Below are positions 1 to 64,000 of a DNA stretch of 64,000 bases, one piece after another. A program made the translations under genes and the position numbers. The stretch is from Candidatus Micrarchaeota archaeon (lineage in GTDB: Archaea > Micrarchaeota > Micrarchaeia > Anstonellales > Bilamarchaeaceae). Numbering within the stretch: the stretch's first letter is position 1; every line of letters begins with the position of its first letter. A model generated the notes under the pieces. It made no database searches. It saw only the letters and a list, made by a program, of their open reading frames with translations, and was not told where the DNA came from. The stretch spans positions 811 to 64,810 of the forward strand of contig JAGMCT010000023.1 in assembly GCA_023129075.1 (NCBI GenBank). Reading direction: 5' to 3'.

Positions 1-233
1 TCTTTACTGGTTCTGCCCTTTTTGGATAGTGTTTTTCGAATAATTTAGTATAATTTAGTTTTTTCTTTGGGATAACCTGGGCAATCTTAGGAGTTTTGCT
101 TGGAATAAGACCGAGTTTTTTATTTTTCAGCGGTTTCTGCTTTTCCCTTGCCATATAAGTATTGTGTATAAAAATAAATAAAAAGAGTACCTAAAGGAAA
201 TGTACTTTTAAATCTTTCATTTCCAATCAATTT

Positions 234-1199
234 ATGGCAAAGAAGTATTCTGTAAATGTAAAAAAGGTAAGGGGAATACAGGCGAACATCAACAAACGAA
301 TTTTCAAGGGGCAGAAGAATGCTCTTATAGGGCATTATGCAGGAATCTTTTCTTTTGCAGGAAAGAAAATGGCTATTCATACGGACGGCGTAGGAACAAA
401 GGTGCTGGTTGCAGAGGAGCTTGAGAAATACGATACAATAGGGATAGATGCGGTTGCAATGAATGTGAATGACCTTATATGTATAGGGGCAAGGCCTTTG
501 GCAGGGGTTGATTACCTGGCGGTTGCAAAGGAGGACCCCTGGCTGATTGATGAAATAATAAAAGGGCTTGTGAAGGGGGCAAACCAGAGCGGAATTAATA
601 TTGTGGGGGGAGAAACCGCAATAATGAAGGATGTTATAAAAGGGGGGAAAAGGCCGTTTGACCTGGCGTTTACTGCAGTCGGGGTTGTGGAAAAATTAAT
701 TACCGGTGAAAAGATAAAGAACAGGGATGTGATGATAGGACTGGAGAGTTCAGGACTGCACAGCAATGGATACACACTTGCAAGGAAAGCCCTGGACATG
801 AAAAAATGGGGAAAAAAAATGCTTACTCCTACTAAAATTTATGTGAAGCCGGTGATGGAGATGGTAAGAAAGGTAAGGGTGAATGGAATTGCACACATTA
901 CGGGAGGTGCATTTTCAAAATTAACAAGGCTGAATAAGAAGATTGGGTTCTTTATGGATGAGCCAATAAAGCCGAAACCGATTTTCAATGCATTGTGGAA
1001 GGAAGTGCAGGATGAAAAGGAGATGTACAGAACCTTTAACATGGGGATTGGAATGGTTGTGGTTGTTCCTGCAAGAGAAGAGGATAAGGTATTAAAGATT
1101 GCAAAAAAGCATAAGATAAAGGCGCAGAGAATTGGGGAGATTATAAAAGAAAGTGGTGTGTTCCTTGGGAATGGAACAGCCCTTCATTATGAGAGATAA
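234..1199 (+). CDS. purM: phosphoribosylformylglycinamidine cyclo-ligase (AIR synthetase)
   Basis: 321 aa with the PurM/AIRS N-domain motif HTDGVGTK and a C-terminal AIRS_C-like region. Confidence 0.85.
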   Translation: MAKKYSVNVKKVRGIQANINKRIFKGQKNALIGHYAGIFSFAGKKMAIHTDGVGTKVLVAEELEKYDTIGIDAVAMNVNDLICIGARPLAGVDYLAVAKEDPWLIDEIIKGLVKGANQSGINIVGGETAIMKDVIKGGKRPFDLAFTAVGVVEKLITGEKIKNRDVMIGLESSGLHSNGYTLARKALDMKKWGKKMLTPTKIYVKPVMEMVRKVRVNGIAHITGGAFSKLTRLNKKIGFFMDEPIKPKPIFNALWKEVQDEKEMYRTFNMGIGMVVVVPAREEDKVLKIAKKHKIKAQRIGEIIKESGVFLGNGTALHYER

Positions 1200-1310
1200 T
1201 ATGCAAATTCGGGGGGTTATGATTAACCTACCTTCAAATTCCTTTTGGAATTTGGGGCATCGAAATCTGGAAGATTTCAATGAAGAGAAGGGGGGTGTCC
1301 CCCCTTCCTC

Positions 1311-2255
1311 TTGGAGAGGGATAATATGAAGGAAATAAATGAGATAATCAGGGATATAAAGGCAGTCAGGATACAGGGGGCAAGGAATGTTGCAAAGGCA
1401 GGAATCAGGGCGCTTATCATAACGGCAAAGAAAAGCAAAGCAACAGATAAAGAAGAACTGCACAGTGAATTAATAGAGGTTGCAAGAAAGGTCTCGGAAA
1501 CAAGGCCGACTGAGCCAATGCTGAGGAATATTCTTGAGGATGCATTAAGATTCGCAGCAATGGAGATAGCCTCTTCAAATGAGGATATTGAAAAAATAAA
1601 GGAAAATATTGTTGAGGAAGAAGAAAAATACCTTAGGAAAATGAGGAAGGGCGTGGAAAGAATATGGGAATATGGTGCAAAAGTACTTCCTACAGGAGGA
1701 AATATAATCACCCATTGCCATTCAAGCACAGTAACAGGAATATTCAAGAAAGCTTATGATATGGGTAAGGAATTCAAGGTTGTTGCATGCGAAACAAGGC
1801 CGTTGTATCAGGGAAGGATTACTGCAAAGGAACTGGCAAATTATGGGATAGATGTTACGCTTACGGTGGATATGGGGGTTTCCAGGTATATGAAAAAGGC
1901 AGATATGGTGATTGTAGGTGCTGATGCAATAACATCTATGGGGGACTTGATAAATAAAATAGGAACCTCTACCATTGCACGGATTGCAAGGATGAATGAT
2001 GTTTCATTTTTTTCAGCTGCAGAGACCTATAAATTTGACCCTTTGACGATATATGGGGTTAGGGAAAAGATAGAGGTTAGGGATTACAAGGAGGTTTGGG
2101 AAAAGAAGCCAAAGAACATAAAAATAGAGAATTATGCATTTGATGCAACAGCTTCTAGGTATATTAATGGGTATCTTACTGAGGTTGGTGTTCTTTCTCC
2201 GCAGTCTTTCTGGAGTTTTGCAATGAAGAAATTGGGTAAAGAGGTGGGGGTATGA
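1311..2255 (+). CDS. ribose-1,5-bisphosphate isomerase (eIF-2B alpha/beta/delta family)
   Basis: eIF2B-like fold motifs (GNIITHCHSSTV, VVACETRPLYQGR, VGADAI); overlaps the AMP phosphorylase gene by 4 bp, the archaeal AMP-salvage arrangement. Confidence 0.7.
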   Translation: MERDNMKEINEIIRDIKAVRIQGARNVAKAGIRALIITAKKSKATDKEELHSELIEVARKVSETRPTEPMLRNILEDALRFAAMEIASSNEDIEKIKENIVEEEEKYLRKMRKGVERIWEYGAKVLPTGGNIITHCHSSTVTGIFKKAYDMGKEFKVVACETRPLYQGRITAKELANYGIDVTLTVDMGVSRYMKKADMVIVGADAITSMGDLINKIGTSTIARIARMNDVSFFSAAETYKFDPLTIYGVREKIEVRDYKEVWEKKPKNIKIENYAFDATASRYINGYLTEVGVLSPQSFWSFAMKKLGKEVGV

Positions 2256-3904
2256 AGAAAAAACATAAAATTAAGAAAATCCTGAAAAGGAAAATCGTAA
2301 AAAAGAAAATCGTAAAAAAGAAGAATAAAAATATGAAGGAACTGAGCAGGGAGGAAATAGAAAAAAGAAAGAAAAAGGAAAAATTATGGGAAGAGCTTCC
2401 TCTTGTATGCAAGGCAAGGATTGTGGATATACATACAGGAAGGAAGATAGTTATTCTGCATGAGCAGGATGCAGAAGAAAACGAAATCCATGAAGGATAT
2501 AGAGTTGTGCTTAAGTACGGGAAAGAAAAGCATGTTGCTATAGTAAACCTTAGTTCTACCATTGTAAGGAAAGGAGAGATTGGAATATTCAGGGATATGG
2601 CGGGATTGCTGAAGGTGGGGGAAGGAAGAAAAATAAACATTCTGCACATGGAAAGACCGGCAAGCCTTGAATACATAAAAATGAAGATGGATGGTGAAGG
2701 TCTAAGCGAGGAAAGGGTAAAAATAATAATAGATGATTTGATGAGGAACAGGCTTGCAGAGCCTGATATTGCTATATGGATTAGTGCAATGTATATGAGA
2801 GGGATGGAAGAGAATGAGACCATTGCACTTACAAAAGCAATCGTTGAATCAGGGGATACGCTGGACTTGGACGCCAAACCTGTTGTGGACAAACACTGCA
2901 TCGGAGGAGTTGCAGGAAACAGAACAACAATGATTGTAGTTCCTATAATAGCAGCTGCGGGAATTTACATGCCAAAGACTTCTTCAAGGGCAATAACCTC
3001 TCCTTCCGGAACAGCAGATACAATGGAATGCCTTGCAAAAGTGAATTTTCAACTGAAGCAGCTCAGAAAAATGGTCAAGAAAGCAAGGGGGTGTGTAGTC
3101 TGGGGCGGAGGAATGAACATTGCACCGGCAGATGATAAGATGATAAAAATAAGGTATCCTTTAAGTTTGGACCCAAGAGGGGTTCTCCTTGCATCCATAC
3201 TTGCGAAAAAGAAGGCAGTGGGAGCCCAATATGTTGTTATAGACATACCTATTGGTAGGGGTGCAAAAATAGCAGACCCTGAAAAAGCAAAAGAACTAGG
3301 AAGGGATTTCATAAGAATGGGGAGCAAACTCGGGATGAATATGGAAGTTCTTATAACTGACGGGTCTGAGCCTATTGGAAATGGAATAGGGCCTGCGCTT
3401 GAAGCAAAGGACGTCCTTGAAGTATTAGAGGGGAATGGTCCTGAAGACCTTAGGAACAAATCCTGCTTAATAGCAGGTAGATTATTGGAAATGGTTGGGG
3501 AGGTAAAGCAGGGAGATGGTTACGACATGGCAAGTAAACTCGTAAATAACGGAAAGGCTTTGAAAAAGATGTATGAGATAATAAAAATGCAGGGCGGAAA
3601 ACCTCCAAATTCTGGAGATATACAATTCGGAAAACATAAATATGTTGTAAAGGCAAAAAGGAGCGGAAAGATAAGCCATATAGATAATAAAAAGATTTCA
3701 AAGATTGCAAGGGCTGCAGGAGCTCCAAGGGACAAGAAAGCAGGAATTTATCTCTACAGGCTGAAAGGAAACAAGGTGAAGAAGGGGGATATTTTGTTTG
3801 ATATTTATGCAGAAAGCAAGAACAGGTTGAATTTTGCACTTAAAGCGCTGGAGGTATGGCATCCAATAGAATTTGAAAAAATGCTTCTTGATGTGATGGG
3901 GTAA
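2252..3904 (+). CDS. AMP phosphorylase (archaeal thymidine-phosphorylase family)
   Basis: Glycosyl-transferase family 3 / pyrimidine-nucleoside phosphorylase motifs (HCIGGVAGNRTT, SSRAITSPSGTADTME). The lysine-rich N-terminal 27 aa may be absent; an alternative start lies near 2333. Confidence 0.75.
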   Translation: MKKKHKIKKILKRKIVKKKIVKKKNKNMKELSREEIEKRKKKEKLWEELPLVCKARIVDIHTGRKIVILHEQDAEENEIHEGYRVVLKYGKEKHVAIVNLSSTIVRKGEIGIFRDMAGLLKVGEGRKINILHMERPASLEYIKMKMDGEGLSEERVKIIIDDLMRNRLAEPDIAIWISAMYMRGMEENETIALTKAIVESGDTLDLDAKPVVDKHCIGGVAGNRTTMIVVPIIAAAGIYMPKTSSRAITSPSGTADTMECLAKVNFQLKQLRKMVKKARGCVVWGGGMNIAPADDKMIKIRYPLSLDPRGVLLASILAKKKAVGAQYVVIDIPIGRGAKIADPEKAKELGRDFIRMGSKLGMNMEVLITDGSEPIGNGIGPALEAKDVLEVLEGNGPEDLRNKSCLIAGRLLEMVGEVKQGDGYDMASKLVNNGKALKKMYEIIKMQGGKPPNSGDIQFGKHKYVVKAKRSGKISHIDNKKISKIARAAGAPRDKKAGIYLYRLKGNKVKKGDILFDIYAESKNRLNFALKALEVWHPIEFEKMLLDVMG

Positions 3905-3920
3905 AAAAAGAAAAAAAAGA

Positions 3921-4124
3921 TTATTGGAACTCTGGTTCAGGGAACTCGTCTTCAGTTAAATCAATCCCTAAATCCTGAATTTCCAAATCATCTAAGCTTA
4001 TGTCAAGAGGTTCGTTTACCTTTTTTTCCGTTACCTGTCCTTCCTCTTCAATCTCTTGTACCTGAGGACCGATACAACCAAAGAACAGCAAGGAAATCAT
4101 CAGTATGGTAATTATTGTTCTCAT
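3921..4124 (-). CDS. small secreted/lipoprotein-like acidic protein
   Basis: 67 aa; N-terminal hydrophobic signal ending FFGC, then an acidic tail; overlaps the upstream gene by 4 bp. Confidence 0.4.
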   Translation of the reverse strand: MRTIITILMISLLFFGCIGPQVQEIEEEGQVTEKKVNEPLDISLDDLEIQDLGIDLTEDEFPEPEFQ

Positions 4125-5011
4125 GCTTCCCCTCTTATCTCTTCTACTAAATCAACAAGCTTTTCCCTTGCCTCTCCAATCTTCGCTCTTGCTTCAAGTG
4201 CTTCCCCTGCATCATAGTATTCATCATCCCCTATAGATATCGCTTCATCTAAAAGGTCTTGAATCTCTTCCAGCTCGGTTTCATAACCTTCGGTTCTTTC
4301 CTGTATTCTTTCAAGGAAAAGATTCATTTTTTTATTGTTGAATTTGGCCCAGATGTGAAGATGTTTCATCCAGACATCTCTTCTTATTTCCAGTATATCC
4401 TCGTTTTCGTTGTCCACTGCATCCTGAAGGATTTCGGCATTTTCTTCTGCTTCTTCAAGAACATCCTCTATTTCTGAAACATCATAATCCCTTTCTTCCA
4501 TTGAATCTGTGGCGTTCTTTGCTACTTCCATCCAGTGTTCATGTTTTTCCAGTTCTCTTTCTGAGTTAGAAAACGCTGCGCTTCTGAAGCATACCTGAAG
4601 TTCGTCTTTCTTTTCATCAAAATCTGCCCTAATCTCAGCCATCATATCTGCTCTTTCCTGTCCCTTCAATCCGCTTCTAGCTTCTTTTCTCATGTCTCTT
4701 AAATATTCAGAGGTTTCTCTCCATACCTCTCTGAGGTCATCCATTGCCCCTCTAAAAGAGGATCGATCGTTATTCCCAACGGCGTCTGCAAGAACACCAA
4801 GTGAATCATCCAGTTGTTCCTTGTATTCATTTATCTCATCCTCGCTCGCATTCTCAACAAAATCAGGAACCGAATCAAGAAGAGAGCTCTGGAAAACCAC
4901 CCTGCACTCTGCCATATCATACCTGTGCGTCATTCCATAATCCCTGTAATCCCCAAAGAATCCTGCAAAGAGCATCCCAAGGGCCAACAAGCCTAGTAAC
5001 AATTTTTTCAT
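4121..5011 (-). CDS. secreted acidic alpha-helical protein of unknown function
   Basis: 296 aa; signal peptide MKKLLLGLLALGMLFAGFF; highly acidic E/D-rich body; strong six-frame ORF. Confidence 0.55.
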   Translation of the reverse strand: MKKLLLGLLALGMLFAGFFGDYRDYGMTHRYDMAECRVVFQSSLLDSVPDFVENASEDEINEYKEQLDDSLGVLADAVGNNDRSSFRGAMDDLREVWRETSEYLRDMRKEARSGLKGQERADMMAEIRADFDEKKDELQVCFRSAAFSNSERELEKHEHWMEVAKNATDSMEERDYDVSEIEDVLEEAEENAEILQDAVDNENEDILEIRRDVWMKHLHIWAKFNNKKMNLFLERIQERTEGYETELEEIQDLLDEAISIGDDEYYDAGEALEARAKIGEAREKLVDLVEEIRGEA

Positions 5012-5105
5012 TTAATCACCGAATACTTCTCAAACACCCTATTTAAATAAAAACTTTTCCAAAAGTTTTCAGAAAGTTTATAATCCTGTTGAAAGATAAT
5101 GAAAT

Positions 5106-5768
5106 ATGCGTTTTGTGTTTATTATGGTTTTGATTTTATGTATTGCCAATGCAGCCAATATACATGGAGAAGTATATGCAATAGATGGATTTGATAATCT
5201 AAACAACAGCATCATAAAAATAAGCGGAGAAGAGAACCATCAGCTGATGGTTAAAGAAGGGAACTACTCAATTGAGTTAAGAGAGGGGGAGTATGTTATT
5301 GAAGGTTTTTATTATGAAGAAGAGGAGCTTATTTATTATGCAAAATATGAATTGGAAGTTGGGGGTGAACCTCTAAGGTTTGATGTTGTTTTGTTTTCTG
5401 CGGAGATATTTGAGTATATTCCAACCATTTATATTGATGAAATTGAGTTGGATGAATTAGAAATAGAAGAGGAAACGGACTTTACATATGTGTGGGTTGG
5501 AATTGGAATCATTCTTATCTTATTTATTGTTCTGCTCCTGTTCAGAACCAAAAAGAAGAAAGCAAAACCCGAGGAATTGGACGAGGATTGTAAAACCGTG
5601 CTAAGGATTGTAAATGAGAATGAGGGGAGGATTACACAAAAGGAAATACGGGAGATATTAAACTGGTCGGACAGTAAACTAAGTCTGGTTGTAAGTGAGC
5701 TTGAACAATTAGAATTAATAAAAAGAATAAAAAAGGGAAGGAAGAATATAATTAAGGTGAGAAGATGA
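5106..5768 (+). CDS. membrane-anchored winged-helix transcriptional regulator
   Basis: Signal peptide, extracytoplasmic beta-rich domain, one TM helix (WVGIGIILILFIVLLLF), then a cytoplasmic wHTH (TVLRIVNENEGRITQKEIREILNWSDSKLSLVVSELEQLELIKR). Overlaps purP by 4 bp (ATGA). Confidence 0.55.
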   Translation: MRFVFIMVLILCIANAANIHGEVYAIDGFDNLNNSIIKISGEENHQLMVKEGNYSIELREGEYVIEGFYYEEEELIYYAKYELEVGGEPLRFDVVLFSAEIFEYIPTIYIDEIELDELEIEEETDFTYVWVGIGIILILFIVLLLFRTKKKKAKPEELDEDCKTVLRIVNENEGRITQKEIREILNWSDSKLSLVVSELEQLELIKRIKKGRKNIIKVRR

Positions 5769-6841
5769 AAATTTCTACTTTGGGAAGTCATTCTGCTTTG
5801 GATGTGAGTGAAGGGGCAAAAAAAGAAGGGTTTGGAACGCTTGTGGTGTGCAAAAAAGGAAGGGAAAGAACCTATGCAAAGCACTACAAAACCAGGGAAG
5901 TGAAAGGGGAAACCCTTGGGGTAGTTGATGAAATAATATTATTGGATGAATTTAGGGATATGGTAAAGGAAGAGGTGCAGGAAAAACTAAAGGGTTCTGT
6001 GTTTATTCCTAATCGTTCTTTTTCCGTGTATGTAGGTTATGATAATATAGAAAAAAATTTCAAGACGCCGATTTTTGGGAACAAATATCTCTTGAGGGCA
6101 GAGGAAAGGGATGTTCCAAACAACCAGTATGATTTGCTTGAGAAGGCAGGGGTTCCGCTTGCAAGAACCTTCAAACCTGAGGAGATAGATACACTGGCTT
6201 TGGTGAAGGTGCAGGAGGCAAAAAGAAACTATGAAAGGGCATTCTTCTTTGCTTCTTCTTATGGGGAATACCAAAAAAAATCGGAGGAGTTGATTTCTAA
6301 AGGAATCATAAAAAGAGAAGATTTGGAAAAGGCAAGAATAGAAGAGTTTATTCTTGGGGCGCAGTTTAATTTCAATTTCTTTTATTCTCCTTTGAGTGGG
6401 GAACTGGAACTGCTTGGGATAGATACAAGAAGGCAGACGAACCTGGATGGATTTTTGAGACTGCCCGCGGACGTACAGCTTGAAGCATTGAAATATAGGA
6501 GGGTGACTACTATTGAGACGGGACATATCTCAGCAACCCTGAGGGAATCTTTACTGGAGAAGGTGTTTAATATTGCAGAGCCGTTTGTGGAGACTGTAAA
6601 GAAATATTATCCAAAGGGGCTGATTGGGCCGTTTGCACTGCAGGGGGCAGTTGAGGAGAAGGATGGAAAGGAAAGGATTGTAATCTTTGATGTGAGTTTT
6701 AGGATGCCGGGAAGTCCGGGGACGAGATTTACTCCTTATTCTGAATACTTATATGGAAGAAGCGTGAGTTTTGGAAGAAGGGTTGCAATAGAGATTAAGA
6801 GAGGAATAGAGGAAGACAGGTTGGAAGAGATTATTTCTTAG
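5765..6841 (+). CDS. purP: 5-formaminoimidazole-4-carboxamide ribonucleotide synthetase (archaeal PurP, ATP-grasp)
   Basis: N-terminus ISTLGSHSALDVSEGAKKEGF resembles the conserved PurP N-terminus (IATLGSHTSL...GAK.EGF); ~358 aa ATP-grasp length. Confidence 0.7.
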   Translation: MKISTLGSHSALDVSEGAKKEGFGTLVVCKKGRERTYAKHYKTREVKGETLGVVDEIILLDEFRDMVKEEVQEKLKGSVFIPNRSFSVYVGYDNIEKNFKTPIFGNKYLLRAEERDVPNNQYDLLEKAGVPLARTFKPEEIDTLALVKVQEAKRNYERAFFFASSYGEYQKKSEELISKGIIKREDLEKARIEEFILGAQFNFNFFYSPLSGELELLGIDTRRQTNLDGFLRLPADVQLEALKYRRVTTIETGHISATLRESLLEKVFNIAEPFVETVKKYYPKGLIGPFALQGAVEEKDGKERIVIFDVSFRMPGSPGTRFTPYSEYLYGRSVSFGRRVAIEIKRGIEEDRLEEIIS

Positions 6842-6848
6842 GGGTAAA

Positions 6849-7007
6849 ATGTCTAACGTTTATGAAAAAGTAAACAATGTATGGAAATCTACCTGTAAGA
6901 TATTATTCAGGCAGGAAATAGGAGATGGATTTCCAGGCACGGTTAAGGGTTTCATCTACTTCTTTTTGCATATACAGAGATTAGGAATAAAGGGTTTTAA
7001 TCCTTAG
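6849..7007 (+). pseudogene. N-terminal remnant of the A/B paralog family (decayed copy)
   Basis: Translation MSNVYEKVNNVWKSTCKILFRQEIGDGF matches the conserved family N-terminus (YEKVNNVWKSTCRIIFGEEIGEL) for ~25 aa, then diverges and stops after 52 codons. Confidence 0.6.
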
Positions 7008-8784
7008 TCTTTTTTGGTTTTTCTTTTTCTGAGATTACTTCTTCTGGTTCCTTTACACGTTTCTTTCTCCAGTGCTTAAGGTCCACAGTTTTTACCTTCA
7101 TGGGGATGGTATATCGCTCGCCATCAAAAAATCTGGCAACGCATTCCCTAACTTTAAGATTAGTAAAGATGTTCTTTTTCTCTTCCTCAAGCTCGGAGGG
7201 GGCGATTTTCTTCCTAAAGAACTCCTCAACCTTCATGTCCATGATAGAACTGATATAACCTGCATCCTGCTTGCTCAGGCGGAATGCAACTACATTGTAA
7301 ACATTCGTAAGAATACTATCAAGGATTTCCTTTTGTATCTGCCCTAAATACTGAAGAGAAAGACAGAGAGAAAGATTGAACTTTCTGGTTTCAGAGAGAA
7401 TGTCCTTTACAACAAGGGTTTCAACAACCGGAAACTCATCAATAATAAGAATCGTGGGCTGATTGAGTTTGTGGGTAATTGCAAAGATATACATCTGCTG
7501 AATGATGGCTCCTGCAAGGAACTTAATCATTCTTCTGCCGAAGAAATGGGGGTCAAAGGAAATTATAGTAACGTCGTTTTTCTCTATAAGATCCATAAGA
7601 CGAACAACGTTCTTGTCCTTTCCTATATAAAGCTCATATTCGCTGACAAAGTTAAGGATTGGCAGAACAGCATCGTTGAAATGATGCAGATAGATATCAT
7701 CAAACTCAACGCTGAAGAACCTTTTTACTTCGTCGTTTTCAACCATACTGGCAAATTCCATCCTTTTTGAGGAATCAGTAAGCAATAGGTTTATGTTTTC
7801 CAGGCTTAGCATATTTAGTTCTGAAAGCAGATAAACTGCATAGAAGAGGATTCGCTCAGAATACTTATTCTGTTCTCCTATGACGGAAATCATTAGCTGG
7901 ACAATGAGCTGGGTAGTCATAGGGTTCTTTTCCCTTCCTATCTCAAGCGGCTCAATATAATCATTCTTAAAGTCTACAACCTTTCCTTCAATAAGCTTGG
8001 ATAATTCATTGTGGGGGTCTATAATCACAATTTTCTGACCCTTGTGCTTGGCTGAGATTGCCTTCACAAGCATTTCAAGAAGCTTGCTCTTTCCTGTTCC
8101 TGACATGCCAACGAACAAAGAATGCTTGAATACGTCAAAGTTCTCCACTCCTATTGTAGAACCATCAATCTCAAACAGGGGTTTTTCCGAATGCATGTGC
8201 ATGGTTTTCAGGAGAGGGTGGTCCAGCATCTCCATAAAAAAGGAGGGGTTCTTCTCTAAATCAATCTCAAAGAATTTCTCTGGATTGAGAAGAAATACTG
8301 ATTTTCTCCACCCATCCTCGTTAACTGCACTCCCCCATCCAAAAAGCTTTCCAAAGATAGGAAACGTGCGTATATTCAACTGTGTGATGCGCTGTTTTAC
8401 GAGGAAATCAAAAATGTTTAAATCCTTGAAGATATACAAACCAAACGGGATTCCTCCTTTTTTTATCTCATCAGTGTGTTTGCTCTCCCCTATGGGTCTG
8501 AATGGAAATATCAATGAACCGAGCTTCTTGAGTCTATCGTAGTCTCCTTTCAGAAACACCCTTACAGTATTTGCCTTTTTAAGAAAGACCATTTCAGTAG
8601 CTCTGAAGGGGAAAACAAGGCTGAAATCAAGAAAATCAAAACCAGGAACATCCCATTTAAGGAGAGTAGTGAGGAAACGGTTCCAATCGTTTATGGATAC
8701 CTTTGGGGAATAGAGGGAAAGTTCTATGGGGTTATCTTTTTTCCAGTTAAACATTTGTATCCACTTTCTAACATTCTTTTTCAC
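6997..8784 (-). CDS. P-loop ATPase of the FtsK/HerA superfamily (HerA/VirB4-like, DUF87-type)
   Basis: 595 aa; Walker A GMSGTGKSKLL at ~aa 228 and Walker B ILIIDEFP at ~aa 445, separated by a long insertion as in HerA; N-terminal ~220-aa domain. Same strand and immediately downstream of the split A|B pair. Confidence 0.6.
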   Translation of the reverse strand: MKKNVRKWIQMFNWKKDNPIELSLYSPKVSINDWNRFLTTLLKWDVPGFDFLDFSLVFPFRATEMVFLKKANTVRVFLKGDYDRLKKLGSLIFPFRPIGESKHTDEIKKGGIPFGLYIFKDLNIFDFLVKQRITQLNIRTFPIFGKLFGWGSAVNEDGWRKSVFLLNPEKFFEIDLEKNPSFFMEMLDHPLLKTMHMHSEKPLFEIDGSTIGVENFDVFKHSLFVGMSGTGKSKLLEMLVKAISAKHKGQKIVIIDPHNELSKLIEGKVVDFKNDYIEPLEIGREKNPMTTQLIVQLMISVIGEQNKYSERILFYAVYLLSELNMLSLENINLLLTDSSKRMEFASMVENDEVKRFFSVEFDDIYLHHFNDAVLPILNFVSEYELYIGKDKNVVRLMDLIEKNDVTIISFDPHFFGRRMIKFLAGAIIQQMYIFAITHKLNQPTILIIDEFPVVETLVVKDILSETRKFNLSLCLSLQYLGQIQKEILDSILTNVYNVVAFRLSKQDAGYISSIMDMKVEEFFRKKIAPSELEEEKKNIFTNLKVRECVARFFDGERYTIPMKVKTVDLKHWRKKRVKEPEEVISEKEKPKKTKD

Positions 8785-8849
8785 TTATAATAAGGAGTAA
8801 GAATGTTTTTAAATATATGCTTATTTACATAGAAAAACATAAAAAACAC

Positions 8850-9623
8850 CTATACCGTCTGTTCACTGCTGGTATTGAATATATCCGTCTCAAAACCCCC
8901 TTTCTTTTCCAAGGACTTTATTATGCCATCAACAAGAATCTTTCGCACCCTTTGGTAAGCGTCCCTTCCTACTTCAACGTTTCCAACGGCATATTTGAGA
9001 TTTTTTGCGTTGGAACAAAATAAGGCATCATGTACATTTTCACAGTTATGGCAGAAGTAAGCATTGGTGCTGTCTTTAACAGAATCGCATTCAAATGCAA
9101 CAGTTGCACGTACGCAATTATAGCAGTTGATGCAGAACTTTGAATAGAAAACCCGGAATGAACCGAATATGAATTCTGAGTATTTGGTGTATGAACTATA
9201 TGCTATATTCTTTGAGTTGAATGCATCGTTTGCTCTGTATGTGTTTACAGTATCCTCAAGCCCCATGGTTTCAGTATTATTCTTGTTCTTTCCAACCTGC
9301 ACATCTACATTGAAATAAGCAATTTCAGGGATTTCCTGCAGAAGTTCGTTGAGGGTCATGTTTTCCTTCAGTTCCTTGATCTTTATCTCACTTGCCTTTG
9401 TTTCTCCTTCGTAAAAGGAAACGATTTTCTCTTTTGGTATGAGCTCAAGGAATCTGTACTGCTTTATTAAACGGATATTTTCTCCGGTGAGTTTTGTTTT
9501 TATGTTTTCCCCCTCTCCAATATGTTGTCTCAGCCATCCCTCATATTCATCTAAAGGAGTGAGTTCTTTTCCGAATAGAAGTTTTGTTGTAGTTGAGAGG
9601 GCATTTTCTACTTCTTGATTCAT
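8850..9623 (-). CDS. paralog family protein, single B-type module
   Basis: 257 aa. N-terminal motif ALSTTTKLLFGKELTPLDEYEGWL; C-terminal Cys-rich block CINCYNCVRATVAFECDS...YFCHNCENVHDALFCSNAKNLKYAVGN. Overlaps the upstream A-module gene by 4 bp. Confidence 0.7.
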   Translation of the reverse strand: MNQEVENALSTTTKLLFGKELTPLDEYEGWLRQHIGEGENIKTKLTGENIRLIKQYRFLELIPKEKIVSFYEGETKASEIKIKELKENMTLNELLQEIPEIAYFNVDVQVGKNKNNTETMGLEDTVNTYRANDAFNSKNIAYSSYTKYSEFIFGSFRVFYSKFCINCYNCVRATVAFECDSVKDSTNAYFCHNCENVHDALFCSNAKNLKYAVGNVEVGRDAYQRVRKILVDGIIKSLEKKGGFETDIFNTSSEQTV

Positions 9624-10375
9624 GGTTGAACCCCCTTGGCTATTTTAAATATTGTTGGAAATGACTTTTTCTTCTGCATTATCTCTGCCACTTCTTCCAA
9701 AAGCTTTTCCTTTAAGGAAAGGTATTTCTCTCTTTGGAGCTCTATGTTCCCTATCATATGTTGTTTATTCTTCTGATTAAATGAAAATAGGCACTCCCTG
9801 CAGTTACCCATATGCCAGCTGAAGTACAAGTCCGATGAGGAATTTGAATAACCTGTCTGGAAAAGCCTTGTTGACCTATAATTATGGTACCCCCTTATTA
9901 TTGAATTTGTAAAGGCCGAATAGGTTGAACCAAATATGAATTTTGAACTTAGTAAGATGTTAGAATATGCTGCATACTGAGAATCATAAATAGCATTTGA
10001 TTCAAATACAAAACCAGCATCCATAGACCCATCCGATGCATTAACTTCTATGCACCTCCCAAGATTTTTGTCTCCGCAGTAGAAAAAAGTATCCTTTATG
10101 CAATCAAGCAGGGAATCAATATCTTTTATGGCATTTATATCGAGGGTCGGCTTCTTGAGTCTTTCCAATTCCGCATAAGAAATAAATCTTCCTTCTTTAG
10201 GATATTCAGAATAGTACAAGTAGATGTCTTTTCCCGAGATTGAGGAGGTTCTTTTTGTAATGGGTTCTGCTGTGGACGTTAGATATGTTTTGAACTCCTC
10301 CAGACTTCCGAGCTCTTGTTTGAATAAAGTTCTGCACGTTGAGCGAAATGCAGAATCCAATTTCTGGTTGAACAT
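9620..10375 (-). CDS. paralog family protein, single A-type module
   Basis: 251 aa with the A-module motifs FRSTCRTLFKQELGSLEEFKTYL, SGKDIY, IKDIDSLLD, YAAYSN, SSSDLYFSWHMGNCRECLFSFNQKNKQHMIGNIEL and KLLEEV. Confidence 0.7.
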   Translation of the reverse strand: MFNQKLDSAFRSTCRTLFKQELGSLEEFKTYLTSTAEPITKRTSSISGKDIYLYYSEYPKEGRFISYAELERLKKPTLDINAIKDIDSLLDCIKDTFFYCGDKNLGRCIEVNASDGSMDAGFVFESNAIYDSQYAAYSNILLSSKFIFGSTYSAFTNSIIRGYHNYRSTRLFQTGYSNSSSDLYFSWHMGNCRECLFSFNQKNKQHMIGNIELQREKYLSLKEKLLEEVAEIMQKKKSFPTIFKIAKGVQP

Positions 10376-10499
10376 ATATTAAAAGTGTGCTTAATCAGTA
10401 TTTATATTAAAGTAGTTCAGTAACTGGACTAAAAACTAGGGATTGTTTAGAGTATCATGCTGAACAGAGATATTTAAACCTAGATGGGAAAAAAGAACC

Positions 10500-12080
10500 A
10501 TGCAGAATTCTATTGCATACAATAAGATAAACGAAGCCTGGAAGGATTCCTGCAGGGTTATCTTTGGAAAAGAATTGGGGGATTTGAAGGAATACAAGGA
10601 ATGGCTTTCCATGGACATGGAATCCATGAATACAAAAAAATCAATGGTTTCAGGTAAAGATGTTTGCTGCGCAGTTCCCCATTATTGCGAGGGTGCCAAA
10701 TTTATCTCTCTGGATGAGGTGGACTTTAACAAAAGGTTTGAGCCGTTGAATATAAATGAGATAAAGGACATAGATTCTATTGTTGAAGCATTACAAGAGA
10801 GGTTTTATTATACTGGAAATGTTATACTGGCAAATTCAAGGTTTGTTGAGGAAAGCTCCAACATCTCCAATTCATTCTACATGTTTCATTCAAACTATGC
10901 ATCTGACTCAAAATATGCTGCATATTCATCATATCTTAGGTATTCAAAGTGCATGTTTGGTGTGAATGAAGATGCTCTGTCTTCCTTCGTAATAAGGGGG
11001 TTTGACCTTCACAGGGTGAGTAGAGGTTTTGAGGTGTGGAGAACATTTAGCTCAAATGATTGTTATTATACATATGGAGTGGAGGACTGCAACAATGTCT
11101 TATTTTCATTCAATACAAAGAGCAAGAAATACGTTATTGGAAATCTTGAATTAAGCAGAGAAAAATTCGCATCTCTCAAAAAGAAGTTGTTGGGGGAAAT
11201 AATTGATGGGTTGGAAGGAAAAAAAACGGCTCCTTCCCTAATGGATTTTATTCCAAAAGACCTGGAAAAAACCAGAGCTCCGAAAGTAGAAACCAGAATA
11301 ATGAAAAAAGATGAGAACAAGGAATTGATAGAAGAGGCGTTCAGAAGAACAACAAAGATTGTTTTTGGAAAAGAACTCACAGAGATTGATAGATATGGAG
11401 AATGGCTGGCAGAGAACATGCCCGGAGTTACAACTGTTGAATCTGCTGTAAGCGAAAGCCCTGTTTACCTAGGCTTATATGTTCCTTATACTCACTTACC
11501 CAAAGAGAGGCTGGTCAAAGAAGCAGAAAGCAAAAAACTTGGGGAGATAGTGAAGTTAGAAGAAAGTGAAATAGGTTCAATAGAAGAAATAAAGAAATCC
11601 CTGCAGAAGATTGCGTTCTTTACCCCTGAAACCAGAATGGGAGATAATGCTAACCTGATTTACGCAGCAGTAGTTGCTAGATCAGTAAACTGCTATAAAG
11701 GGGCTCTTTTTGCTTACAATGAAAATTGTGCCTTCTCGTTCTGGTCCAGGAACTCTAAATATATGTTTGGGTCAGCTTTAGCATTTTCCTCTCATTCGTG
11801 CATTAGGTGTTACAATTCTCTGAATCTGTCAAGGTGTTTTGAGACGGATGGTTCAAGCAATTCCTCTGATTTGTATTTTTGTCATAATTGTGAGAACGTG
11901 CAGAATTCTATGTTTACTTTTAATACAAAGAACTTGAAGAATGCTATCGGGAATGCTCCTCTTTCCTTGGAGGATTATAAGAAGGTTAAAGGAAACTTAT
12001 TGGAGCAGATTATAGGTGAAATAGAAGAGAAGGGATCATTAAAATGGAGTATATATAATATTGGGTGTGAAAAAGATTAG
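10500..12080 (+). CDS. paralog family protein, fused A-B two-module form
   Basis: 526 aa. The N half matches the A module (AWKDSCRVIFGKELGDLKEYKEWL...CNNVLFSFNTKSKKYVIGNLEL) and the C half the B module (CIRCYNSLNLSRCFETDGSSNSSDLYFCHNCENVQNSMFTFNTKNLKNAIGNA...KWSIYNIGC). Confidence 0.75.
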   Translation: MQNSIAYNKINEAWKDSCRVIFGKELGDLKEYKEWLSMDMESMNTKKSMVSGKDVCCAVPHYCEGAKFISLDEVDFNKRFEPLNINEIKDIDSIVEALQERFYYTGNVILANSRFVEESSNISNSFYMFHSNYASDSKYAAYSSYLRYSKCMFGVNEDALSSFVIRGFDLHRVSRGFEVWRTFSSNDCYYTYGVEDCNNVLFSFNTKSKKYVIGNLELSREKFASLKKKLLGEIIDGLEGKKTAPSLMDFIPKDLEKTRAPKVETRIMKKDENKELIEEAFRRTTKIVFGKELTEIDRYGEWLAENMPGVTTVESAVSESPVYLGLYVPYTHLPKERLVKEAESKKLGEIVKLEESEIGSIEEIKKSLQKIAFFTPETRMGDNANLIYAAVVARSVNCYKGALFAYNENCAFSFWSRNSKYMFGSALAFSSHSCIRCYNSLNLSRCFETDGSSNSSDLYFCHNCENVQNSMFTFNTKNLKNAIGNAPLSLEDYKKVKGNLLEQIIGEIEEKGSLKWSIYNIGCEKD

Positions 12081-12124
12081 TCATCTGTAAACTTTAAATA
12101 TACAATTGTATAGTAATAGTATAC

Positions 12125-13696
12125 ATGGAAGAATCGCCTCTTTATGAAAAAGTGAATAACGTATGGAAATCTACTTGTAGAATAATATTTGGAGAAGAGA
12201 TAGGAGAGCTAAAGGAATATGAGAAATGGTTGTCAGAATACAGAGAACCTTTCCTAAAGAAAAAATCAGCAATCTCGGGAAAGGATGTTTATTGCTCAAA
12301 TACTCAATATTGTGGAGATGCAAAATTCATTTCCTTAAATGAGATAGATTTTAATAAAAAGTTTGAGCCTCTGAGTATAAATGAGGTAAAGGATATTGAT
12401 AGTATTGTTGAAGGGTTGCAGGAGAGATTTCATTACTGTGGGAATATAAAACTAGGGAATTCTCAATTTGTGGAGAGGAGTAGCAATGTGTTCAATTCAA
12501 ACTATGTCTCATCGTCAACTACAATATTTGATTCCAACTACATATCAAACTCAAGCAGGATAAGAGTTTCAAAAACCCTTTTTGGATGCTATTTCGTAGG
12601 AGAAAGTAATTCAAACATAAGAATTTATTCTGGGTGGAGACTAAGTCGTTCATTTGAAAGCTATGAAGCATGCGAAGGAAACGATGTTATTTATTCAGCA
12701 AACGTTGTTGGGTGTTCCGAGTGTATGTTTTCAATAGGACTAAGAGGAAAAAAGTACGTAATAGGAAACAGAGAACTAGAAAAAGATACATATGCGAAAA
12801 TAAAAGAGAAGCTCATAGGAGAAATAAAAGATGAATTAGAGAAAGAAAAAAGAATATTCTCATTCATAGACATAATAAAAACAGCTCAAGCAGACACAAT
12901 AAGTTCTAGCGAAGAAAAAAAAGGGATTGTTGATAAAGAAACAATAGAAAAAGCATATAGAAAAACACTTTCAGTCGTGCTGCAATGTAAGACTAGTAAG
13001 AATATTGACCACTATAAAAATTTTCTAATGAAAAATGTTCCGGAATACATAGAGAAAAGAAAAAGTACTATAAGCAATAGAGGGTTTTTCACAGTTGTAG
13101 AATCACTACATAAAAAACTACCTAAGGAAGTATTTGTAGAATTCAATGAGAGTCAGGAAATGGCTAAGAACAGAAAACTAAACAATGATGATATAAAAAA
13201 TCTTGAGAGTATAATAACCAACATCAAAAAAATAGCATTTATTAATTTTGACTACAGAGACAGTAGGTCAGAAAATATGATTGAAACTCCTTCCTATCAA
13301 AATTCAAAAAACGCTTATCATGTTGCATATGCATATGGAGTAAAAAACTCTGCTTTTTCTCAATGGCCACGAAACAGTGAATACATGTTCGGTACATCAG
13401 AAACACTCCACTCATTATTTTGTATTAATTGTTACTTCTCAAGAGATTTGGCAAGAGCATTTGAAGTTGATTCTTCAAGGAAATGTTCTGATGTTTACTA
13501 TTCTCATAACTGTGAAAATGTACATGATTCTATGTTCTGTTTTAATAAGAAAAACATAAGAAATGGAATAGGAAATGCTGAGTATGGGAAGGATGAATAT
13601 CTTAGAATAAAGAGTTCATTGTTGGAACAGATTGTAAATGAGCTTGAACAGAAGGAGAATTTAAAATGGAACATCTATAATATTGGTTGTGGCTAA
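12125..13696 (+). CDS. paralog family protein, fused A-B two-module form
   Basis: 523 aa with the same A-B architecture. The N-terminal ~110 aa are near-identical to the next gene; C-terminal motifs include CINCYFSRDLARAFEVDSSRKCSDVYYSHNCENVHDSMFCFNKKNIRNGIGNA and KWNIYNIGCG. Confidence 0.75.
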   Translation: MEESPLYEKVNNVWKSTCRIIFGEEIGELKEYEKWLSEYREPFLKKKSAISGKDVYCSNTQYCGDAKFISLNEIDFNKKFEPLSINEVKDIDSIVEGLQERFHYCGNIKLGNSQFVERSSNVFNSNYVSSSTTIFDSNYISNSSRIRVSKTLFGCYFVGESNSNIRIYSGWRLSRSFESYEACEGNDVIYSANVVGCSECMFSIGLRGKKYVIGNRELEKDTYAKIKEKLIGEIKDELEKEKRIFSFIDIIKTAQADTISSSEEKKGIVDKETIEKAYRKTLSVVLQCKTSKNIDHYKNFLMKNVPEYIEKRKSTISNRGFFTVVESLHKKLPKEVFVEFNESQEMAKNRKLNNDDIKNLESIITNIKKIAFINFDYRDSRSENMIETPSYQNSKNAYHVAYAYGVKNSAFSQWPRNSEYMFGTSETLHSLFCINCYFSRDLARAFEVDSSRKCSDVYYSHNCENVHDSMFCFNKKNIRNGIGNAEYGKDEYLRIKSSLLEQIVNELEQKENLKWNIYNIGCG

Positions 13697-15256
13697 ATGA
13701 CGACTAAAGTATATGAAAAGCTAAATAATGTATGGAAATCTACATGTAGAATTATATTCGGGGATGAGATAGGAGAACTAAAGGAATATGAGAAATGGCT
13801 ATCTGAATACAGAGAACCTTTCCTAAAGAAAAAATCAGCAATCTCGGGAAAGGATGTTTATTGTTCTACGCCTCATTATTGCGAGGGTGCCAAATTTGTT
13901 TCTTTGGATGAAGTGGACTTTAACAAAAAGTTTGAGCCTCTGAGTATAAATGAGGTAAAGGATATTGATAGTATTGTTGAGGGGTTGCAGGAGAGATTTT
14001 ACTACACAGGAAATGTAACACTACAAAATTCCAAGTTTGTTGAGGGAAGTTCAGATATTATTAATTCTCATTTTGTTCTGAATTCAAACTTTATTGCTGA
14101 TTCGCAATATATTGCTTATACGTCGGAAATCAGGTTTTCTAAGTATTTATTCGGCGTTAGTTGCTGTGCTTATTTCAACAATGTAATTAGAGGGACTGGT
14201 TTTAATACCTCAAATTCTTTGGAGAGCTGGTTAACGTGGGAGTCAAACGGTTGTTATTATACAATCAATGTGAGGGGTTGTACAGATATAATGTTTTCAT
14301 TTGGTTTAACCGGAAAGAGAAACATGATTGGGAATTTACAACTGTCAAAAGAAGAATATTATAAGACAAAAGAAAAATTATTAGAACAGCTAAGAGACGA
14401 ATTAATAAAAAATAAAAGATTGCCAGGAATTTTTGAACTTGCAATAGGTGAACCTCCTAAAGTTGAGGGAATAACAAGAGGAAATGTTGAAGAAACAGAT
14501 CTTGCACCAATAGAAAATGCATTCAAAACAACAACAAAAATGATCCTAGGAAAAGAACTAGAAAACATAGATAATTACAAAGATTGGTTATTGAGAAATA
14601 CTATAGGTGTCCAAGAGATCCCTTCAGCGATAACCGGAGAACCCACCTATCTTGAAGATCTTATACCTTACACTCTTGTTCCTAAGGATAGGGTAGTGAA
14701 TGATAAAGAATCGTTTAAAGCATCTGAGATACTTAAGATAAAAGAAGTAACAGAAGATTTGAGGGAATTAAAGGAAAGATTCGGACGAATAATTTTATAT
14801 CCTGTACAAACTGAAGGACAGGAGAATAAAAATGTTACAAAAACCGCGGCAACAAGAAATTGTGTGGATTGTTATTATGGTTCCATTTATATAGAAAACG
14901 AAAAGTGCGCTTATTCATTCTGGCCTAGGAATTCAAAATACATATTTGGTTCATCAATGGCCTTCTCATCAAATTCATGTGTTAATTGTTATTCATCTTC
15001 AAACATCTCTAGATGCTTTGAGGTGGATGGTTGTAGTAATTCTGCAGGCTTGTACTTCTCCCATAATTGTGAAAATGTACATGATTCAATGTTTACTTTT
15101 AATGCAAAGAATCTAAGGTACTCAATAGGAAACGCAACTTATTCTCCAGACCAATATAACAAAATAAAATATTCCATATTAGAACAGATAACGAATGAAT
15201 TAGAAGAGAGGAAGGACTTGAAATGGAATATCTATAATATTGGTTGTGGAAAATAA
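13697..15256 (+). CDS. paralog family protein, fused A-B two-module form (mosaic copy)
   Basis: 519 aa with A-B architecture. DNA stretches of 50+ nt are identical to the 12125 copy, and others nearly identical to the 10500 copy (e.g. cattattgcgagggtgccaaatt...gtggactttaacaaaa), indicating gene conversion. Confidence 0.75.
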   Translation: MTTKVYEKLNNVWKSTCRIIFGDEIGELKEYEKWLSEYREPFLKKKSAISGKDVYCSTPHYCEGAKFVSLDEVDFNKKFEPLSINEVKDIDSIVEGLQERFYYTGNVTLQNSKFVEGSSDIINSHFVLNSNFIADSQYIAYTSEIRFSKYLFGVSCCAYFNNVIRGTGFNTSNSLESWLTWESNGCYYTINVRGCTDIMFSFGLTGKRNMIGNLQLSKEEYYKTKEKLLEQLRDELIKNKRLPGIFELAIGEPPKVEGITRGNVEETDLAPIENAFKTTTKMILGKELENIDNYKDWLLRNTIGVQEIPSAITGEPTYLEDLIPYTLVPKDRVVNDKESFKASEILKIKEVTEDLRELKERFGRIILYPVQTEGQENKNVTKTAATRNCVDCYYGSIYIENEKCAYSFWPRNSKYIFGSSMAFSSNSCVNCYSSSNISRCFEVDGCSNSAGLYFSHNCENVHDSMFTFNAKNLRYSIGNATYSPDQYNKIKYSILEQITNELEERKDLKWNIYNIGCGK

Positions 15257-15259
15257 TAA

Positions 15260-16870
15260 TCACTTGCATCCAATATTGTAAATATCGTATTTTAAGGTTT
15301 TGTTCTTTTCCAATTCTGAGGAGATTTGCTCTAGTAAAGAGGACTTTATTTTTCTATATTCATCAGGAGAAAGTTTGGAATTGCCGATTGCATGCTTCAG
15401 ATTTTTTACATTGAAGCAGAACATTCCATCCTGAACTGCTTCGCAATTGTGAGAAAAGTAGATGTCTGAACAGTCCCTAGAGCTGTCAACCTCAAAACAT
15501 CTGGAAAGTTTGCTTGAATTATATACATTTATGCAAAATAAAGAGTCATGAACCGTATCAACACCAAACATATTCTCAGATCTTACCGGCCAAAAGGAAT
15601 ACCCGCAGTTTTTTGCACGTAGTGGCGCTCCACACCTATAACTGTTGCTTGAATAGCCCACCATCACACATTCTGGAATATTTGAGTTCTGCAATTTTAG
15701 TTCGGTAGAAACATATCCTATATCAGCGATTATATCATGTGCTTTCTCCAGCGAAAGATTATTTACGTCATTTTTATCCGCTTTAAGGTATTTGCCTGCC
15801 AATTGGCCTTCTTCTATACGAATTATCCTGTTATGCGGGAATTTGTCAAATACTGAATAATGTACAAGACCTGATTCCTTTCCTGAAATTACTGAGGGCA
15901 GTATCTCAATTGGTTTTACATGCCTGTACAGAAAATCTGAGTAATCCTCCATAGATCCGATCGGTCTGCCAAACACTACTTTGCAGGTATCCTCAAACTG
16001 GTCCTGTACAACTGAAATGTCAGTTTCAGGGTCATCATATTTAGTTTCTGCAGTAATCTTTGAAAATACATTCTTTAATTCATCAGATTTTACCCTGGAA
16101 TTGTACAGATAATCAAGCAATCCCAGGCATTTCCTATCCTTAACCAGTTTAGCTCTTATTTCTTCAAGCAAAGATTCCTTTATTTTCATGTATTGGGATT
16201 TTTCAAGTTCTAAATTGCCTATTGTGTATTTCTTATTCTTCAGATTAAATGAAAAAATACAATCCTGACAGCCGTTAATATTCATTACATAATAACAATC
16301 CGAACAGGTATGGCTTTCATAGAATTCAAAACAGCGACTGGACCATGTAGATTCCATCGCCATTATATTAAATTTGGATTCTCCTATTCCATTTCCCCCG
16401 AAAATTCTTTCGGAGGAACGCGCCATCTTGACATGGGCCATATAGATTGAATCAAGTATGTTGAGCGAATCCAGAATGAAACTTGAGTTATGTATATCCG
16501 AGCTGTCAGAAACGAATCTTGAGTTTCCAAGAATAATATTGCCCGCATACACAAATCTTTCCTGTAGTGATTCAACTAGAGAATCAATATCTTTTATTTC
16601 ATTTATGTTCAAAGGTTCAAATTTCCTGCTATAATCTATTTCGCCTAAATCCATGAATCTTGCTGAGGGGCAATAATCGCCCTGTGCCGGAAATACTGTT
16701 TTATTTGAAATATGTGATTTTTCAGACCTCATGGCACCCGGATATTCAGATAAGTAAGCTGAAAACTCATCTAATTCACCCACCTCACCTCTTAGGACAA
16801 TCCTGCAAGTGGATTTCCATTCCTTATTAAGAGAATTGTAAACTTCGGGGTTCATGGTTTTCCTCTGCAA
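15260..16870 (-). CDS. paralog family protein, fused A-B two-module form
   Basis: 536 aa with N motifs EWKSTCRIVLRGEVGELDEF and IKDIDSLVESLQERF, C motifs CINVYNSSKLSRCFEVDSSRDCSDIYFSHNCEAVQDGMFCFNVKNLKHAIGNS and KYDIYNIGCK. Co-oriented with the upstream methyltransferase-like gene. Confidence 0.75.
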   Translation of the reverse strand: MQRKTMNPEVYNSLNKEWKSTCRIVLRGEVGELDEFSAYLSEYPGAMRSEKSHISNKTVFPAQGDYCPSARFMDLGEIDYSRKFEPLNINEIKDIDSLVESLQERFVYAGNIILGNSRFVSDSSDIHNSSFILDSLNILDSIYMAHVKMARSSERIFGGNGIGESKFNIMAMESTWSSRCFEFYESHTCSDCYYVMNINGCQDCIFSFNLKNKKYTIGNLELEKSQYMKIKESLLEEIRAKLVKDRKCLGLLDYLYNSRVKSDELKNVFSKITAETKYDDPETDISVVQDQFEDTCKVVFGRPIGSMEDYSDFLYRHVKPIEILPSVISGKESGLVHYSVFDKFPHNRIIRIEEGQLAGKYLKADKNDVNNLSLEKAHDIIADIGYVSTELKLQNSNIPECVMVGYSSNSYRCGAPLRAKNCGYSFWPVRSENMFGVDTVHDSLFCINVYNSSKLSRCFEVDSSRDCSDIYFSHNCEAVQDGMFCFNVKNLKHAIGNSKLSPDEYRKIKSSLLEQISSELEKNKTLKYDIYNIGCK

Positions 16871-16936
16871 CCGATATTGTAAATATCATATTTTAAGGTC
16901 TTGTTTTTTTCTAATTCTATATGGGGGAACTGAATA

Positions 16937-17683
16937 TTAACCATTATTCTTTGCTACAAGAATTAATCTTTTGTTTTTTTGATGTTTCTTATCTGGTGAG
17001 TCAAACGTTTCTTTTTCTATTATTTTATATCCTATTTCTCTAATAGTTTTAAGTATTTCAGGTATGCTTTTAGGTCTTCTATCCGAAAAGAAAGCTGGCA
17101 GACCGTAATCAACAACATTATTAATGAAAATTAAACCATCTTTCTTGATAAATTCTTTAAGTACCATCAAAAATAGCTTGTAATCGATGTAATTAAGAAC
17201 ATGTGAAACAACAACAGAATCAAAAGAAATTTTCTTCAAATGCAATTTTTTGAAGGCTTTTTGTGTTTCCAATTTAAGTTTCAGGAAAGAATTTCCTTCA
17301 ATTTGATTTAAATCACAAAATATGGGGTAAACAGAATCTTTCTTATATTTGTTATTATGGTACTTCAAAACATGGTAATCATTTTCCCAGTAAAAAATTT
17401 GGGAATTAGGGAATTCTTCCGGAGTGACCAAAGGGTTAAAGAAAGGCCCAACTTCAAGAATAATATTCCCCATGTTTTTCCTATATTTTTTTAGAAATGG
17501 TGAAAGCATCTGGCTGCCAGTTATCATTCTTTTTCTTGCTTCAATATCAAAATCCCCTCCATGGGGATTCTCTTCTAACGGCCAACCAGGCCAGTTGTAA
17601 ATTTTGAAATCATCCATGGATAGAACTAAACAAATCTGATATATAAAAGTTTCGGGATATTGAAGAGAGTCAAGTGAAACCAA
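16937..17683 (-). CDS. class I SAM-methyltransferase-like protein with a degenerate motif I
   Basis: 248 aa. ILEVGPFFNP aligns with MTase motif I (hhDhGxGxG) but lacks the glycines; FDSVVVSHVLNYI matches the post-II/III acidic motif of class I MTases. Confidence 0.4.
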   Translation of the reverse strand: MVSLDSLQYPETFIYQICLVLSMDDFKIYNWPGWPLEENPHGGDFDIEARKRMITGSQMLSPFLKKYRKNMGNIILEVGPFFNPLVTPEEFPNSQIFYWENDYHVLKYHNNKYKKDSVYPIFCDLNQIEGNSFLKLKLETQKAFKKLHLKKISFDSVVVSHVLNYIDYKLFLMVLKEFIKKDGLIFINNVVDYGLPAFFSDRRPKSIPEILKTIREIGYKIIEKETFDSPDKKHQKNKRLILVAKNNG

Positions 17684-17726
17684 TCATTAAAACCGTTTCG
17701 TTCTACAATTCCGACAGGTGTGTTAA

Positions 17727-19598
17727 ATGAAAGAATTAATCATTCATGCAGATAAGGTTTCTTATGAAGTAACAAAGAAAACAGGGGTGGCCGAAGAAAT
17801 TCCAAAGGAGATGGAAAAGGGAGAAATGGAGGAAGTGCTCTGGCTGAGGATAGCAGTGGAAAAGGACGATGAGGGAAAAATAGAGAATTTAGTGAGGAAG
17901 GCAGTGGAGGATGTAAAAAAAGTGGCAGAACAAGTGAAAGTGAAGAATGTGATGATTTATCCTTATGCACATCTTTTGTTTGGGTCAAAACCTTCTGACC
18001 CGAAAACAGCCCTGAATCTTCTGAAGGGGATTGAAGAGGAGCTTAAGAAAGAAGGATTTGAAGTAATGAGGGCTCCTTTTGGGTGGTACAAAAAATTTAC
18101 TGTGGTTGCAAAGGGGCATCCTCTGAGTGAATTGTCAAGGGTTTTTCATGGAGAAGAAAGTGAAGAAAGGGATGAGGTTTCTGCATCAGTGAAAGCTGAG
18201 GAAGAGCTCAAGAGTAGATTTTATATATTAACCCCTGAGGGGGAGCTTGTGGAAGCTGAGAAATATGATTATAAAGGGCGAGAAGGGCTCAGGAAACTAA
18301 TGAGCTATGAGACTAAGAAAATGAGGGCGTATGAAAAAGAGCCGCCGCACATAAAAATCATGCAGGAACAGGAGCTTGTAGATTATGAGCCGGGAAGCGA
18401 TGCGGGAAATTTCAGGTTTTATCCAAAGGGAAGGCTGATAAAGAAATTATTGGAGGAATCAATAACAGACTTTTGTATAGATTTGGGGGCAATGGAGGTG
18501 GAGACCCCTTTGATGTATGATTTTGAACATCCTTCTCTGAAGAAGTATTTGAATAGGTTTCCTGCAAGACAGTATGTGGTGCTGAGCGAGGATAAGAGAT
18601 TCTTTCTGAGGTTTGCGGCATGTTTTGGGCAGTTTTTAATGAATCATGATATGGTAATGAGCTACAGGCACCTGCCCCTAAAAATGTATGAATTGGCAAG
18701 GTACTCTTTCAGAAGGGAGCAGACTGGGGAGCTCGCAGGGCTTAAGAGGCTTAGGGCGTTTACCATGCCGGATATGCATACTCTTGCAAGAGATATGGAG
18801 ATGGCAAAAAAAGAGTTTGAAAAACAGCTGGAAGCAGGAATAGAATGGCTGGGCGGAACCGGACTCTATGAAGGAATAGAAACCGCATTCAGGGTGCAGA
18901 GTGATTTTTACGAAGAGAATAAGGAATGGTATAGGGAAATGGTAAAAAAATTGGGAAAACCTGTGCTTGTTGAGTTGTTTGATGAGAGGTATGCTTATTT
19001 TATTACGAAATTTGAGTTTAATTTTATAGATACGATGGACAAAGCGAGTGCATTAACTACGGTGCAGATAGATGTAGAGAATGCAGAAACCTATGACATT
19101 AATTTTGTAGAGGAGAACGGAGAGAAGAAAAGGCCGTTGATATTGCATGCATCCATAAGCGGGGGCATAGAAAGGGTAATTTATGCACTTTTGGAAAACG
19201 AGGCAGGGAAGATGAAGAAAGGGAAAAAAGCGATGCTTCCTGTGTGGCTCTCCCCCACCCAAATAAGGGTAATTCCCATCTCAAGAAATCAGCTGGAGTA
19301 TGCAAAGAAGGTTGCTGAGGGGTTAAAGGAATTTAGGGTTGATGTGGATGATAGGGATGAGAGCTTGGGAAAAAGGATAAGGGCGGCTGAGAAAGAATGG
19401 ATTCCCTATGTGATTGTTGTTGGGGAGAAAGAAGAGAAAGAGAAAAAAATTGCTGTTACCATAAGAGAAACACAGAATAAAAAGGAGATGAATGTAGAAG
19501 AGATTGAAAAGGAAATAGCTGAAAAAACAAGAGATTTTCCAAAAACAAAACTTTCACTTCCTCAATTAATCTCAAAAAGACCAACATTCAGAGGTTGA
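17727..19598 (+). CDS. thrS: threonyl-tRNA synthetase (archaeal type with N-terminal editing domain)
   Basis: 623 aa; class II aaRS core motifs (FRREQTGE, RLRAFTMPDMH, HASISGGIERVIYALLE), a C-terminal anticodon-binding domain and an archaeal-type N-terminal domain. Confidence 0.85.
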   Translation: MKELIIHADKVSYEVTKKTGVAEEIPKEMEKGEMEEVLWLRIAVEKDDEGKIENLVRKAVEDVKKVAEQVKVKNVMIYPYAHLLFGSKPSDPKTALNLLKGIEEELKKEGFEVMRAPFGWYKKFTVVAKGHPLSELSRVFHGEESEERDEVSASVKAEEELKSRFYILTPEGELVEAEKYDYKGREGLRKLMSYETKKMRAYEKEPPHIKIMQEQELVDYEPGSDAGNFRFYPKGRLIKKLLEESITDFCIDLGAMEVETPLMYDFEHPSLKKYLNRFPARQYVVLSEDKRFFLRFAACFGQFLMNHDMVMSYRHLPLKMYELARYSFRREQTGELAGLKRLRAFTMPDMHTLARDMEMAKKEFEKQLEAGIEWLGGTGLYEGIETAFRVQSDFYEENKEWYREMVKKLGKPVLVELFDERYAYFITKFEFNFIDTMDKASALTTVQIDVENAETYDINFVEENGEKKRPLILHASISGGIERVIYALLENEAGKMKKGKKAMLPVWLSPTQIRVIPISRNQLEYAKKVAEGLKEFRVDVDDRDESLGKRIRAAEKEWIPYVIVVGEKEEKEKKIAVTIRETQNKKEMNVEEIEKEIAEKTRDFPKTKLSLPQLISKRPTFRG

Positions 19599-19632
19599 AA
19601 CACAAGATTTATATATTAGAAAGTGTAAGAAT

Positions 19633-21165
19633 ATGGTTATGGAAAGAAAAGAAAGGGTGCTTACCAGACAGGTGCTCAAAAAGCAACCCAATATCTTCAA
19701 GAAAATAATCAAAAACAAAGGCGACCGACAGCATGGATTAGAGCTTAACAATATATTTCTTAATATCCTTGATGAAAACAAGATAACACAAGCAATGTTG
19801 AGAATACAAGCGCTTGCATTAGTACATCACATTGAAGAAAAAAACCTTGGCAGGATTATAACTAATTTTCAAAAAAGCCTTAATGATTCAGTAAAAAAGA
19901 CGTATTCAAAAGACATCCTTCAGCTTTGGAAGAATTATCAAGTCCTTAGAAAAATAGATGAAAATGAAGGGCCATTGGGTATATATAAAGAATTGCTGGA
20001 GAGTGTTGGGCCTATGGTTCTTATGACAAGAATAATGGATTTAAGCTCAAAAAAAATTATAAATCCGTACATTCCAAAACCTAAAAAACAATCTATTTTA
20101 GTTGAGCTTGCTAAGAGGATGCTTTACATTTACTCTCCTGTTGCAGAAATAATGCAGCTCCATATGCGTTCCGGGATAATTAAACATAAAGGAATTGAGG
20201 TATTATACTCGGAACAACTTGATGATGTAAGAGAGATTATTTCTGCAAAGGAATTTGAAATAAAAAAAACAATGAAAACATTCAAACAAAAAATCAATCT
20301 GACAATAGAAAAATATAATGAAGATAATGGAACAAAATTCATAATACCAAAAGACAGGGAATGCAGGATAAAAACGCCTGCAAGCATAGTTCTTAAGATG
20401 ATTGACAAAAAAATAGGGGATGTAGATAGCATCCTTGACCTTATTGCAATAACAATTGTTGAGAACAGCCAGATAGATGAAGAAGAGAAAATAAGGCACA
20501 TTTACAATCTTGAAAAAGAGATTAGTGTTGTTTTGATGGGAAATAAAACATGGCTCCTTGAAGAAGATGACCACATAAAAAATCCAAAGAATACAGGGTA
20601 TCAGGCTTTACACCAAAATTATAAAACATTGAATGGAATTGGTTTTGAGATACAGTACAAAACACTTAAGATGCATGAAAAGTCAGAGAGGGGAGACCCT
20701 TCTCAATTTCATGGAATTCACAAAAGCAACGGAAGAATAACAAAAAGGATTAGTAAAAATCTCAATGAATTCCTTGGCACTGTTGCAATGGCCAAAAATG
20801 AGGAGGAATTACTTGAAAGTTCATTAAAGGCAAGACATGCAAAAAAAACATACTCTTTAACTATCTATGAAAATGGAAAGAAAAGAATTGTCAAATTAAA
20901 ATTTTCATTTGACCCTCTTGTTGCAGATTTAGTAGCAGATTCTGTTGGATTCGAAAGAAAAGTTAATGTATATGGAAAAGAAACAGGTCTGCAATTGCCT
21001 TTTTTGAATAATGTAAAATCAGGTTCAGAAATAGAAATAATGGTAACAGACAGAAAATCTAATTATAGGAAAGAAACAATGAAATTAATATTAGCTAAAA
21101 CAAAAGATGAGAATACAGTTAAAAATATTAAATCTTATCTTAAATCTACTTCCAAAAAAGTATAG
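19633..21165 (+). CDS. RelA/SpoT-homolog (RSH) synthetase-domain protein with C-terminal TGS-like domain
   Basis: The RxKxxxSIxxK motif (RECRIKTPASIVLKM), the D-x-I-A motif (DLIAITIV) and the G-Y-Q-S-L-H...E-I-Q-I-R-T-like block (NTGYQALHQNYKTLNGIGFEIQYKTLKMHEKSERG...FHGIHK) match the (p)ppGpp synthetase domain. C-terminal VNVYGKETGLQLPFLNNVKSGSEIEIM is TGS-like. No intact HD motif is visible (ALALVHHIEE). Confidence 0.55.
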   Translation: MVMERKERVLTRQVLKKQPNIFKKIIKNKGDRQHGLELNNIFLNILDENKITQAMLRIQALALVHHIEEKNLGRIITNFQKSLNDSVKKTYSKDILQLWKNYQVLRKIDENEGPLGIYKELLESVGPMVLMTRIMDLSSKKIINPYIPKPKKQSILVELAKRMLYIYSPVAEIMQLHMRSGIIKHKGIEVLYSEQLDDVREIISAKEFEIKKTMKTFKQKINLTIEKYNEDNGTKFIIPKDRECRIKTPASIVLKMIDKKIGDVDSILDLIAITIVENSQIDEEEKIRHIYNLEKEISVVLMGNKTWLLEEDDHIKNPKNTGYQALHQNYKTLNGIGFEIQYKTLKMHEKSERGDPSQFHGIHKSNGRITKRISKNLNEFLGTVAMAKNEEELLESSLKARHAKKTYSLTIYENGKKRIVKLKFSFDPLVADLVADSVGFERKVNVYGKETGLQLPFLNNVKSGSEIEIMVTDRKSNYRKETMKLILAKTKDENTVKNIKSYLKSTSKKV

Positions 21166-22303
21166 AAGATTCCCTTGCCTCTAATTTTTTGGGCCTTACA
21201 TCTGCGGTTCTTATTTTACATGCATCTATCTTTCCCTTGAAACCTATCCTTTCACCTATTGCAATAAGAATTTCATCTACAGGGATGTGTGTTTCGTGGA
21301 TTACTGCATTCCCTACAATCATTGCTCCTTTTTCTGTGGAAAGGTAAAGGTTGTGAAGAACTTTTTCCATGTCTGCAAAGTAAGTTGAAGCTATTGGAAT
21401 GTGGGAGTATTCTTTTGCTTCTTCAGGGCATTCTGAAAAGGAAGAACCGGTTATGAAAGAACGGATGGATGCAGAGCGGACTAATTTTGTAATGTCCTTT
21501 TCCATCGCAAGCAGGCTTAATTCCAGGCCATAAACTTTGGAATAATCTATGTTGTTGAGGTAGGGAGGGGAAGTGATGAAGGCATCTGCTTTTGTTTTGT
21601 AGGAGCGGGCGTCAGCAACCAGCAATTCGGGAACAGGGCCTTTTATACTATTTTCTTTTAGGTCTTTGAGCATTTGTTTTATCTTTCTTTTGAATGCTAT
21701 TTTAGGGGGGATTGTGCTCTTTTTTGGGTCTGGTCTGAGTACGCCTCCATCCTTCCTGAAAAAACCGCTTTGGGGGAGAATAGAAACTAGCGCAAAGAGG
21801 AAAAAGGCCTTTATCTTTTCTTCCTGAATGTTTTCTATTGAAGTTCTTAGAGAAATCAACTGATTGTAATTTCTTTTTCCAAAAACCTTGGATGGATGAA
21901 ACAATTCAAAATCCCAACTCCAATCTGATTTTTCTTTTGCTGGAGAAATATTTTTCATGTTTTCATATATGGATTTTGTTTCTTCTGCTGAATAATCAGA
22001 GGTTTTTACACTGGAAACAAATATTGAAAGCGGTGAGGAATCTACTGCAATGCAGGAAATTCCTTTACTTTTGCAGACTAGGGGGGTGGTGCCGATTCCG
22101 CAAAAAGGGTCATAAACAATATTTGGCTTGAATAAAGAAAGGTAATGCTCTACTAATTCAGGGGCGTATGCCTCCTTATAATAAAACCAATTGTGTATGG
22201 GGTGTTCCTTGCCGTGTTTAAAAGTAAAATATTCTTTTATCATAAACCTATGGCCTCTTTTGAAAGTTTGTCTGCTATTTGGTTTTTTTCCCTTGGAATC
22301 CAC
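21146..22303 (-). CDS. N6-adenine/N4-cytosine DNA methyltransferase-like (alpha-type motif order), orphan
   Basis: Motif I VYDPFCGIGTT near aa 65 and motif IV AFITSPPYLNN near aa 245. The real start is probably internal (MIKEY, ~22243), because the first 60 nt overlap the RNase H gene. No adjacent restriction-enzyme candidate. Confidence 0.5.
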   Translation of the reverse strand: MDSKGKKPNSRQTFKRGHRFMIKEYFTFKHGKEHPIHNWFYYKEAYAPELVEHYLSLFKPNIVYDPFCGIGTTPLVCKSKGISCIAVDSSPLSIFVSSVKTSDYSAEETKSIYENMKNISPAKEKSDWSWDFELFHPSKVFGKRNYNQLISLRTSIENIQEEKIKAFFLFALVSILPQSGFFRKDGGVLRPDPKKSTIPPKIAFKRKIKQMLKDLKENSIKGPVPELLVADARSYKTKADAFITSPPYLNNIDYSKVYGLELSLLAMEKDITKLVRSASIRSFITGSSFSECPEEAKEYSHIPIASTYFADMEKVLHNLYLSTEKGAMIVGNAVIHETHIPVDEILIAIGERIGFKGKIDACKIRTADVRPKKLEARESSILFWK

Positions 22304-22623
22304 TTATATTGAATTTTCATTTCGTTGGAAAGGATATCAATCTTCTTTTTTAGTTCCTTTAAATGTGGTTTTTTTATCTTATATTCGCCTTTAATTTGCT
22401 TTATCAACAATTGAGAATCTGAGTTTATTACTGCTGATCCCTGCCCTTTTTCTTTAAGTAATTCCAATGCCCTTATAACTGCAGAGTATTCAGAGATGTT
22501 ATTGGTTCCTTCCCCTATAGATTCGCTTATTTTGAATTCTTTTTTACCGATAAGAATGAGAATACCGATACCCATTGGACCTGGATTCCCAGAGCACGCC
22601 CCATCAGTGTAAACTACTGCCAT
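22240..22623 (-). CDS. rnhA: ribonuclease HI
   Basis: MAVVYTDGACSGNPGPMGIGIL...GEGTNNISEYSAVIRALE is the RNase H1 catalytic core. The listed 177-aa ORF carries a spurious N-terminal extension; start set at MAVVY. Confidence 0.7.
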   Translation of the reverse strand: MAVVYTDGACSGNPGPMGIGILILIGKKEFKISESIGEGTNNISEYSAVIRALELLKEKGQGSAVINSDSQLLIKQIKGEYKIKKPHLKELKKKIDILSNEMKIQYKWIPREKNQIADKLSKEAIGL

Positions 22624-22675
22624 AAAAGAATAAGGTTCATAAAAATTTAAAAACAAGAGCAGTATATAACAAAAT

Positions 22676-23068
22676 ATGGAATCAGAAAAAGCTCCGGATG
22701 TGCAGGTGATGGTAGATGAATTGCTGTACCATCTGGAATTTGAGCATATAATAGAGAGCAGGATATTTTGCATGCGGAGTTATGGAGCAAAAGTAAATGC
22801 ATATGCAAGAATCTGGTCTCTGCCGAGTATATGGCGGAATGCTCTTGAAATAAATCCGTTTTATCTTATTGAGGTAGTCAGTGAAAATTTTGACAAACTT
22901 TCAGAAGAAAAAAAGGAGAAAGTCATATTGCATGAATTATTGCACATCCCAAAAAGATTCAGCGGCGGGCTGGTTGCACACAATAATCCGGGGGAAAGAA
23001 TAGACGACAAAAAAGTAAATAGAATATATGAGGAGTATGTTAAAAAGAAGAATAATAGACCTTTATGA
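22676..23068 (+). CDS. putative zinc metallopeptidase-like protein (HExxH)
   Basis: 130 aa with ILHELLHIP...H, an HExxH..H arrangement resembling SprT/Wss1-like minimal metallopeptidases. Confidence 0.35.
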   Translation: MESEKAPDVQVMVDELLYHLEFEHIIESRIFCMRSYGAKVNAYARIWSLPSIWRNALEINPFYLIEVVSENFDKLSEEKKEKVILHELLHIPKRFSGGLVAHNNPGERIDDKKVNRIYEEYVKKKNNRPL

Positions 23069-23504
23069 AAGTTGGTTTCTCATTTTCAATAATTGCATAA
23101 ACAAGTTCCTTTCTGAGGTTAATTGCCTTTTCCATATCTTTGCGCATTTCTTCAAGGTTGAGGTCCTTTACAACTTTTAAGAGATAAAGGGTTCTATCCT
23201 CCCCGAATCTTATTCCTTTTTTGTAAATTCTTAGGAAATCAGAGGGGAGAAGACCTTCCCTGACAATATAGTGTTTTTTCCTGAAGAACTCAAAAATCCT
23301 ATATTCCTCTTTGTAATATTTCCTTTTTTTGGAAGCCATTTCAAAGAGTTCCTTCTCATCTATATCAGAATCCAGCAGACCTTTTCTTTTTAGGTAAATA
23401 GCTTCTAAAGGGGGAAGTATATATTCTCCATTTATTTCAATTCCAGCACCAAGGTCTTTGTATTTATCCTTATCCTTTACTCTGACCCCGTATATGGTTT
23501 CCAT
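23040..23504 (-). CDS. possible tRNA-splicing endonuclease subunit (EndA-like, probably structural subunit)
   Basis: N-terminal GAGIEINGEYILPPLEAIYLKRKGLL resembles the EndA N-domain; C-terminal HYIVREGLL...YKKGIRFGEDRTLYLL resembles the EndA core (Y.V..DL...GY.V..G.KFG.DF.vY) but with incomplete catalytic residues. Confidence 0.35.
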   Translation of the reverse strand: METIYGVRVKDKDKYKDLGAGIEINGEYILPPLEAIYLKRKGLLDSDIDEKELFEMASKKRKYYKEEYRIFEFFRKKHYIVREGLLPSDFLRIYKKGIRFGEDRTLYLLKVVKDLNLEEMRKDMEKAINLRKELVYAIIENEKPTFIKVYYSSF

Positions 23505-24013
23505 TCTTCCTCCTCTTCTTCTTCCTCTTCCTTCTTAACTTCGTGTATATTCCTCTTTATCACTACTAACATCTTTGTGAGAATAGGGTAAGGAAGATAA
23601 CTCATATGTATCTCAAGCCCGCTGCCTCCTGTGCTATCAACAATAAGCTGACCTAAACCGAATATCCTCTCAATCAAAGAAACATTTACCCTTACATTAT
23701 CCACTTTATGATAAGGGATATAGACGGTTTTTGTATTCAACAGACCCTTTCTAGCTGTTACTCCTGAGGAAGTAACCTCAATCTCATTAACCTTGGTGTA
23801 AACAACCGAGATAATAAGAGAAAAAATCAACAGTAAGACAAGAGAACCATAAAAAAGGAAATTGTCAATTCCAAGAATCCTCGGAGAATTGGAAAGATAT
23901 GAAATCAGAACAAGAACAATAAAAAGGACAGTAAATGTGAAATAATAAACCCTACCGCACATCCTTATTGAGAATTCTTCATCAACCATATTAACACTTG
24001 CAGTGATGTTCAA
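23477..24013 (-). CDS. membrane protein with bacterial-type PH domain (YdbS/YdbT-like, DUF304)
   Basis: Two TM helices followed by a beta-rich domain ending GLGQLIVDSTGGS; poly-Glu C-terminus. Confidence 0.4.
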   Translation of the reverse strand: MNITASVNMVDEEFSIRMCGRVYYFTFTVLFIVLVLISYLSNSPRILGIDNFLFYGSLVLLLIFSLIISVVYTKVNEIEVTSSGVTARKGLLNTKTVYIPYHKVDNVRVNVSLIERIFGLGQLIVDSTGGSGLEIHMSYLPYPILTKMLVVIKRNIHEVKKEEEEEEEEEWKPYTGSE

Positions 24014-24053
24014 TGTAATAATTTAAATTAGTTGCGGAAAAGAAAACAAAAAA

Positions 24054-26147
24054 TTAGGAATAAAAACCTGCCTCTAGATTGATATCATTCCTTAATGAAA
24101 TTAATTTATCTCTAAGCATTTGATTTTTCGGGTCCTTGCTTCTTATATCATGGAAAATCTCATTTATTAATTCTGAGTAACCTTTTTTTCCTGGAGGGAG
24201 ATATTCTGCCTGAACAACAAGATCTGTAAGAAGTCCCTCGGCAGAGTGGCTGCCATCTAATGCCCCAACAACAGCCACTCCTATCACCAAAAGAGCCAAT
24301 TCAGCATCAATCTTCTCCAACTCAATATAACTATCACAGTTACCAAGGAAAAGAGTATTGAATATTAAATTCACTGTTTCTCCTTCAAAACTATATTCCA
24401 TTGTTTCCCTTACCTGCACTGCAATGAAAAAATCGTTTCCAACCAACAGATTAAGCATTTCGTAACGGTTAGCATTTATAAATTTCATGGAGTTTTCATG
24501 ATTATTCTTTAAGCCTGTAATAACCAGTTTCAGTACAAATCTGGCCAACCCTTTATCCATCTCGCTAAGTTTTTTGTAATTTAGATAAGGAAAAAGGTCA
24601 AAAAGGAACTGCCTTGTTTTTCCTTTCTTTTTTATTGCTCCGAGAATTATTTCTTTTAACACAACAGAAGCCAGTTCAGGATTTGTCTTTTCAAGTTTTA
24701 AATAAGGACTAATTTTTCCACTGAACAAAGAATCAAACATAAAATCCCCTTCCTCCCCAAATATTTCCCTCAACGCCAATCCAATCTTGATTGATGGGGC
24801 TAAATCAGGAGCTGTTAATAGACCAAGGATAGAAGAAAGATTATTTGAAATAAACTTCTTTGCACCTTCTTGTTTTTTTATTGCTCCTTCAACAGCAACT
24901 TTTTGTATAAGATTTGCAAATTTCGGGTCCTTTCTTTCTAATTCTTCATAACTAGCAGATTGAAGGGTATCCCATACAAAATTCACAGCCTTTTTATTAC
25001 TATTATAAGCTCCTTTGACGGCAATCCTTAATACATTTTCAGCTAGTTTTGCATCGTTCTCTGATATCCTATTGTAATCAATATAAGGAAGAATATCAAT
25101 GACAAACTCCTTTGCTTTTTGATTGTTCTGTGCTTTGGAAACTTTTTTTCTTAATATTAATTCTGCAAGTTCTTCATCAATTCTTGCAAGCTTTGCATAG
25201 GCAAAATGTTTTCCATCAAGCAAACACTTAGAAATGAGCTCACCTTTTTCCCTCCAATTATATATTAATAACTCTTTCAGAGCATCGTGGAGAGAATCAT
25301 AATCACCAAACAAAAGAGGCATTATCGTCTTCATAATCTCGTTCTTGAATGCCATTTTCATTGTTTCGTGCTCCTTTTTCAACTCATCAAACAATTCTGT
25401 ATCCCCGAACCCTTTAGTATAATCTACATTTTCTTTAAGATTTTTGAACTTCTGCAATTCCATGGCCTGCTTTATTTCATCTATAGACCTCATATATTTT
25501 CCCTGATTATAATCATCACTTGCATTCTTGAAACAAGCAAGCACCTCAATAGAAAGTTTTCTATCCTTTTCCGAGAGAATCCTCTCTATAAATTTTATCT
25601 TCTGCTCTGCGCTGGTTTTTATTGACCTTTTTATATCAAAATTAAGCAGGGGATACTCTGATTCAATAATATCTTTATAGTTGTTCCTTTCTTTTGCAAT
25701 CTCTAAAATAAAAAACAGACCCAATTTCTTTTCATTTTGGTTTCCATTTCTTACAAGCTCAAATATCCTATTTTCTTCATCGTCGGTTGTGAGAGTTAAA
25801 AGATTGTATCTTGGAGAGGATAAAATGGCCCTCAAATTCTCAAGATTTTTTTCATTAGGTTTGATGATATTTGAGGAATCAAGGAACAATGTCAAAGACC
25901 CCTGTACGTTTTCCTCATCCAGACGGAGTCTTTTACAGGGACCCATCTCCCATTTTCCATTTTCTTGTTTAAGAATGAATTCCGAGGATGGCTTTCCTTT
26001 AGCCCAGCTTATACAGAAGTCTCCGTTCTCCCTGAATTTATTCCGCATAGCACTCTCAATACCAGGTTTTGGCAAGAGTACCTCTGGCCTTTTGAATCTT
26101 ATGAGGTTAATTTTCATGGAGGGTTTTCCTCTCTTTTGTTGGGGCAT
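24054..26147 (-). CDS. large alpha-helical repeat protein of unknown function
   Basis: 697 aa with internal ~50-aa helical repeats (P.LA.VVL+.A..GA.KK......F..D..PY+.Y..L); no catalytic motifs recognised. Confidence 0.5.
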   Translation of the reverse strand: MPQQKRGKPSMKINLIRFKRPEVLLPKPGIESAMRNKFRENGDFCISWAKGKPSSEFILKQENGKWEMGPCKRLRLDEENVQGSLTLFLDSSNIIKPNEKNLENLRAILSSPRYNLLTLTTDDEENRIFELVRNGNQNEKKLGLFFILEIAKERNNYKDIIESEYPLLNFDIKRSIKTSAEQKIKFIERILSEKDRKLSIEVLACFKNASDDYNQGKYMRSIDEIKQAMELQKFKNLKENVDYTKGFGDTELFDELKKEHETMKMAFKNEIMKTIMPLLFGDYDSLHDALKELLIYNWREKGELISKCLLDGKHFAYAKLARIDEELAELILRKKVSKAQNNQKAKEFVIDILPYIDYNRISENDAKLAENVLRIAVKGAYNSNKKAVNFVWDTLQSASYEELERKDPKFANLIQKVAVEGAIKKQEGAKKFISNNLSSILGLLTAPDLAPSIKIGLALREIFGEEGDFMFDSLFSGKISPYLKLEKTNPELASVVLKEIILGAIKKKGKTRQFLFDLFPYLNYKKLSEMDKGLARFVLKLVITGLKNNHENSMKFINANRYEMLNLLVGNDFFIAVQVRETMEYSFEGETVNLIFNTLFLGNCDSYIELEKIDAELALLVIGVAVVGALDGSHSAEGLLTDLVVQAEYLPPGKKGYSELINEIFHDIRSKDPKNQMLRDKLISLRNDINLEAGFYS

Positions 26148-26208
26148 ATGTATATATATGTGAATAAAAGTATTTAAATGTTACTATTTCTGGAAAAATA
26201 GAAGGTTA

Positions 26209-27468
26209 TTAAGTACCTTCCTGCCAGCTGCCAAGATATTTCTTCTGCTCATCAGTGAGCACGTCTATCTCAACACCCATCTCCTTCAGCTGCAGCCTTG
26301 CTATCTCATTGTCTATTTCTTCTGGGAGATCAAGAACCTTTGAAGGAAGTTTTCCCTTATTCTTAACGAGGTACTCTGCGGCAAGAGATTGCCCTGCAAA
26401 AGAAGTGGCCATTACCTCCGAAGGGTGGCCTTCTGCAGCACCTAAGTTAACCAATCTTCCTTCAGCGCAGAGGTAGATTTTTTTTCCATCTATTTCATAT
26501 TCATCTAAGAACGGTCTCATCTTTCTCTTTTGTGCATTTTCATCAAGCCATTTTACATCTATCTCATTATCAAAATGTCCAGAGTTGGCAAGAACTGCAC
26601 CATCCTTCATAAGCTTGAAGTGCTCTGAGGATAGTACGTGTTTGTCTCCAGTGACTGTTATGAAGACTTCTCCTATCTTTGCAGCTTCCTTCATTGGCAT
26701 TACCCTATAGCCGTCCAGAGTGGCTCTAAGGGCTCTGAAGTGGTCAATTTCTGTGATTATTACGTTGGAACCAAGGCCTTCTGCCCTTAATGCAACCCCT
26801 TTCCCGCAGTCCCCGTAGCCTCCTACAACAACGATTTTCCCTGCGAAGAGTATATTGCTTGCCCTTAGTATGCCATCTATAGTGGATTGGCCAGTACCGT
26901 AGTAATTATCCAGGAGGTGCTTTGTTTTATTATCATTAACAGCAATCATCGGACATTTTAGAATTCCATCCTTTTCCATTGCTCTCAGGCGGATTACACC
27001 TGTGGTTGTTTCCTCGCATCCCCCTATTGTATCCTCAAGGAGTTCTTTTCTTTTTGTGTGAATTGCTGTAACAAGATCCCCTCCATCATCTATAGTTAGG
27101 TCTGGTTTTTGGTTGAGAACTCCTTCTATATATCTATAATATTCCTCATTGTTTTCGCCTTTGTAGCCGTATACAGATATGCCTTCTTTTACAAGAGCGG
27201 CAGCAACATCATCCTGGGTTGAAAGAGGATTGCAGCTTGCTATTGAAACCTTTGCTCCTCCTGCTTTCAGGGTTTTTACAAGAACTGCAGTTTCCTTCGT
27301 AATGTGCAGGGCAAGGCCTATTGTAATTCCTTCAAATGGTTTTTCTCTTTCAAATCTCCCTTTTATCAGGGACATTATACCCATTCTTTTTTCAGCAAGT
27401 TCAATATTTTTCATTCCCTGCTCTGCAAGGGAAAGGTCCTTAATCTCATAGTTTTCTCCTTTATCCAT
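26209..27468 (-). CDS. ahcY: S-adenosyl-L-homocysteine hydrolase
   Basis: 419 aa with an NAD-binding GYGDCGKG Rossmann motif, HFDNEIDV, and typical AdoHcyase N- and C-terminal blocks. Confidence 0.85.
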   Translation of the reverse strand: MDKGENYEIKDLSLAEQGMKNIELAEKRMGIMSLIKGRFEREKPFEGITIGLALHITKETAVLVKTLKAGGAKVSIASCNPLSTQDDVAAALVKEGISVYGYKGENNEEYYRYIEGVLNQKPDLTIDDGGDLVTAIHTKRKELLEDTIGGCEETTTGVIRLRAMEKDGILKCPMIAVNDNKTKHLLDNYYGTGQSTIDGILRASNILFAGKIVVVGGYGDCGKGVALRAEGLGSNVIITEIDHFRALRATLDGYRVMPMKEAAKIGEVFITVTGDKHVLSSEHFKLMKDGAVLANSGHFDNEIDVKWLDENAQKRKMRPFLDEYEIDGKKIYLCAEGRLVNLGAAEGHPSEVMATSFAGQSLAAEYLVKNKGKLPSKVLDLPEEIDNEIARLQLKEMGVEIDVLTDEQKKYLGSWQEGT

Positions 27469-27569
27469 ATTCTCACCAATAAGATATATTTAGTTATTCA
27501 ATATTTTTATACATAACTTCTTTAAGCTTTTCATTTGGAGAATCAGGTAGCTTTCATTCTTGAGAGGGC

Positions 27570-28493
27570 TTATTTTGCAGCTATTTTTTCCGTTTCATCA
27601 GAACTTTCTACCATTTTTTTAATTTCATCAACAGGTTTATCAGCATTTAACTCTATAAGCATATTCATAACAAACAATTTCATTTCCCTTGCTTTGGTAA
27701 TTTTCAGGAAAGATATCAGGTCATCTATATCAGAACTGTCTTTAATTCTATTCAATGTTTTGAGGGCAAGAAACCTTATTTCATACATCTCATCCTTGTT
27801 TGAGATTATCTTCTTTAATCCTACTGCAGAATCCCTTTCTGCTATAGTATGAAGTGCCTCCATGGCTGCTTTTACTACACTGTGCCTCACGAGTTTGGAG
27901 GGGTCATTATCCCTTATCAAAAGTACTTTTGGAACTATATGAATATCATAGGAAAAAGCAGACATACATATAGCTACTGCAGGTTTTCCAATTAACTTAA
28001 GGGATTTTATTATTGCTTCTCTTTCAGAGCTATTTCCTCTATATCTTTTTAAAAGCATTAAAAGGGCGTTTGCTCCCTCTTCTTTGTATTCCTTCAATAA
28101 TTCAATGGCCATCAATCTTTTCTCTTCTTCTGGTGCTTCTCTTCCTAACCTTTCAAGTTCAGGAACGGCCTGGAGAGTTTCTAAAAGAATCTCTTTAACC
28201 GAGGTTCTCACCCCTATATCCTTATGGCATATATGATGGGATACTAATTTGATTATATTCATAACAACTTCCTGTTTTTTCTCACTTGGTAGATTGGTTT
28301 TTAGATATAAGTTGGTTGCTTCTCTTTTTTCCTTTTCCTGACTTAAAAGATATCTTACAATGGTCTCTGGAGGAGCGAGATAAAGAGGGTTGTTCATGAA
28401 TGGAACTACGGGTCTTTTTTCGAATAATGTATTATGAAATGGATTTCGTTTCTTTTGGGGAGGTTTTTTTCTCCTTACTGTTTTTTCTGTCAT
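27570..28493 (-). CDS. HEAT/PBS-lyase-like repeat protein
   Basis: 307 aa of alpha-helical repeats (…VR.SVVKAAMEALHTIAERD…, IRFLALKTLNRI); unknown function. Confidence 0.45.
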   Translation of the reverse strand: MTEKTVRRKKPPQKKRNPFHNTLFEKRPVVPFMNNPLYLAPPETIVRYLLSQEKEKREATNLYLKTNLPSEKKQEVVMNIIKLVSHHICHKDIGVRTSVKEILLETLQAVPELERLGREAPEEEKRLMAIELLKEYKEEGANALLMLLKRYRGNSSEREAIIKSLKLIGKPAVAICMSAFSYDIHIVPKVLLIRDNDPSKLVRHSVVKAAMEALHTIAERDSAVGLKKIISNKDEMYEIRFLALKTLNRIKDSSDIDDLISFLKITKAREMKLFVMNMLIELNADKPVDEIKKMVESSDETEKIAAK

Positions 28494-28553
28494 TGTTATT
28501 ATTTATGTAAGCAAAGGTATTTATACCCATCCATTAACAAAATCAGTAACTTA

Positions 28554-28626
28554 TGAGCCCGGGAGGATTTGAACCCCCGATTCCCACCGTGTGAGGGTGG
28601 TGTCTTAACCGCTCGACTACGGGCTC
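28554..28626 (-). tRNA. tRNA-Val (anticodon CAC)
   Basis: Reverse complement GAGCCCGTAGTCGAGCGGTTAAGACACCACCCTCACACGGTGGGAATCGGGGGTTCAAATCCTCCCGGGCTC folds as a cloverleaf with anticodon loop CTCACAC. Confidence 0.85.
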
Positions 28627-28651
28627 TTTTTTATTTTTCTAAAAGTTTATA

Positions 28652-28724
28652 TAGCCCTGACCGGATTCGAACCGGTGTCAACGGATCCAGAGTCCATTAT
28701 CCTTGACCACTAGACTACAGGGCT
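28652..28724 (-). tRNA. tRNA-Gln (anticodon CTG)
   Basis: Reverse complement AGCCCTGTAGTCTAGTGGTCAAGGATAATGGACTCTGGATCCGTTGACACCGGTTCGAATCCGGTCAGGGCT with anticodon loop CTCTGGA. Its 5' end overlaps the stop codon of the HAD gene. Confidence 0.85.
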
Positions 28725-29281
28725 TTTTGGATGAAGTTCTTGTTTAATTCACCCGGTTTTATTTTAAATGTTTTTATGTTTGCATTCTTTCCTGCAAGCT
28801 CATCCCAGAATCCATCTCCCAAGAATATAGTGCTTTTTCTGGTTTCTCCTGCTTTTTGCATCAGGAGGTAAAGCATTTCAGGGTTTGGTTTGGGTCTTTG
28901 GACTGAATCCCTTCCTGCTATGAAATCAATTTTAATATTTTCCTTTTCAACGAATTCCCTTGCTGTTTGTTCGTTGTTGTTTGTTGCTATGGCTGTTTTA
29001 TGTCCTTTTTCTCTAAGGTATTCAAGCATCTCTTTTATTCCATTGTAAAGCTTGTAATTGCCTGAGTCCAGAGCGTTTTTTTCATGTCTTCCGAATATTC
29101 GGTTTATTTCTAATCTTGCTTCTTTGTCTTTCTCGGAGATTTCATTTGTAATTGTAACGAGGTGGGCCTTTGGGTCGCTGACTAAATGGCTGAATTTTTT
29201 CATTACCTCATTTTGCACTGCACCATACCAGTCTACTCCTAATTCAACCAGAGTGTGGTCTAAATCGAATATTAAAAGCAT
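28715..29281 (-). CDS. HAD-superfamily hydrolase (phosphatase)
   Basis: Start reassigned to MLLIFDLDHTLV (HAD motif I DxDxT); the 40-aa upstream extension in the ORF track overlaps the tRNA-Cys gene. The stop TAG lies inside the tRNA-Gln acceptor stem. Confidence 0.65.
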   Translation of the reverse strand: MLLIFDLDHTLVELGVDWYGAVQNEVMKKFSHLVSDPKAHLVTITNEISEKDKEARLEINRIFGRHEKNALDSGNYKLYNGIKEMLEYLREKGHKTAIATNNNEQTAREFVEKENIKIDFIAGRDSVQRPKPNPEMLYLLMQKAGETRKSTIFLGDGFWDELAGKNANIKTFKIKPGELNKNFIQKAL

Positions 29282-29282
29282 A

Positions 29283-29370
29283 AGCCAGGAAAGGGAATCG
29301 AACCCCTCTATGCTGGTTTCTTTCTCACTGGAGCTTGCAGCCAACCACATAGCCAATCTGTCATCCTGGC
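29283..29370 (-). tRNA. tRNA-Cys (anticodon GCA) with putative ~17-nt intron at 37/38
   Basis: Minus-strand GCCAGGATGACAGATTGGCTATGTGGTTGGCTGCAA[GCTCCAGTGAGAAAGAA]ACCAGCATAGAGGGGTTCGATTCCCTTTCCTGGCT. Acceptor GCCAGGA/TCCTGGC; T-arm AGGGG-TTCGATT-CCCTT; anticodon stem GTTGG/CCAGC; loop CTGCAA… The intron boundaries were not verified as BHB. Confidence 0.55.
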
Positions 29371-29512
29371 GAAGTTTCTCTGAGCCGGGAGCTATCGCCA
29401 AAGGCGATTCAATCCTGGCGAAGCCAAGAGCTATAACGCGGAGCGTTATTCAATCCTGGCGAAGTTTCTCTGAGCCGGGAGCTATCACCGAGGGTGATTC
29501 AATCCTGGCATT
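29371..29512 (-). repeat. three tandem tRNA-5'-end-like repeats (41-49 nt) upstream of tRNA-Cys
   Basis: Each unit is GCCAGGATTGAAT-[hairpin]-AGCTCCCGGCTCAGAGAAACTTC. The hairpins (ATCACC…GGTGAT, ATAACGC…GCGTTAT, ATCGCC…GGCGAT) differ by compensatory changes. Confidence 0.7.
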
Positions 29513-29540
29513 CAGTAACAATTAACATAGTGCATAACTT

Positions 29541-29558
29541 TTTAAATTGTTATATGAG
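29541..29558 (+). promoter_or_regulatory. putative archaeal TATA/BRE promoter of the 5S rRNA gene
   Basis: tttaaattgttatatgag lies ~20-30 nt upstream of the 5S 5' end. Confidence 0.3.
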
Positions 29559-29568
29559 TTAAAGTATG

Positions 29569-29688
29569 CTTGTCAGCGGTCATAGGAGAGGGGAAACACC
29601 CGTTCCCTTCCCGAACACGGAAGTTAAGCCTTCTCACGGTTTTGCAAGTACTGCCCTAAGGGTGGGAACACGGACTGCTGCTGACATC
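29569..29688 (+). rRNA. 5S ribosomal RNA
   Basis: Contains the universal 5S block CCCGAACACGGAAGTTAAGCC; the terminal helix TGTCAGC…GCTGACA closes the molecule at ~120 nt; A/T-rich TATA-like sequence ~25 nt upstream. Confidence 0.85.
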
Positions 29689-29733
29689 TTATACTCATTC
29701 TTTTAATTCTTTCTCTTAGATTAAAGTCTGCAT

Positions 29734-29817
29734 GCAGGGGTAGCCAAGCGGTCAACGGCGCCAGGTTCAGGGCCTGGTCTCTTAGTGAGTTCGAGGGTTC
29801 GAATCCCTTCCCCTGCA
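29734..29817 (+). tRNA. tRNA-Leu (anticodon CAG), class II
   Basis: GCAGGGGTAGCCAAGCGGTCAACGGCGCCAGGTTCAGGGCCTGGTCTCTTAGTGAGTTCGAGGGTTCGAATCCCTTCCCCTGCA; long D-loop and long variable arm; anticodon loop TTCAGGG. Confidence 0.85.
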
Positions 29818-29986
29818 TTTGTAAACCTATATGACGGGTCAGATTTTTACTTCGTAAATGCTCAAATTTCTGTAGAAATTTGGCACACCGTTTTTCAAGA
29901 GAAAAACAATGAATACTCTCGAAATCTCAGATTACCCTGCGGGTAATTCTCTCGGAAACCTTTGGTTTCCAAGACTTCGGATTTTA

Positions 29987-30004
29987 AGATCCCTTCCCCT
30001 GCAC
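29987..30004 (+). repeat. 15-nt direct repeat of the tRNA-Leu(CAG) 3' end (att-like remnant)
   Basis: atcccttcccctgca at 29990-30004 is identical to tRNA positions 29803-29817; preceded by a T-loop-like ttcggattttaagatccc. Confidence 0.5.
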
Positions 30005-30061
30005 TTTCTTTCAAGTTAAATAGGAAAAAGGTTTAAAAAAATACATGGCGAAATCAAAAAC

Positions 30062-30325
30062 ATGTGGCTCGGAATTGCAGGACTGGTGCTGATAATAATC
30101 GGCTGGGTTATTCAACTTCTTTCTATAAAGGAGAAAGACAGGGAAATTAAACTTCCATTTATAATGATATATTCGGCGGGGGTGCTTTTGCTGGTGGTTG
30201 ACAACTATCTGAGCGGGCTTATGGAACTTGCGCTTCTGAATTTCGTGTGCATGCTCACTGCAGCTCTTGTACTTGTGAGAGTAATTACTGTTGGAAAGAA
30301 AGGGGCGAAAAAGAGAAAGGGTTGA
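30062..30325 (+). CDS. small membrane protein (3 predicted TM helices)
   Basis: 87 aa, hydrophobic helices, basic C-terminus. Confidence 0.4.
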   Translation: MWLGIAGLVLIIIGWVIQLLSIKEKDREIKLPFIMIYSAGVLLLVVDNYLSGLMELALLNFVCMLTAALVLVRVITVGKKGAKKRKG

Positions 30326-30399
30326 GACTAAACTTCTGCGAATGAAAATCCTGTTCAGCTATTATAGAGAGAGTATCTAGGTTGAATTTGAGTAAAATA

Positions 30400-32055
30400 T
30401 TATAAGCGCACCCTATTAATTCCTCTTGAGGATAGCATTTCCGTTCTCAGATGCTCCCCGCGTTTCCACTGCTTTGGCATCTTGTCTCTCACATTCTCCG
30501 GCAGGGCCATTTCTCCGCGTTTTTGTATTTCATAATAGGGAACACCAAATACCTTACTAGCCGGATTGAGATTAAGGGCTTTTACATATATTTCAAATAC
30601 GTTTCGGTGTGTCATTCCTTCTGGAGCATAGCTCGGAGTGTTGAAGTTCGCTATCTCTGGGTGCTTCGTTATATCAACAACCATCCTTCCGCTGTCTAGA
30701 GCACTCTCACCGAATTTTGTCCCTGCAAGAGGTATGAACGAGAATACTGTCATAGCAACCTTCAACATACTGCCTGTGAATACATCCAGAAACGTTTCCA
30801 CATTCTTCATGAATGCTGTTCTCAGTGCTTTATTTGTATGTCCTGGGACACCGACGATTGCTCCCATAGTTACATACTTCAGTGCAGAAGGTGCCTCTCT
30901 TGCTATTTTCTCCATTAATTGCAATTGCGACTCCATGTCTTCAAGTTTTTCGTAAACCTTGCTCTTTGTAAGGTCTTCAAGAGGAGCGTAGAGGCTGACG
31001 CAGTTACTGAGTATTGGGTCCCTGAGCTCATCCCAATACCTATTGAGAAGACTAAGCTGTAATCCATTTCCATATTCTATACTAAATCCGTAGCTGTTGA
31101 TAAGGCCCATAATGGCTTTGACTTTTTTCAGACCAAGCGCAAGAAGGTTGTCATCTGCAATCATGAGGTGCGTTACTCCCATGCTCTTATACATGTCAAG
31201 CTCCTCTCTAATAGTCCCCAGGTCTTTATGAATCAGATATCTTTCCCTTACTCCAGTTGTGCAGTAGCCGCAACTATGCGGGCAACCGGTGCTTATTGTC
31301 ATATGAGCAAATCGATCAAAATACGGGAAGGGCTGGCCTTCCCCAGAACCGTTGAAGTAGCTAAGAACTTCTGGCCTTGGATAAAATGGCAGAGGTATTT
31401 TTATCTCATGTTTTTTATTTGCATAAGCAAGTAAAGGCTCGGGGGGCTTTGTAGTCATTTTTCCTGAGGCATCATGAATCTTTACACCGAACGGCTCGCC
31501 CTCCCCCTTAATTTTCCAAGTGAGATATGCAGGCAAGGAGGCGAATACGTGGCCGTTAAATATCACTGTATTTCTGTTTCCAGCTGCCTTGGCATAAATA
31601 CTCTCAACCTTTTCTGTAAAAACATCCCTTCCTCCAATCCAGATTTCTTTTTCCGGGAAAAGTTTTCTTACCTTCCTTATGTTTCTTGTAACAACTCCTC
31701 TTGACATGGTGAAGTTGTTCGTGAACCCTATAAAATCAGCATCTTCCAAGATGCCTTTTATTGACTCAGTGGATACAGCATTATATGTCTTCATAATTGG
31801 TTTGTCTACATATGGCAGCTTCAATTTCCCGTACTGAACGGTTTCAACCTTGCCATTGTGCGGATCCCTAAGATCCAATTGCACAACTTCTGTTTGGATA
31901 TTCCGACGTTCTGAAAAATCGCGCAGTATCCCTTCCAACTGCGGAAGCGTTGGCTCTGGGCAGTCGCCCCTATCCGAAGAATAGAGCTCGCCATCTGCTG
32001 TTTCCAAAAGCGGTTGTGGGGTTCTTATCAGGACAATCTTTATTTTTTCAGTCAT
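30400..32055 (-). CDS. B12-binding-domain / radical SAM domain protein
   Basis: CxxxCxxC motif TGCPHSCGYCT at ~aa 250 after an N-terminal Rossmann-like domain typical of class B rSAM enzymes. GC content is visibly higher than neighbours. Confidence 0.6.
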   Translation of the reverse strand: MTEKIKIVLIRTPQPLLETADGELYSSDRGDCPEPTLPQLEGILRDFSERRNIQTEVVQLDLRDPHNGKVETVQYGKLKLPYVDKPIMKTYNAVSTESIKGILEDADFIGFTNNFTMSRGVVTRNIRKVRKLFPEKEIWIGGRDVFTEKVESIYAKAAGNRNTVIFNGHVFASLPAYLTWKIKGEGEPFGVKIHDASGKMTTKPPEPLLAYANKKHEIKIPLPFYPRPEVLSYFNGSGEGQPFPYFDRFAHMTISTGCPHSCGYCTTGVRERYLIHKDLGTIREELDMYKSMGVTHLMIADDNLLALGLKKVKAIMGLINSYGFSIEYGNGLQLSLLNRYWDELRDPILSNCVSLYAPLEDLTKSKVYEKLEDMESQLQLMEKIAREAPSALKYVTMGAIVGVPGHTNKALRTAFMKNVETFLDVFTGSMLKVAMTVFSFIPLAGTKFGESALDSGRMVVDITKHPEIANFNTPSYAPEGMTHRNVFEIYVKALNLNPASKVFGVPYYEIQKRGEMALPENVRDKMPKQWKRGEHLRTEMLSSRGINRVRL

Positions 32056-32174
32056 GTTTTTTCACCTTCCGTGTTTCTATGTGTTATTTAGTGTTCTTTC
32101 TTATATTTTATACTTACTACAGAATTTTCCTAAAAAAACAAATATTTATAAATTAAATTTGTTATAATTGAAAA

Positions 32175-33128
32175 ATGGAAGAAATAGATACCAAGGACAG
32201 AATGATACTCCATGCATTGGATTTTCATGCAAGGGAGCCGGTCACAAGGCTTGCAAAAAGACTAAGAATGAGCAAAGACGTGCTGAACTATAGGATTAAA
32301 CGCCTTGAAGAGAAGGGAATAATAGAAGGTTACCATGTAGTTCCGGATCCGACCAAGATGGGAAATGTAACCTACAAACTGCTTGTGAAGTATCAGAGCA
32401 TGACTAAAGAAGTAGAGGAGGAGATGCTGGAATATCTTATAAAATCTAAGGAAACCGGCTGGGTGGCAAAAACTGAGGGAGCATATGACCTTCTTATAAT
32501 TTTTTGGCTGCCAAACGAGGTGGTTTTCGATGAATTTTTGACAAAGTTTCTGGAGAGATACGGAAGGTATTTTTATCTCCGTGACATGATAGTAATCACA
32601 GCGATTCATACATTTAGAAGGGATTATCTCTCGCCAAAAACACCTGAGAAACGTGAGGAGGTGTTCTATAGGGGAAGCGCAAAGAATATCTGCGATGAGA
32701 TTGATTTCAGGATACTTGACATCCTTCAGAGGAAGAATGCAAGAGCAAGCAATATAAAGATTGGAAAGGCGGTTGGATTAACTCCGGAAGCAGTCAGGTA
32801 CAGGATAAAGGAATTAAGGAAAAGGGGGGTAATCTGCACGTTCAGGCCAAAAATCGCACTTGAGAAAATAGGCTATTATTACTATAATGTTATGTTCAGC
32901 CTGAAGGATATGGGGGTACTCAAGAAGATATATTCATATGCACTCGGTAACCAAAATATAACCTTTTATGTAAGATACCTGGGCAAATATGATTTGGGCC
33001 TGGACATAGAAACCGAAAGCCCGGAAAGGCTCAGGGAAATACTTGAGGAGGTTCGTGCTCTTTTTGGGAAGGCAATTGTTAATTATGATGTGGTCCGCAT
33101 CTACGAAGAACTGAAAGTTACTTATTGA
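32175..33128 (+). CDS. Lrp/AsnC-family transcriptional regulator, tandem-duplicated (two HTH_AsnC + RAM-like units)
   Basis: Two copies of the AsnC HTH (DTKDRMILHALDFHAREPVTRLAKRLRMSKDVLNYRIKRLEEKGII and DEIDFRILDILQRKNARASNIKIGKAVGLTPEAVRYRIKELRKRGVI). Confidence 0.65.
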   Translation: MEEIDTKDRMILHALDFHAREPVTRLAKRLRMSKDVLNYRIKRLEEKGIIEGYHVVPDPTKMGNVTYKLLVKYQSMTKEVEEEMLEYLIKSKETGWVAKTEGAYDLLIIFWLPNEVVFDEFLTKFLERYGRYFYLRDMIVITAIHTFRRDYLSPKTPEKREEVFYRGSAKNICDEIDFRILDILQRKNARASNIKIGKAVGLTPEAVRYRIKELRKRGVICTFRPKIALEKIGYYYYNVMFSLKDMGVLKKIYSYALGNQNITFYVRYLGKYDLGLDIETESPERLREILEEVRALFGKAIVNYDVVRIYEELKVTY

Positions 33129-33199
33129 TACGGTGGAGTACAGGAGAAGAAAGACAGAGTGGTGGGTTCCATTTTATATATCTTTTTTCAGTATTCAGG

Positions 33200-33616
33200 T
33201 TGATGAGAAGGAAAACGGCAACCGGAACCCCGATGGTTAAGGCGCTTGCCTGCGGAATGCTTGAAGATAATGACAGGGTGCTTTTCCTCAAGAAGATTGA
33301 GCATGGGATTGAACGGCTGGAATTGCCCTGCGTGCTTGTACCTTCAGGAAAGGACCCGGTTTCATTGCTTGTTTCGGCATTTAAGGAGCAGACTGGCATA
33401 GACGCCGAACTTTGCGATTTGCTTTTTGAGAGGAGGCACAATGCAGGCACGCGAAGGAGGAAGAATTGGGTGCCCTGCCTTGTTTTCGGTTTCAGGGCAA
33501 AGAAAATGAGTGCAAAACCTTCTTCCGGGTTTTCCGGCTTCAAATGGATTTCCCTTGAGAACGCCAGGAAACAGAAACTTGGGAGAAATACCAAATGGCT
33601 TTATGTAAGAGGTTAG
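33200..33616 (+). CDS. hypothetical protein, possibly a degenerate NUDIX-fold protein
   Basis: SGKDPVSLLVSAFKEQTGIDAE only partly matches the Nudix box (the GX5E part is missing); the opposite-strand ORF is low-complexity. Confidence 0.3.
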   Translation: MMRRKTATGTPMVKALACGMLEDNDRVLFLKKIEHGIERLELPCVLVPSGKDPVSLLVSAFKEQTGIDAELCDLLFERRHNAGTRRRKNWVPCLVFGFRAKKMSAKPSSGFSGFKWISLENARKQKLGRNTKWLYVRG

Positions 33617-33633
33617 CAATTTAATATTGGGAT

Positions 33634-33649
33634 TGTAACTATAGTTACA
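33634..33649. repeat. 16-bp perfect palindrome TGTAACTATAGTTACA (copy A1)
   Basis: Perfect inverted repeat; extended direct-repeat partner at 37390 shares tgtaactatagttacaaatc(a/c)(t/c)aaagaaatcattt. Confidence 0.8.
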
Positions 33650-33748
33650 AATCATAAAGAAATCATTTCCACTTGGATAAAACTAATGTGGAGTTAACTG
33701 AAAGTTAACAAACGTAACCTTTAAAAAGTTAACAGATGTAAACCAATT

Positions 33749-34384
33749 ATGAAGATTTCGAAGGAACCCATAGCCAAACAGGTATTTGGATCCCCACTCA
33801 AAAGAAAACTACTGGAATTTTTATTTTCCAATCAAATGCCGGTGAGTGAACGCGAACTCGCTAGGATAATAGGGGTAAGCCACGTCGCGGTAAACAAGGC
33901 GATGAAACAGCTTCTTGATTTGAACATAGTCAAAGCGAATACGGTCGGAACTGCAATGGTATGGGAACTCAATGAAGATTCTTTCGCTTATCCATATGTT
34001 AAGGCATTCATTGAAGCAGGGAAGATAAGTCCTCTTGAATACGTGAAACGAGTACTACAGGAGGATATAAATACAATAAACAAAGCAACTGTTGTTTATA
34101 AACTTGAAAAAAAGGCGAAGAAACCCATCATAAGGGATGCATATTTGTTTGGTTCTGTTGCAGAACAAACCGGAACACCGGAAAGCGATATAGATGTTCT
34201 CATAGTACTTGATTTTGATTATGAAAATAAGCTATTAAAGAAATTACTAAACGAAACTATTGGAATGAAGATATTGGAAAAAACAGGCAATATGGTTTCA
34301 TTTCATATCTACAGTGCCAAATCTATTAAAAAAAATGATCCGCAATGGTTAGTAGGTGCTATAACCAATGGCATAAAGGTGTAA
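33749..34384 (+). CDS. HTH-fused minimal nucleotidyltransferase (MNT, antitoxin-like)
   Basis: N-terminal wHTH (ERELARIIGVSHVAVNKAMKQLLDLNIV) plus NTase core LFGSVAEQTGTPESDIDVLIV (GS…DxD). Confidence 0.6.
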   Translation: MKISKEPIAKQVFGSPLKRKLLEFLFSNQMPVSERELARIIGVSHVAVNKAMKQLLDLNIVKANTVGTAMVWELNEDSFAYPYVKAFIEAGKISPLEYVKRVLQEDINTINKATVVYKLEKKAKKPIIRDAYLFGSVAEQTGTPESDIDVLIVLDFDYENKLLKKLLNETIGMKILEKTGNMVSFHIYSAKSIKKNDPQWLVGAITNGIKV

Positions 34385-34386
34385 AC

Positions 34387-34809
34387 ATGACGAGAACCAA
34401 AAACGTATCCAGGGAAAAATATGTTGGATTTATGGAAAAAGCAGAAGCGTATTATGACTCAATGCTTGATGAGTTTGAAGAAGCGGCACAAAATCCCGCA
34501 AGATATAATAGTTGCATAACCATGGCAGTACACTGTGCAATCTCTTGGGTTGATGCTCTTACCGTATCTAAACTTGGAAAAAAATCCTCGGATTCTCATC
34601 ACGCCGCTGCCAGCATCCTATTAAAGGACATAAAGGCTTCGGACGAAGAGAAAAAGTCCAGGGTTCGCAGACATTTCTACAATTTGATGGAGATGAAAAC
34701 ACCCTGCGAGTATGAAGATAAACTACCCAGCAAGGCAAACGCTAAGCAAGCAGTGCGCTTGTGTGAAAAAATAAGGGATTTTGTTAAAAAAGAACTGGAA
34801 GGCATGTAA
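34387..34809 (+). CDS. putative HEPN-domain protein (toxin-like partner of the MNT)
   Basis: ~140-aa all-alpha protein immediately downstream of the MNT (start MTRTK two nt after its stop); R-x-R-R-H block (SRVRRHFYN) at the C-terminal helix. Confidence 0.4.
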   Translation: MTRTKNVSREKYVGFMEKAEAYYDSMLDEFEEAAQNPARYNSCITMAVHCAISWVDALTVSKLGKKSSDSHHAAASILLKDIKASDEEKKSRVRRHFYNLMEMKTPCEYEDKLPSKANAKQAVRLCEKIRDFVKKELEGM

Positions 34810-34863
34810 ACCTGCTCTTAATCAAACCTTTCCATTACTGGATTTTTTCCATCATCTGACAAA

Positions 34864-34879
34864 TGTAACTATAGTTACA
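34864..34879. repeat. palindrome TGTAACTATAGTTACA (copy B1)
   Basis: Extended ~50-nt direct repeat with the copy at 36043 (aactatagttacaaaccaagga[a/g]acaagaataacaaaccgc). Confidence 0.8.
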
Positions 34880-34931
34880 AACCAAGGAAACAAGAATAAC
34901 AAACCGCCCATCATTACAGATGCTTACGGAC

Positions 34932-35948
34932 CTAATCTTCTTTTCCACAATATTTTTCTACTTCTTTTGTTCTTTTCATTTTATCTTTTTCACCTAAAAA
35001 TGATGCTTCAAATGAATTTTTCCCAAGGGTGCCTATTTCTTCCTTTGTTAAACTCAGTGCTTTTTGTATTGCAAGATAGTTTTCGTTTACATAACCTCCA
35101 AAATATGCCGGGTCATCTGAATTTACTGTTACTAAAAGACCCTTTGCCATCATTTTTTTAATGGGATGTAAGTTGATTTTTTTGACGACTTTTAATTTTA
35201 CATTAGATAGAGGACATATTGTTAATGGGATTCTTCTTTGCACTAATTCTTTTATTAATTTTTTATCTTCCATGCAACGATTTCCATGATCAATCCTTGA
35301 AACCTTCAGAAGCTCTAATGCTTCCCATATGTACTGAGGGGGACCTTCTTCCCCAGCATGTGCAGTTGTATAAAACCCCTCTTTAATTGCTTTTTCAAAA
35401 ACCCTCTTGAATTTTGAAGGGGGGTTTCCCATCTCTGATGAATCCAATCCAACGGCAGTTATCCATTTTTTATAAGGAAGTGCCTCTTCAAGTGTTTTAA
35501 ATGCATCCTCTTCACTTAAGTGTCTTAAGAAACACATGATGATCTTACTTGTAATTCCCATGTCTCTTTTTGCAGTTACAAGTGCTTTTTTTATACCGTT
35601 AATTACAATTTCGAATTCGATTCCTCTTAAAGTGTGTGTTTGCGGATCAAAAAAAATTTCAGTATGTTTTATGTTCTGTTTCTTTGCTTTCTTGAGATAA
35701 TCAAGCGTCAATTCATAAAAATCTTTTTCTTCCTTCAATACCTTTGCACCCTGATAATAGATATCTAAAAATTCCTGTAAATTGTTGAAATTATATGCTT
35801 GCTTTAAACTTTTTACGCATTTGTACGGTATTTCTACATCATTTCTTTTTGCCATTTTAAACATGAGTTCTGGTTCCAAAGTACCTTCTATATGCAAATG
35901 GAGCTCAGCCTTCGGCATTTTTTTTATAAAATCCTTAATCTTTCCCAT
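34932..35948 (-). CDS. add: adenosine deaminase family protein
   Basis: [17 protein letters not shown] and SDDPAYFG motifs of the ADA/AMP-deaminase metal-dependent hydrolase family. Confidence 0.75.
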
Positions 35949-36042
35949 ATAAAGTTTATACTGCAGATATTTTTATTTCTTTCTAATCGCAGGATTTATG
36001 CTTCGGATATAAAATATGTAGGACCAAATATCCTCGGACAAA

Positions 36043-36058
36043 TGCAACTATAGTTACA
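36043..36058. repeat. palindrome-derived repeat TGCAACTATAGTTACA (copy B2)
   Basis: One mismatch to the perfect palindrome; extended identity with copy B1; sits ~90 bp upstream of the add start. Confidence 0.75.
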
Positions 36059-36086
36059 AACCAAGGAGACAAGAATAACAAACCGC

Positions 36087-37358
36087 TTATCTTTTTCCTG
36101 GGAGAACATTGTCAAGCAGAATGGCTATCGAAGCACCGGTTGCTATGCCTGACTGGAGAAGAATAGAAACATACTCTGGAAGCCCTGCCAGCACATCCGC
36201 TGGTACAAAACCGCAGCCAACCCCTGCTATAAGCGCCACACCAATAACAAACATATTCCTTGTGGTTATCTCAACCCCTTCTTTTATTATCCTAAATCCT
36301 GTGAGCGCTATCATCCCGTAGAGGACAAGTGTTGCACCACCGATTACAGAGAGGGGGATTGTTGAGAGCAACGAAGAAACTGCTGGCAGCAGGGAGAGCA
36401 GAATAAGGATGGCGCCTCCTATTGCAACGATATACCTGCTTGCAACGCCCGTTATTGCAACAACCCCTATGTTTTCAGAGTATGATGTTGTTCCAACCCC
36501 TCCAATCAACCCTGAGAAAAGAGAGCCAAAACCCTCTGTTGCAATACCTCTGTTTATCCTTTCCTTGGTAACCTTCACGCCTGAAACAGAGGAAACAGCA
36601 TAATAATCACCAACACTTTCCACCATTGAAACAATAAAAGCAATTATGAATGCTATGATGATCGGAAGCTCAAAAACAGGGGCACCCCAGGGAAAGAAAG
36701 ATGGAAATGAGAAGAGGGGAACACTGAGTACTGGTGAGATATCAACAAAACCAAACGGGATTGAAATCATATACCCTATTGCAATGCCCAGGAAGATTGG
36801 AACGAGTTTTGGGAACCCTCTTGAAAGTGCAAAGAACATCACGAAGGAAGCGGTTACGATGGCGACAATTATTCCTCCTATTCCAGAGGACAGCGAAGAA
36901 TTGACAGCAATCCCTGCCAGAGAAAGACCAATCAGGGCAATCGTTGTGCCTGTGACTGCAGGAGTGAAGAATTTTCTGAGAAATCCGACGATACCTGAGA
37001 GGCCGGCAATGAATTCAAAGAATCCGCCTACAATCAACGCCCCTTGTACAGCTACCATTCCTGCAGATGGAATTGCTGCAAGCATTGGAGGAAGGAATAC
37101 AAAACTGGAGCCCTGGACTATTGGGAGTTTTGAACCGAAAAGGGATTGGATAAGGGTTGCAACACCCATTGCCAAAAGAACTGCCTGGATGAAGATTATC
37201 TGCTCGGCTGGGGAGAAACCAGCAGCCTGTGAAATTATCAATGGAACAACAACGGTTGCACCGAACATACTGAGTACATGCTGTAGGGCAAGAGGAATCG
37301 AGATATGAAGAGGGGGAAACTCATTCAGCTTAATCCTTGGTGTCTTCATCCCTTCCAC
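36087..37358 (-). CDS. NCS2/NAT-family nucleobase (xanthine/uracil) permease
   Basis: 423 aa polytopic membrane protein with the NAT signature region QHVLSMFGATVVVPLI. Confidence 0.75.
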   Translation of the reverse strand: MEGMKTPRIKLNEFPPLHISIPLALQHVLSMFGATVVVPLIISQAAGFSPAEQIIFIQAVLLAMGVATLIQSLFGSKLPIVQGSSFVFLPPMLAAIPSAGMVAVQGALIVGGFFEFIAGLSGIVGFLRKFFTPAVTGTTIALIGLSLAGIAVNSSLSSGIGGIIVAIVTASFVMFFALSRGFPKLVPIFLGIAIGYMISIPFGFVDISPVLSVPLFSFPSFFPWGAPVFELPIIIAFIIAFIVSMVESVGDYYAVSSVSGVKVTKERINRGIATEGFGSLFSGLIGGVGTTSYSENIGVVAITGVASRYIVAIGGAILILLSLLPAVSSLLSTIPLSVIGGATLVLYGMIALTGFRIIKEGVEITTRNMFVIGVALIAGVGCGFVPADVLAGLPEYVSILLQSGIATGASIAILLDNVLPGKR

Positions 37359-37389
37359 TCTCTTTGTTAATATTTTTAAATTTAGTGGA

Positions 37390-37405
37390 TGTAACTATAG
37401 TTACA
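37390..37405. repeat. palindrome TGTAACTATAGTTACA (copy A2)
   Basis: Lies in the divergent promoter region between the permease (-) and the Cys-rich repeat protein (+). Confidence 0.8.
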
Positions 37406-37443
37406 AATCCCAAAGAAATCATTTAAATAGTTTATGGGGGAGA

Positions 37444-38304
37444 ATGGATAAGAAGGTGGAAATAATGAAAAGATTGTTCATTGGAGTTATAGTTTTTGCG
37501 TTTATTTTTACTGCTGGGTGCATCGGCGGCTGCTCTTCTGATGCAGACTGTAATACCTGGGAAAAGTGCGATGTAGAAAACAACGTGTGCATTCTGAAGG
37601 AAGGTTACTGTTATTCAGATACTGATTGTGAAGGAGAATTCAAAACCTGTGATACCTTAACCACTCATAGATGCGTAGTCAAGGAAGGAAGATGTTTGGG
37701 GGATGCAGACTGCGAATCCTGGCAAGTCTGCGATTCTGAAAACTATTGCAAAGCCCTTCCAGGCTTCTGTATGGGAGAAGAAGACTGCACTTCAGAAATA
37801 GATTACTGCAGTTCTGATACACACAAGTGCGAACCGCTTGAAGGCTATTGCTATAATGATTATAATTGTAATGCATGGGAAAGATGCGATATCCCAAGAA
37901 ATACCTGTATTGCAATGGAAGGAAGATGCAACATAGATTCTGAATGCAAGGCATGGGAAGAGTGCAGCAACGAGACCCATTTCTGTATTGCAAAGTATGG
38001 ATTCTGCTTAAATGACGGTGATTGTGATTACTGGCAGTATTGTAATGAGCAGACACACAGATGCTCTACTCTGACAGGTTTCTGTGAAAGGGACGTAGAA
38101 TGCAAGGAATGGCAGTACTGTGATACAGAAACACATCTCTGCGATTCAAAAAAAGGATACTGCAGTACAAATGCAGATTGTGAGGATTGGGAATCCTGCT
38201 GGGCTCACGATCACAAATGTGTTGCCAAGTCAGGAAGATGCAACACGAATGCAGACTGCAGTTATAATGAGTACTGTGATTTGAAAACTCATTACTGTGA
38301 ATAG
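37444..38304 (+). CDS. secreted/lipoprotein cysteine-rich tandem-repeat protein
   Basis: Signal peptide MKRLFIGVIVFAFIFTAGCIGGC, then ~10 repeats of ~26 aa with consensus G+C.xDxDCxxWExCDxExxxC…EG and 3 Cys per repeat. Confidence 0.6.
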   Translation: MDKKVEIMKRLFIGVIVFAFIFTAGCIGGCSSDADCNTWEKCDVENNVCILKEGYCYSDTDCEGEFKTCDTLTTHRCVVKEGRCLGDADCESWQVCDSENYCKALPGFCMGEEDCTSEIDYCSSDTHKCEPLEGYCYNDYNCNAWERCDIPRNTCIAMEGRCNIDSECKAWEECSNETHFCIAKYGFCLNDGDCDYWQYCNEQTHRCSTLTGFCERDVECKEWQYCDTETHLCDSKKGYCSTNADCEDWESCWAHDHKCVAKSGRCNTNADCSYNEYCDLKTHYCE

Positions 38305-38307
38305 AGG

Positions 38308-38580
38308 TTATTCCCTTCTATTCCATAATTTTCTTTTTTTATACATCTGCTCTTTAGCTATTACCAGCAATTCATTTCCCGCCCTTAATGCTTCATCCGG
38401 AGAGAGTTTTATTGCAACCTTCCCAGTGGTATTCATTATTCTAAGGGTGATTATTCCATCTCTTGGAAATCCATTTACCTCTGAAGGGGATTCACTCTCT
38501 ATTCTCAGCACTGTTCTGTGCTGCTCCGCTTTATCATCCTTCCACCAATGGATTACCTCTCCCTCTATCATACAAAACAC
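38308..38580 (-). CDS. small hypothetical protein
   Basis: 90-aa ORF with no recognisable motif; tightly placed between neighbouring genes. Confidence 0.3.
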   Translation of the reverse strand: MFCMIEGEVIHWWKDDKAEQHRTVLRIESESPSEVNGFPRDGIITLRIMNTTGKVAIKLSPDEALRAGNELLVIAKEQMYKKRKLWNRRE

Positions 38581-38672
38581 CCGGTCGCATATAAACCAGA
38601 ATCCTAATTGTTTTTAAATAAAAGGAGACACCTCATTTCCGGTGTTTCCGGTATCTTTTTATAAAAAAATAG

Positions 38673-39371
38673 CTACTCAGGCAAAGCATACAGAAATTCA
38701 TTTTTACTCTTCACAATACTAATATCTGTTTCTTCCTTTATGCTTAAAGTAAGCTGGCCATCAAGTACAACGTCTGCCTTATCCTTTACCTTTACCTTGA
38801 TTTCTATTGAACCATCAAATATCTCCGGGCCCACCTTTCTTCTGTAAGGTGCAAGAGGCACAACCTCTATCTTATCCTCTTTTGCAGGTATCTCCTCCCC
38901 GCCTGCAGAATATGCATAGCTTGTTGAACCTGTAGGGGTTGAGACTATAAGGCCGTCTCCTTCAAACTCTTTTTTCTCTCCATCTATTTCATATTCTATT
39001 GGAATTACCCTGTGAACCACTCCCAAAACTGCAACATCGTTTATCGCATCTCCGAAATATTTCCCTCCAACATGGCAGGAGAGCATTATCCTTTTTTCTA
39101 CTTCCTTTCCCTTTATGTATTTCAAAAGGTTTTCCTTCCAATTGTAATTTTTTAACTGGCAGAGATAACTACTTTCGCTTCCTATTCCTATAACCGGCCC
39201 TTCCAATTTATTCTTGAAGAAAAGGATGCTTCCGTCCCCTCCGATAATTATGGTTTTATCAGCATTCATTTCAACTATTTCAACGCCGTTCTCTTTCAGA
39301 AATTCTATTACCTGCTCCTTTGTCTTGTGAGCCCATTCCTTTCGTTCATTTATGATAATCTTTACCTTCAT
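38673..39371 (-). CDS. nadK: NAD(+) kinase
   Basis: GGDGSIL and GDGLIVSTPTGSTSYAYSAGG motifs of PpnK. Confidence 0.8.
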   Translation of the reverse strand: MKVKIIINERKEWAHKTKEQVIEFLKENGVEIVEMNADKTIIIGGDGSILFFKNKLEGPVIGIGSESSYLCQLKNYNWKENLLKYIKGKEVEKRIMLSCHVGGKYFGDAINDVAVLGVVHRVIPIEYEIDGEKKEFEGDGLIVSTPTGSTSYAYSAGGEEIPAKEDKIEVVPLAPYRRKVGPEIFDGSIEIKVKVKDKADVVLDGQLTLSIKEETDISIVKSKNEFLYALPE

Positions 39372-39397
39372 GGTACTGTTTTGAAAGGAATAAGATT

Positions 39398-40186
39398 TTA
39401 ATCCTCACTCTTAAAAGAGGAATGAATCAATACTGCTATATCTGCAGACCTTTTTACAATCATTCTATTATATCTCATACGTTGCAGGTGATCTACCGGT
39501 CTTAATTGAAGTGCATTCTCAAGTCTCATAAGTTCACAAACCATTGCATTCGGTTCTGTTAACTCCCAAATGGGCGCCTCTATCTTATCTCTTGGAAACC
39601 TGAGAGAATCAAGGGCCAGCACTCCAAATAATGAAGCAACGGACATAACCGATTTCGGATATCTATTCAGTACAAGGCTTACCAACTCATGTGAAGAATC
39701 TGCAATCTCAGCAATGCTCTCAAATCCATCGGGCAATGTGCTTCTTCTCATACCTCCTACACTCAAAAGACCGCTTGCAAGTATAAAATCTATATTCTGT
39801 GGCGTATCAACATTAAACGCATCTCCAGTTATATTTGTAACCTTTTCATGATGGGGTAATTCCAACATATCCAAGGCAAAGAATCTGCAGTCAAAACCCA
39901 ACTCTGCAAGTATATGCACTGTTCCTCTGCTTCCTGAACCTATTTCAAGTATTCTTGCATCCTTCAGCATTCTTCCGAGCTCCGCAAGGTTCGGTTCTAT
40001 GCTCAGGGTTTTTTTCAGATGGCAGTAAAGAGCAGAAAGCACCCTTATAGTTGCCGGGGTTCTTATTCTATCCACAAGAGGCGTATTCTCCATCCCAACA
40101 TCAGAAGAGGTTAGCTTAACATTGCGCCGGGCAAAATCACACCTTAAAGATTTTACTGGCAGCATGACTTCATTTTGTGTTGTCAT
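39398..40186 (-). CDS. class I SAM-dependent methyltransferase
   Basis: Motif I ILEIGSGSRGT; higher GC than surrounding genes. Confidence 0.5.
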   Translation of the reverse strand: MTTQNEVMLPVKSLRCDFARRNVKLTSSDVGMENTPLVDRIRTPATIRVLSALYCHLKKTLSIEPNLAELGRMLKDARILEIGSGSRGTVHILAELGFDCRFFALDMLELPHHEKVTNITGDAFNVDTPQNIDFILASGLLSVGGMRRSTLPDGFESIAEIADSSHELVSLVLNRYPKSVMSVASLFGVLALDSLRFPRDKIEAPIWELTEPNAMVCELMRLENALQLRPVDHLQRMRYNRMIVKRSADIAVLIHSSFKSED

Positions 40187-40238
40187 GTATACTATGGTGC
40201 ATATAATTTATTTTAAACCTATGTGCTGAACTTTCTTT

Positions 40239-40973
40239 ATGCTAAAAGAACCAAAAAAAGATTCGCACAAAGGAGAAAATGGAAAACTGGCAATAGTTGC
40301 AGGAGGAAAGGAATACCACGGGGCTCTGCTCTTTGCAATAGAAGGGGCAAAAAGATTTGTTGATTTGATTTATGTAATTAAGAAGGAATGGGCTTCGGGA
40401 ACAGAGACTGCTCTGCGTTCAATTCCGGAGATAATAATCAGAAATAAAAAAATGATAAAAGAATGCGATGCGGTTCTTATAGGGCCTGGAGTAGGAAAAA
40501 ACTTCAACATAACTCCTTATCTCGGGATTACAAAAACTGTTATTGACGGAGACGGGCTTAATGCAGTAACCCTCTCCCAGCTAAGAAAAACCATAATTAC
40601 GCCTCATGAAGAAGAATTTCAAAGGCTTTTTGGAATAAAAGGAACAAAGGAAAATGTAACGAAGATGGCCAAAAAGCACGGGTGCACCATCCTGAAAAAA
40701 GGAAAAGAGGATATCATCTCGGATGGGAAAACCACCCTCATAAATAAAACAGGAAACGAAGGGCTTACAAAAGGAGGAACAGGAGATATCCTGGCCGGGA
40801 TAACAGCTGCCTTCTTTACAAGAAATGATGCGCTTTCTTCAGCTTATGCAGGAGCATGCATCTTAGGAAAGGCAGGGGATTTGCTCTATAAAGAAAAGAA
40901 ATGGGTTTACGGAACTTCTGAGATTTCCTCAAAACTATCCGAAGCGTATCTACAGTTCAGGAAAGAACGATAA
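40239..40973 (+). CDS. nnrD: NAD(P)H-hydrate dehydratase (YjeF C-terminal domain family)
   Basis: HKGENGKLAIVAGGKEYHGALLFAIEGAKR, LIGPGVG and GGTGDILAGITAAF are typical of the carbohydrate-kinase-like NNR dehydratase. Confidence 0.7.
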   Translation: MLKEPKKDSHKGENGKLAIVAGGKEYHGALLFAIEGAKRFVDLIYVIKKEWASGTETALRSIPEIIIRNKKMIKECDAVLIGPGVGKNFNITPYLGITKTVIDGDGLNAVTLSQLRKTIITPHEEEFQRLFGIKGTKENVTKMAKKHGCTILKKGKEDIISDGKTTLINKTGNEGLTKGGTGDILAGITAAFFTRNDALSSAYAGACILGKAGDLLYKEKKWVYGTSEISSKLSEAYLQFRKER

Positions 40974-41334
40974 CCCCGTAATCATTAAGGATTTCCAAAG
41001 AAGAATATTCTTTTGTTGCACAGGAAAAAGAGCATTTTCCTTCTTTCCTTACTTCAGTTTCATTCAAGGAAAATACAATCTCATTTCCGTTGCATTCAAT
41101 AAAAACCTTTTTTCCAATAGAATAAATCCTTTTATTTCCATCACCAAGAATGCAAATCTCGTTGGAGATAGTTAGAACATCCTGGGCAGCGGTATTCAGA
41201 AATAAAACATCATTCTCTTTCTTCTCCAATTCGCTTATCTGTACTAAAGCGGTTATGGATATCCCTAATAAAGCGAGCCCTACAACCAGCAGCAAAAGAT
41301 ATTCAGCACTTAATTGGGCTTTCACATTTTCCAC
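40957..41334 (-). CDS. archaeal type IV pilin-like protein (class III signal peptide, DUF361-like)
   Basis: N-terminus MENVKAQLSAEYLLLLVVGLALL fits the prepilin cleavage motif K/R-G/A-Q|LS.E followed by a hydrophobic helix. Confidence 0.5.
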   Translation of the reverse strand: MENVKAQLSAEYLLLLVVGLALLGISITALVQISELEKKENDVLFLNTAAQDVLTISNEICILGDGNKRIYSIGKKVFIECNGNEIVFSLNETEVRKEGKCSFSCATKEYSSLEILNDYGVIVLS

Positions 41335-41515
41335 TCAAAAGAATGAATGCGGGATTCTCTATCTCATCAATCTTCTCCATAATCTCATCGCTCTTCTCTT
41401 CTATCTTCTCCCCGCTTTCCTTACCCATCTCTATCATGTAATACGCTGCAAGGGCAACTATCGCAATCAAAACAGCCAGCAGTATCAACATTTCAGCACT
41501 TAATTGGCCTTTCAT
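41303..41515 (-). CDS. archaeal type IV pilin-like protein (class III signal peptide)
   Basis: MKGQLSAEMLILLAVLIAIVALA is a class III signal (KGQ|LSAE) followed by a hydrophobic helix. Confidence 0.5.
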   Translation of the reverse strand: MKGQLSAEMLILLAVLIAIVALAAYYMIEMGKESGEKIEEKSDEIMEKIDEIENPAFILLSGKCESPIKC

Positions 41516-41519
41516 ATTT

Positions 41520-42275
41520 TCACCTTATATAAGAGATATCCTTCGTCTTCTGAGGAAGAACCATCTCTTTTTGTATCTCTTCCTCAATCTTTTTAATTAT
41601 TTTTTCCCTTACTTTTGCTTCCTTTCTCATTTTCTTTAAATCTATCTCAAAACCAAGATACTCAGAAAGCATTGAGAGGATATTCTCTGCTGAATCTATA
41701 TCTACATAATCACCGTGTGTCTCACCCATCAGGCATACGCCCGGAATCTTTCTCAACCCAGCCAGAGCAGGAAGCAGACCTGCTATTCCAACTATTGCTC
41801 CTTTGGATTTCCCGAATATTACCCCTCTTTTCTTGAAAAGTTCTATACTTCTTTTATTATTTGAAGAACCAAATATTCTTTTCTTCTTTTTCAATTTTCC
41901 TGTCCTGTACCCTCCAATAGTTACTATCTCGCTTACCTTATTTTTTTCGCAGAAATCCAGCACCATTCCTGCAATCTCGTACTGTGCTTCGCTTGTAGGG
42001 GCCTGTACATCCCCCAAAAGAACAAGGAGGTCTTTTTTCTTGGTTTTTATAGTATAACATTTGTTTTTTATCAGCCTCAGTCTCCCTCTTTTGGTCATTA
42101 AAACTTGGTGGGGGAAATGAGGGGAATAAAGCTCTGCTATAAGTTTTCCTCCTAACTCATCAACCATATACTTGCACAAAATCTGGCCTATTAATCCTAT
42201 CCCCGGCAACCCCACAAGAAGAATAGGCTCATTCATCTCAACCCTGTTTTTTTCTATTATAACCGTCTCCTTCAT
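41520..42275 (-). CDS. PAC2-family protein (proteasome assembly chaperone-like)
   Basis: PILLVGLPGIGLIGQI is the hallmark N-terminal motif of archaeal PAC2/DUF75 proteins; start set at MKETV, so the upstream extension is dropped. Confidence 0.55.
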   Translation of the reverse strand: MKETVIIEKNRVEMNEPILLVGLPGIGLIGQILCKYMVDELGGKLIAELYSPHFPHQVLMTKRGRLRLIKNKCYTIKTKKKDLLVLLGDVQAPTSEAQYEIAGMVLDFCEKNKVSEIVTIGGYRTGKLKKKKRIFGSSNNKRSIELFKKRGVIFGKSKGAIVGIAGLLPALAGLRKIPGVCLMGETHGDYVDIDSAENILSMLSEYLGFEIDLKKMRKEAKVREKIIKKIEEEIQKEMVLPQKTKDISYIR

Positions 42276-42416
42276 CCTAACACCTTTTTTCCCTCCTGTA
42301 AACTGCATACTTATCCTGGGGTTTGTATGGAGAGGGGTGGGAAGAAACAGTGATTTTCCCGCAGTGCTCAGTTTCAAGAGTATAAGAACTGCAAATCTGA
42401 CATTTTCTTATCTTTT

Positions 42417-43154
42417 TCATTTGTCTTCCTCTAACTCAAGGACATGTCCAATGGCCCCGAGATTTTCATCTATTTTCTTGATTGTTTCTCTTAATTCCTG
42501 CTCTAATGCTTTGGGGTCCTGTCCCTTTGATTTTACGCTGTAGTTCCCCGGACCGAGATAAAGTACATCAATATCTTTCATTGCCTCTTTCAAATGTTCA
42601 ACACCTTCCGGACCAAACACATGCAAATTGAATTTCTTGGTAACTGTAACAATCGGTTTCTTTAGATATTTCTTTGCAATCCCTATGAATTCATTTAGAA
42701 GTTTTTCAGTTATATCAACCTTTTCAGTTCCCTTTTCCTCATCTCTCAGATCCTCAAAGAAATCCAGCGGGTCTTCATATACCTTTTTTATCTCTGCAAA
42801 AATCTTTTCGGCATCAGTCTTTGACTTCAGGTTTTTGAGAGCAACCATCACAAATTTCTTTGCTCTTTTCTCCCTTTTTACTCCTTCAATCTTTTCCTTT
42901 TTCTCTGCTTCATTCACTCTTTTCAAAGAGATATCAATCTGCTGTTTTTGGGGGTCAAGTCTTGTCACCCTGGCAACAACTGTTTGTTTTTCTGAGATAA
43001 ATTCGTGGATGTTCTTTATCCACCGGGGGGCAACCTCGGAGATATGCAGGAACGCTTCCATGTTACCGTATTCAGGAAGAATACAAAAAGCACCATAAGG
43101 AAGAATCTTCTTTATTTCTCCAATAACAAGGTCGTTTTTTTTGGGGTACTCCAT
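42417..43154 (-). CDS. eif2a: translation initiation factor 2 alpha subunit
   Basis: S1 domain LVIGEIKKILPYGAFCILPEYGNMEAFLHISEV and downstream helical and alpha-beta domains; start reassigned to MEYPKKNDLV. Confidence 0.8.
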   Translation of the reverse strand: MEYPKKNDLVIGEIKKILPYGAFCILPEYGNMEAFLHISEVAPRWIKNIHEFISEKQTVVARVTRLDPQKQQIDISLKRVNEAEKKEKIEGVKREKRAKKFVMVALKNLKSKTDAEKIFAEIKKVYEDPLDFFEDLRDEEKGTEKVDITEKLLNEFIGIAKKYLKKPIVTVTKKFNLHVFGPEGVEHLKEAMKDIDVLYLGPGNYSVKSKGQDPKALEQELRETIKKIDENLGAIGHVLELEEDK

Positions 43155-43321
43155 CACTCCACCTTTTCTTTGATAACTGTTCCGCCTACAACTATTACTT
43201 TTCCTCCGCTTGACTCTGTTAACACCTTCCCGCATACTTTGCACTTCACCCTCAAAGTCGCTCTTTCATAAACAACCTGCTCATTTCCACATTCGCATTT
43301 AATTAACATAAAATTTGCCAT
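43154..43321 (-). CDS. rps27e: ribosomal protein S27e
   Basis: C4 zinc finger KCECGNEQVVYERATLRVKCKVCGKVL; start set at MANFMLIKCE. Confidence 0.7.
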   Translation of the reverse strand: MANFMLIKCECGNEQVVYERATLRVKCKVCGKVLTESSGGKVIVVGGTVIKEKVE

Positions 43322-43326
43322 TTTTT

Positions 43327-43623
43327 TTACCTCTGTATCTCCAGTTTTTTCTTTGTTCTTCCGCTTATGGTTCTCTCGTGTTTTTTGTTGCACTCAGGAC
43401 ATATAAGCATAACCCTCTGCCGTTTTCCCTGTTTTTTTACCGTTTTTTCACCGGCCCTCTTACCCCCGTGTCCTTTGAGGCTTTTCTCGTGCTTTCTATT
43501 TCCGATTGACATCTTTCTTGCCCTGCCTTTGCTCGGAATCTTCACCTTATGTACAGTGTGTTTTCTGCAGTAAGGACAATATGTGTTTGTCTCTTTTGGA
43601 AATTTCATTGTTTTCACCTTCAA
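43327..43623 (-). CDS. rpl44e: ribosomal protein L44e
   Basis: MKFPKETNTYCPYCRKHTVHKV…CPECNKKHER zinc-ribbon r-protein; a few N-terminal codons may be extra. Confidence 0.75.
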   Translation of the reverse strand: MKVKTMKFPKETNTYCPYCRKHTVHKVKIPSKGRARKMSIGNRKHEKSLKGHGGKRAGEKTVKKQGKRQRVMLICPECNKKHERTISGRTKKKLEIQR

Positions 43624-44123
43624 ACATTTTCTGCCAGATTGTCTTTTAAGAGTATCGCTGCTTCCTCCTCAGGAAGTTCAACAAGCTGGTCCCCGACGTA
43701 CGGTCCATATATCTTACCGTCTGAACCCTTATACGCGGTTATATCCTTGAGTATCTTAATCCTTTTAATGTTTTCCTTTTTTTCGGTCCAGAAGCTGTTC
43801 ATCCTTTTCTTATTCTTCCATATCACTTCATATACTTCGGCAAGGAATGTGCTTTCTTCTCTAGAGAGAGATTCTGAACTCTGTTTTCCCTTCATTGCCA
43901 TGAATACTATTTTCTCTATTCTCTTTTCCTCTATATCTACAAGTATTTTCTTTATATTTTCATATTCCTTTATCACAAGAAGGGATTCCCCCACCATTGC
44001 TTTGATCTTTTTTTCTTCAAGGACCTTTTTTATTTCTTCATAAAAATTAGGTTCAAGTGTACTTATCTCTGCGGATGATGCTTCCTTTCTCTGCAGTTCT
44101 CTGAGTTTGGCATAATTAAGCAT
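43620..44123 (-). CDS. GINS complex subunit (Gins15/Gins51-like)
   Basis: N-terminal LRELQRKEASSAEISTLEPNFYEEI resembles the archaeal Gins51 A-domain start (ELR.IQRRER…L…FYE). Confidence 0.5.
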   Translation of the reverse strand: MLNYAKLRELQRKEASSAEISTLEPNFYEEIKKVLEEKKIKAMVGESLLVIKEYENIKKILVDIEEKRIEKIVFMAMKGKQSSESLSREESTFLAEVYEVIWKNKKRMNSFWTEKKENIKRIKILKDITAYKGSDGKIYGPYVGDQLVELPEEEAAILLKDNLAENV

Positions 44124-44314
44124 TATTCTATTATAGGGTGTTGGTTTTAAAAATATCAGCCTTCATCGCAGGCGCTCCATCCACACTGTATGCATTCAAT
44201 ACATCCTGCCCTGTGTATAACTCTGCTTCCGCAAACAAGGCATATATTAACTGCCATAAAAATCTATTGTAAAAAGAAAAAGGAAAAAAATAAGAACGAA
44301 TATTGGTTTGTGTT

Positions 44315-44614
44315 TTAGAATCTTCTTCTTCCGCCGCCGCCAAATCCACCGCGTTCTTTTCTTTCTCCCATTGGCCTTGCAATATTTACTCTAAGCTTCA
44401 TGTTCTGGACTTCCTTTCCGTCCGTCTCCTCTATCGCTTTGTCTGCCATTGCATCATCTTCAAAGGTTACGAATCCAAAACCCTTGGACCTTCCTGTATC
44501 CCTATCTGTGATGAGAACTGCCTCGGATATCTCTCCGTATTCGGAGAACAAACCTACCATATCTTCCTTAGTCATGCTGAACGGAAGATTCCCGACATAT
44601 ACTTTCTTGCTCAT
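44315..44614 (-). CDS. RRM-domain RNA-binding protein with Gly-rich tail
   Basis: RNP-2 KVYVGNLPF and RNP-1 RSKGFGFVTFE motifs; C-terminal GGFGGGGRRRF. Confidence 0.75.
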   Translation of the reverse strand: MSKKVYVGNLPFSMTKEDMVGLFSEYGEISEAVLITDRDTGRSKGFGFVTFEDDAMADKAIEETDGKEVQNMKLRVNIARPMGERKERGGFGGGGRRRF

Positions 44615-44702
44615 ACAATCTCCTCTAATTTACTGTAACATAAAATAAACCGGTGCGCATTTAAAGGGTTCGGTCAGGAGTCCCAAGACGGAAGGGGGCT
44701 CC

Positions 44703-45485
44703 CTAGCCCCTGCCTGCCTCTTTCCAAAGCATATCAAAAAATTTCCTGTAGGAATTAGCAGGTATTGAATCCTCAATAAGAAAACCGTAGGGCTTTTCTG
44801 TATAAACTATGATTGCTACTTTGTTTCCACCTATTACTGTTTCCTGCAAGGGTTCAATCTCTTTTTTTGTGTATCTTACTTTGGTTAATGGTTTTTTATC
44901 CAGCTCTTTTCCCCAATACCTAAGAGAAGGTTGAAAAATAATCCTGGCTTTTGTTTTGTTTTTTATTCTTCTATTATGGAGGTGCCTCCAGAAATAATCT
45001 CCTAATCTCTCCTGCTGGGGCTTTGAGCCGCCATATGAATCATATTCTTCCGGAGAGTCCTGGACAAGGTAATTCAGCATCTCTTTGATCCCTCTTATCC
45101 CCCTGTAAATTGTTGCCTCTGGTTTCTTTCCTGCTGTATTCTGTCTTGCAAGAAGTTCGGGCAGTATTTCCTCAAATCTCTTTTTCTTATCTTCAATAAA
45201 ATCACTAATCGACCTAGGATTTATACATTGGTAACTTCTTTTCCTGCCTTCTAAGACATAGGTTACAAGACCTTTTTCACCAAGGGAATGCAGTGCCCTG
45301 TGAACTACTGCATTCTGCAAGTTAGATCTTTTAACAATAGGTCCTGCCGAGGAAGAACCCAGCTCCAGCAATGCTAAATATACCTTAATCTCAACCCCGG
45401 TAAGTCCTATATCTTCCAAAGCTGATGTATCCATAACCTTATTTATATTGTTCTTACATTTAAATGTTTCTATTTTTGTAGTCAC
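44703..45485 (-). CDS. TrmB-family transcriptional regulator
   Basis: N-terminal TrmB HTH GLTGVEIKVYLALLELGSSSAGPIVKRSNLQNAVVHRALHSLGEKGLV plus a C-terminal sensor-like domain. Confidence 0.65.
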   Translation of the reverse strand: MTTKIETFKCKNNINKVMDTSALEDIGLTGVEIKVYLALLELGSSSAGPIVKRSNLQNAVVHRALHSLGEKGLVTYVLEGRKRSYQCINPRSISDFIEDKKKRFEEILPELLARQNTAGKKPEATIYRGIRGIKEMLNYLVQDSPEEYDSYGGSKPQQERLGDYFWRHLHNRRIKNKTKARIIFQPSLRYWGKELDKKPLTKVRYTKKEIEPLQETVIGGNKVAIIVYTEKPYGFLIEDSIPANSYRKFFDMLWKEAGRG

Positions 45486-45545
45486 AATTGTGATTATAAA
45501 TATTAATATACTTGAACGACTCTTAATGTAGCAAGAGGTGGTAAA

Positions 45546-46400
45546 ATGTCAGAAATAAAATGGATGAAGGTAATATTGGCTGTGCTTATGATAGCCACAC
45601 TGGTCGTTGGAATCAGGGCATTCACATCAACTGAAACTGCCCAGCCTGAGGAATCTACATTAGAGAAAATAGAAAGAACAGGAAAGCTTACAGTTTGCTA
45701 TATTGAATGGCCCCCAACAGTTATCAAAGATCCCAAGACAGGTGAACTGTCCGGGCATTTTGTTGACATGGCTGTTTATATGGCCGGGGCAATGGATACC
45801 GAACTGGAATTCCAGGAATCAAGCTGGGGGACTTTCCCTGCGGACCTTAACAGCGGAAGGTGCGACCTGTCAATTGCAGGTACGTTCTCAACAATTCCGA
45901 GAGCTAAAGCTGTTGCATTCTCAACGCCAATAAGCTATATAGGAAACGGAGCTGTAATCAAAAAAGACTCGGAATTTGAAGGTTATTCTTCAGTAGATGA
46001 ATTTGACAAGGAAGGAATAACTATTGCAGTCCTTAACGGGGAGCAGGGACACGAATACGTTAAACAGAATTTCAAGAATGCTGAGATTAAGGTTCTCCAA
46101 GGGAGCGACCTGACCCTTCCATTGGTTGAAGTAGCTACAGGGAGGGCGGATATCGGACTGGCAGACTCAATTACCACAACAAGATTTGCAGAAAACCAGC
46201 CGGAAGTAGTGGACCTATTTGCTTCAAATCCTTATAATGTAAATCCAATAGCCTGGGCAGTAAGGTACGAGGACCAGGAATGGCTGCAATTCATCAACAC
46301 TGCTATTGACTACATGGACAGCACAGGAAAAACAAGGGAATTTGAAGAAAGATATGATGTGAAATGGCTGAGGCCGAAGAAGGAGTGGTCCGTGGAATAA
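45546..46400 (+). CDS. polar amino-acid ABC transporter substrate-binding protein (SBP family 3)
   Basis: N-terminal TM/signal anchor, then an SBP_bac_3-like fold (KLTVCYIEWPPT…DLSIAGTFSTIPRAKAVAFS…). Confidence 0.65.
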   Translation: MSEIKWMKVILAVLMIATLVVGIRAFTSTETAQPEESTLEKIERTGKLTVCYIEWPPTVIKDPKTGELSGHFVDMAVYMAGAMDTELEFQESSWGTFPADLNSGRCDLSIAGTFSTIPRAKAVAFSTPISYIGNGAVIKKDSEFEGYSSVDEFDKEGITIAVLNGEQGHEYVKQNFKNAEIKVLQGSDLTLPLVEVATGRADIGLADSITTTRFAENQPEVVDLFASNPYNVNPIAWAVRYEDQEWLQFINTAIDYMDSTGKTREFEERYDVKWLRPKKEWSVE

Positions 46401-46419
46401 TCTTCAGAGTGAGGTTAAC

Positions 46420-47094
46420 ATGAGCTACACGTGGAATTTCGGAGAAATCTGGAAATACAAAGAGGTCTTTCTTGAAGGTTCAGTTATTACAATGGAGTTG
46501 ACTGTATTAATTTGTTTTTTTGGAACTTTGTTGGGTTTAGGAATTGCTCTGTTAGAAAGAACTAACAACAGATGGATTAGAATTCCTTTAAGGTTATACA
46601 TCGATGTTACAAGAGCAGTTCCTGTTTTGGTTCTTTTAATATGGCTCTACTATTGTATTCCAATATTTACTGGTTTAGGACTGGATAGTTTTGCAACTGC
46701 ACTAATAGCACTTTCCATAAACATGTCTCCTTTTGCTTCGGAAATTATAAGGTCTGCTATTGAGTCAATACCTAAAGGGCAGTACGAATCCGGTCAGGTT
46801 CTTGGGTTTACCAAACTGCAAACAATGTTCAGAATTATTCTTCCCCAAGCAGTCAAACAAATGATACCAAACATGGTTAGTTTATACATAACTATGCTAA
46901 AATTTACTTCTTTGGCTTCAGTTATTGCAGTAAATGAACTGCTGCATGTTGGGAATACATTAATCAGTAATACTTACAGGCCTCTGGAGGTTTATACAAC
47001 CGTTGCTTTGGTTTATATTGCCCTGGTAATTCCCCTTACTTATTTATCCAAGAGATTGGAGAGGGGAGTATCAATAGGAAAGGTGGCAGTATGA
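46420..47094 (+). CDS. polar amino-acid ABC transporter permease
   Basis: 224-aa His/Glu/Gln/Arg-family permease with an EAA-like loop; overlaps the ATPase gene by 4 bp. Confidence 0.7.
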   Translation: MSYTWNFGEIWKYKEVFLEGSVITMELTVLICFFGTLLGLGIALLERTNNRWIRIPLRLYIDVTRAVPVLVLLIWLYYCIPIFTGLGLDSFATALIALSINMSPFASEIIRSAIESIPKGQYESGQVLGFTKLQTMFRIILPQAVKQMIPNMVSLYITMLKFTSLASVIAVNELLHVGNTLISNTYRPLEVYTTVALVYIALVIPLTYLSKRLERGVSIGKVAV

Positions 47095-47879
47095 AAAAGA
47101 AGAAAAATCAGGCAAAACTTTCAGTATCCCTGCTTGGAAAAACCAACGGGAAAAGGGAGGAGCCACCTCTCCTTGAAATTAAGGATTTGAGCAAGGATTA
47201 CTCGGATAAACCTGTCCTTAAAGACATATCATTTACTTTGAATGACAATGAGATATTGGGGGTTATCGGTCCGAGCGGTGCAGGAAAATCAACTTTGCTG
47301 AGATGCATAAGCAGGTTAGAGGATAGTACAAAAGGAAACATGTTTTTTGAGGGGGGCGAACATGGAGCAAACAGCGATATTGGAATCGTATTTCAGGATT
47401 TGCAGTTGTGGCCCCACAGAACAGTCCTGCAGAATATTATAGATACGTTGATACATGTTAAGAGGTATAAAAAAGAAAAGGCAATAGATATTGGGAAGGG
47501 CCTGCTCAGGCAGTTTGACCTGCAGGACAAAGAAAATGAATATCCCAAGGATCTATCCGGTGGAGAAAAACAAAGGGTTGCTATTGCAAGAGCATTAGCT
47601 ACAAATCCAAAGCTTCTTTTGCTGGATGAGATAACATCCTCGCTTGACCCCGAGTTAATTCATGAACTTTTGTACTATATAAGGTCCCTTTCAAAACAGG
47701 GAAAATCCATGGTGGTGGTGTCCCATCATATGGGATTCATCAGGCAGTTGGCAGACAGGGTGATTTTTTTGGAAAACGGAGCAATTATAGAAGAGAATAA
47801 CGCAGAAGAATTATTCAGGAACCCTAAGAATGAGAGAACAAAAAAATTCATAGAGAAAAATCTGGTAGGAATGTTGTAG
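47091..47879 (+). CDS. ABC transporter ATP-binding protein
   Basis: Walker A GPSGAGKST, signature LSGGEKQRVAIARAL, Walker B LLLLDE. Confidence 0.85.
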   Translation: MKKKKNQAKLSVSLLGKTNGKREEPPLLEIKDLSKDYSDKPVLKDISFTLNDNEILGVIGPSGAGKSTLLRCISRLEDSTKGNMFFEGGEHGANSDIGIVFQDLQLWPHRTVLQNIIDTLIHVKRYKKEKAIDIGKGLLRQFDLQDKENEYPKDLSGGEKQRVAIARALATNPKLLLLDEITSSLDPELIHELLYYIRSLSKQGKSMVVVSHHMGFIRQLADRVIFLENGAIIEENNAEELFRNPKNERTKKFIEKNLVGML

Positions 47880-47910
47880 ATATTTTGTTTAGTTCTTTCA
47901 TTGTTAAAAT

Positions 47911-48798
47911 TCACTCAAAACTTAAATATCTCTCACCCCTGTCTGGAAAAATAGTAACTATGTTTTTGTATTTTTGAGCTATTCTCCTTGCAGCCAGGAG
48001 GTTTGCTCCTGAGCTTATTCCAACCAAAACACCATATTCTTTTGCTAGTTTTTTGTGCATATTGACGGCATCTTCACTTTTTATCCGGAGTATCTCATCA
48101 ATCCAATGAAAATTATCCTTCACGAGTTTTGGGATGAATCCCTCTCCGATTCCTTGTATTTTGTGCAAACCTGGTTTTCCTCCGGACAATACCGCGGATT
48201 CAGCAGGTTCAACTCCAATTATTTTCACATCTGGATTAATTTTTTTTAATGCCTGTGCAACACCGATTAAGGTTCCGCCTGTTCCTATCCCTGCAACAAA
48301 AGCGTCAATCTTGCCATTTGTTTGTTCCAGGATTTCTCTGCCTAAACCTTCCCTGTTTGCTGCTATATTGTCTGGATTTTCAAATTGTTTAGGGAGCCAG
48401 AATCCTGGATGCTGTTCTGCAATTTTTTCGTATCTTTTTACGGCCCCTGCAATATCTTCTTTAGCAGGAGTAAAAATAAGTTCTGCTCCAAATGCTTTCA
48501 TCATTTTTTTTCTCTCAATACTCATTGACTCGGGCATTACTGCAGTGAATTTGTATCCCTTAATTGCAGAGATCATAGAAAGAGATATCCCGGTATTTCC
48601 GCTGGTTACTTCCAAGATTTTACTTCCTGGTTTCAATTCTCCTCTTTCTTCTGCTTTTCTCAGGATGTACCAGGCCATCCTGTCTTTTACGCTCCCGGTT
48701 GGATTTGTTGTTTCCAATTTTGCGTTTATTTTTCCTATTTTTATCATTGGCGTATTGCCTATCGTATCAAATATATTGGAGACACCGTAGGCCACCAA
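47911..48798 (-). CDS. cysK: cysteine synthase / O-acetylserine sulfhydrylase (PLP-dependent)
   Basis: PLP-lysine motif TGSVKDR, glycine-rich GIGTGGTLIG and SSGAN. Confidence 0.8.
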   Translation of the reverse strand: MVAYGVSNIFDTIGNTPMIKIGKINAKLETTNPTGSVKDRMAWYILRKAEERGELKPGSKILEVTSGNTGISLSMISAIKGYKFTAVMPESMSIERKKMMKAFGAELIFTPAKEDIAGAVKRYEKIAEQHPGFWLPKQFENPDNIAANREGLGREILEQTNGKIDAFVAGIGTGGTLIGVAQALKKINPDVKIIGVEPAESAVLSGGKPGLHKIQGIGEGFIPKLVKDNFHWIDEILRIKSEDAVNMHKKLAKEYGVLVGISSGANLLAARRIAQKYKNIVTIFPDRGERYLSFE

Positions 48799-49103
48799 CT
48801 ATCTTATTTTTACTTTCCATAGTTTTTCACCTCTTATATTTTTTTTATAACTCAAAAAAACAAAAATAAAAGAATGTTTTCAGAAATAAGAATCAGCAAC
48901 AACAAACAAGAGCTTGCACTAGAAATAATGTATTTGGTTTTACAGGTATTAGATTGAATTGCTCCATAGAACAATAAAGGAACATAAGCTGTATTTAAAC
49001 ATTTCGTTTACGGTGTTTTGTATTTTATCCCGAGCGAACGCACTCGGCATTCTACTGCCAGACCTAAATCAACCTTAAGTCTGGTATCAAAAAGAACATG
49101 GAA

Positions 49104-49856
49104 TCATAGGGTGGCATTTTCCCATACCTCTTCAAAAAATTCCTTATAATGTTCATAATTCTTTTTTGATTTTATTACAAACGCGGTGGGTTTTTCCCCC
49201 CACACCACAGTCATTATGTGGTTTTTGAAAATAAAAGTACCAATAGGAAGTTTCCGCTTCGTAAATCTCATCTTCATTCCTTTGTATTTGTGGGATTTGG
49301 TTATTACAGATTTGAAAGGTTTCTGGGAAATTAATCTGACTTCTATCCCTTTTTCAATTCTTTTCTTATGGTAGCTTAGGAAAAATCTTATAACACGTTT
49401 TTCCTTAAGGGTTTCTCCGAGCATAAAAACCTGGTATTCTTCTCCCTTATTCAAGGTATTCAAAATAAGGTTAAAGGCAGCTTTCAATCCATCAAATGAT
49501 TCATATACAGTTGCCTCCTGTTTTTCTTCAGTAAGTTTTCTTCTCTGTTCTATGTAGGGTATTATCTTTTCTTCCAGTTCTTTTCTTTGCTTTTCAATTT
49601 CTCTCTCCCTTTCATTAAGGATGTCTATCAGGTTCCTTGGGTCTGATGCCTGAAAATGCTTTACATTGTTCCTTATAACAAAACTCACAAGGCCTTTTTC
49701 CTTGAGTTTCTCCAGAATGGAATATATCTTGGAATCAGGCACTTTTGCGTTTTCAATAATAGGGCCGACAGTGCTGCTCTCCAATTCCAGGAGGGCAAAG
49801 TAAACCTTTAGCTCTGAATTTGTCAGTCCCAATCGGGTTAGTACTTCAAGGTCCAT
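49104..49856 (-). CDS. TrmB-family transcriptional regulator (second paralog)
   Basis: MDLEVLTRLGLTNSELKVYFALLELESSTVGPIIE…KLKEKGLV TrmB HTH; the upstream 27 codons of the ORF are probably not translated. Confidence 0.6.
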   Translation of the reverse strand: MDLEVLTRLGLTNSELKVYFALLELESSTVGPIIENAKVPDSKIYSILEKLKEKGLVSFVIRNNVKHFQASDPRNLIDILNEREREIEKQRKELEEKIIPYIEQRRKLTEEKQEATVYESFDGLKAAFNLILNTLNKGEEYQVFMLGETLKEKRVIRFFLSYHKKRIEKGIEVRLISQKPFKSVITKSHKYKGMKMRFTKRKLPIGTFIFKNHIMTVVWGEKPTAFVIKSKKNYEHYKEFFEEVWENATL

Positions 49857-49956
49857 AAGAATAATTAGAGGCTGCTTATTTATAAATATTTGCGTTTTAC
49901 CCCCACCAAGGGAGGGGGTTAGAATTATAAATAACAAATGTTGTTACTTGTAGTAG

Positions 49957-51558
49957 GTGATGGAAATGGATGGTTTTGAAGAACTGGAAGAACTAATAGA
50001 GAAGATGGAGGTTGGAAGTCTGGATACATGTAGGAACGTTTGTGTAGAAACCCTCCTGAGCCTTGGTATGAACAAGGAGCAGGTCTCAGTGTTAATTGAT
50101 GGGCGGCCTGCTGACCTACGAAGGCATCGTGCTTCTTTTCTTGATCTGGAGCCCCACAGGCAACAATTTAATCATGTTAATAAGTTACCCGATACAGAGT
50201 TGACAACCACATGCAGGAAGTTTTTCTGGCAACAATCTAATTATGTTAACAAGTTACCCAAATGGCTGAGGTATTCTATTTATGCAAAAAAGGCGTTTGC
50301 TTCCAGCCTTGCTTATAGGTGGCTAAACGAAGGAAAGCTGGAAAAGGTAAAAAGACTGCTTGAGTATGAAGATAGATTAGTTGGGATTGGTACAGCTATA
50401 GGGATTGAAGCCTATGGGCTGGATAGTCTCCAGGTAACCGAAAAAGAAAAAGCAAGAATCTGGATGCGATGCCGCTTGCTTCTGGGTGACGGGTGCAAAA
50501 TTGTTGTGACGGAGAAGGAGATTCTGTTTTTGATAGAAAGCCTAGAGGATTATAGGCATGCGATGGAGAATTATAATGCAAGAATGAAATACAACACAAA
50601 AGATGGGCCATCCCTCAGTTCTAAGGAGCTGCTTGCAGGAACTGCGACTCATGTGCTTAAAATAGCCGCAAAAAAAGGGACGGATATTTCCTCTGCTATA
50701 ACTATTCTTACAAATCTTTTAGAGTATATGTTGAAGTTAGAAAAAGAGTTAGCAAAAGAAGAACTCATTCTACCGCATCCATTTACTTTTTTCAAGGATG
50801 CAACTGAGGCGCTTGCACACCATTATGCAAATAAGGAAAAATGGAATAAGATAGAGGAATTAGTGGAACACCACGACCAATCTGTCAGATACTACACAGG
50901 CCATGCGTTTACAGTCAACTATTACCCCTCAAATGATAAACCATCCAATCCTTCTTTTAGTAAGATTCCGGAAACCGAGGAAGGAACGAGAATTAAAATA
51001 AAGGCTTTTCTGTCTTGTGCGAATAATGGTTGTTTTTATGGGGAAATTGAAAAAGTTGTCGAAATGGGGGAAAGGGCCCTTCCTTTTATCATAAGACTTT
51101 CCAAAAGCCGTTTTCCTGAAATCAGAAGTAATGCATTCGAGGTATTCAGAAGTGCTAGCAAAAAGGGAATGGACATCTCATCTGCTATCTATACTCTTGT
51201 AAGCGTCCTAGGAAAGGAAAGATCACATTGGCGGGAGACTGATTTTGCAGGTCTTGCGGTTGATGCGCTCAGGAACCTTGTTGAAAAACGCGACTCAGTT
51301 GAGAAATTAAGAGAAACTCAGAAAATAATCAAAAGTTGCTTCAGAAAATGGATGAGCAGTCAATCAGAAGGCATTTCCAATGAAAAAGTTCATGCACAGT
51401 TTGAGGTGTCAAAGCTTCTGTTGTTCATTTCAAACAAAGAGAAAGAGATTGCCAAAAATATGGGCGGGGAACTTCTACATAAAGAATCGGTTAAGCCACC
51501 GAAAAAGGAGAGTGGTAAAATAAAGGCTCCCGAAATCAAACAGAAAATAAAGAGGTGA
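49957..51558 (+). CDS. hypothetical protein (higher-GC gene)
   Basis: 533-aa clean ORF with no recognisable motifs; GC content visibly above the local background. Confidence 0.4.
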   Translation: MMEMDGFEELEELIEKMEVGSLDTCRNVCVETLLSLGMNKEQVSVLIDGRPADLRRHRASFLDLEPHRQQFNHVNKLPDTELTTTCRKFFWQQSNYVNKLPKWLRYSIYAKKAFASSLAYRWLNEGKLEKVKRLLEYEDRLVGIGTAIGIEAYGLDSLQVTEKEKARIWMRCRLLLGDGCKIVVTEKEILFLIESLEDYRHAMENYNARMKYNTKDGPSLSSKELLAGTATHVLKIAAKKGTDISSAITILTNLLEYMLKLEKELAKEELILPHPFTFFKDATEALAHHYANKEKWNKIEELVEHHDQSVRYYTGHAFTVNYYPSNDKPSNPSFSKIPETEEGTRIKIKAFLSCANNGCFYGEIEKVVEMGERALPFIIRLSKSRFPEIRSNAFEVFRSASKKGMDISSAIYTLVSVLGKERSHWRETDFAGLAVDALRNLVEKRDSVEKLRETQKIIKSCFRKWMSSQSEGISNEKVHAQFEVSKLLLFISNKEKEIAKNMGGELLHKESVKPPKKESGKIKAPEIKQKIKR

Positions 51559-51563
51559 TGTAA

Positions 51564-52520
51564 ATGACCAAACAGAAAATGAAAACAGTTGCATTTGAAC
51601 ATCAAGGAAAAAAGAAAAGATTGGGCGGATTTGGCAACATCAGAGGTTGTGATGGTTTCTCAGGCTTCCCTTCAATTTTACCGTTGCTGGACAGGTTCAA
51701 TAAAGCAAATGATACCCATGTCAGAATTCCGAAACTGGATGAGCTAAATTATATCCTTACTAAACAAAAAATAGGGGATAAAGAAAAAAGGCTTAATGTT
51801 GAGGAATTAATGAACAGGCTTTATTACTATGATTCATTTCCAGCGCAGGCAATGATTATATACAACAAATCTGGGAAGGCTTTTGGTTCAGAAGTGTATG
51901 TAGCTTCTGTAAATTATGTTGGAATCACTAAGGAACTGTGTGTGCCCACCGGGTGCTATAAAGGAGAAAAAGGAATAGCATTGGTAGTGCCTGATTTAAG
52001 TCCTGATGACTTTGTATCTGTTGGTAAAGGAAAATTTGAATCAACGTATCATGAGTATATAAAATATTTTAATTTTCCAACGGGAGATAGCGTTTACGAC
52101 TATGACTACGCCCGTAATTATATGTATTCTTTTCTGATAGATATCCCAGATAACAGATTTATCGTTATTCCGGACTTTCCTTCTAAAGATGGCTGGTATC
52201 TACCGCATGATGCAACCGGTATTCCTCATGGAAAACGGCTTGACAGTCCAATAGATAACCCAGAGGCCAGATATTTATTGAGAGGTAAATGTTGTCATAT
52301 TGCTCTCCTGAACTTCTTTCTCTCTATTGAAAGCGACAATCCTTTCATTGATATTTGGCACACAAAGAAAATAATAAAAAACAGGATTGGGGTGAATGCG
52401 CGAGGGATGGTAACGGATCCATTTAGTGTTGGGGTGGTCTTCCCAGAAGAGGAACTGGACAAGGTTGAAAAAGGGCATAGTAAGATGATGAATAATATAG
52501 AGGAATGGGAAGATTTCTAA
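51564..52520 (+). CDS. hypothetical protein
   Basis: 318-aa ORF 5 bp downstream of the previous gene, forming an operon pair; no recognisable motifs. Confidence 0.4.
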   Translation: MTKQKMKTVAFEHQGKKKRLGGFGNIRGCDGFSGFPSILPLLDRFNKANDTHVRIPKLDELNYILTKQKIGDKEKRLNVEELMNRLYYYDSFPAQAMIIYNKSGKAFGSEVYVASVNYVGITKELCVPTGCYKGEKGIALVVPDLSPDDFVSVGKGKFESTYHEYIKYFNFPTGDSVYDYDYARNYMYSFLIDIPDNRFIVIPDFPSKDGWYLPHDATGIPHGKRLDSPIDNPEARYLLRGKCCHIALLNFFLSIESDNPFIDIWHTKKIIKNRIGVNARGMVTDPFSVGVVFPEEELDKVEKGHSKMMNNIEEWEDF

Positions 52521-52844
52521 CGAGGAGAAATAGGATGTTGGATTTGATGGAATATATTTTGGAGGATTTAAACAGAAAATAAATAGGTTACAAAATCACT
52601 TCATCTCCATTTTCAAAAATTTAACATGGTTTTTCAAAAACCACCCTAAAAACACGAAAGGATTGTTTTTGATATTTCTCCCTGTTTTTTCTTTACAATC
52701 ATAATATTGAATGTTTACCCCCACAACATACACAAACCCTGTTATTTTTGCTAATGTGGAGGTATAATAATATTATTCAAAATTCGGGGGAGGGTCAGGA
52801 GGACCCTCAAACTGGGGAGGGGATGTCCCCCTCCGCGGGTCGGA

Positions 52845-53041
<197 letters not shown>

Positions 53042-53200
53042 GAGTTTGCGAGCAAGGGGCTTGAGTTGCAAAGCAACTTTGCGGGACAAGCGTTTTCCGA
53101 ATGGAAAACGATGTGCCATTTCCGAAAGGAAATGTGCATATCACCGAAAAGGTGATTCAACCGCCACCCCTGCGAGTCAGTGAGCAAGGGATTTGTTTTC
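53042..53200 (-). repeat. upstream array of four short hairpins plus a duplicated tRNA-5'-end segment
   Basis: On the tRNA strand, CCCTTGCTCACTGACTCGCAGGGGTGGCGG is duplicated. It is followed by hairpins TTGAATCACC-TTTTC-GGTGATA, CATTTCC-TTTC-GGAAATG, CGTTTTCC-ATTC-GGAAAACG and AGTTGC-TTT-GCAACT. The first hairpin shares its motif with the tRNA-Cys repeats. Confidence 0.6.
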
Positions 53201-53299
53201 AATTCATAATATGAAAAAACACAGCCCCTGCACAAGTAATTCAGAAGTCCCATTAGATTTATAAAGTAATTGTTTTAATAAAAAAACAGGTGATTATAC

Positions 53300-53536
53300 A
53301 TGGGTGTAAAACTCTCCAAACTTTATGGCATGGAAATGTTTACTGATGGCGGAAAATTCATTGGAACAGCTCAGGAATTCGTCATTAACACAGAAGCAGG
53401 AGAGGTTTCAAGGATTCTTCTTGAACAGCTTCCGGCATCAAAAGAAAAAACCAAACAGATTCTCAAGGAAAAAAGCTTGATGTATAAAAATGTAAAGTCT
53501 GTTGAGGATGTTATTGTAATAAAAAAGAGGGAGTAG
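53300..53536 (+). CDS. PRC-barrel domain protein
   Basis: 78 aa; GMEMFTDGGKFIGTAQEFVINTEAGEV fits the PRC-barrel small-protein pattern common in archaea. Confidence 0.5.
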   Translation: MGVKLSKLYGMEMFTDGGKFIGTAQEFVINTEAGEVSRILLEQLPASKEKTKQILKEKSLMYKNVKSVEDVIVIKKRE

Positions 53537-53567
53537 TCCTTCTAACTTCTAATTTTCAGGTGATGGT

Positions 53568-54128
53568 GTGAATTGGAAAGAAGCATTAAACAGATTAATG
53601 GAAGGAAACAAACGGTTTGTAGAAAATAAAAGAAATGAGTATGATTTCAAAACAACGAGAATGAAAACTCTGAATGGACAAAATCCATATGTAACTATTA
53701 TCGCATGCAGCGACTCCAGAGTTGTCCCGGAATATATATTTGATGTGGATATAGGAGAAATCTTCAAGATAGAAACCGCAGGAAATATAGTTGGGGAAAT
53801 TAGTCTGGGAAGTGTAGAATATGGTGTTGATCACCTGAAAACACCATTGCTTGTAATCCTCGGACACGAGAGGTGCGGGGCAGTTACCGCAACGTGTCAT
53901 GGAGGGGAAGCGCACGGGCACATAAAAAGTATTGTTGAAAAGATAAAGCCGGCTGCTGATAAAACAAACCAGAATATAGAGGAGGCTGTAAACGAAAATA
54001 TGAAACTGGTTGAACGAGATATTCTGGAAAGAAGCCTGATTGTAAAGAAACTTGTAGAAAAAGGAGAACTAAAAATATTGAGAATTAAATACCTGCTCAG
54101 CACAGGTGAAGTAAAAAGAATGGAGTAA
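53568..54128 (+). CDS. beta-class carbonic anhydrase
   Basis: Zinc-ligand motifs CSDSRV and HERCGAV; GTG start. Confidence 0.75.
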   Translation: MNWKEALNRLMEGNKRFVENKRNEYDFKTTRMKTLNGQNPYVTIIACSDSRVVPEYIFDVDIGEIFKIETAGNIVGEISLGSVEYGVDHLKTPLLVILGHERCGAVTATCHGGEAHGHIKSIVEKIKPAADKTNQNIEEAVNENMKLVERDILERSLIVKKLVEKGELKILRIKYLLSTGEVKRME

Positions 54129-54133
54129 ATAAA

Positions 54134-55324
54134 ATGGCTACTGAAAAGGAATACGGATTCAAAAAAACAGTAAAAAAACTCTCAAAATACAAGGGAAGCG
54201 GAACCCAACTCATATCAGTTTACGTACCTGCAGGATATCCAATACACGAAGTAACAGGAAAGCTAAGAGAGGAACTAAGCCAGTCATCAAACATAAAATC
54301 AAAACAAACAAAAACAAATGTCCAGGATGCGCTGGAGAAGATAATAAACTATCTGAAGATGTTCAGAAAAACCCCTGAAAACGGGCTTGCTGTATTCTGC
54401 GGAAACATATCGGATGACCCTTCCAAAAGCGATGTTCAGCTTTTTTCCCTGGAGCCTCTAGAGAGATTAAGCGCAAGCATCTACAGATGCGATTCAGAAT
54501 TCTTTCTTGAACCCCTTGAAAGGATGATGGAAAGCAAGGACTCTTATGGTATAGTTGTAATGGACGGCAGAGAAGCAACGCTAGCTATGTTGAAAGGAAC
54601 CCAGATGGACATAATAAAAACAATAATCTCACATGCGCATGCAAAGATAAAGGTGGGCGGACAGTCCGCAATGAGGTTCCAGAGATTGATTGAGGAAAGC
54701 AGAGAGATGTACTACAAAAAGATTGGGGAAGCCATAGACTCTATATTTCTTGGCAAGGTAAAAGGAATAATAATAGGAGGACCTGGACCATCAAAGGATT
54801 TCTTCATAAAAGCAAAAACCTTCAATTATCAATTGAATATATTGGGGGTTGTTAACACAGGATACAGTGATTCTTATGGAGTAAGGGAGGTAATGGCCAA
54901 GAGCGGAAATCTTATACAGCACCAGGAAGCGATAAAGGAAAGGGAGTTTGTGGAGAGATTCATAAAAAAAGTTGTAAAGGAAGGGCTTGCAACTTATGGA
55001 TTAAATGAAGTAATTCAAGCTGTGGAAAAAAAACAGGCTTCTATGATTCTTGTATCCGAAGACCTTGAACTCACAGTAACAGGATTTAAATGTCCAAAAT
55101 GTGAATTTTTTAAGGAAAATATAGGGAAAAAAATAGATGGTATGAACTGTCCTAAATGCAATGCCTCCATGATAGAAGAAGAGGAAATGCCTGTAGTAGA
55201 TTATATAATTGACCTGGCAATGGACAAAGGAATAGAGGTTGAAGTAATATCAACAAAAACAGTTGAAGGCGCCCAGTTTCTGAATGCCTTTGGTGGACTT
55301 GGAGCATTCTTAAGATATAAATAA
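54134..55324 (+). CDS. prf1: peptide chain release factor aRF1
   Basis: NIKS motif (SSNIKSK), GGQ motif (KVGGQSAMRF) and eRF1 domains 1-3; a CPKC…CPKC zinc-ribbon insertion in domain 3. Confidence 0.85.
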   Translation: MATEKEYGFKKTVKKLSKYKGSGTQLISVYVPAGYPIHEVTGKLREELSQSSNIKSKQTKTNVQDALEKIINYLKMFRKTPENGLAVFCGNISDDPSKSDVQLFSLEPLERLSASIYRCDSEFFLEPLERMMESKDSYGIVVMDGREATLAMLKGTQMDIIKTIISHAHAKIKVGGQSAMRFQRLIEESREMYYKKIGEAIDSIFLGKVKGIIIGGPGPSKDFFIKAKTFNYQLNILGVVNTGYSDSYGVREVMAKSGNLIQHQEAIKEREFVERFIKKVVKEGLATYGLNEVIQAVEKKQASMILVSEDLELTVTGFKCPKCEFFKENIGKKIDGMNCPKCNASMIEEEEMPVVDYIIDLAMDKGIEVEVISTKTVEGAQFLNAFGGLGAFLRYK

Positions 55325-55355
55325 TTCAAATAATCTGGTTCTGGATAGAAAACTA

Positions 55356-55916
55356 TTATAGTAAAAATAAAAGGTGGAACAGAGCGGCAGCTGCTAGCGT
55401 AATCATAAGATTATCATCCAAAAATATTGGGAAACTTTCTGCAACAGCACATAAAAAAGCAAGCGGAACAGCGTACCAGCCTATGAATATTCCAGAGATT
55501 AAAGAACCGAAAAAGAATGCAAGAGAACCCTCGAGGGTTTTAACCGGATTATAAGGCAGTCTTATCTTTCCTGTTCTTCCAATAATTGTTGAAAGCCCGT
55601 CACCCAGTGCAAGGACAGTTATCACTGCGTACTCCCACTGAATATCTGGTATCATAAGGAGAATAAGCAGAACCCCAACAGAGAACCATGCAGAGCCGTA
55701 ACCAGGCACTTTTGCTTCTCTTCTCTCAAATTTATCCACAAACCAGGATACCACAGGAATCCTATAACCCAGAAGAATAAGATTCACCAGGAGAAATCCA
55801 GAGAATATCATCCCGCTCAGAAGATAAATAAGCTTGGTTCTGCCGAATAAAAAAAGTATAAACATAAAGAATATGCCGAGCAGGATGTGGATTAATTGTC
55901 TATTTCTTTCTCTCAT
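55356..55916 (-). CDS. integral membrane protein, polyprenol/dolichol kinase-like
   Basis: Six TM helices; LALGDGLSTIIGRTGK resembles the CTP-dependent dolichol/phytol kinase motif; overlaps the downstream PAP2 gene. Confidence 0.35.
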   Translation of the reverse strand: MRERNRQLIHILLGIFFMFILFLFGRTKLIYLLSGMIFSGFLLVNLILLGYRIPVVSWFVDKFERREAKVPGYGSAWFSVGVLLILLMIPDIQWEYAVITVLALGDGLSTIIGRTGKIRLPYNPVKTLEGSLAFFFGSLISGIFIGWYAVPLAFLCAVAESFPIFLDDNLMITLAAAALFHLLFLL

Positions 55917-56349
55917 GGTGCCACCTCCATGCTGTATCTACTATTAAATAGGATACAGGTGCGATTATAAAACCTGCTGCAATATCCTCGAAGTAATGAA
56001 CTCCAAGGTAGAGCCTGCTCATCCCTATGAGAAAAGCAAAAATCCAAAATAACGGAAACGATTTTTTATTTATGAATGCAATCATCAGTGTCAAAGCAAT
56101 TGCAGCATGACCGCTTGGAAACGAAAAAGAAAGCGGGCAGAAATCCTCTCCAACACACGGTCTTGGAACCTGAAGAATTCCTTTTAATCCATAAACCAAA
56201 AGAGCTGCAAGAATTATTGCAAAGGTTATTTTGGCTATCTTCTTTGGTCTTTTTTCAGTTAGTAAAACCAAAAATAGAACAAACATGAAGAAAATAACAG
56301 AGTTGCCCAAAACCAATGAGAACTCATGAAACACTGGAATATACATCAT
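55900..56349 (-). CDS. PAP2-family phosphatase (undecaprenyl/phosphatidate phosphatase-like)
   Basis: PAP2 signature KGILQVPRP … PSGH … SRLYLGVHYFEDI. Confidence 0.7.
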   Translation of the reverse strand: MMYIPVFHEFSLVLGNSVIFFMFVLFLVLLTEKRPKKIAKITFAIILAALLVYGLKGILQVPRPCVGEDFCPLSFSFPSGHAAIALTLMIAFINKKSFPLFWIFAFLIGMSRLYLGVHYFEDIAAGFIIAPVSYLIVDTAWRWHHERKK

Positions 56350-56397
56350 TTTCTCTTAGAATATTGTAAGTTTAAAACTCTTTCCTAGGCTGTCTTA

Positions 56398-58305
56398 TTA
56401 CCTGAACAAAACTTCCATCACATCAAGCACAAGAGAAACCTCTTTTTTCTGGAAACCGCAGTTGTTTAAATAAATAACAAAATCCTCAGGCTGCCTTGCC
56501 CATGCAGGGGTATTTCTAAGCGCTTTAACTATCTTTTCTTTTCCACCAAAACGTTTTACTCCCTTGAACATATCCTCAGTGATAAATGTCCCGCCGTACA
56601 AATGAATGTTTGCTATTGCCTCCTGCAAAATTCCTGTTCTTCTCCCTCTTAGTATTCCTGAAGCAGCAAAATCAACAACCTTCTCTCCAACACTTTCCCC
56701 GGTTCTTCCGAAAAATACCTTCATTCCTGAAGGTGAAACACCTGCTCCTTTTACTGACTCGGAGAATAACTCGTCTGTTCTTCTTACAACTTTTGATATG
56801 TCCACCCTATTTCCCTTAGCTATCTTATATGCAAGAGAAAAGGGTTTTTCCTGATAAATAGTAACTTTTATTCCGGGGTATATCTCTTCAAATGCATTCT
56901 TAAGCGCGGTTGCATATTTATCATTAAAAAAATCAGTTGCCGGATGCCCAAGGAGATTCATCATGCTTGGCCCTACGCCATTTTTCACCAATGTTTGCCC
57001 TACTGCCTTTCCTTCTGTTTCAGCTGCCACCTTAAAACAAGCTGTAGTATAATCATCAAAACCCAATCTGAACCCAACAAATCCATCAGGTTTAATTCCG
57101 CTCGGAAGCTCTTTTATGGCTTTTCCATCCAATCTAACAAACTTCCTTAATACCTTCAGAATCTCTTCTCCTTTGTGCTCTCCAAGTTTTTTCTTTATAC
57201 TGCTGAACAATCCCCTCGTTTCTCCCCATGAAAGAAACTTTGACATTGGCTTTACTATCTCTCCTGGTTTCCCCTTAATGGAAACAACACCTAATTTTCC
57301 TCCCCTTTCAACTATTAAACCCTCTTCTGCACTCAGAGAAAATTTCTTTAGAGAATTCTTAACATCCTTCCATTTCTTAGGCAATTTCGTAACACTCCTT
57401 TCAGTGCTTTCAAATACCTTGTCAATATTTTTGTATAATTCCGTTCCAAACCTCTCGGCAGCTTTTTTCTCATGTCCTATGAATGTGATTACAATCTCGT
57501 CTCCTCCGGTTCTTACTGCACTCCCTCCTACTTTCTTTGCAGCCCTTTCAGCAGCTCCAAGGTAAACAAATAAACCAATATCTCCCAGCTCCCTTGAGAT
57601 ATTATTAAGAAACCATGTTCGTCCCTTATCTACTGTAATGAAGGTAGTGCGGATTCCTTTTTGAAAATCTACTGAAACCATTGTTTTTTTGATTCTTTCT
57701 TTTACATCTTTTACATCCACTCCTGCTTCCTGATTAAGCGCCTTGAATAACTGGGATTTGTCCTTGTAAACAAACATCTCTTTTGCTGCATCAGCAAGCT
57801 CATCTGTATTTTTTATCCTGCTTTTCTTTGTTCCCTCCATTAATGCAGAAAAGATTTCATCAACCTTGCCTGGTGCATTCTCCAATCCTCTTTTTGCGAT
57901 ATCCTTCTCCATCTTTATGCTGGATTTAAGCAGCTCTTTTGCTGCCTTTGTATTCCTGGATTTTTTGATAAGATATTTAGATATCTCTTTTATTCCTTTA
58001 TAGCCTGCTTTTCTTGCTACTACAATCTCCGGAGCAAGGGTAAATCCGCTTGCTGCCATACCGCTTACGGAAACAGCATCAACTATTCCAAGGGCGGCAA
58101 GCATGCCCATATTTATTCCTAATTCTGTTTTGTTTTCTGAGTTTTTTATGCCTTCAAGTGTTTCAGGAACCCAGTAAAATGGAATTACGGTGTCTGCTAT
58201 AAAATTTGCGGTTTCTTTGATGGTTTTTGCATAGTCCTCTGCCTTTGGCTGTAATCCTCTTTTTCCGATTTCAGTATAATATTCCATTTTATCTGCAGGT
58301 ACCAT
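56398..58305 (-). CDS. large hypothetical protein with a possible GGDEF-like palm motif
   Basis: 635 aa; VRTGGDEIVITFIG preceded by an LGAAERAAKK helix resembles the R-x-GGDEF core of nucleotide cyclases; no other domain recognised. Confidence 0.4.
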   Translation of the reverse strand: MVPADKMEYYTEIGKRGLQPKAEDYAKTIKETANFIADTVIPFYWVPETLEGIKNSENKTELGINMGMLAALGIVDAVSVSGMAASGFTLAPEIVVARKAGYKGIKEISKYLIKKSRNTKAAKELLKSSIKMEKDIAKRGLENAPGKVDEIFSALMEGTKKSRIKNTDELADAAKEMFVYKDKSQLFKALNQEAGVDVKDVKERIKKTMVSVDFQKGIRTTFITVDKGRTWFLNNISRELGDIGLFVYLGAAERAAKKVGGSAVRTGGDEIVITFIGHEKKAAERFGTELYKNIDKVFESTERSVTKLPKKWKDVKNSLKKFSLSAEEGLIVERGGKLGVVSIKGKPGEIVKPMSKFLSWGETRGLFSSIKKKLGEHKGEEILKVLRKFVRLDGKAIKELPSGIKPDGFVGFRLGFDDYTTACFKVAAETEGKAVGQTLVKNGVGPSMMNLLGHPATDFFNDKYATALKNAFEEIYPGIKVTIYQEKPFSLAYKIAKGNRVDISKVVRRTDELFSESVKGAGVSPSGMKVFFGRTGESVGEKVVDFAASGILRGRRTGILQEAIANIHLYGGTFITEDMFKGVKRFGGKEKIVKALRNTPAWARQPEDFVIYLNNCGFQKKEVSLVLDVMEVLFR

Positions 58306-58320
58306 TCATATCACCAATAA

Positions 58321-58965
58321 TTACCATGTCCAGGAGCCAAGAATATCAATGGTTCCTTGTAGACTATCCAATCTCTTTTCTTCGTCCTCTTCCTTATACT
58401 CCAATATTTTTTTGGAAAGATTCTCAGCAATAAAAAGCAGAGCTGTTCCGTCTCCATCTAACATCTTTGCAGCATGCACAATTTGCTCAAGCATCTCCTC
58501 GCCTTTTTGAGTCAATCCAAGCTCTTTAAGTTTGCCTGCCCTTTCATCTAACAGGTCCCAGAGAAGCTTATCGCTTCCCCATGCTCTTACCAACTCCTCG
58601 GTATAATCCATTGCCTCTAAAAAATCTTGCTCAGAATCATCAAAACCATTAATCATCCTTGCAACAAGATCTTTTGCATCTTCCTTTCTTGCTGCATCAA
58701 GAAGCTCCTTAAACCTCCCTCTTACCTCAGGTCTGAATTGTTTGAGCTTCTCTTTTGCTTCTGCAATCTCTTTGTCTCTTTCTTCTTTTGGTCTTTTCCT
58801 AAAGATATACTTAATTATATCAGCAGTTATACCCTTCGGCCTCCCAGGAACCCTGAAACTCTCCCAGAACCTTGCTTTTGGGGAGGGCCATGGTTTTTTT
58901 CCTTTTTTATTTTTCATTTCAGCAGATTCAACCATATTATCACTCAAATGCTGTGTAATTAACAC
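58321..58965 (-). CDS. hypothetical protein
   Basis: 214-aa helical protein 16 bp downstream of the previous gene; likely co-transcribed. Confidence 0.4.
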   Translation of the reverse strand: MLITQHLSDNMVESAEMKNKKGKKPWPSPKARFWESFRVPGRPKGITADIIKYIFRKRPKEERDKEIAEAKEKLKQFRPEVRGRFKELLDAARKEDAKDLVARMINGFDDSEQDFLEAMDYTEELVRAWGSDKLLWDLLDERAGKLKELGLTQKGEEMLEQIVHAAKMLDGDGTALLFIAENLSKKILEYKEEDEEKRLDSLQGTIDILGSWTW

Positions 58966-59014
58966 ATTACAAGTTTAAAATTCTTTCTTTTTTCTTAACT
59001 GAACAGAATTCTCT

Positions 59015-60598
59015 TCAAAAAAAACCTTTAACAATAGTGAAAATAACCATCGCAGAAACCGAGAGAACCCCGAAATAGATTACTGAGTTTGAGGGTTTTG
59101 CCTCGCTTTCAGAGATATAGTAGGATACAAGAACGGAGTAGATTATGAGATATGTGGGAATTACTGAAGGAGCCAGATTTGCTATTTCATTATTTATCTC
59201 CATTAAAGAGGATATCTTCAATATCAATGAAAGTGAAAGCGCAAGAACCGCAGGCAGTATAAATCCTCCTGCAAGAAGGGTGTATTTCTGCATCGCAAGA
59301 AGATTGCTTCTTTCCCTCTTTATCTGGAACAAGGAGAGTATGTCTTCAGAAATAGAGGTCATATATCTTGAGGTATCTGCACCACTGCTGAGAACCTCTT
59401 CTATAAAAAGGCAGATTCTTTCTCCCATCTTTCCTGTTCTCTTACCAAGGGAAACCAGAACCTTTGACTGCTTTACATGGGATTTCAATTGTTTGAGAGA
59501 AATCTCCAATTCCTCCTTTAATTCTTCTCCTGAAGAAAGCATCGGAATCAATATTGATTCAAGGGTTTTTCCTTTTGGGCTTTGTGCAGCTGAAAGAAGC
59601 GCATCCGGGAGCTGGTTCTCTATTTTTTCCAGTCTTTTAATCTCCAGATATTCCTTGTAGGAAAGACCCAGCACAAGCAGAACGCCAAGGATAATTATTA
59701 TTGTCATCCAGAAGGAAGGCAGATTAAGGAAAGAAAACAGTATGAGCAGGAGTGCAAGAAGTATTGTAAGCAGAAGCGGGAATCTGCTGAAATCGTTCTG
59801 CAGAACCTCCTTTGGTTCGCATGATTTCATGAAAAGAAGCAGGATTACCGAGATTAGAGGAAACCCAATGAAATAAAGGAATATGAAAGCTATTGGAGGG
59901 AATTTCATTTGAAAAGCGATTCCTCCAACTGTTGTGAATATAAGAACTATTGCAGGAAGAAGGGTTGAAATTGCTATGAATAAAAGACCGAACATTGCCT
60001 GTTTTGAGGCGAATTCCTTAAGCTTGTACTTTCTGATGTTGAGCAGGTCTTCTGAGATTCTCTTTATATTATCCTCTCTGCCGTATCTATAAGCTGTTAC
60101 CACCTGCGCTATCGCTCTTTTTATCTGCAGGGACTTTATTCCTTTGAGCATGGAAAGAAGTGATGTATCAAGCGCCATTCCTTTCTTTATCTCTCTTACC
60201 GCCTTCTTCAGAAGGGAAGGGAGCATACCCTCCTCTTTTGAGATTAAACCAAGGGTCCTTGGAAAAGGAATCCTGAGCTCCAAAAGCATGTGCAGTGTTT
60301 TCAGGAAATACGGCAGTTCTGCTTCCATGGTCTTTTCTTTTTCATCTAGAAGAATAGAAGGGAAGCGGAGGAAGAAAAGAACAAGCAGAAGAAAGGAGAG
60401 TATAAAGGCAAAAAAGGAAAACACAAAATCAAAGGGGATGAGAGAGAGCATTATGAGAATTGAAAAAACAAACGAAAGAATAAGGGAAAATGTTGTATAA
60501 GACTCTATATCTCCGTTAAGGAGTTCAAGTTGTTTTTTGAGTTTCGTATTGGAATAATGAATCTGCGGGAATCTTTTTGAGAATTCTATAATGTCCAT
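59015..60598 (-). CDS. archaeal pilus/archaellum assembly membrane protein (TadC/FlaJ-like, two T2SS-F domains)
   Basis: 527-aa polytopic membrane protein with two cytoplasmic helical T2SSF-like domains between TM bundles. Confidence 0.55.
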   Translation of the reverse strand: MDIIEFSKRFPQIHYSNTKLKKQLELLNGDIESYTTFSLILSFVFSILIMLSLIPFDFVFSFFAFILSFLLLVLFFLRFPSILLDEKEKTMEAELPYFLKTLHMLLELRIPFPRTLGLISKEEGMLPSLLKKAVREIKKGMALDTSLLSMLKGIKSLQIKRAIAQVVTAYRYGREDNIKRISEDLLNIRKYKLKEFASKQAMFGLLFIAISTLLPAIVLIFTTVGGIAFQMKFPPIAFIFLYFIGFPLISVILLLFMKSCEPKEVLQNDFSRFPLLLTILLALLLILFSFLNLPSFWMTIIIILGVLLVLGLSYKEYLEIKRLEKIENQLPDALLSAAQSPKGKTLESILIPMLSSGEELKEELEISLKQLKSHVKQSKVLVSLGKRTGKMGERICLFIEEVLSSGADTSRYMTSISEDILSLFQIKRERSNLLAMQKYTLLAGGFILPAVLALSLSLILKISSLMEINNEIANLAPSVIPTYLIIYSVLVSYYISESEAKPSNSVIYFGVLSVSAMVIFTIVKGFF

Positions 60599-60714
60599 TA
60601 ATGAAGGTTTTGAAAAAGAGAATTTATATTGTTTTAGGAGGTATTGGTGTGAACCGGAAAAAAATTGGATTATAGTTTAAACAGGAAGAAGAATATTAGA
60701 ATATAGATAGAATA

Positions 60715-60787
60715 ATGGGAGATCGGAGATTTGAACTCCGAACACCAGCTCCCAAAGCTGGCAGCTTACCAGGTTGGCCCAATCTCC
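60715..60787 (-). tRNA. tRNA-Pro (anticodon TGG)
   Basis: Reverse complement GGGAGATTGGGCCAACCTGGTAAGCTGCCAGCTTTGGGAGCTGGTGTTCGGAGTTCAAATCTCCGATCTCCC; anticodon stem CCAGC/GCTGG, loop TTTGGGA, canonical T-arm CGGAG-TTCAAAT-CTCCG. Confidence 0.75.
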
Positions 60788-60820
60788 CTGCTTTTTCTAT
60801 AGACTTTTTATTCTAAAAGA

Positions 60821-61438
60821 CTAAAGCTTTAAAAATGAAATCTTGAGTTCGTTAGAAATCTCAACCAAACCCGCTTCAAGGAAATGAGCGGCTGGCACTT
60901 TCAGTATTTTCGTATTCCCTATCTCTCCAATCCCCTTGTGTTCATGTATATGACCGCATACGCAGAGAGCAGGCTGTTTTTCCTTTATTATCTCAAGAAC
61001 AGCTGAACTGCCTGCATGCCCGTCCCTTACCTCATCAAAATAACCATAAGGGGGAGCATGAGCAGCAAAAATGGTTTTAGAATCCATTGGAAGGTTCTTC
61101 ATTCCAGAATATAATTCTATCTCAGGAAACTCCCCAGGGGTTCCAAAAGGAGTAGGGGGGCTGTACCCAAATCCCACAAGAGAATAACCATTTTCCAGCT
61201 CCATTCTCTTTTCATGGATGTTCTTTTCCCCGAATAAATCAACTATCTGTTTGCTCTCATTGTTTCCAGGAATAAAAAGGCCGTTCTGTATCTCCTCTAC
61301 TGCTTTCTGTGCAAAGGAAAAATTGTTTCCGGTAACATCCCCGCAGATAACGGTGAGGTCCATTTCCCTGCTTTTTTTTATTATTCTGTCTAAAGAAAGT
61401 TCATCATTATGGATGTCTGCTGAAAAAAGAATCCTCAT
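60821..61438 (-). CDS. calcineurin-like metallophosphoesterase
   Basis: Metal-ligand motifs D.H (SADIHND), GDVTG, GNNE, GHIHE. Confidence 0.7.
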   Translation of the reverse strand: MRILFSADIHNDELSLDRIIKKSREMDLTVICGDVTGNNFSFAQKAVEEIQNGLFIPGNNESKQIVDLFGEKNIHEKRMELENGYSLVGFGYSPPTPFGTPGEFPEIELYSGMKNLPMDSKTIFAAHAPPYGYFDEVRDGHAGSSAVLEIIKEKQPALCVCGHIHEHKGIGEIGNTKILKVPAAHFLEAGLVEISNELKISFLKL

Positions 61439-62238
61439 TCTTTCACGGTTTTGTGTATCTCCTCGACTCTTTTATCAAGCGATATCTTGAGTTCTTCTGC
61501 TATAAAGCGCTTTGTATAATGGTCCGCTCTTGCAGCAAGCGAGAGTTTTGCTGCGAGTATTCTTGCAATCTTACCTCTCTCCTTTTTGGATGCTGTTGAG
61601 ATAAGAGGATGCTGGAATATTATTCCGTGTTTTGGGGGATTTACCTTTTTGTTTCTGAGATGCTTGAAAAGCGCCCTTTCTGCTCCTATAACCTGTACTG
61701 TACTGGCAGGCATGAAAGCCAGTTTTTTCAGTCCACCGGCAACAGAAATGAGCTCGCCTGCAAGCTTGGAACCGGCAAGATAATCCAGATTAGGACATAT
61801 CTCCTTTGTGAGTTTGGAAAGGTATTTTTCATATTGCTTTTTCAGGTTGTAGAGAGAAAGGATTGTTTCTGCAAGCTCCTTTATCTTTTCCATATCCCCC
61901 TGAGTGAGCTTTGCACCTATGCTTGCCTTTGCTTTCTGCACTATTTCTTCTGCTTTGTTTTCTCCAATTACCTTTCGTACAGAATCTACTGAGGGAGTAT
62001 CCTTATCAAACAGCAAAACAACCTTCACAAACCTCTCTTTATCCCCCATTTTAAATTCAGGGAAATAAGTGCCATACATTCCTTCAAGCCTTTCCTCCAG
62101 CTGGTGAACCACCTCTTCCAAATCCTTTATTGTCTTTGAAATATGTATTACCATCCCGTCCCTGCTTGTTAATAGTTCCTGGGTTTTTTTCTTTGCTTTT
62201 CTCATGAACAATTCTCTTTTTTCTTTCATACAAAACAC
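61435..62238 (-). CDS. Nop-domain protein (Nop5/Nop56-58 C-terminal domain; short form)
   Basis: LAGSKLAGELISVAGGLKKLAFMPASTVQVIGAERALFKHLR…PPKHGIIFQHPLI…RGKIARILAAKLSLAARAD is the snoRNA-binding Nop domain; the N-terminal domain is absent or short. Confidence 0.6.
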   Translation of the reverse strand: MFCMKEKRELFMRKAKKKTQELLTSRDGMVIHISKTIKDLEEVVHQLEERLEGMYGTYFPEFKMGDKERFVKVVLLFDKDTPSVDSVRKVIGENKAEEIVQKAKASIGAKLTQGDMEKIKELAETILSLYNLKKQYEKYLSKLTKEICPNLDYLAGSKLAGELISVAGGLKKLAFMPASTVQVIGAERALFKHLRNKKVNPPKHGIIFQHPLISTASKKERGKIARILAAKLSLAARADHYTKRFIAEELKISLDKRVEEIHKTVKE

Positions 62239-63369
62239 CTATTCGTAATTTTTGTCCCACATTTCTTTTGCGAGTTTTCCTTTATATAAGTATGCTTCAA
62301 CATCGACCTTCTCAACCGCTTCCCTGTGTTTTTCAAGGAATGTATTTACCTTACCTATAAGAATCTCCTTGAGTTCTCCTGTAAGCATGCTTCCGCTTGT
62401 ATATTCTTCTTTTATTTCCTTCAGTCTTTTGTCATCAGGTTCAAAGAAGATGTCAAGCCATTGGAAGGAAACATCAACAGAGACCTCTCCGCCTTTTTTC
62501 CTGTGCTCCTCTACTGTTTCCTTTCCTCCTGAAAATGCATACTTATTTATCTTCTTTTTCACGGTTTTTTCATCATCCGTAAGCCATACTGCGCTTTCCT
62601 TTATACTTGAACTCATCTTTCCGCTCACTCCTGTAAGCGGAGGGAAGAATTTAGAATGGATTGCTGCTGTTTTGTAATAACCAAGGGTTTCTGCAATATC
62701 TCTCTGGATTCTCCAATAAGGGTCCTGATCTATTGCAGAAGGAATCAGACATCTTTTCTTTTCAAAGAAAGTAGGAACAATCTGGGAAGCGGGGTAATTA
62801 ATCATTCCTATGCTGGTTTCATTAGTAAATCCGAATACTGCCTTTGCTGTAGAGAAAGTAATCTTTCTTGCGGTTTTCAGAATTAGGGGATAAATATTTT
62901 TTATGTATTCACTGTCGCGGAAAATGAATGTCTTGTTTGGATTAAAACCAAGTGCTGCTATATTCCTTATATTGTCTTCGCTGTTCTTCTTTATTTCATT
63001 CCATGTTCTCTCCCTGTTATAAAGAAACTTCTCATCATCAGTTATCTGTATGTAAAGATTGACATCAAATGCATCCTGGAGGTATTTGGTAAAGAGCAAA
63101 GGGATTACATGGCCAAGGTGCATCTGACCGCTGGGGCCTCTTCCTGTGTAAAGAAAGAAACCTTTTCCTTCTGTATGGTCCTTTAATACAATGTCCAGGT
63201 CCCTGTGGGAAAAGAAAAAATCCCTGCTTATCATATTGGGGCCTTCCTTCATCTTATTCAATAGTTTTTCCTTTAGTGTTTTGTCTATTTTTTTTGTGCC
63301 GAATTCCTGTATTAATTTATCGTAATCAACCTCGCCCTGAACCTCCCAGGGGGTAACCTTGCTATTCAT
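62239..63369 (-). CDS. trpS: tryptophanyl-tRNA synthetase (archaeal/eukaryotic type)
   Basis: HIGH-like GRGPSGQMHLGH and KMSKS-like KMSSS; N-terminal TPWEV…DYDKLIQEFG is typical of archaeo-eukaryotic TrpRS. Confidence 0.75.
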   Translation of the reverse strand: MNSKVTPWEVQGEVDYDKLIQEFGTKKIDKTLKEKLLNKMKEGPNMISRDFFFSHRDLDIVLKDHTEGKGFFLYTGRGPSGQMHLGHVIPLLFTKYLQDAFDVNLYIQITDDEKFLYNRERTWNEIKKNSEDNIRNIAALGFNPNKTFIFRDSEYIKNIYPLILKTARKITFSTAKAVFGFTNETSIGMINYPASQIVPTFFEKKRCLIPSAIDQDPYWRIQRDIAETLGYYKTAAIHSKFFPPLTGVSGKMSSSIKESAVWLTDDEKTVKKKINKYAFSGGKETVEEHRKKGGEVSVDVSFQWLDIFFEPDDKRLKEIKEEYTSGSMLTGELKEILIGKVNTFLEKHREAVEKVDVEAYLYKGKLAKEMWDKNYE

Positions 63370-64000
63370 TTTTTGCCTCCTTAACCCATTCGTAATACTT
63401 TCTTAAGCCGTCATCTATGTAAACTTTGGGCTGCCAGCCCAATTCTTTTTTTGCCTTTTCTGTATTTGAAGATGTGTGCTGGACGTCTCCCTGTACATCC
63501 CCGCTGAAAACCAATTCTGAAGAAGAATTAGTGATTTCTTTTATTTTCTGTGCAAGCTCAAGCACGGTTACTTTATTTCCGCCTCCTAAATTATAAGAAG
63601 TTGTTTTTCCCTTATTCAAAGCAAGAATAGTGCCTTCCACAATATCAGAAATATAAGTAAAATCCCTGCTCTTTTTGCCGTCTCCGTATATCTCCAAGGG
63701 CTGATTTTTCATCGCATTGTGCATGAATTTATTTATCGCAAGGTCCGGCCTTACTCTTGGGCCGTAGACCGTGAAATAGCGAAGCATCGGAATCTCCAGG
63801 CCGTAAAGTTCTGAGAACACCCTGCAGTAGTGCTCTCCTGCAAGCTTGGAAACACCGTAGGGGGAGATGGGTTCTGTGGGGTGGTTTTCATCAAAAGGAA
63901 GGTGGTGGATTTTTCCATAAACCGAAGAGGAGGAGGCAAAGACCACTTTTTTTATTCCTTCTTCTTTTGCTGCCTGAAGAACATTGAGCGTTCCTGTGAT
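63362..64000 (-). CDS. NAD-dependent epimerase/dehydratase (UDP-sugar 4-epimerase-like), 5'-truncated by window end
   Basis: SDR-extended catalytic YGVSKLAGE (YxxxK) and C-terminal epimerase domain; the reading frame continues past position 64000. Confidence 0.7.
   Translation of the reverse strand: MTGTLNVLQAAKEEGIKKVVFASSSSVYGKIHHLPFDENHPTEPISPYGVSKLAGEHYCRVFSELYGLEIPMLRYFTVYGPRVRPDLAINKFMHNAMKNQPLEIYGDGKKSRDFTYISDIVEGTILALNKGKTTSYNLGGGNKVTVLELAQKIKEITNSSSELVFSGDVQGDVQHTSSNTEKAKKELGWQPKVYIDDGLRKYYEWVKEAKNE

Follow-up and report, generated by a model that had tools for sequence, protein, structure and literature searches.

A paired-module protein family of the Micrarchaeia with predicted beta-solenoid architecture, encoded beside a soluble FtsK/HerA-superfamily ATPase

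An undescribed family of proteins built from paired A and B modules is encoded across the class Micrarchaeia in paralog arrays and in strict gene linkage with a soluble ATPase, a member of the VirB4/TrwB/DptH/HerA branch of the FtsK/HerA superfamily. Tentatively, we favor a class-specific, chromosomally inherited two-component system as explanation, in which a soluble ring ATPase would operate with interchangeable A·B pseudo-heterodimers. Micrarchaeia genomes of roughly 1 Mb still keep 5-13 or more A·B units, each some 1.6 kb long, together with one dedicated and conserved ATPase gene. The retained repertoire points to a major unrecognised part of the cell biology of these archaea.

Gene Organization of the Array

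The window, which is the whole 64-kb stretch of DNA analysed here, contains six genes of this family between positions 6849 and 17683, accounting for about 12% of its length. One split A|B pair and four A-B fusions were found, as the initial annotation had proposed; coordinates and BLASTP paralogy agreed on this point, all sequence motifs quoted there were present, and the open reading frames of the six family genes, of the ATPase and of a methyltransferase (MTase)-like protein were all located at the positions given below. The number of modules, previously counted as eight, had to be corrected to ten, and two decayed relics were found in addition.

The A-only gene (9620..10375, minus strand; 251 aa; HMM class A, 254 bits) overlaps by 4 nt with the B-only gene (8850..9623, minus strand; 257 aa; HMM class B, 248 bits), and the ATPase gene (6997..8784, minus strand; 595 aa) follows in the same orientation after the 65 bp noted before, yielding the order A, B, gap, ATPase. 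Three fusions are located on the plus strand at 10500..12080 (526 aa), 12125..13696 (523 aa) and 13697..15256 (519 aa), the last of which was used for structure prediction. The fourth lies on the minus strand at 15260..16870 and comprises 536 aa when read from TTG 16870; its start is probably ATG 16855 (531 aa), which overlaps the stop codon of an upstream relic as ATGA. All-vs-all BLASTP and HMM class identified the genes at 10500, 12125 and 15260 as fusions.

This upstream relic (16864..17010, minus strand) had been missed by the initial annotation. It preserves the C-terminal end (~49 aa) of a B module, closing with ...IELEKNKTLKYDIYNIGCRGKP and a stop codon, and overlaps the 3' end of the MTase-like gene. 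In tblastn the identity was 51% over 49 aa (E 4e-6), and the final 53 nt of the relic match 15265-15317, at the 3' end of the fourth fusion gene, with 89% identity. The other relic, recorded earlier as a decayed N-terminal copy, proved to be real. It represents about 27 codons from the 5' end of an A module (6849..6930, end approximate, plus strand), is convergent with the ATPase gene and encodes MSNVYEKVNNVWKSTCKILF.... It matches the genes at 12125 and 13697 at their 5' ends (12135-12207 and 13704-13776), with identities of 68-72% for amino acids and 75-81% for nucleotides; tblastn gave 72% over 25 aa (E 1e-6).

Family Relationships and Distribution

In the all-vs-all BLASTP comparison, full-length alignments of the window fusions with one another showed 38-51% identity (E 1e-126 to 0). 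The split A and B proteins matched the N- and C-terminal halves of the fusions, respectively, with 32-38% identity (E 1e-40 to 1e-54), and A modules matched B modules with 22-30% identity (E 1e-12 to 1e-24). No match for the family genes of the window was obtained in Pfam, NCBIfam, PADLOC, PHROG or PDB, so the earlier impression that the module belongs to no named family, a characterised housekeeping family included, held true. Searches with 54 family members gave no consistent database match, and Foldseek against PDB gave nothing. The literature searched, PMC8204110 included, describes neither the family nor its ATPase linkage, and we regard the family as undescribed.

A representative profile search yielded 2014 clusters at E<=1e-3 and only 745 at E<=1e-10. 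Among the matches listed the family is confined to Micrarchaeia, where it occurs widely and in multiple copies, and the system was found in every long Micrarchaeia contig examined. HMM classification resulted in 163 fusions, 40 A-only genes and 40 B-only genes. A co-oriented B gene directly follows 36 of the 40 A-only genes, with an overlap in 25 of these 36 cases. B consistently follows A, which defines an obligate A·B pseudo-heterodimer as the unit. A copy from another genome was the closer relative for 46 of 65 fusions when compared to copies of their own genome, and judged by such sequence comparisons most paralogs are ancient orthologous subfamilies and not fast-turnover variants. The search for similar loci in relatives, suggested with the initial annotation, did recover the purP neighborhood. 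The idea of an inserted island had to be given up in view of this recurrent neighborhood, of the class-wide occurrence of both ATPase and arrays, and of an ATPase identity of about 50% throughout Micrarchaeia.

Predicted Architecture of the Modules

Each A or B module is predicted to be made up of three parts: an alpha/beta domain at the N-terminus, about nine 12-residue coils forming a very thin beta-solenoid, and a helix toward the C-terminus. A beta-solenoid had been put forward for examination before, and the predicted structure, the regular coil repeat with its inward ladder of small residues and solenoid fold matches agree on it; the middle and C-terminal part of the module is thus modeled as a solenoid of the thin TmAFP/curli/beta-roll class. 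For the two-module chain of the 13697..15256 protein a pTM of 0.82 points to a defined mutual orientation of A and B in the model, with a pLDDT of about 60-70 in parts of the solenoids. A Zn-ribbon array, suggested as the other option, fails because Cys is exchanged for Ser: Cys columns contain 29-83% Cys (most of them 56-83%) with Ser as main substitute, and C202 of B, with 98%, is the sole near-invariant one. Invariant CxxC pairs, as in Zn-ribbon, Cys4 or Fe-S arrays, are missing. A split/fused jelly-roll capsid with an A32-type packaging ATPase was rejected in view of the solenoid fold and the absence of relatives in PHROG and on viral contigs.

Near-invariant residues in B are R174, E177, H191 (96%), N192, E194, C202, N204, K206 and N214, with 97-100% conservation for E177, N192, E194, N204, K206 and N214. 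Their counterparts in A are a KDxDS motif, R172, E175, D184 and N212, while the H-N-x-E part of the B patch is missing. According to the 12-residue register, the near-invariant polar residues on the last B coils would be placed at the surface. B columns 30-140 are the most variable in the alignment. After the last helix the extreme C-terminus is conserved as L-K-W/Y-D/N-I-Y-N-I-G (I247 90%). Neither signal peptide nor TM segment was detected in the family proteins (maximum 19-residue Kyte-Doolittle score <=1.34), in agreement with the cytoplasmic location assumed earlier. Their pI of 5.5-8.6 is not strongly acidic, which leaves a role as DNA mimics, like pentapeptide-repeat proteins, unsupported.

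A cytoplasmic, paired beta-solenoid with 12-residue coils would be new to protein architectures. The Tenebrio molitor antifreeze protein (TCTxSxxCxxAx) shares the 12-residue beta-helix, without sequence homology. In contrast to it, the module coils lack a TxT ice-binding face and carry aromatic/hydrophobic residues at positions 1, 3 and 12, there is no obligatory disulfide ladder since many members carry Ser in place of Cys, and the modules, apparently cytoplasmic, are flanked by extra domains and A·B paired.

The ATPase and Its Linkage to the Family

A RecA-like core, Walker A and B motifs that are invariant across homologs, and fold similarity to the superfamily place the ATPase within FtsK/HerA, as initially annotated. 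The narrower assignment to HerA was not retained, as the protein is at least as close to VirB4, TrwB and DptH. Its closest structures are DptH, VirB4, TrwB, HerA-NurA, HerA-DUF and TdpA; these are ring ATPases with partner proteins on DNA or substrates. By sequence and model, the ATPase appears to be of the active, partner-binding kind. Its N-terminal domain of about 200 aa is beta-rich in the model. In most homologs an acidic disordered region precedes a Lys/Ala/Pro-rich basic tail, a combination typical of non-specific nucleic-acid binding; the window ATPase has a short basic tail and not the long one. Like the family proteins, the ATPase has neither a TM segment nor a signal peptide; its maximum 19-residue hydropathy of 1.5 is located within the ATPase core.

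Canonical HerA (HAS-barrel plus DUF87, 511 aa) is encoded by a separate gene of a related genome (locus L001) and is only ~30% identical around the P-loop, whereas the ATPase described here has no HAS-barrel Pfam match at E<=1 and scores 19 bits on the NCBIfam model HerA_antiphage versus a cut-off of 800. Instead of the NurA or Mre11/Rad50 partner characteristic of canonical HerA, only A/B genes universally adjoin this ATPase. Compared to HerA-NurA, HerA-Sir2 "Nezha" and HerA-DUF4297, the partner is an unrelated solenoid family with many paralogs per ATPase, and the system is class-wide and not patchy. Unlike VirB4 and VirD4 (TrwB, DotL, Cag-beta), the ATPase lacks N-terminal TM helices. Its sequence similarity to VirB4/VirD4 and to DptH/DndH, the ATPases of phosphorothioate-dependent restriction, is limited to the P-loop region, and T4SS, relaxase and Dnd/Dpt genes are absent from the neighborhoods.

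The initial annotation had made its proposal dependent on ATPase linkage in other genomes. Of the metagenome loci centred on the ATPase, those flanked by 3 kb or more on both sides were taken as informative, and 21 of 21 had a family gene within 3 kb. When all ATPase-centred loci were counted the number was 44 of 66, with the remainder on truncated contigs. ATPase and A genes overlap or abut (-3 to +5 nt) in loci L128, L147 and L117. Only the ATPase and A/B genes are universal in these surroundings, and no conserved membrane or channel gene was found in the neighborhoods. The orientation relative to the ATPase gene varies and is often convergent, hence co-transcription is not general, and many family loci are far from the ATPase. 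The best matches of the window split A gene were ATPase-proximal split A genes in L139, L084, L144, L089 and L039, and those of the split B gene were ATPase-proximal split B genes elsewhere. Overall, the top match was proximal for 58-61% of the proximal modules versus 21-30% of the distal ones.

Possible Roles of the ATPase and the A·B Units

For the two-component system tentatively favored above, we infer that A·B units would dock on the ATPase as interchangeable partner or adaptor modules through the near-invariant B and A surfaces listed above. The paralog-specific target would be set by the variable parts, mainly the B N-terminal domain and the first coils, and the ATPase would use ATP to translocate or remodel a polymer, with DNA as the most plausible one. 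The A·B family may represent a new partner class for the VirB4/TrwB/DptH/HerA branch, with a function that could bear on genome maintenance or host interaction in reduced, often host-dependent archaea. The split A|B pair and the ATPase of the window form a compact three-gene set suited to heterologous expression and cryo-EM. We are aware of the fact that gene linkage alone does not prove an ATPase-A·B complex, and that the near-invariant H/C/E/N/K patch of B could be a catalytic or metal site instead of a docking surface.

A motor with its substrates would likewise agree with a ratio of 5-13 or more A·B units per ATPase gene. By analogy with EccC of the T7SS and its tandem EsxA/B or PE/PPE pairs, or with VirD4 and its effectors, the A·B dimers might be clients of the ATPase, handed to or through the envelope or host contact and recognised, e.g., via the conserved C-terminus. 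We consider this rather unlikely, even though many tandem heterodimeric paralogs without signal peptides share a single ATPase, their C-terminal peptide is conserved, and Micrarchaeia belong to the DPANN archaea, among which an episymbiotic lifestyle is frequent (PMC8975820). The T7SS (EccC/EssC with EsxA/EsxB, PE/PPE) likewise combines an ATPase with tandem protein pairs; the ATPase described here, however, has just one ATPase domain and lacks a TM region, membrane components are absent, and the partners are 250-aa solenoid modules and not helical hairpins. VirD4, EccC and FtsK differ from our ATPase by their TM segments, a channel gene is not conserved nearby, the paralogs were kept as orthologous subfamilies and not as lineage-specific effector sets, and the near-invariant polar patch points to a shared biochemical role within the cell. 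That the dimers are a repertoire of signal-peptide-less cargo which a soluble VirB4/TrwB-like ATPase delivers to the envelope or into host cells is decidedly doubtful; if true, DPANN would have their first described system dedicated to effector delivery, convergent with T7SS/T4SS substrate pairs.

The resemblance to defence or effector systems stressed in the initial annotation gained no direct support. A HerA/DptH-plus-effector defence against viruses or plasmids, with A·B units as effectors or sensors and paralogs covering different invaders, would agree with the GC content of the array (0.32-0.35 versus about 0.39 in the surroundings), with paralog expansion, fusion/fission and birth-and-death (the two relics, and recent duplicates of 69% identity outside the window) and with the best PADLOC match of the ATPase, mad8 (3.5e-14; HerA models weaker), which covers the generic ATPase core only. 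Defence systems are typically patchy and mobile. The occurrence in every long contig, the conserved ATPase, housekeeping neighbors and purP synteny argue in the opposite direction, neither relatives on viral contigs nor a mobile association were found, and known effector domains, be it nuclease, Sir2, TIR or another, were not detected. No PADLOC model describes the modules; PDC-S13 matched the N-terminal domain in 1 of 54 members and thus by chance. With paralogs that are mostly ancient, a typical defence island is not supported, and we judge a defence role decidedly unlikely. It appears very unlikely that B acts as, e.g., a Cys/His/Glu hydrolase or metal-dependent enzyme with A as degenerate partner and the ATPase as mere neighbor. 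The conserved B residues, the loss of H-N-x-E in A and the family loci away from the ATPase would be explained, but similarity to an enzyme family is lacking by sequence and fold, and linkage in all informative loci with overlapping ATPase and A genes is hard to obtain by chance. Finally, capped solenoid dimers could stack in a bactofilin- or curli-like manner into a cytoplasmic lattice of scaffold, cytoskeletal or nucleoid-associated type, assembled or remodelled by the ATPase. Flat repetitive faces formed by the regular 12-residue ladder and a high gene dosage, suggestive of abundance, speak for such a lattice. It is nevertheless highly improbable, as both solenoid ends are predicted to be capped by the N-terminal domain and the C-terminal helix, which normally blocks end-to-end polymerisation, Pfam bactofilin or curlin matches are absent, and near-invariant charged/polar residues are unusual in a purely structural repeat.

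The Methyltransferase-Like Neighbor Gene

The MTase-like gene (16937..17617, minus strand), probably 226 aa long as in the public annotation, occupies the site of a lost family copy. Its likeness to SAM-methyltransferases is remote: the single-sequence Pfam E is 0.037 and motif I reads LEVGPFFNPL, not GxGxG, while the family profile matched KsgA/Dim1 with E 4.5e-4 and all 15 weak PDB matches were methyltransferases. Although counted as an island member before, it does not occur in any of the 149 other loci, and its relatives stand in unrelated contexts in other DPANN and in CPR bacteria; it was therefore rejected as a system component and is an unrelated neighbor. Homologs with 56-74% identity were found in Komeilibacteria, Kerfeldbacteria, Woesearchaeota and Diapherotrites. 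Two homologs are fused to a TIR domain. The gene is a horizontally shared CPR/DPANN gene atop the relic of a lost family copy.

Organization of the locus

Between purP (5765-6841, +) and thrS (17727-19598, +), the window, part of a Candidatus Micrarchaeota MAG, carries a gene for a 595-aa ATPase (6997-8784, -), a B-only gene (8850-9623, -), an A-only gene (9620-10375, -) and four A-B fusions (10500-12080, +; 12125-13696, +; 13697-15256, +; 15260-16870, -). The product of the 13697 gene is identical to NCBI 'hypothetical protein KAW38_04870'. Using all-versus-all BLASTP, the fusions were found to be 38-51% identical to each other over their full length, the split A and split B proteins 32-38% identical to the corresponding fusion halves, and A modules 22-30% identical to B modules (E 1e-12 to 1e-24). 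These coordinates and alignments confirmed, with corrections, the paralogous genes noticed in the initial annotation; the paralog family stands, while the eight modules counted there become ten. HMMs of both halves found no further members in the 64-kb window. The GC content of the paralog array (12001-18000) is 0.32-0.35 versus about 0.38-0.40 over most of the window, which may come from the family's richness in Ser, Asn and Lys rather than from foreign origin.

An undescribed family of obligate A·B pairs

The modules had been supposed to form an undescribed family, and this was borne out. No model of Pfam, NCBIfam, PADLOC or PHROG matched them, and a PDB sequence search with one protein and one profile remained empty. 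Among 54 members scanned singly no weak Pfam or PADLOC match recurred, PDC-S13 (PADLOC) being hit by only 1 of the 54. All named homologs are 'hypothetical proteins', and no published description of the family was found in the literature or in the text of PMC8204110 reached by a term search.

Scanning GTDB with a single genome for each species yielded 377 relatives, the best 80 of which all belong to Micrarchaeota-type MAGs. Three MAGs named 'ainarchaeum' show 81-86% nucleotide identity to Micrarchaeia loci, so that this label is a naming quirk. The exhaustive profile search gave 347 clusters (50% identity) at E<=1e-30, 745 at 1e-10 and 2014 at 1e-3. No relatives were found on viral contigs.

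In 83 classified loci, 163 A-B fusions, 40 A-only and 40 B-only genes were counted. The A-only gene was directly followed by a co-oriented B gene in 36 of 40 cases, with overlap in 25 of the 36; A and B thus form an obligate pair, be it as one fused protein or as two separate ones. Within a genome the units are numerous and spread over several loci (at least 13 in one genome of ~1 Mb), and arrays of 7-8 fusions exist. For 46 of 65 fusions (12 genomes) the best match lay in another genome and not in their own, indicating that most paralogs are old, maintained subfamilies; some recent duplicates (69% identity) also occur. Very large arrays were observed on JBDRCX010000006.1 (loci L004/L083) and JBAZLG010000001.1 (L052/L148), with 13 family genes in 20 kb, TrmB and HTH_10 regulators between them, and at least 8 consecutive fusions beside the ATPase.

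An unusual solenoid with 12-residue coils

The 519-aa fusion encoded by the 13697 gene was modelled with AlphaFold2 (pLDDT 82, pTM 0.82; 54-sequence alignment). Each module is predicted to consist of N-terminal helices with a small sheet, ~110 residues of very short strands and a long C-terminal helix. In fold comparisons the model scored 5.9 with curli CsgA, 5.5 with the ryegrass ice-binding beta-roll, about 4-4.7 with LbH acyltransferases, 4.5 with the spruce-budworm AFP and 3.3 with the Tenebrio AFP; a Foldseek search against the PDB returned nothing. In both A and B, the profile columns repeat strictly every 12 residues, with a sub-period of 6 or 3, over about nine coils; small residues (C/S/A) occupy positions 2, 5, 8 and 11, and aromatic or hydrophobic ones positions 12, 1 and 3. 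This register is that of the inward residues of the Tenebrio antifreeze coil (TCTxSxxCxxAx). Model, fold comparison and periodicity agree with the solenoid guessed earlier. The Zn-ribbon array suggested with it fails: in most Cys columns, Cys accounts for just 29-83% of the residues and is otherwise replaced by Ser, which marks these positions as core-ladder residues and not metal ligands.

The last coils of B hold a near-invariant polar cluster (R174, E177, H191, N192, E194, C202, N204, K206, N214; 91-100%). Near-invariant in A are K86, D87, D89, S90, Y101, G103, R172, E175, D184 and N212; the H-N-x-E part is found in B only.

A new clade of ring-type ATPases

The window's ATPase matched Pfam DUF87 (7e-9), with TrwB_AAD_bind just above its cut-off and NCBIfam CedD, TraD, HerA and EccC far below theirs. 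Its homologs form 253 clusters (about 50% identical) with Walker A and B invariant; all belong to Micrarchaeota, and their annotations go no further than DUF87, T4SS-coupling-domain or HerA-domain protein. The AlphaFold2 model (pLDDT 78.8) scored 27.7 with the DptH C-domain, 27.5 with VirB4, 25.2 with TrwB, 24.2 with HerA, 16.7 with FtsK and 16.6 with EccC. Within its known superfamily the protein represents a new clade. It is distinct from canonical HAS-barrel HerA, which has a gene of its own in a related genome of the Micrarchaeia (HAS-barrel plus DUF87, 511 aa; 15652-17187 of locus L001, ~2 kb from the system ATPase). No canonical HerA gene was found in the 64-kb window. Most homologs (e.g., P0122, P0196, P0219, P0220) carry a disordered acidic Glu/Gly/Asp-rich region of 100-400 aa, after which comes a basic tail that is rich in Lys/Ala/Pro and resembles histone H1; the window's ATPase has a short basic tail only (…KKRVKEPEEVISEKEKPKKTKD).

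Linkage of family and ATPase

The linkage to the ATPase, proposed from this locus, holds in other genomes. Using the ATPase profile, 66 metagenome loci were gathered. A family gene lay within 3 kb of the ATPase at all 21 loci having at least 3 kb on both flanks, and at 44 of 66 overall, the remaining contigs being truncated. From the family side the ATPase was present in 28 of 77 loci, which fits roughly one ATPase per genome and many family loci; the 1.37-Mb contig Ga0209514_10000001 carries two copies separated by ~80 kb, both with family genes beside them (L089, L109). Orientation varies: a family gene can lie upstream or downstream of the ATPase gene in the same direction, when downstream sometimes overlapping the ATPase stop codon by several nucleotides, or it can be convergent. 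Clustering of all ORFs at the ATPase loci revealed no other universal gene and no recurrent membrane protein; HTH regulators and a PALP enzyme recur at 10-14 loci.

For the ATPase-proximal split pair of the window, the best-matching genes elsewhere are likewise split pairs close to the ATPase; the top hit of a proximal module is itself proximal in 58-61% of cases, that of a distal module in 21-30%. purP is again nearby in four loci (L001, L009, L012, L101). Recurrent linkage, positional matches and purP together indicate a conserved chromosomal locus and not an inserted island. The multi-copy family, restricted to one class, is strictly linked to one conserved soluble ring-type ATPase.

Possible function

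The system fits no known kind, and both the partner family and the architecture are new. We infer joint action of the ATPase and the A·B units. Tentatively, they would be interchangeable partners or adaptors that dock onto it through their invariant surfaces, the assembly acting in the cytoplasm upon a polymer, most plausibly DNA. In favor of such adaptors, every component is soluble (neither a signal peptide nor a TM segment was found in any of the proteins, ATPase included), linkage to a channel gene is lacking, the paralogs are old and have been retained, and the closest relatives of the ATPase work as partner-bound ring motors. Export, with the ATPase as motor and the A·B proteins as substrates by analogy to T7SS/T4SS, would be a rather unlikely use of the same components. 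The defense role proposed in the initial annotation found no support and appears improbable. Slightly less probable still is an autonomous enzyme to which the ATPase would merely be a neighbor, and the least credible reading would be a structural lattice.

Relics and the methyltransferase-like gene

A decayed N-terminal copy beside purP was confirmed (6849 to ~6930, 75-81% nucleotide identity to two of the fusion genes at their 5' ends). A second relic, overlooked before, comprises the C-terminal ~49 residues of a B module (16864-17010, -; …ELEKNKTLKYDIYNIGC…), its final 53 nt being 89% identical to the 3' end of the neighboring 15260 gene. The relics on the purP and methyltransferase sides indicate gene birth and death at both array edges. 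An ATGA overlap joins the end of the second relic to ATG 16855, so that the 15260 gene probably starts at this codon (531 aa) and not at TTG 16870.

The same relic overlaps the 3' end of the methyltransferase-like ORF (16937-17683, -; 226-aa form 16937-17617), a member of an unannotated family. Homologs of 56-74% identity occur in CPR bacteria (Komeilibacteria, Kerfeldbacteria), Woesearchaeota and Diapherotrites, and remoter ones (44% or lower) include one cyanobacterium. The homologs contain no Pfam domain; two carry an N-terminal ThsB-type TIR domain. A profile built from the family shows a weak match to KsgA/Dim1 and further SAM-methyltransferases (E 4.5e-4), but motif I reads GPFFNP. The gene had been counted with the island, yet none of the other family or ATPase loci contains it, and two homologs lie in genomic contexts that are related neither to one another nor to the window locus. 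Given its position on what remains of a lost family copy, the gene is best seen as a later arrival and not a component. There are hints of horizontal spread among ultra-small prokaryotes and possibly of a defense-related role. A methyltransferase near the system in L001 is unrelated to it.

Elsewhere in the window, a 5S rRNA gene (29572-29686, +) is accompanied by tRNA genes at 28554-28626 (-), 28652-28724 (-) and 29734-29817 (+), and a further tRNA gene lies at 60716-60788 (-).

Follow-up and report, generated by a model that had tools for sequence, protein, structure and literature searches.

A conserved gene pair corresponding to the two modules of a fused protein family in the Micrarchaeota

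Two adjacent genes of a Candidatus Micrarchaeota archaeon, called here A and B, are likely (we would put the probability at about 0.8) to form a conserved two-cistron unit whose products are jointly equivalent to one fused A-B protein of a family specific to the Micrarchaeota. They were found in the window, by which we mean the whole 64,000-nucleotide stretch of DNA analysed, together with four paralogs that carry both modules in one chain. The genes concerned are:

8850..9623, minus strand: gene B, 257 aa, consisting of a B module by itself, with the HNCENV motif and a solenoid part rich in Cys (MCK4319870.1, KAW38_04850)
9620..10375, minus strand: gene A, 251 aa, a stand-alone A module with the IKDIDS motif (MCK4319871.1, KAW38_04855)
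9620..9623, minus strand: ATGA stop/start overlap, with the B start ATG at 9623-9621 and the A stop TGA at 9622-9620
10500..12080, plus strand: fused paralog F1, 526 aa, A module at residues 3-251 and B module at 274-525
12125..13696, plus strand: fused paralog F2, 523 aa
13697..15256, plus strand: fused paralog F3, 519 aa, the protein modelled with AF2
15260..16870, minus strand: fused paralog F4, 536 aa

The A, B and F3 proteins are 100% identical to GenBank MCK4319871.1, MCK4319870.1 and MCK4319874.1, and the source given there for the KAW38 proteins is Candidatus Micrarchaeota archaeon, of the DPANN. In that record A and B are already annotated separately, and KAW38_04855, KAW38_04850 and KAW38_04870 are all labelled "hypothetical proteins".

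Comparison of the pair with the fused copies showed that each open reading frame matches one half of them. By BLASTP within the window, A was 35-38% identical to the four fused paralogs over their residues ~4-250 (E 1e-42 to 1e-53), and against their C-halves it gave only E 1e-18 to 1e-21; B was 32-38% identical to them over residues ~272-530 (E 1e-39 to 1e-47) and gave only E 1e-12 to 1e-23 against the N-halves. Profile scores agreed: gene A gave 319 bits with the A-module HMM against 156 bits with the B-module HMM, and gene B gave 301 bits with the B-module HMM against 139 bits with that for A, although both training sets include genes A and B themselves and the scores are supportive rather than independent. 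The initial annotation had proposed that the first of these reading frames carries A-type motifs only and the second B-type motifs only, that together they reproduce the domain order of the ~520-aa proteins, and that they share a 4-bp stop/start overlap, and on all three points it was borne out. A and B are also homologous to each other (BLASTP, 26% identity, E 1e-23), which makes each fused protein an internal tandem duplication of a single module of ~250 residues. All these E-values lie well outside what chance would produce. The invariant motif of the A module is P-L-x-I-N-x-I-K-D-I-D-S and that of the B module is Y-F-x-H-N-C-E-N...M-F-C-F-N, a difference in sequence that is consistent with specialisation of the two copies after duplication and with an obligate need for both.

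Rosetta-stone families are those in which composite and split forms of one protein are found. As in such families, the two component genes here align with distinct, non-overlapping parts of the composites in the same order, both states occur in related genomes, and changes between the states can be placed within the phylogeny. The present family differs from them in that the components are paralogs of each other, derived from an internal duplication, in that split and fused forms coexist as paralogs within one tandem cluster, and in that the family is without annotation.

A survey of related genomes showed that the split arrangement is widespread. A word-indexed search with A returned 12 homologs besides A itself, all of A length (250-264 aa) and 32-66% identical, and a search with B returned 45 proteins, mostly of B length. 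On the contigs of the A homologs (L001-L004) the next gene after A is a B module; the junction is a 4-nt gap in L001 and a 4-nt overlap in L003, and L004 has two consecutive pairs whose neighbours are, like those in the window, a DUF87 ATPase and ThrRS. Orthologous pairs stay split while the type of junction drifts between -8 and +9 nt. Scanning GTDB with one genome per species gave 49 further loci, every one from the Micrarchaeota, and when all ORFs of at least 100 aa in all loci were scored with the A and B HMMs, 51 loci yielded 57 non-redundant split pairs along with at least 47 fused genes. The two genes are adjacent, on one strand and in the order A then B in all 57 pairs, and no orphan A or B module was seen away from contig ends among the 51 loci. 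Both states were present in the window and in 13 other loci, making 14 in which, as had been suggested for the window, split and fused forms exist side by side.

The junctions of these pairs share several features. In 56 of the 57 the B start lies between -17 and +13 nt from the A stop, the commonest offsets being -8 (20 pairs), +1 (11), -1 (8) and -4 (5), and the B start codon is ATG in 55. A Shine-Dalgarno (SD)-like tetramer is found 4-15 nt upstream of the B start in 39 pairs (68%), compared with 12.5% at random positions inside A genes (p 2e-22). The linker that joins the modules of the fused proteins is absent from the split pairs, which have a median of 5 extra residues (A tail 5, B head 0) against a median of 21 (18-39) in the fused genes (p 4e-16).

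The split of A and B is genuine and no error. The contrary explanation, that a 1-nt indel from sequencing, assembly or fresh mutation has broken a fused gene of ~510 aa, must be considered, the more so as an event of this kind can be seen elsewhere in the same locus. The A8 tract of F1 at 11219-11226 (codons GGA AAA AAA ACG) is A9 in another assembly (L054, GCA_030628865.1), and F1 is called there as two genes of 271 and 259 aa with a 14-nt overlap; the 271-aa piece consists of the A module followed by 28 out-of-frame residues, and the 259-aa piece begins at Met268, just before module B. F1 in that assembly does look like a fresh frameshift, in contrast to the A and B pair. Neither an out-of-frame tail nor a remnant of the linker is present in the latter, where A tail and B head together amount to 5 residues, and repair of one base at the junction would therefore not restore a normal fused protein. 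The frame of B is closed by a TAA 8 codons 5' of its ATG, and both reading frames are full-length and score as complete modules.

The junction at 9620-9623 has also been recovered repeatedly. Apart from the window, the locus is present in the third-party NCBI assembly GCA_030628865.1, in ENA ERZ23498683 and in Logan SRR13892594. The ENA and Logan contigs match the window with 100% identity, and GCA_030628865.1 differs from it across 19.6 kb by one base alone, the added A in the tract of F1, so that the ATGA is the same in all four assemblies (the window, L054, L055 and L056). These agreeing assemblies probably derive from one read set, so that their agreement rules out an error of the assembler and leaves room for a systematic read error, though the latter has no bearing here, since orthologs have kept the split. 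The orthologs, at 32-66% identity, are split in no fewer than 8 further genomes of the clade to which the pair belongs and have differing junctions. We consider an artefact or a recent pseudogenising frameshift to be extremely improbable.

It might be supposed instead that the two ORFs are joined by programmed recoding close to where A ends, through a -1 ribosomal frameshift or transcriptional slippage, so that a fused A-B protein arises alongside or in place of the separate products. B is indeed in the -1 frame relative to A (the minus-strand junction reads ...GTT CAA CCA TGA), A-rich tracts occur at the end of the A module in the family, and the tract of F1 at 11219-11226 contains A AAA AAA, a canonical slippery heptamer. 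However, there is no in-phase X XXY YYZ heptamer in the 8 codons from the B-frame TAA to the A stop, and the relation between the frames varies among the 57 pairs (+1, +2 and once 0) with no conservation of the junction sequence. The presence of an ATG for B and of an SD-like motif in most pairs, as given above, also argues against this explanation, as does the finding that A-runs in the linker region are not clearly enriched over the remaining gene. Recoding is thus very unlikely to account for the pair, and the view of the initial annotation that the split is not a frameshift agrees with the common junction of the assemblies, the split orthologs, the missing linker, the TAA and the lack of a slippery heptamer.

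A poly-A slippage switch as a general feature of the boundary between the A module and the linker was considered separately and rejected, the distribution of poly-A tracts at this boundary of the fused genes being similar to that in the rest of the genes.

Phylogenetic analysis suggests there to have been only a few changes between the two states. Trees built by the distance-based neighbour-joining method on these divergent sequences required a minimum of 6 state changes for ~95 A modules and a minimum of 4 for ~96 B modules. Both trees place gene A and gene B in one and the same all-split clade, shared with L001, L005, L006, L008, L010, L012, L017 and L045. The distance matrices of A and B modules are correlated in split pairs (r 0.73, permutation maximum 0.28) no less closely than are the halves of fused proteins (0.52), and nearest neighbours agree in state in 87 of 90 cases. 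This co-variation and the shared state of neighbours indicate that the pair is inherited as a unit and that its state is stable.

The direction of these changes is less clear, and here the initial annotation, which spoke of gene-fission and gene-fusion states within one locus, stands in part: both states do coexist, but a fission has not been established. When the A and B trees were rooted reciprocally, the root was split in 19 of 30 bootstrap replicates and fused in 5 for the A tree, and split in 12 of 30 and fused in 7 for the B tree, the rest being ambiguous. The ancestral state thus leans weakly towards split-first, with a tandem duplication followed by repeated fusions, and fission may be the wrong word for the A and B pair. 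That the pair arose from a fused ancestor, with the fused form as the ancestral state of the family, is nevertheless a possibility of some weight, if the lesser one. A midpoint-rooted B tree has a fused root, and the A8/A9 variant of F1 shows that the mechanism sets little obstacle to a one-step conversion from fused to split, since F1 has an in-frame Met ahead of its B module. A Met just before the B module is found in 38% of fused genes compared with 24% expected; the enrichment is mild, and such a residue would permit initiation of B alone after a frameshift but could equally be the remnant of a former start codon. Against a fused ancestor stand the outcome of reciprocal rooting, the lack of any linker remnant in split pairs, and the consideration that tandem gene duplication naturally gives two genes first.

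The surroundings of the pair contain further elements that bear on its expression:

9631..9637, minus strand: SD-like AAGGGGG within the 3' end of gene A; the B start follows 7 nt downstream
10403..10411, minus strand: TATA-box-like TTTAATATA, 28 nt upstream of the A start in a 124-nt divergent intergenic region
8831..8849, minus strand: oligo-T tracts (GTGTTTTTTATGTTTTTCT) directly after the B stop
6997..8784, minus strand: HerA/DUF87 (FtsK/VirB4/CedD-like) P-loop ATPase, encoded on the same strand as B and 65 nt downstream of it

The TATA-box-like element and the oligo-T tracts were recognised from sequence only. The former, TTTAATATA, is a candidate promoter of a leaderless or short-leader A-B transcript, and the tracts, GTGTTTTTTATGTTTTTCT, are a candidate archaeal terminator parting A-B from the ATPase gene. 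Their position suggests that A and B may be a bicistronic unit of their own, and the T-run, which is probably terminator-like, speaks against co-transcription of B and the ATPase gene here.

Overlapping gene pairs have been measured in Haloferax volcanii and E. coli, and it has been established that short overlaps couple translation in archaea and that they are enriched among heteromer subunits (Huber et al. 2023, PMC10666635). The pair described here resembles such coupled pairs in that its genes are same-strand neighbours with the stop of one at the start of the next, in the -4 (ATGA) overlap and in that its products are plausibly heteromer subunits; at the level of the family, the clustering of junctions at -8, -4, -1 and +1 nt is a further likeness. 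There are also differences. The commonest overlap in the family is -8 (ATGnnTGA, 20 of 57 pairs), whereas -4 and -1 dominate in prokaryotes generally, and the SD-like motif in most of the family's pairs makes independent initiation of B possible as well. The 4-nt overlap, the SD-like AAGGGGG and the archaeal precedent (PMC10666635) together point to a probable translational coupling of A and B.

We therefore propose the following for the A and B pair as a two-cistron counterpart of the fused protein. The family would have originated by tandem duplication of a module of ~250 residues, followed by specialisation of both copies, and because of this specialisation every functional unit would need one A and one B. 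This unit is a single chain with a linker of ~21 residues in some paralog lineages and two polypeptides in others, including the present pair. A and B would be co-transcribed as a bicistronic mRNA, and B would be translated from its own ATG with the aid of an SD-like site buried in the end of A. Most likely the ATGA overlap would couple translation of B to that of A by termination-reinitiation, which could yield 1:1 stoichiometry and co-translational assembly, and the product would most likely be an A:B heterodimer mimicking the pseudo-dimer of the single-chain A-B protein.

Formation of this heterodimer is a prediction, and A and B could in principle be mere adjacent paralogs that act separately, for example as homo-oligomers, their resemblance to the fused order being incidental. 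Their mutual homology would be in keeping with that. However, the invariable order of the modules in the 57 pairs and the lack of orphans away from contig ends speak against separate action, as does the tight co-inheritance of the two genes. The different invariant motifs suggest complementary specialisation, and the same two module types are covalently joined in at least 499 proteins. Independent action of A and B therefore seems unlikely, and the reading as a joint equivalent of the fused protein is the one we retain.

For A, B and the fused paralogs no family match was found in Pfam, NCBIfam, PADLOC or PHROGs, and among 46 members scanned at E <= 1 no weak match recurred. Profile searches with fused and single-module alignments found no sequence relative in the PDB, no structural neighbour was significant, and a literature search found no published description of the family in the Micrarchaeota. 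The AF2 model of F3 has a pLDDT of 82.7 and a pTM of 0.84 over 519 residues and shows a beta-solenoid-like core; each module has helices at its N-terminus and a long helix at its C-terminus, together with a small sheet and a narrow beta-solenoid-like core. The pTM of the fused model implies that the predicted packing of A against B is defined. A single-sequence AF2 run on concatenated A and B, made without an alignment, gave a pLDDT of 33 and a pTM of 0.20, values too low to be informative. Known systems of a comparable kind are beta-solenoid proteins such as the Tenebrio antifreeze protein (1ezg), the UspA1 head (3pr7), curli CsgA (8c50/8enq) and the left-handed beta-helix acyltransferases, and no significant profile or structure match to the known beta-helix and solenoid families (hexapeptide LbH, pentapeptide, bactofilin, curlin) was obtained.

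The family is large. A search with F3 gave at least 499 relatives, and almost all of the 120 listed are ~520-540 aa long. A profile search with the single module gave 2,480 cluster representatives (50% identity) at E <= 1e-3 and 341 at E <= 1e-30, and almost all of the best 150 of the 2,480 matches are fused. Among the matches listed, all named sources are Micrarchaeota or a synonym of it (Micrarchaeia, Anstonellaceae, Bilamarchaeaceae, "ainarchaeum").

In the gene neighbourhood, the product of 6997-8784 scored 36.5 bits against PF01935 (E 7e-9), above the Pfam gathering threshold of 23.2, with weak matches to CedD, TraD, VirB4, PADLOC mad8 and HerA, and reached no specific subfamily threshold. 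A homolog of this ATPase, 48-54% identical, lies beside clusters of the family in 15 of the 51 loci, with varying orientation. Transcription regulators also recur beside the family: 13 loci have an Lrp-like one, 9 have TrmB and 7 an HTH_10-like one. The sequences give no evident sign of a signal peptide or membrane segment. Our best guess at the function is a cytoplasmic beta-solenoid scaffold or ligand-binding protein which in many genomes works with the adjacent HerA/FtsK-type ATPase.

A far more speculative proposal, to which we give little credence, assigns the split and fused proteins to a Micrarchaeota-specific machine powered by the adjacent HerA/FtsK/VirB4-like ATPase, of which they would be the building blocks, substrates or partners. 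They would then represent a new class of beta-solenoid pseudo-dimer without structural relatives, in up to ~12 tandem copies per locus, and might serve cell-cell or host interaction or the translocation of macromolecules in ectosymbiotic DPANN archaea. Changes from the fused to the split form or back, in certain copies by homopolymer indels as in F1 (A8/A9), could tune assembly or give variation.

Split genes are known from another DPANN archaeon, Nanoarchaeum equitans, where the two halves generally lie apart in the genome and are parts of well-known enzymes. The likeness to the present case lies in a DPANN archaeon making one functional protein as two polypeptides; the difference is that the halves here are adjacent, overlapping and collinear, and that the family is uncharacterised. 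A survey of archaea found families with fusion and fission to be widespread except in DPANN, and the Micrarchaeota were not mentioned (PMC11237513).

The occurrence of a tandem-duplicated protein both as a single chain and as a coupled two-gene heteromer is a textbook phenomenon, and what is new here is a well-documented instance in an undescribed, lineage-restricted family. For annotation it means that KAW38_04850 and KAW38_04855, and dozens of similar pairs of 250-aa genes, are intact partner genes and not broken ones. The two states also provide a natural Rosetta-stone argument for interaction between the A and B modules. As a sizeable unannotated family restricted to the Micrarchaeota, it would be a sensible choice for structural and functional studies of DPANN biology, and the family and its association with the ATPase are a more interesting lead than the split itself.

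The fused and split states of the A/B family, in which two homologous modules of about 250 residues are carried by one chain or by two genes, are separated in one instance by a single nucleotide. The fused paralog F1, at 10500-12080 on the plus strand of the window, contains a homopolymer at the end of module A, and its counterpart in GCA_030628865.1, another assembly of the same population, is called as two genes.

Window 11219-11226, plus strand: A8 homopolymer in F1, codons GGA AAA AAA ACG, at the end of module A.
GCA_030628865.1, 8309-9124: F1 counterpart, 271-aa A-type protein.
GCA_030628865.1, 7543-8322: F1 counterpart, 259-aa B-type protein, overlapping the former by 14 nt.

In the second assembly the tract is A9, as against A8 in the window. 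This would be a one-step conversion from the fused to the split state; the extra base may be genuine variation in the population or a mistake of assembly. The A AAA AAA within the A8 tract is also a canonical slippery heptamer.

In approximately one quarter of the fused proteins, as in DMGPIERAF and SMKPIDDAF, a Met precedes by 3-4 residues the conserved I-E-x-A-F that marks the beginning of module B, which is exactly the position at which split B proteins start. Such genes occur in L009, L011, L016, L018, L024, L025, L031, L041 and L051, all of them contigs of related Micrarchaeota. Overall, Met is found within a 14-residue stretch at this position in 38% of fused proteins, compared with 24% expected. 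Each such Met may mark a fossil start codon or a site of internal initiation. Among split genes, the commonest junction is an 8-nt overlap, ATGnnTGA/TAA (20 of the 57 A|B pairs from L001-L053), whereas overlaps of -4 and -1 dominate in prokaryotic gene pairs. The prevalence of the 8-nt overlap probably reflects common ancestry inside one large split clade.

The tandem paralogs F2 and F3, the stop of F2 directly abutting the start of F3 (13696/13697), share 85% DNA identity across 338 nt of their 5' regions (window 12143-12479 and 13712-14047). Their proteins are 80-82% identical over the first 120 residues and only 15-40% identical in the middle part, a mosaic that could have arisen by gene conversion among tandem paralogs or through strong constraint on the N-terminal domain.

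One locus has an irregular arrangement.

L018, 9415-12584: A with the first 73 positions of B; next, the remaining B fused in frame to a complete A; last, a separate B.

This looks like a frameshifted fused gene reading through into the next pair, giving a B-A junction. Pseudogenisation, a fault of assembly or a longer chain of the form A-B-A-B may account for it. There is also a relative of 730 aa, P0074.

Other genes of the window are as follows.

4121-5011, minus: 296-aa ORF bordering the cluster region.
6997-8784, minus: HerA/DUF87-type ATPase, weak CedD/TraD/VirB4 similarity.
16937-17683, minus: 248-aa ORF bordering the cluster region.
19633-21165, plus: 510-aa protein with RelA/SpoT nucleotidyltransferase domain (PF04607, E 3e-14).
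28554-29818 and 60716-60788: five tRNA genes (Val-CAC, Gln-CTG, Leu-CAA, Leu-CAG, Pro-TGG).

Neither bordering ORF had a match in Pfam, NCBIfam, PADLOC or PHROGs, or a homolog among 50 related loci. The RelA/SpoT-domain gene immediately follows the one for threonyl-tRNA synthetase (17727-19598), on its downstream side, and its domain is alarmone-synthetase-like, here in a DPANN archaeon. Four of the five tRNA genes are grouped at 28.5-29.8 kb. The ATPase has an N-terminal region of about 200 aa without annotation. Its homologs (48-54% identity) sit beside clusters of the family in 15 of the 51 loci from Micrarchaeota, suggesting a functional link between the ATPase and the A/B family.

Follow-up and report, generated by a model that had tools for sequence, protein, structure and literature searches.

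Interlocus gene conversion in prokaryotes is exemplified by the tuf genes, the rRNA operons and archaeal chaperonin paralogs. In Neisseria (pilE/pilS) and Borrelia (vlsE), mosaic genes arise by segmental conversion that involves clustered paralogs as well as truncated copies. Concerted evolution and gene conversion between prokaryotic duplicate genes have been surveyed (Wang & Chen 2018, PMC6053082). In S. aureus, the tandem lpl cluster recombines (Tsuru & Kobayashi 2008, PMC2568036), and its unit of evolution, which arises by crossovers, runs from the 3' end of one ORF across the intergenic spacer into the 5' end of the next (PMC2568036).

Here we analyzed a cluster of paralogs in a 64,000-nucleotide stretch of a Candidatus Micrarchaeota contig (the window). 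The copies lie in the order E2-E1 (minus strand), A, B and C (plus strand) and D (minus strand), plus two relics, and a gene for a HerA/FtsK-type ATPase adjoins the array (Table 1). The 'six genes' of a preliminary description of this DNA turned out to be four full-length copies and one copy that is split into two ORFs. The ATG of gene C abuts the stop codon of gene B, and the TGA stop of E1 overlaps the ATG of E2 (ATGA at 9623-9620). Gene D probably starts at the ATG at 16855. Protein C is 100% identical to the NCBI protein KAW38_04870 from a Candidatus Micrarchaeota metagenome-assembled genome (MAG). In addition to the full-length and split copies, two short relics are present (6850-6926 and 16866-16918). 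The first matches B at 44/57, C at 45/57 and A at 33/57 nucleotides; the second encodes ELEKNKTLKYDIYNIGC, which is identical to the 3' end of D itself in 17/17 amino acids and in about 89% of nucleotides.

Table 1. Paralogs, relics, the adjoining ATPase gene and the segments of gene C that resemble its neighbours (positions in the window).
Feature	Positions	Strand	Description
HerA/FtsK-type ATPase (DUF87)	6997..8784	-	adjoins the paralog array
5' relic	6850..6926	+	further family member of B/C type, separated from the array by the HerA-like gene
E2	8850..9623	-	C-terminal module of the split fifth copy
E1	9620..10375	-	N-terminal module of the fifth copy, as its own ORF
Paralog A	10500..12080	+	526 aa, full-length family member; ORF list and tblastn
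Paralog B	12125..13696	+	523 aa; partner of C in two long 5' tracts
Paralog C	13697..15256	+	519 aa, mosaic gene
Tract 1 in C, B-like	13712..13867	+	corresponds to B 12143-12298; contains the 59-nt exact run
A-like patch in C	13874..13928	+	corresponds to A 10680-10734; contains the 24-nt exact run
Tract 2 in C, B-like	13925..13999	+	corresponds to B 12356-12430; contains the 56-nt exact run
Paralog D	15260..16870	-	about 531-536 aa, convergent with C; no conversion tract detected
3' relic	16866..16918	-	of a D-like copy, directly upstream of the D start

The paralogs belong to an unannotated Micrarchaeota family of proteins of about 525 aa that are internally duplicated and contain two beta-solenoid modules. 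The family comprises 346 clusters at 50% identity (E<=1e-30), with 1-9 copies per locus. Searches of Pfam, NCBIfam, PADLOC and PDB returned no significant sequence or fold match, and literature searches for the family in Micrarchaeota found nothing relevant. In other Micrarchaeota genomes, orthologs of the HerA-like ATPase also lie beside family arrays or within about 4.5 kb of them. The paralogs of the window are 38-51% identical to each other in overall protein sequence. The body of gene B is the most divergent among the copies: when residues 107 to the end were compared with 114 homologs, the mean identity was 0.376 for B and 0.422 for A.

The preliminary description had reported that B and C share runs of >50 identical nucleotides and that C then switches to A-like sequence. 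We could confirm both observations. B and C share a 54-mer (at 12241 and 13810) and a 53-mer (at 12359 and 13928), and A and C share a 23-mer (at 10680 and 13874) and a 16-mer (at 10719 and 13913); each of the four strings quoted in the description was thus found at its stated place. The longest exact runs between B and C extend to 59 nt (B 12236-12294, C 13805-13863) and 56 nt (B 12356-12411, C 13925-13980), and the exact run between A and C to 24 nt (A 10680-10703, C 13874-13897). In the codon alignment, identity was distributed in blocks and not uniformly along the genes; uniform identity was the outcome that the preliminary description had itself set against its claim. The first ∼15-27 nt differ between B and C. 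Tract 1 follows, in which B and C are identical at 142/159 positions (89%, alignment nt 28-186), with mismatches nearly all at third codon positions. In the patch, C matches A at 51/55 positions (93%, alignment nt 193-247) and B at about 70%. In tract 2, the B-C identity returns and reaches 68/69 (99%) over 13931-13999 (alignment nt 250-318). The end of this tract coincides with the start of the beta-solenoid and with the block that is best conserved in the family (aa 81-106). Past position 14000 (alignment nt 319 to the end) identity is 0.516 for B-C and 0.568 for A-C. The homogenised part thus amounts to ∼300 of 1560 nt, about 19% of the gene, and is confined to A, B and C; no tract comparable to these was found in gene D or in the split copy E.

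Permutation tests on the A/B/C triplet placed a maximum chi-square breakpoint at alignment nt 190 (p<1e-4) and identified a longest B-type run of 27 informative sites (p<1e-4). In a GENECONV-style permutation, the B-C fragment 31-315 (160/195 polymorphic sites matching) and the A-C fragment 190-256 (41/47) were both significant at p<5e-4, and seven of the ten paralog pairs yielded nothing at this level. Weaker signals appeared for A-E (865-917) and C-E (741-914); these need not be conversions, since they fall where the second module starts, a conserved stretch in which B is aberrant. Nearest neighbours are also opposite between the 5' 300 nt and the remainder of the gene, i.e. the two parts are phylogenetically incongruent. 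For aa 10-106 the closest pair is B-C (0.887; 2000/2000 bootstraps), while for aa 107 to the end it is A-C (0.481 vs 0.393 for B-C; 1990/2000 bootstraps).

We then counted identical codons among the codons that specify the same amino acid, in the tracts and elsewhere. B and C used the identical codon in 37/48 cases in nt 28-189 and in 22/23 cases in nt 250-318, i.e. in 59/71 cases inside the tracts compared to 77/160 outside (Fisher p=5e-7). For A and C, the corresponding values were 15/18 in the patch and 89/195 in the background (Fisher p=0.0025). At the same codons, A-B, A-D, B-D and C-D remained at the background level of about 40-50%. As the excess identity reaches synonymous sites, constraint at the protein level does not explain it.

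Synonymous identity, permutation tests and opposite nearest neighbours thus give good support to gene conversion between the tandem paralogs. We put the probability at roughly 85% that the pattern reflects short-tract, non-reciprocal ectopic gene conversion among A, B and C, with C as the common partner and at least two events. On this reading of the sequence, gene C would have an A-related backbone. Its first ∼300 nt, which encode an N-terminal alpha/beta head domain (aa ∼6-106), would have exchanged sequence with gene B by non-reciprocal homologous recombination, and a 55-nt segment within this 5' region would have exchanged sequence with gene A. Recombination of this kind would take a minimum of two events, one B-C and one A-C, and C would be the likely recipient. 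The divergence of the B-C tracts is uneven, 15% at the 5' end and 1.4% at the 3' end, which suggests either several B-C events or one repair event with template switching. The tract ends fall at the edges of stretches in which the paralogs are sufficiently conserved in nucleotide sequence for strand invasion. A, B and C are full-length tandem ORFs in unchanged order; that B and C are intact and adjacent argues for a non-crossover conversion and against unequal crossover. The two relics are remains of deleted copies, indicating that the array does recombine. As to the direction of transfer, the similarity of homologs in N-terminal type did not correlate with their similarity in the body (114 homologs, Spearman rho about 0), and the 5' relic is about as close to B as to C.

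Could the identity at the 5' end have arisen in the absence of recombination, from codon bias and from strong purifying selection acting on an N-terminal domain that is conserved? Conservation in the family is among the highest in the first 106 aa, above all in aa 81-106. Every paralog pair, including A-B and A-D, climbs to an identity of 0.7-0.8 near alignment nt 226-315, and exact runs of 20-36 nt are common in conserved blocks between the paralogs of other arrays. As the converted region is the better-conserved end of the protein, some of the elevated identity there does come from purifying selection. However, identity at silent sites was restricted to B-C (59/71) and, in the patch, to A-C (15/18), and in alignment nt 109-186 the B-C identity was 0.94 compared to 0.42-0.60 for the other pairs. 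The synonymous-site contrast already largely refutes selection and codon bias as the whole cause, and we regard this explanation as extremely improbable. The identity of silent sites also raises the idea that B and C contain a functional element (for example, an RNA structure or a regulatory site) that holds the shared nucleotides constant; nothing supports it directly. Rfam had no match in the array, the two tracts gave folding z-scores of -1.6 and -0.2 and differ in predicted structure, and the sequence is missing from the other paralogs. Neither a structure backed by covariation nor a motif conserved at this position in orthologs of other genomes was seen. Such an element has next to no chance of being the cause.

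C could also be a hybrid that formed in one step, when unequal crossing-over at the conserved block joined a B-type 5' part to an A-type 3' part, as in lpl. The B-like region does end, on its 3' side, at the most conserved nucleotide block, tandem paralog clusters do recombine at such blocks (PMC2568036), and the relics represent past deletions within the array. Nevertheless, a single crossover predicts two halves of equal age, while C matches B at 89-99% in its 5' part and A at only 57% in its 3' part. From a crossover between B and C one would expect gene loss or duplication, not an intact B beside a hybrid C. The A-like patch within the B-like region demands an additional event, and the upstream 3' ends (of A and B) are not co-converted with the 5' ends, at 66% identity, unlike in the lpl unit. 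We therefore consider a one-step hybrid very unlikely. The mosaic might, alternatively, be an artefact of assembly or binning, produced by an assembler that switched between paralogs or strains at shared k-mers. The source is a MAG, and the exact shared runs of 56-59 nt are longer than some assembler k-mers. The exact 45-nt B-to-A junction pattern was absent from other public genome and metagenome contigs, and the junction therefore rests on one MAG contig. Path switching, however, reshuffles segments at shared k-mers and cannot create similarity, and no shared run is available for the switch from B to A at 13868-13873, as the longest exact match between A and B anywhere is 12 nt. In addition, the ORFs are all intact and in frame, and the mismatches in the tracts fall mostly at third positions, as in sequence that has truly evolved. 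An artefact is accordingly a highly improbable source of the mosaic.

The preliminary description had also seen in the patchwork a sign of concerted evolution in a diversifying multigene family. This wider view was borne out only in part. With ∼19% of the gene homogenised, only among A, B and C, and with paralogs as divergent as those of the window, the process is not family-wide concerted evolution. Nor is it sustained: in related genomes, orthologs exceed within-genome paralogs in identity over almost the whole gene. The best non-self match to C was 50% identical, and as no relative closer than 50% in amino acid sequence was found, the comparisons of orthologs with paralogs were drawn from related loci instead. 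In the pair L004/L006, orthologs were more alike than paralogs everywhere along the gene, with no tract in which paralogs exceeded orthologs. In the pair L001/L002, the same was true except for one 3' block: over the 3' 120 nt, the L001 paralogs L1_3 and L1_5 were 0.91 identical vs 0.84 and 0.78 for the ortholog pairs, and the equivalent paralog pair of L002 was 0.73 identical. Conversion thus appears to operate in the related genome L001 as well. Taken together, the comparisons point to a family history of divergence with birth and death and occasional short conversions. For selection, we determined dN/dS from ortholog pairs in related genomes, because the paralogs of the window are saturated outside the tracts (pS 0.6-0.9) and so are useless for this purpose. 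Ortholog dN/dS was 0.07-0.18 and pN exceeded pS in no 150-nt window; these values do not support positive or diversifying selection. The dN of the family was nevertheless 4-6 times the dN of neighbouring genes.

The array and its adjacent, orthologous HerA/FtsK-type ATPase may form a Micrarchaeota-specific system, although we consider this unlikely. In such a system, interchangeable double-beta-solenoid subunits would all dock to one partner (e.g. the ATPase) through the same N-terminal head, and conversion would be retained by selection for a uniform docking domain, while the solenoid bodies would diverge fast, possibly for an interaction with the host archaeon. What has been observed is the gene linkage, the fold, the more rapid evolution and where the tracts lie. 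The conversion itself is a new example of a known, textbook process. It documents mosaicism driven by homologous recombination in a tandem array from the reduced genome of a DPANN archaeon, and because of this mosaicism the 5' 300 nt should be treated apart from the rest of the gene in trees of the family. The analysis also draws attention to a large unannotated family with a variable copy number, a linkage to a HerA-like ATPase and an evolution several-fold faster than that of its neighbours. The family and its linkage to the ATPase, rather than the conversion, are the parts that might repay more work.

Finally, we compared the array with the known systems. As in other cases of prokaryotic ectopic conversion, a short, non-reciprocal homogenised tract is found between paralogs of one genome, and its detection rests on phylogenetic incongruence and on blocks of identity that extend to silent sites. 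It differs from them in that only ∼19% of the gene is affected and the remainder is 52-57% identical in nucleotide sequence, in that the genes do not encode core, dosage-balanced members of complexes, and in that homogenisation is patchy and involves three genes. With the S. aureus lpl cluster the array shares diverged tandem paralogs, a conserved intragenic nucleotide block as the site of recombination, incongruent 5' and 3' histories of one ORF, a variable copy number and rearrangement of the array. In contrast to lpl, the 3' ends of the preceding genes (A and B) are not co-converted, the array has kept its order and the tracts form short patches inside the genes, all of which fits conversion and not crossover. 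Cassette systems of antigenic and phase variation likewise build a mosaic gene by segmental conversion among clustered paralogs. Unlike pilE/pilS and vlsE, however, the array has two short relics only and no architecture of expression site and silent cassettes, its proteins carry no signal peptide or surface-anchor signature, its dN/dS is low, and it is the conserved domain that is converted and not the variable one.

The window belongs to the metagenome-assembled genome of a DPANN archaeon, Candidatus Micrarchaeota, and contains a paralog cluster at 8850-16870, with four full-length family genes (A to D) and a fifth copy split into E1 and E2. At NCBI the product of gene C is listed, at 100% identity, as KAW38_04870; the match for gene B is KAW38_04865. 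Each full-length protein contains an internally duplicated module of ~250 aa, and whole-protein identities are 51% for A-C, 49% for B-C, 45% for A-B and 38-43% for D compared to the others. N-terminal signal peptides and transmembrane segments are absent from all family members. The C-termini of A-D (e.g. 15230-15256) and the family alignment A1 reveal a conserved ...W(D/N)IYNIGC motif in almost all members, with a cysteine positioned 1-4 residues before the end of the protein. The E1/E2 split falls exactly in the inter-module linker, E1 being the N-terminal and E2 the C-terminal module, and from this split copy it is clear that each ~250-aa module can exist as a polypeptide of its own. The E1 stop and E2 start overlap as ATGA at 9620-9623, suggesting translational coupling. 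The two relics are remnants of deleted family copies; the D-like one creates a spurious TTG start for D at 16870, whereas D probably begins at the ATG at 16855. An AT-rich imperfect palindrome (12086-12125; overlapping 25-nt arms, 84% complementary) takes up the 44-nt A-B spacer and is a possible terminator or promoter element in an otherwise tightly packed array.

Family genes, relics and array-linked ATPase genes (window positions unless a locus is named)
Feature	Position	Strand	Remark
E2	8850-9623	-	C-terminal half of split copy
E1	9620-10375	-	N-terminal half of split copy
A	10500-12080	+	paralog
B	12125-13696	+	paralog
C	13697-15256	+	paralog
D	15260-16870	-	paralog
Relic, B/C-type 5' end	6850-6926	+	beyond HerA-like gene; 52-codon ORF
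Relic, D-like 3' end, ELEKNKTLKYDIYNIGC	16866-16918	-	directly upstream of D
DUF87/HerA-FtsK-type ATPase	6997-8784	-	beside array
DUF87/HerA-FtsK-type ATPase orthologs	L002 14988-17115; L004 11563-13500; L006 16140-18098		adjacent or close to arrays

The preliminary description had read B, C and A as a gene-conversion mosaic, and the four strings that it quoted are exact and correctly placed. On a codon-based alignment of the window paralogs, identity is strongly block-wise rather than uniform. C is B-like at 13712-13867 (B 12143-12298; alignment nt 28-186, 142/159 identical, exact 59-nt run), A-like in a patch at 13874-13928 (A 10680-10734; nt 193-247, 51/55 identical, exact 24-nt run) and B-like again at 13925-13999 (B 12356-12430; nt 244-318, exact 56-nt run, with 68/69 identical over nt 250-318), while from nt 319 to the end identity is only 0.516 for B-C, 0.568 for A-C and 0.511 for A-B. 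In the protein the closest pair is B-C in aa 10-106 (0.887, 2000/2000 bootstraps) and A-C from aa 107 to the end (0.481 versus 0.393 for B-C, 1990/2000 bootstraps), with the clearest difference in the C-terminal module (0.50 versus 0.37). A max-chi-square scan of the A/B/C triplet placed the main breakpoint at nt 190, and B-type informative sites followed one another in a run of up to 27 (permutation p<1e-4 for both). GENECONV-style permutation over all ten paralog pairs detected B-C at 31-315 (160/195 polymorphic sites) and A-C at 190-256 (41/47), both with p<5e-4.

Because the N-terminal ~106 aa are among the better-conserved parts of the family, we tested silent sites, using the share of identical codons among codons for the same amino acid (Fisher test). 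B and C shared 37/48 such codons in nt 28-189 and 22/23 in nt 250-318, compared to 77/160 outside the tracts (p=5e-7); A and C shared 15/18 in the patch and 89/195 elsewhere (p=0.0025). The remaining pairs were at background level at the same codons, and in the poorly conserved nt 109-186 B-C identity was 0.94 versus 0.42-0.60 in other pairs. This silent-site contrast contradicts pure purifying selection as the source of the 5' identity. An RNA or regulatory element holding the tract sequence is not supported either: Rfam gave no matches in the array, and the tracts have folding z-scores of -1.6 and -0.2 with differing predicted structures.

An assembly artefact is unlikely. The junction does not occur in any other public assembly, but path switching requires shared k-mers, the longest exact A-B run is 12 nt, and switching cannot create similarity. 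A single unequal crossover producing a hybrid C does not fit, as both parts would then be equally young, whereas one matches its partner at 89-99% and the other at 57% identity; moreover, genes would be lost or duplicated, rather than an intact B being kept next to a mosaic C. Thus, given the silent-site excess, the permutation tests and the nearest-neighbour switch, gene conversion stands as the best mechanism, the simplest account being ectopic gene conversion among adjacent paralogs by non-reciprocal homologous recombination.

C would be the most economical recipient, being a partner in both exchanges; the reverse, with C as donor to B and to A, is possible, and attempts to polarise the exchanges gave no direction. 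B-C mismatches number 12/81 in nt 28-108 and 1/69 in nt 250-318 (p=0.003), which suggests two or more B-C events of different age, or one event with a later overlay; alternatively, one repair event could have switched template from B to A and back to B. Nearly all mismatches within the tracts are at third codon positions, so purifying selection has continued to act on the N-terminal domain after the exchange. In an AlphaFold2 model (pLDDT 87, pTM 0.88) the converted segment is the N-terminal alpha/beta head (aa ~6-106), ending at the start of the first beta-solenoid and also at the block of highest conservation (aa 81-106), where paralog nucleotide identity is still sufficient for strand exchange.

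The family had also been called diversifying and concertedly evolving. Positive selection is not supported: ortholog dN/dS is 0.07-0.18 and pN exceeds pS in no 150-nt window of the ortholog comparisons. Between two loci with family arrays in other Micrarchaeota genomes, L004 and L006, dN is 0.20-0.29 for family members, 0.048 for the adjacent HerA-like gene and 0.072 for an HTH_10 regulator, so that family members evolve at 4-6 times the rate of the genes around them. Hence family evolution is fast, under net purifying selection. In these closely related genomes the family proteins (L004 8422-11578, L006 8425-11578) are 63-72% identical, the HerA-like proteins 92% and the HTH_10 proteins 88%. 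Concerted evolution in the strict sense, meaning array-wide homogenisation with paralogs closer than orthologs, does not apply.

At the 50% identity level an exhaustive profile search returned 346 clusters with E<=1e-30; with E<=1e-3 the number rises to 2016. The named matches are nearly all from Micrarchaeota. In other genomes the genes occur in tandem, 1-9 copies per array, with frequent 4-nt overlaps. The arrays at L001 and L002 have 1:1 orthologs for some copies only (75-92% aa) in a different order, which indicates birth and death of copies. By a four-taxon criterion, the 3' 120 nt of two L001 paralogs, L1_3 and L1_5, are 0.91 identical, more than the ortholog pairs (0.84, 0.78) or the equivalent L002 paralog pair (0.73), and one further conversion is thus visible there; in L004 and L006, whose arrays have two copies each, none was seen.

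A DUF87/HerA-type ATPase gene lies beside or near the arrays of four Micrarchaeota genomes (window, L002/L003, L004, L006). These ATPases are orthologous (50-91% aa identity) and weakly similar to CedD, VirB4/TraD-type ATPases and the PADLOC model mad8; their linkage suggests a functional connection of unspecified nature. Between D and an archaeal-type threonyl-tRNA synthetase gene (17727-19598) lies a 248-aa ORF (16937-17683, minus strand) with only sub-threshold class I SAM methyltransferase similarity (Methyltransf_11, E=0.037); methyltransferase genes also occur near the L004 and L006 arrays, with no homology to this ORF detectable by BLASTP. Directly downstream of the synthetase gene, a RelA/SpoT nucleotidyltransferase domain (Pfam E=3e-14) is present in the 510-aa product of 19633-21165 (plus strand); archaea seldom have RelA/SpoT-like proteins. 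Genes for tRNA-Val, tRNA-Gln and two tRNA-Leu surround a stand-alone 5S rRNA gene at 29572-29686 (whole stretch 28554-29818). The window contains no 16S or 23S rRNA gene; the rRNA genes are therefore unlinked, as is common in DPANN archaea.

Patchy conversion among tandem paralogs is well known. The mosaic is real, conversion explains it best, and it adds a further case of this known process, here from an uncharacterised family. A general survey of concerted evolution in prokaryotes is available (PMC6053082). In the closest described analogue of the window array, the S. aureus lpl cluster, recombination takes place through a conserved block within the genes (PMC2568036); the lpl "unit", however, spans adjacent ORFs, an arrangement not seen in the window array.

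Follow-up and report, generated by a model that had tools for sequence, protein, structure and literature searches.

A probable pre-tRNA leader and the question it raises

A tRNA-Cys gene of a Candidatus Micrarchaeota archaeon (DPANN) is preceded by a row of short tandem repeats which begin as the tRNA gene itself begins, and the question raised by this locus is whether these repeats belong to the tRNA precursor or are the residue of some other process. The host is represented by a metagenome-assembled genome, of which we covered a 64,000-nt stretch (hereafter the window) and another 9.3 kb of the same contig; the further 9.3 kb contained no RNA genes. Proteins encoded in the window are identical to MCK4319885, MCK4319887 and MCK4319889 and to GCA_030628865.1, and the 278-nt region that includes the repeats has the same sequence in two further assemblies of this organism.

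An intron-containing tRNA-Cys gene and the start of the HAD gene

29283 to 29370, minus strand: tRNA-Cys(GCA) gene, 88 nt, discriminator U (Rfam tRNA, 38.2 bits; ARAGORN -i)
29318 to 29334, minus strand: tRNA-Cys intron, 17 nt, after position 37, GCUCCAGUGAGAAAGAA (Rfam, ARAGORN -i, sequence)

An earlier note on this DNA had proposed a tRNA-Cys with an intron, and an intron at the canonical position is supported. The gene scored 38.2 bits with the Rfam tRNA model (RF00005, gathering score 29) with the whole model aligned, the alignment giving the anticodon GCA and a 17-nt insert after position 37, and ARAGORN with introns allowed reported Cys(GCA) i(35,17), while its default mode miscalled the gene as Leu(CAA). 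Read from the sequence, the intron has the exact bulge-helix-bulge (BHB) geometry for cuts at 37/38 with a relaxed central helix (h 3/3, H 2/4, h' 3/3), and a relaxed BHB motif is acceptable to the broad-specificity endonuclease of ARMAN-2 (PMC3239211).

The start of the HAD hydrolase gene is the ATG at 29281, two bases after tRNA-Cys. The annotated 211- and 228-aa forms run through tRNA-Cys and the nearest repeat, U3, and are over-extended: the family profiles begin to align at residue 2-3 of the 188-aa form (MLLIFDLDHT), so that the N-terminal extension is spurious, as the earlier note had said.

Each repeat unit is a closed, nested stem-loop

The three tandem repeats of 41-49 nt described in the earlier note were recovered by TRF (period 49, 3.2 copies, 29363-29509) and by a repeat search, which found a 57-nt pair of 93% identity, 90 nt apart. 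The units (U1, U2 and U3, of 49, 41 and 49 nt, 139 nt in total) lie head to tail on the minus strand directly upstream of tRNA-Cys, and the last, partial repeat of the tandem array is the real acceptor strand of the tRNA.

29461 to 29509, minus strand: unit U1, distal, 49 nt, with 5' copy 29503-29509, hairpin 29484-29498 and 3'-acceptor-like UCCCGGC 29474-29480 (fold; covariance model 60.9 bits)
29420 to 29460, minus strand: unit U2, 41 nt, with 5' copy 29454-29460, 7-bp hairpin 29433-29449, 3'-acceptor-like UCUUGGC 29423-29429 and the short spacer UUC (fold z = -4.7; covariance model 35.7 bits)
29371 to 29419, minus strand: unit U3, proximal, 49 nt, with 5' copy 29413-29419, UUGA, hairpin 29394-29408, AGC, 3'-acceptor-like UCCCGGC 29384-29390, then U and a 12-nt spacer (fold, pair count; covariance model 62.1 bits)

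Each unit opens with GCCAGGAU, and the claim that the units copy the 5' acceptor strand holds for all three, which begin GCCAGGAT, identical to tRNA-Cys positions 1-8, followed by TGAAT. The hairpin stems named with it (ATCACC/GGTGAT, ATAACGC/GCGTTAT and ATCGCC/GGCGAT) are also present, as perfect stems of 6-7 bp. The tail said to be common to the units, AGCTCCCGGCTCAGAGAAACTTC, stands in U1 and U3 only, U2 having AGCTCTTGGCTTC instead, and the likeness of this tail to the tRNA-Cys intron did not prove robust (P = 0.24-0.44 with one scoring, 0.045 with a gap-tolerant one; P = 0.88 for the same comparison at the tRNA-Leu locus described below). What the first reading had missed in the tail is an acceptor-like strand. 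The tail of U1 and U3 starts AGC-UCCCGGC-U and that of U2 starts AGC-UCUUGGC-U; the 3' acceptor strand of tRNA-Cys with its discriminator is UCCUGGC-U, from which UCCCGGC and UCUUGGC are each one transition away, and in all three units this 3' strand pairs with the unit's own GCCAGGA. Since a near-copy of the tRNA 3' acceptor strand ends each unit, each is a nested stem-loop closed on itself, in effect a "mini-tRNA" with an acceptor stem and a single arm, and the spacer of the Cys units ends AAACUUC. The units are not themselves tRNAs, and none matched the Rfam tRNA model at E <= 1.

For U1, U2 and U3 alike the minimum-free-energy fold is also the centroid fold, and it is one common structure: an outer stem of 7 bp, then a 4x3 internal loop (UUGA/AGC), and an inner stem of 6-7 bp capped by a 3-nt loop. 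The fold z-scores of the unit cores were -2.5, -3.9 and -2.6 for U1 to U3, and -4.7 for U2 with its spacer. A K-turn at the 4x3 internal loop and a box C/D RNA identity for the units were discarded as incompatible with the sequences; an armless-tRNA reading, with anticodon-like loops, was rejected on account of the 3-nt loops, and AUCACC/GGUGAU as a mimic of the 16S 3' end and its Shine-Dalgarno pairing was rejected because the stems of U2 and U3 differ.

The hairpins covary as had been claimed, pairing being kept through compensatory changes: three of the six inner pairs are changed on both sides and pairing is 100%. A double transversion from C-G to A-U, and one pair inserted in the U2 stem, are among the stem differences. 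The outer helix is 90% paired, with one G-C to G-U change and an A-C mismatch common to U1 and U3 on the sense strand, which would be a G-U pair on the antisense strand. Over all 13 pairs of a structure-guided alignment of the three units, pairing was 94.9%, compared to 28-52% with slid partners. All four differences between U1 and U3 fall inside the 15-nt hairpin, for which the chance by our arithmetic is (15/49)^4, or about 0.009. The observed covariation was matched by 18 of 500 shuffles, for three units from one genome lineage, and covariation in three sequences suggests modest rather than decisive support for a selected structure; paired changes in perfect palindromes can also be produced by template-switch repair without selection.

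The array has the composition of an RNA gene and is probably a transcribed leader

The G+C content of the unit array (54%) falls among those of the tRNAs and 5S rRNA (52-62%), compared to 38% for the whole window and 23-26% for true flanking spacers, and is reached by only 0.14% of 139-nt windows. The promoter and terminator scan that was run is of bacterial type and uninformative for an archaeon, and the candidate promoter was identified from sequence and composition:

29539 to 29546, minus strand: TATA-like box TTTAAAAA, with a putative promoter role

It lies 30-37 nt upstream of U1, inside a 62-nt spacer (23% G+C) that tRNA-Cys and the divergent 5S rRNA gene have in common, and is the only A/T-rich TATA-like box upstream of tRNA-Cys on its strand, with none comparable in the 139 nt from U1 to the tRNA. 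TATA-like boxes also stand about 20-33 nt before the mature 5' ends of the 5S gene and of the window's intronless tRNAs. Going only by these promoter-like boxes, we infer that transcription of tRNA-Cys starts upstream of U1. The RNA-gene-like G+C content, and the position between the only TATA-like box and tRNA-Cys, argue that the array is most likely a transcribed, self-folding leader of the pre-tRNA. Plus-strand transcription toward the 5S gene was considered and rejected, as it has no promoter-like box and three of the five units, counting those of the second leader below, pair better on the tRNA strand.

A second leader precedes tRNA-Leu(UAA)

A G+C-rich island 23 kb from the Cys array led to a tRNA-Leu(UAA) gene that default scans had overlooked, and which has a leader of its own:

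52845 to 53041, minus strand: tRNA-Leu(UAA) gene with a 111-nt intron (Rfam 41.7 bits; ARAGORN -i, Leu(taa) i(41,111))
53042 to 53231, minus strand: leader of tRNA-Leu(UAA), homologous to the Cys array (fold z = -6.2, alignment, covariance model)
53174 to 53231, minus strand: Leu leader unit A, with 5' copy GCAGGGG 53225-53231, equal to tRNA positions 1-7, and 3'-acceptor-like CCCUUGC 53184-53190
53042 to 53173, minus strand: Leu leader unit B, with 5' copy GCAGGGGUGGCGG 53161-53173, equal to tRNA positions 1-13, and 3'-acceptor-like CCCUUGC 53052-53058
53139 to 53160, minus strand: hairpin of Leu unit B, UUGA-AUCACC-UUUUC-GGUGAU-A, directly after the acceptor copy

Both Leu units close with CCCUUGC, compared to CCCCUGC in tRNA-Leu, which pairs with GCAGGGG through a single G-U, and unit A keeps both acceptor strands around an A/T-rich interior. 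After CCCUUGC come a U and a 9-nt spacer ending ACUC (AAACUC), similar to the AAACUUC of the Cys units, and the linker and stem of unit B are the same as those of Cys U1. Unit A has a TATA-like TTTATAAA 27 nt upstream. The motif UUGAAUCACC...GGUGAUA occurs in the 64 kb only in Cys U1 and the Leu leader, the alignment of U1 to the Leu leader (P = 3e-4) is the best non-self match in the window, and the best two sense-strand non-self matches of a covariance model built from U1 and U3, searched over the 64-kb window with filters off, both fall in the Leu leader. As the Leu outer strands match tRNA-Leu and the hairpin, linker and spacer match the Cys units, the outer stem changes with the tRNA and the inner parts are shared. 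With a second tRNA and that tRNA's own acceptor sequence, the leader is a real and recurrent feature, and an inner hairpin common to two tRNAs is beyond simple duplication in place and needs either inter-locus transfer or a sequence-specific function.

Exact upstream copies of the 5' strand number three for Cys and two for Leu(UAA), with none for Val, Gln, Pro and Leu(CAG). Leaders thus stand at both intron-containing tRNAs of the window and at none of the four intronless ones (Fisher's exact test about 0.07 by our arithmetic).

Two further structures were seen at tRNA-Leu genes. On the 3' side of tRNA-Leu(UAA) its acceptor stem recurs in a hairpin, GGAGGGG-GACAU-CCCCUCC, in which the 2-71 pair is flipped, and 170 nt downstream of tRNA-Leu(CAG) is a decayed copy of its T-arm and 3' end.

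Copies and relatives of the units

Searches of the 64-kb window with nhmmer and the covariance model found no unit copies besides the Leu(UAA) leader, and none were found in 18 loci or, at a significant level, by the covariance model in 109 kb from relatives. In a 185,579-species collection (one genome per species) the pattern GCCAGGATTGAATN{9,15}ATAGCTC had six hits, all bacterial and without hairpins, which we estimate to be chance level, about 8 being expected. A stricter unit pattern had no hits in JGI metagenomes or in viral contigs, and a 22-nt tRNA-Cys pattern had none in JGI metagenomes. Among viral sequences the hairpin motif gave 27 hits and the Leu 5' repeat one, in unrelated, coding-like contexts; the 27 look like chance or the coding sequence of one phage family, and they have no tRNA-like flanks.

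Orthologous loci were sought through the neighbouring genes. Homologues of the HAD protein were no closer than 30%, radical-SAM neighbours of up to 62% identity were not syntenic and had no relevant tRNA, and SAHH relatives of about 76% identity were not syntenic either. An SAHH relative of 95% identity (locus L014, 86% nucleotide identity), the only close one, is syntenic, and its contig ends at window position 29158, 125 nt before tRNA-Cys. These searches recovered no orthologous array. In a distant relative (L013, GCA_964490215.1), with 57% identity in the neighbouring radical-SAM protein, a nested minihelix, CGGGCC-GA-[UUUGGCU CGCA AGCCAAA]-CUGA-GGCCCG, and the same trailer come after an intron-containing tRNA; the minihelix has acceptor-like outer strands, is marked by a 12-nt direct repeat and has a fold z-score of -5.9.

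Decoy strands and a possible role for closure

When the tRNA-Cys 3' end was forced onto any of the four GCCAGGA copies, the energies lay between -79.5 and -81.7 kcal/mol, and the three Leu registers, forced likewise, gave -142.2 to -144.9 kcal/mol; such near-equal energies make the decoy 5' strands genuine competitors. The nearest-neighbour model does not return the fully native register as the minimum-free-energy fold, and in the unconstrained minimum it is the U3 copy, not the true 5' end, that pairs with the tRNA-Cys 3' end. Growing prefixes of the transcript, when folded, fold unit by unit.

The reading we prefer, to which we give about an even chance, is that the 139-nt array is a transcribed, self-insulating 5' leader of pre-tRNA-Cys made of three tandem tRNA-derived acceptor-stem mimics. 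Each unit consists of an exact 5' acceptor copy, the 4-nt linker UUGA, a 6-7-bp hairpin and a near-copy of the 3' acceptor strand, and the array would have grown by local tandem duplication of a segment including the 5' edge of the tRNA-Cys gene. During transcription every unit would close once made and so sequester its decoy 5' strand, leaving the genuine 5' strand alone for the tRNA 3' end. Closure would be maintained because a unit without its own 3' partner would trap, or compete for, the tRNA 3' strand, and the constraint would be on structure rather than on sequence. Removal of the leader by RNase P at the true +1 would be the most economical route, ribonucleoprotein RNase P being, as reported, near-universal in archaea, DPANN included (PMC6380272), and the units may possibly also be excised as minihelices by RNase P and tRNase Z.

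Alternative explanations

That last step, taken as the purpose of the units, is a rather unlikely alternative: functional tRNA-like modules, minihelices cut by RNase P and tRNase Z like the t-elements of plant mitochondria, could signal processing, stabilise intron-containing precursors that mature slowly, or be acceptor-stem decoys for a factor specific to tRNA-Cys or tRNA-Leu. Acceptor-mimicking stem-loops are indeed processed and CCA-tailed in plant mitochondria (PMC1920247, PMC11658184), and here the outer stem copies the cognate acceptor at two loci of unrelated sequence, the leaders stand at both intron-containing tRNAs and none of the four intronless ones (Fisher about 0.07), the array has the composition of an RNA gene, Leu unit A retains both acceptor strands despite its A/T-rich interior, and the Cys units carry a U after the 3' strand like U73 of tRNA-Cys. 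The Leu units, however, carry U there too whereas tRNA-Leu has A73; the units have neither a T-arm motif nor a tRNA model hit, and between them is no cargo in need of release. A more elaborate device of the Micrarchaeota, in which isoenergetic 5' strands let the 3' end choose its register, and alternative registers provide 5' maturation or a checkpoint on intron-containing precursors, is a long shot, whether RNase P would act at an upstream copy and a 49-nt insert then be excised as a new kind of intron at position 7/8, or released minihelices would be decoys specific for tRNA-Cys and tRNA-Leu. We think still less of the earlier note's idea that the units are leader elements for 5' processing by the splicing endonuclease, or the related one that the repeats are a non-canonical intron at position 7/8 with U1 as the real 5' exon; this is the least probable of the readings. 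In ARMAN-2, a member of the Micrarchaeota, the endonuclease is of broad specificity and many tRNAs are disrupted (PMC3239211), there is no energetic preference among the four acceptor registers, the spacing from the promoter-like box to U1 is roughly that from box to +1 in other tRNAs, and GGAUUGAAUCNCC of two units pairs into a weak 2+4+2 BHB-like geometry. Against it, a scan of 29240-29530 on the minus strand, counting geometries with at least 9 of 10 pairs, found 52 BHB-like geometries compared to a mean of 44 and a maximum of 67 in shuffled sequences, with no BHB cut at 29370/29371 or at equivalent offsets in unit and tRNA; the check for BHB motifs at unit boundaries which had been suggested thus showed no excess over shuffles and none at a unit border, and the sole self-pairing geometry would delete the 90 nt between units and yield no mature tRNA.

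The remaining alternatives concern how the array arose. Neutral, recent slippage, in which a functionless tandem duplication formed at the 5' edge of the gene and the hairpins were kept or regenerated by intrastrand template switching in quasi-palindromes, we regard as unlikely. It would account for a tandem repeat of 3.2 copies, of a classic kind, in which the start of the tRNA forms the final partial copy, for the A-B-A pattern of 90-nt period with U1 and U3 93% identical, for the lack of copies elsewhere (in species-representative genomes, JGI metagenomes and the window) and for covariation statistics that are weak at n = 3. It fits less well with an array that keeps 54% G+C against 23-26% in spacers, with U1 and U3 differing solely inside the hairpin and compensation of all changes, including the C-G to A-U double transversion and the inserted pair, and with a design that recurs with other acceptor sequences at a second tRNA and in a distant relative. 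Scars of mobile elements integrating at tRNA genes, the units being att-type duplications of the gene end with an element remnant and UUGAAUCACC...GGUGAUA being element sequence beside the att core, are in our judgement distinctly unlikely. Integration is the documented source of archaeal partial tRNA genes (PMC9897764), related elements would leave one hairpin beside two different tRNA copies, as was found, and direct repeats of a tRNA end with its flank occur at three loci: 31 nt at tRNA-Cys, 30 nt (26 of 30 identical) around 103 nt at Leu(UAA), and the T-arm and 3' end of tRNA-Leu(CAG) copied 170 nt downstream. Given these three loci a mobile or recombinational origin is possible, but documented scars have repeats of about 44 bp with 9-23 kb of element DNA between (PMC9897764), compared to 8-nt identity at 41-49-nt spacing here. 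Contiguous copies are of 8 nt (Cys) or 13 nt (Leu), in repeats 33-103 nt apart and free of genes; neither element genes nor an integrase were found near the array, and no viral contig carried the unit. Three remnants with identical trimmed borders are implausible, and integration at a 5' end leaves the complementary 3'-acceptor-like strand of every unit unpredicted, so that the reiterated integration scars suggested in the earlier note are a poor fit.

Implications and comparison with known systems

To our knowledge, DPANN archaea have tiny, streamlined genomes with the most fragmented tRNA genes known, and despite this streamlining the genome spends 140-190 nt of G+C-rich structured sequence before at least two intron-containing tRNAs. 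If the units are maintained, they would be the first leader elements in archaea that are arranged in tandem and imitate the acceptor stem of the particular tRNA downstream, and would bear on how RNase P and tRNase Z choose the right helix, on how precursors avoid misfolding amid decoy strands and on how duplicated tRNA ends come to supply the material from which permuted and split tRNA genes are built. If they are only duplication debris, the edges of tRNA genes would be hot spots of local duplication in this lineage. Gene callers are misled by the units as well, as seen in the false HAD N-terminus and the missed tRNA-Leu(UAA).

The units are neither tRNAs, nor att scars by the usual criteria, nor BHB substrates, nor a dispersed repeat. 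With the partial tRNA genes left by att duplication (van der Gulik et al. 2023, PMC9897764) they have in common that both are direct repeats of a tRNA gene end beside an intact gene; the known cases are contiguous over about 44 bp, usually of the 3' half, with kilobases of element DNA between, whereas here 7-13 nt of the 5' end, together with a 3'-like strand complementary to it, come back at intervals of 41-133 nt, and no element is present. The disrupted archaeal tRNA genes (split, permuted or multi-intron, and BHB-processed; PMC3239211, PMC3978253) share the host clade DPANN/Micrarchaeota and the link to intron-containing tRNAs, and duplicated segments of tRNAs are considered the material from which permuted genes arise, but our units have no BHB at their borders and the adjacent tRNA-Cys is complete by itself. 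Like bacterial REP/BIME arrays, they are short, G+C-rich, imperfect palindromes with compensated stems, in tandem and intergenic. REPs, however, have hundreds of dispersed copies of fixed sequence, whereas the units had no copies at unrelated sites of the 64-kb window, as a REP- or MITE-like repeat would have, and in the window they occur only beside tRNA genes, in a single orientation and with outer arms that vary with the tRNA.

A tRNA-like structure that directs a tRNA-processing enzyme within a precursor has an archaeal precedent in the element upstream of the Haloferax volcanii 5S rRNA, which, according to work by Hölzle et al. in 2008, is reportedly cut by tRNase Z. That element is single and defines the 5' end of an rRNA, whereas here it is a tRNA that the units precede, and the 5S gene lies on the opposite strand, past a promoter-like spacer.

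By analogy, the t-elements and acceptor-mimicking stem-loops of plant mitochondria (Forner et al. 2007, PMC1920247; Ceriotti et al. 2024, PMC11658184) are the closest counterparts of the units, both being tRNA-like or acceptor-stem-like, adjacent to genes and, probably also in the case of the units, within longer transcripts. RNase P, RNase Z and the CCA-adding enzyme are believed or have been shown to recognise the plant elements, which take no part in translation, and those that mimic acceptor stems are cut and CCA-tailed and not charged (PMC1920247, PMC11658184). The t-elements have a conserved T-arm, GGTTCRANYCC, and mark mRNA ends; the units are in tandem in a tRNA leader and, in place of a T-arm, read GGATTGAATCACC or GGATTGAATCGCC without a T stem-loop. 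The acceptor-like closing stem is found in both, in the units as a 7-bp outer stem that is 90% paired in the three Cys units and as GCAGGGG/CCCUUGC in both Leu units. Unlike that of t-elements, the outer stem of the units, whose processing is putative, copies the very tRNA that lies downstream.

Layout of the tRNA-Cys and HAD hydrolase genes

The HAD hydrolase gene is very tightly enclosed by tRNA genes, and two longer reading frames run across tRNA-Cys and its leader repeats:

28715-29283, (-) strand: tRNA-Cys discriminator, HAD hydrolase and tRNA-Gln 5' end, very tightly spaced
28715-29401, (-) strand: spurious extended HAD form of 228 aa, annotated as MCK4319887.1, crossing tRNA-Cys and the repeats
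29058-29525, (+) strand: spurious ORF of 155 aa, crossing tRNA-Cys and the repeats

The HAD start codon (ATG 29281) lies two bases past the tRNA-Cys discriminator, leaving one base in between, while the 5' end of tRNA-Gln (28724) contains the HAD stop codon and its last two sense codons, with tRNA-Val following 25 nt on. The HAD mRNA looks to be "punctuated" by tRNAs, such that an RNase P cut at tRNA-Gln would take off the stop codon. Both spurious ORFs contain repeated peptide segments because of the DNA repeats.

5S rRNA and tRNA-Leu(CAG)

29572-29686, (+) strand: stand-alone 5S rRNA gene (77.7 bits)
29988-30004, (+) strand: GATCCCTTCCCCTGCAC, a decayed copy of the tRNA-Leu(CAG) T-arm and 3' acceptor end

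The 5S rRNA gene is divergent from the tRNA-Cys leader, with neither a 16S nor a 23S gene nearby, and tRNA-Leu(CAG) lies 47 nt downstream of it. The decayed copy sits 170 nt downstream of tRNA-Leu(CAG), and two hairpins with perfect stems, AUUACCC-UGC-GGGUAAU followed by GGAAACC-UUU-GGUUUCC, come before it. It may represent either an att-type duplication or what is left of a tandem tRNA copy.

The tRNA-Leu(UAA) gene and its trailer

52845-53041, (-) strand: tRNA-Leu(UAA) with a 111-nt intron
52780-52844, (-) strand: its trailer, with three features

This tRNA was undetected by default ARAGORN and by an Rfam gathering-mode scan, and its intron contains an imperfect internal duplication (UUGCCAAAGAAGCUUCACCAAGAAAGCUUC versus UUGCCAAAGAAUCUGCACUAAGAAAGUUUAG). 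The trailer has two G+C-rich hairpins, GGAGGGG-GACAU-CCCCUCC, which is the tRNA's own acceptor stem with pair 2-71 flipped, and GAGGGUC-CUCCU-GACCCUC; its A/T-rich third feature, UUGA-AUAAU-AUU-AUUAU-A, resembles a decayed UUGA-hairpin unit.

Viral matches and a distant relative

An exact 20-mer of U1 (the distal leader unit of tRNA-Cys), TTGAATCACCCTCGGTGATA, is present in one family of 16 phage contigs among the IMG/VR loci L021-L047, where its context is A/T-rich and coding-looking and tRNA-like flanks are absent; we judged this match to be coincidence. In the distant relative GCA_964490215.1 (locus L013), an intron-containing tRNA is followed by a nested minihelix:

CAZBAM010000008.1 4090-4310, (+) strand: intron-containing tRNA, then nested minihelix

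ARAGORN assigns this tRNA as Ser(GGA); its anticodon loop, CUCUUA, read by eye, would make it Lys-CUU. The outer strands of the minihelix, 3' of the tRNA, are copies of that tRNA's acceptor stem, and a 12-nt direct repeat, AGGCCCGTTATT, marks the minihelix.
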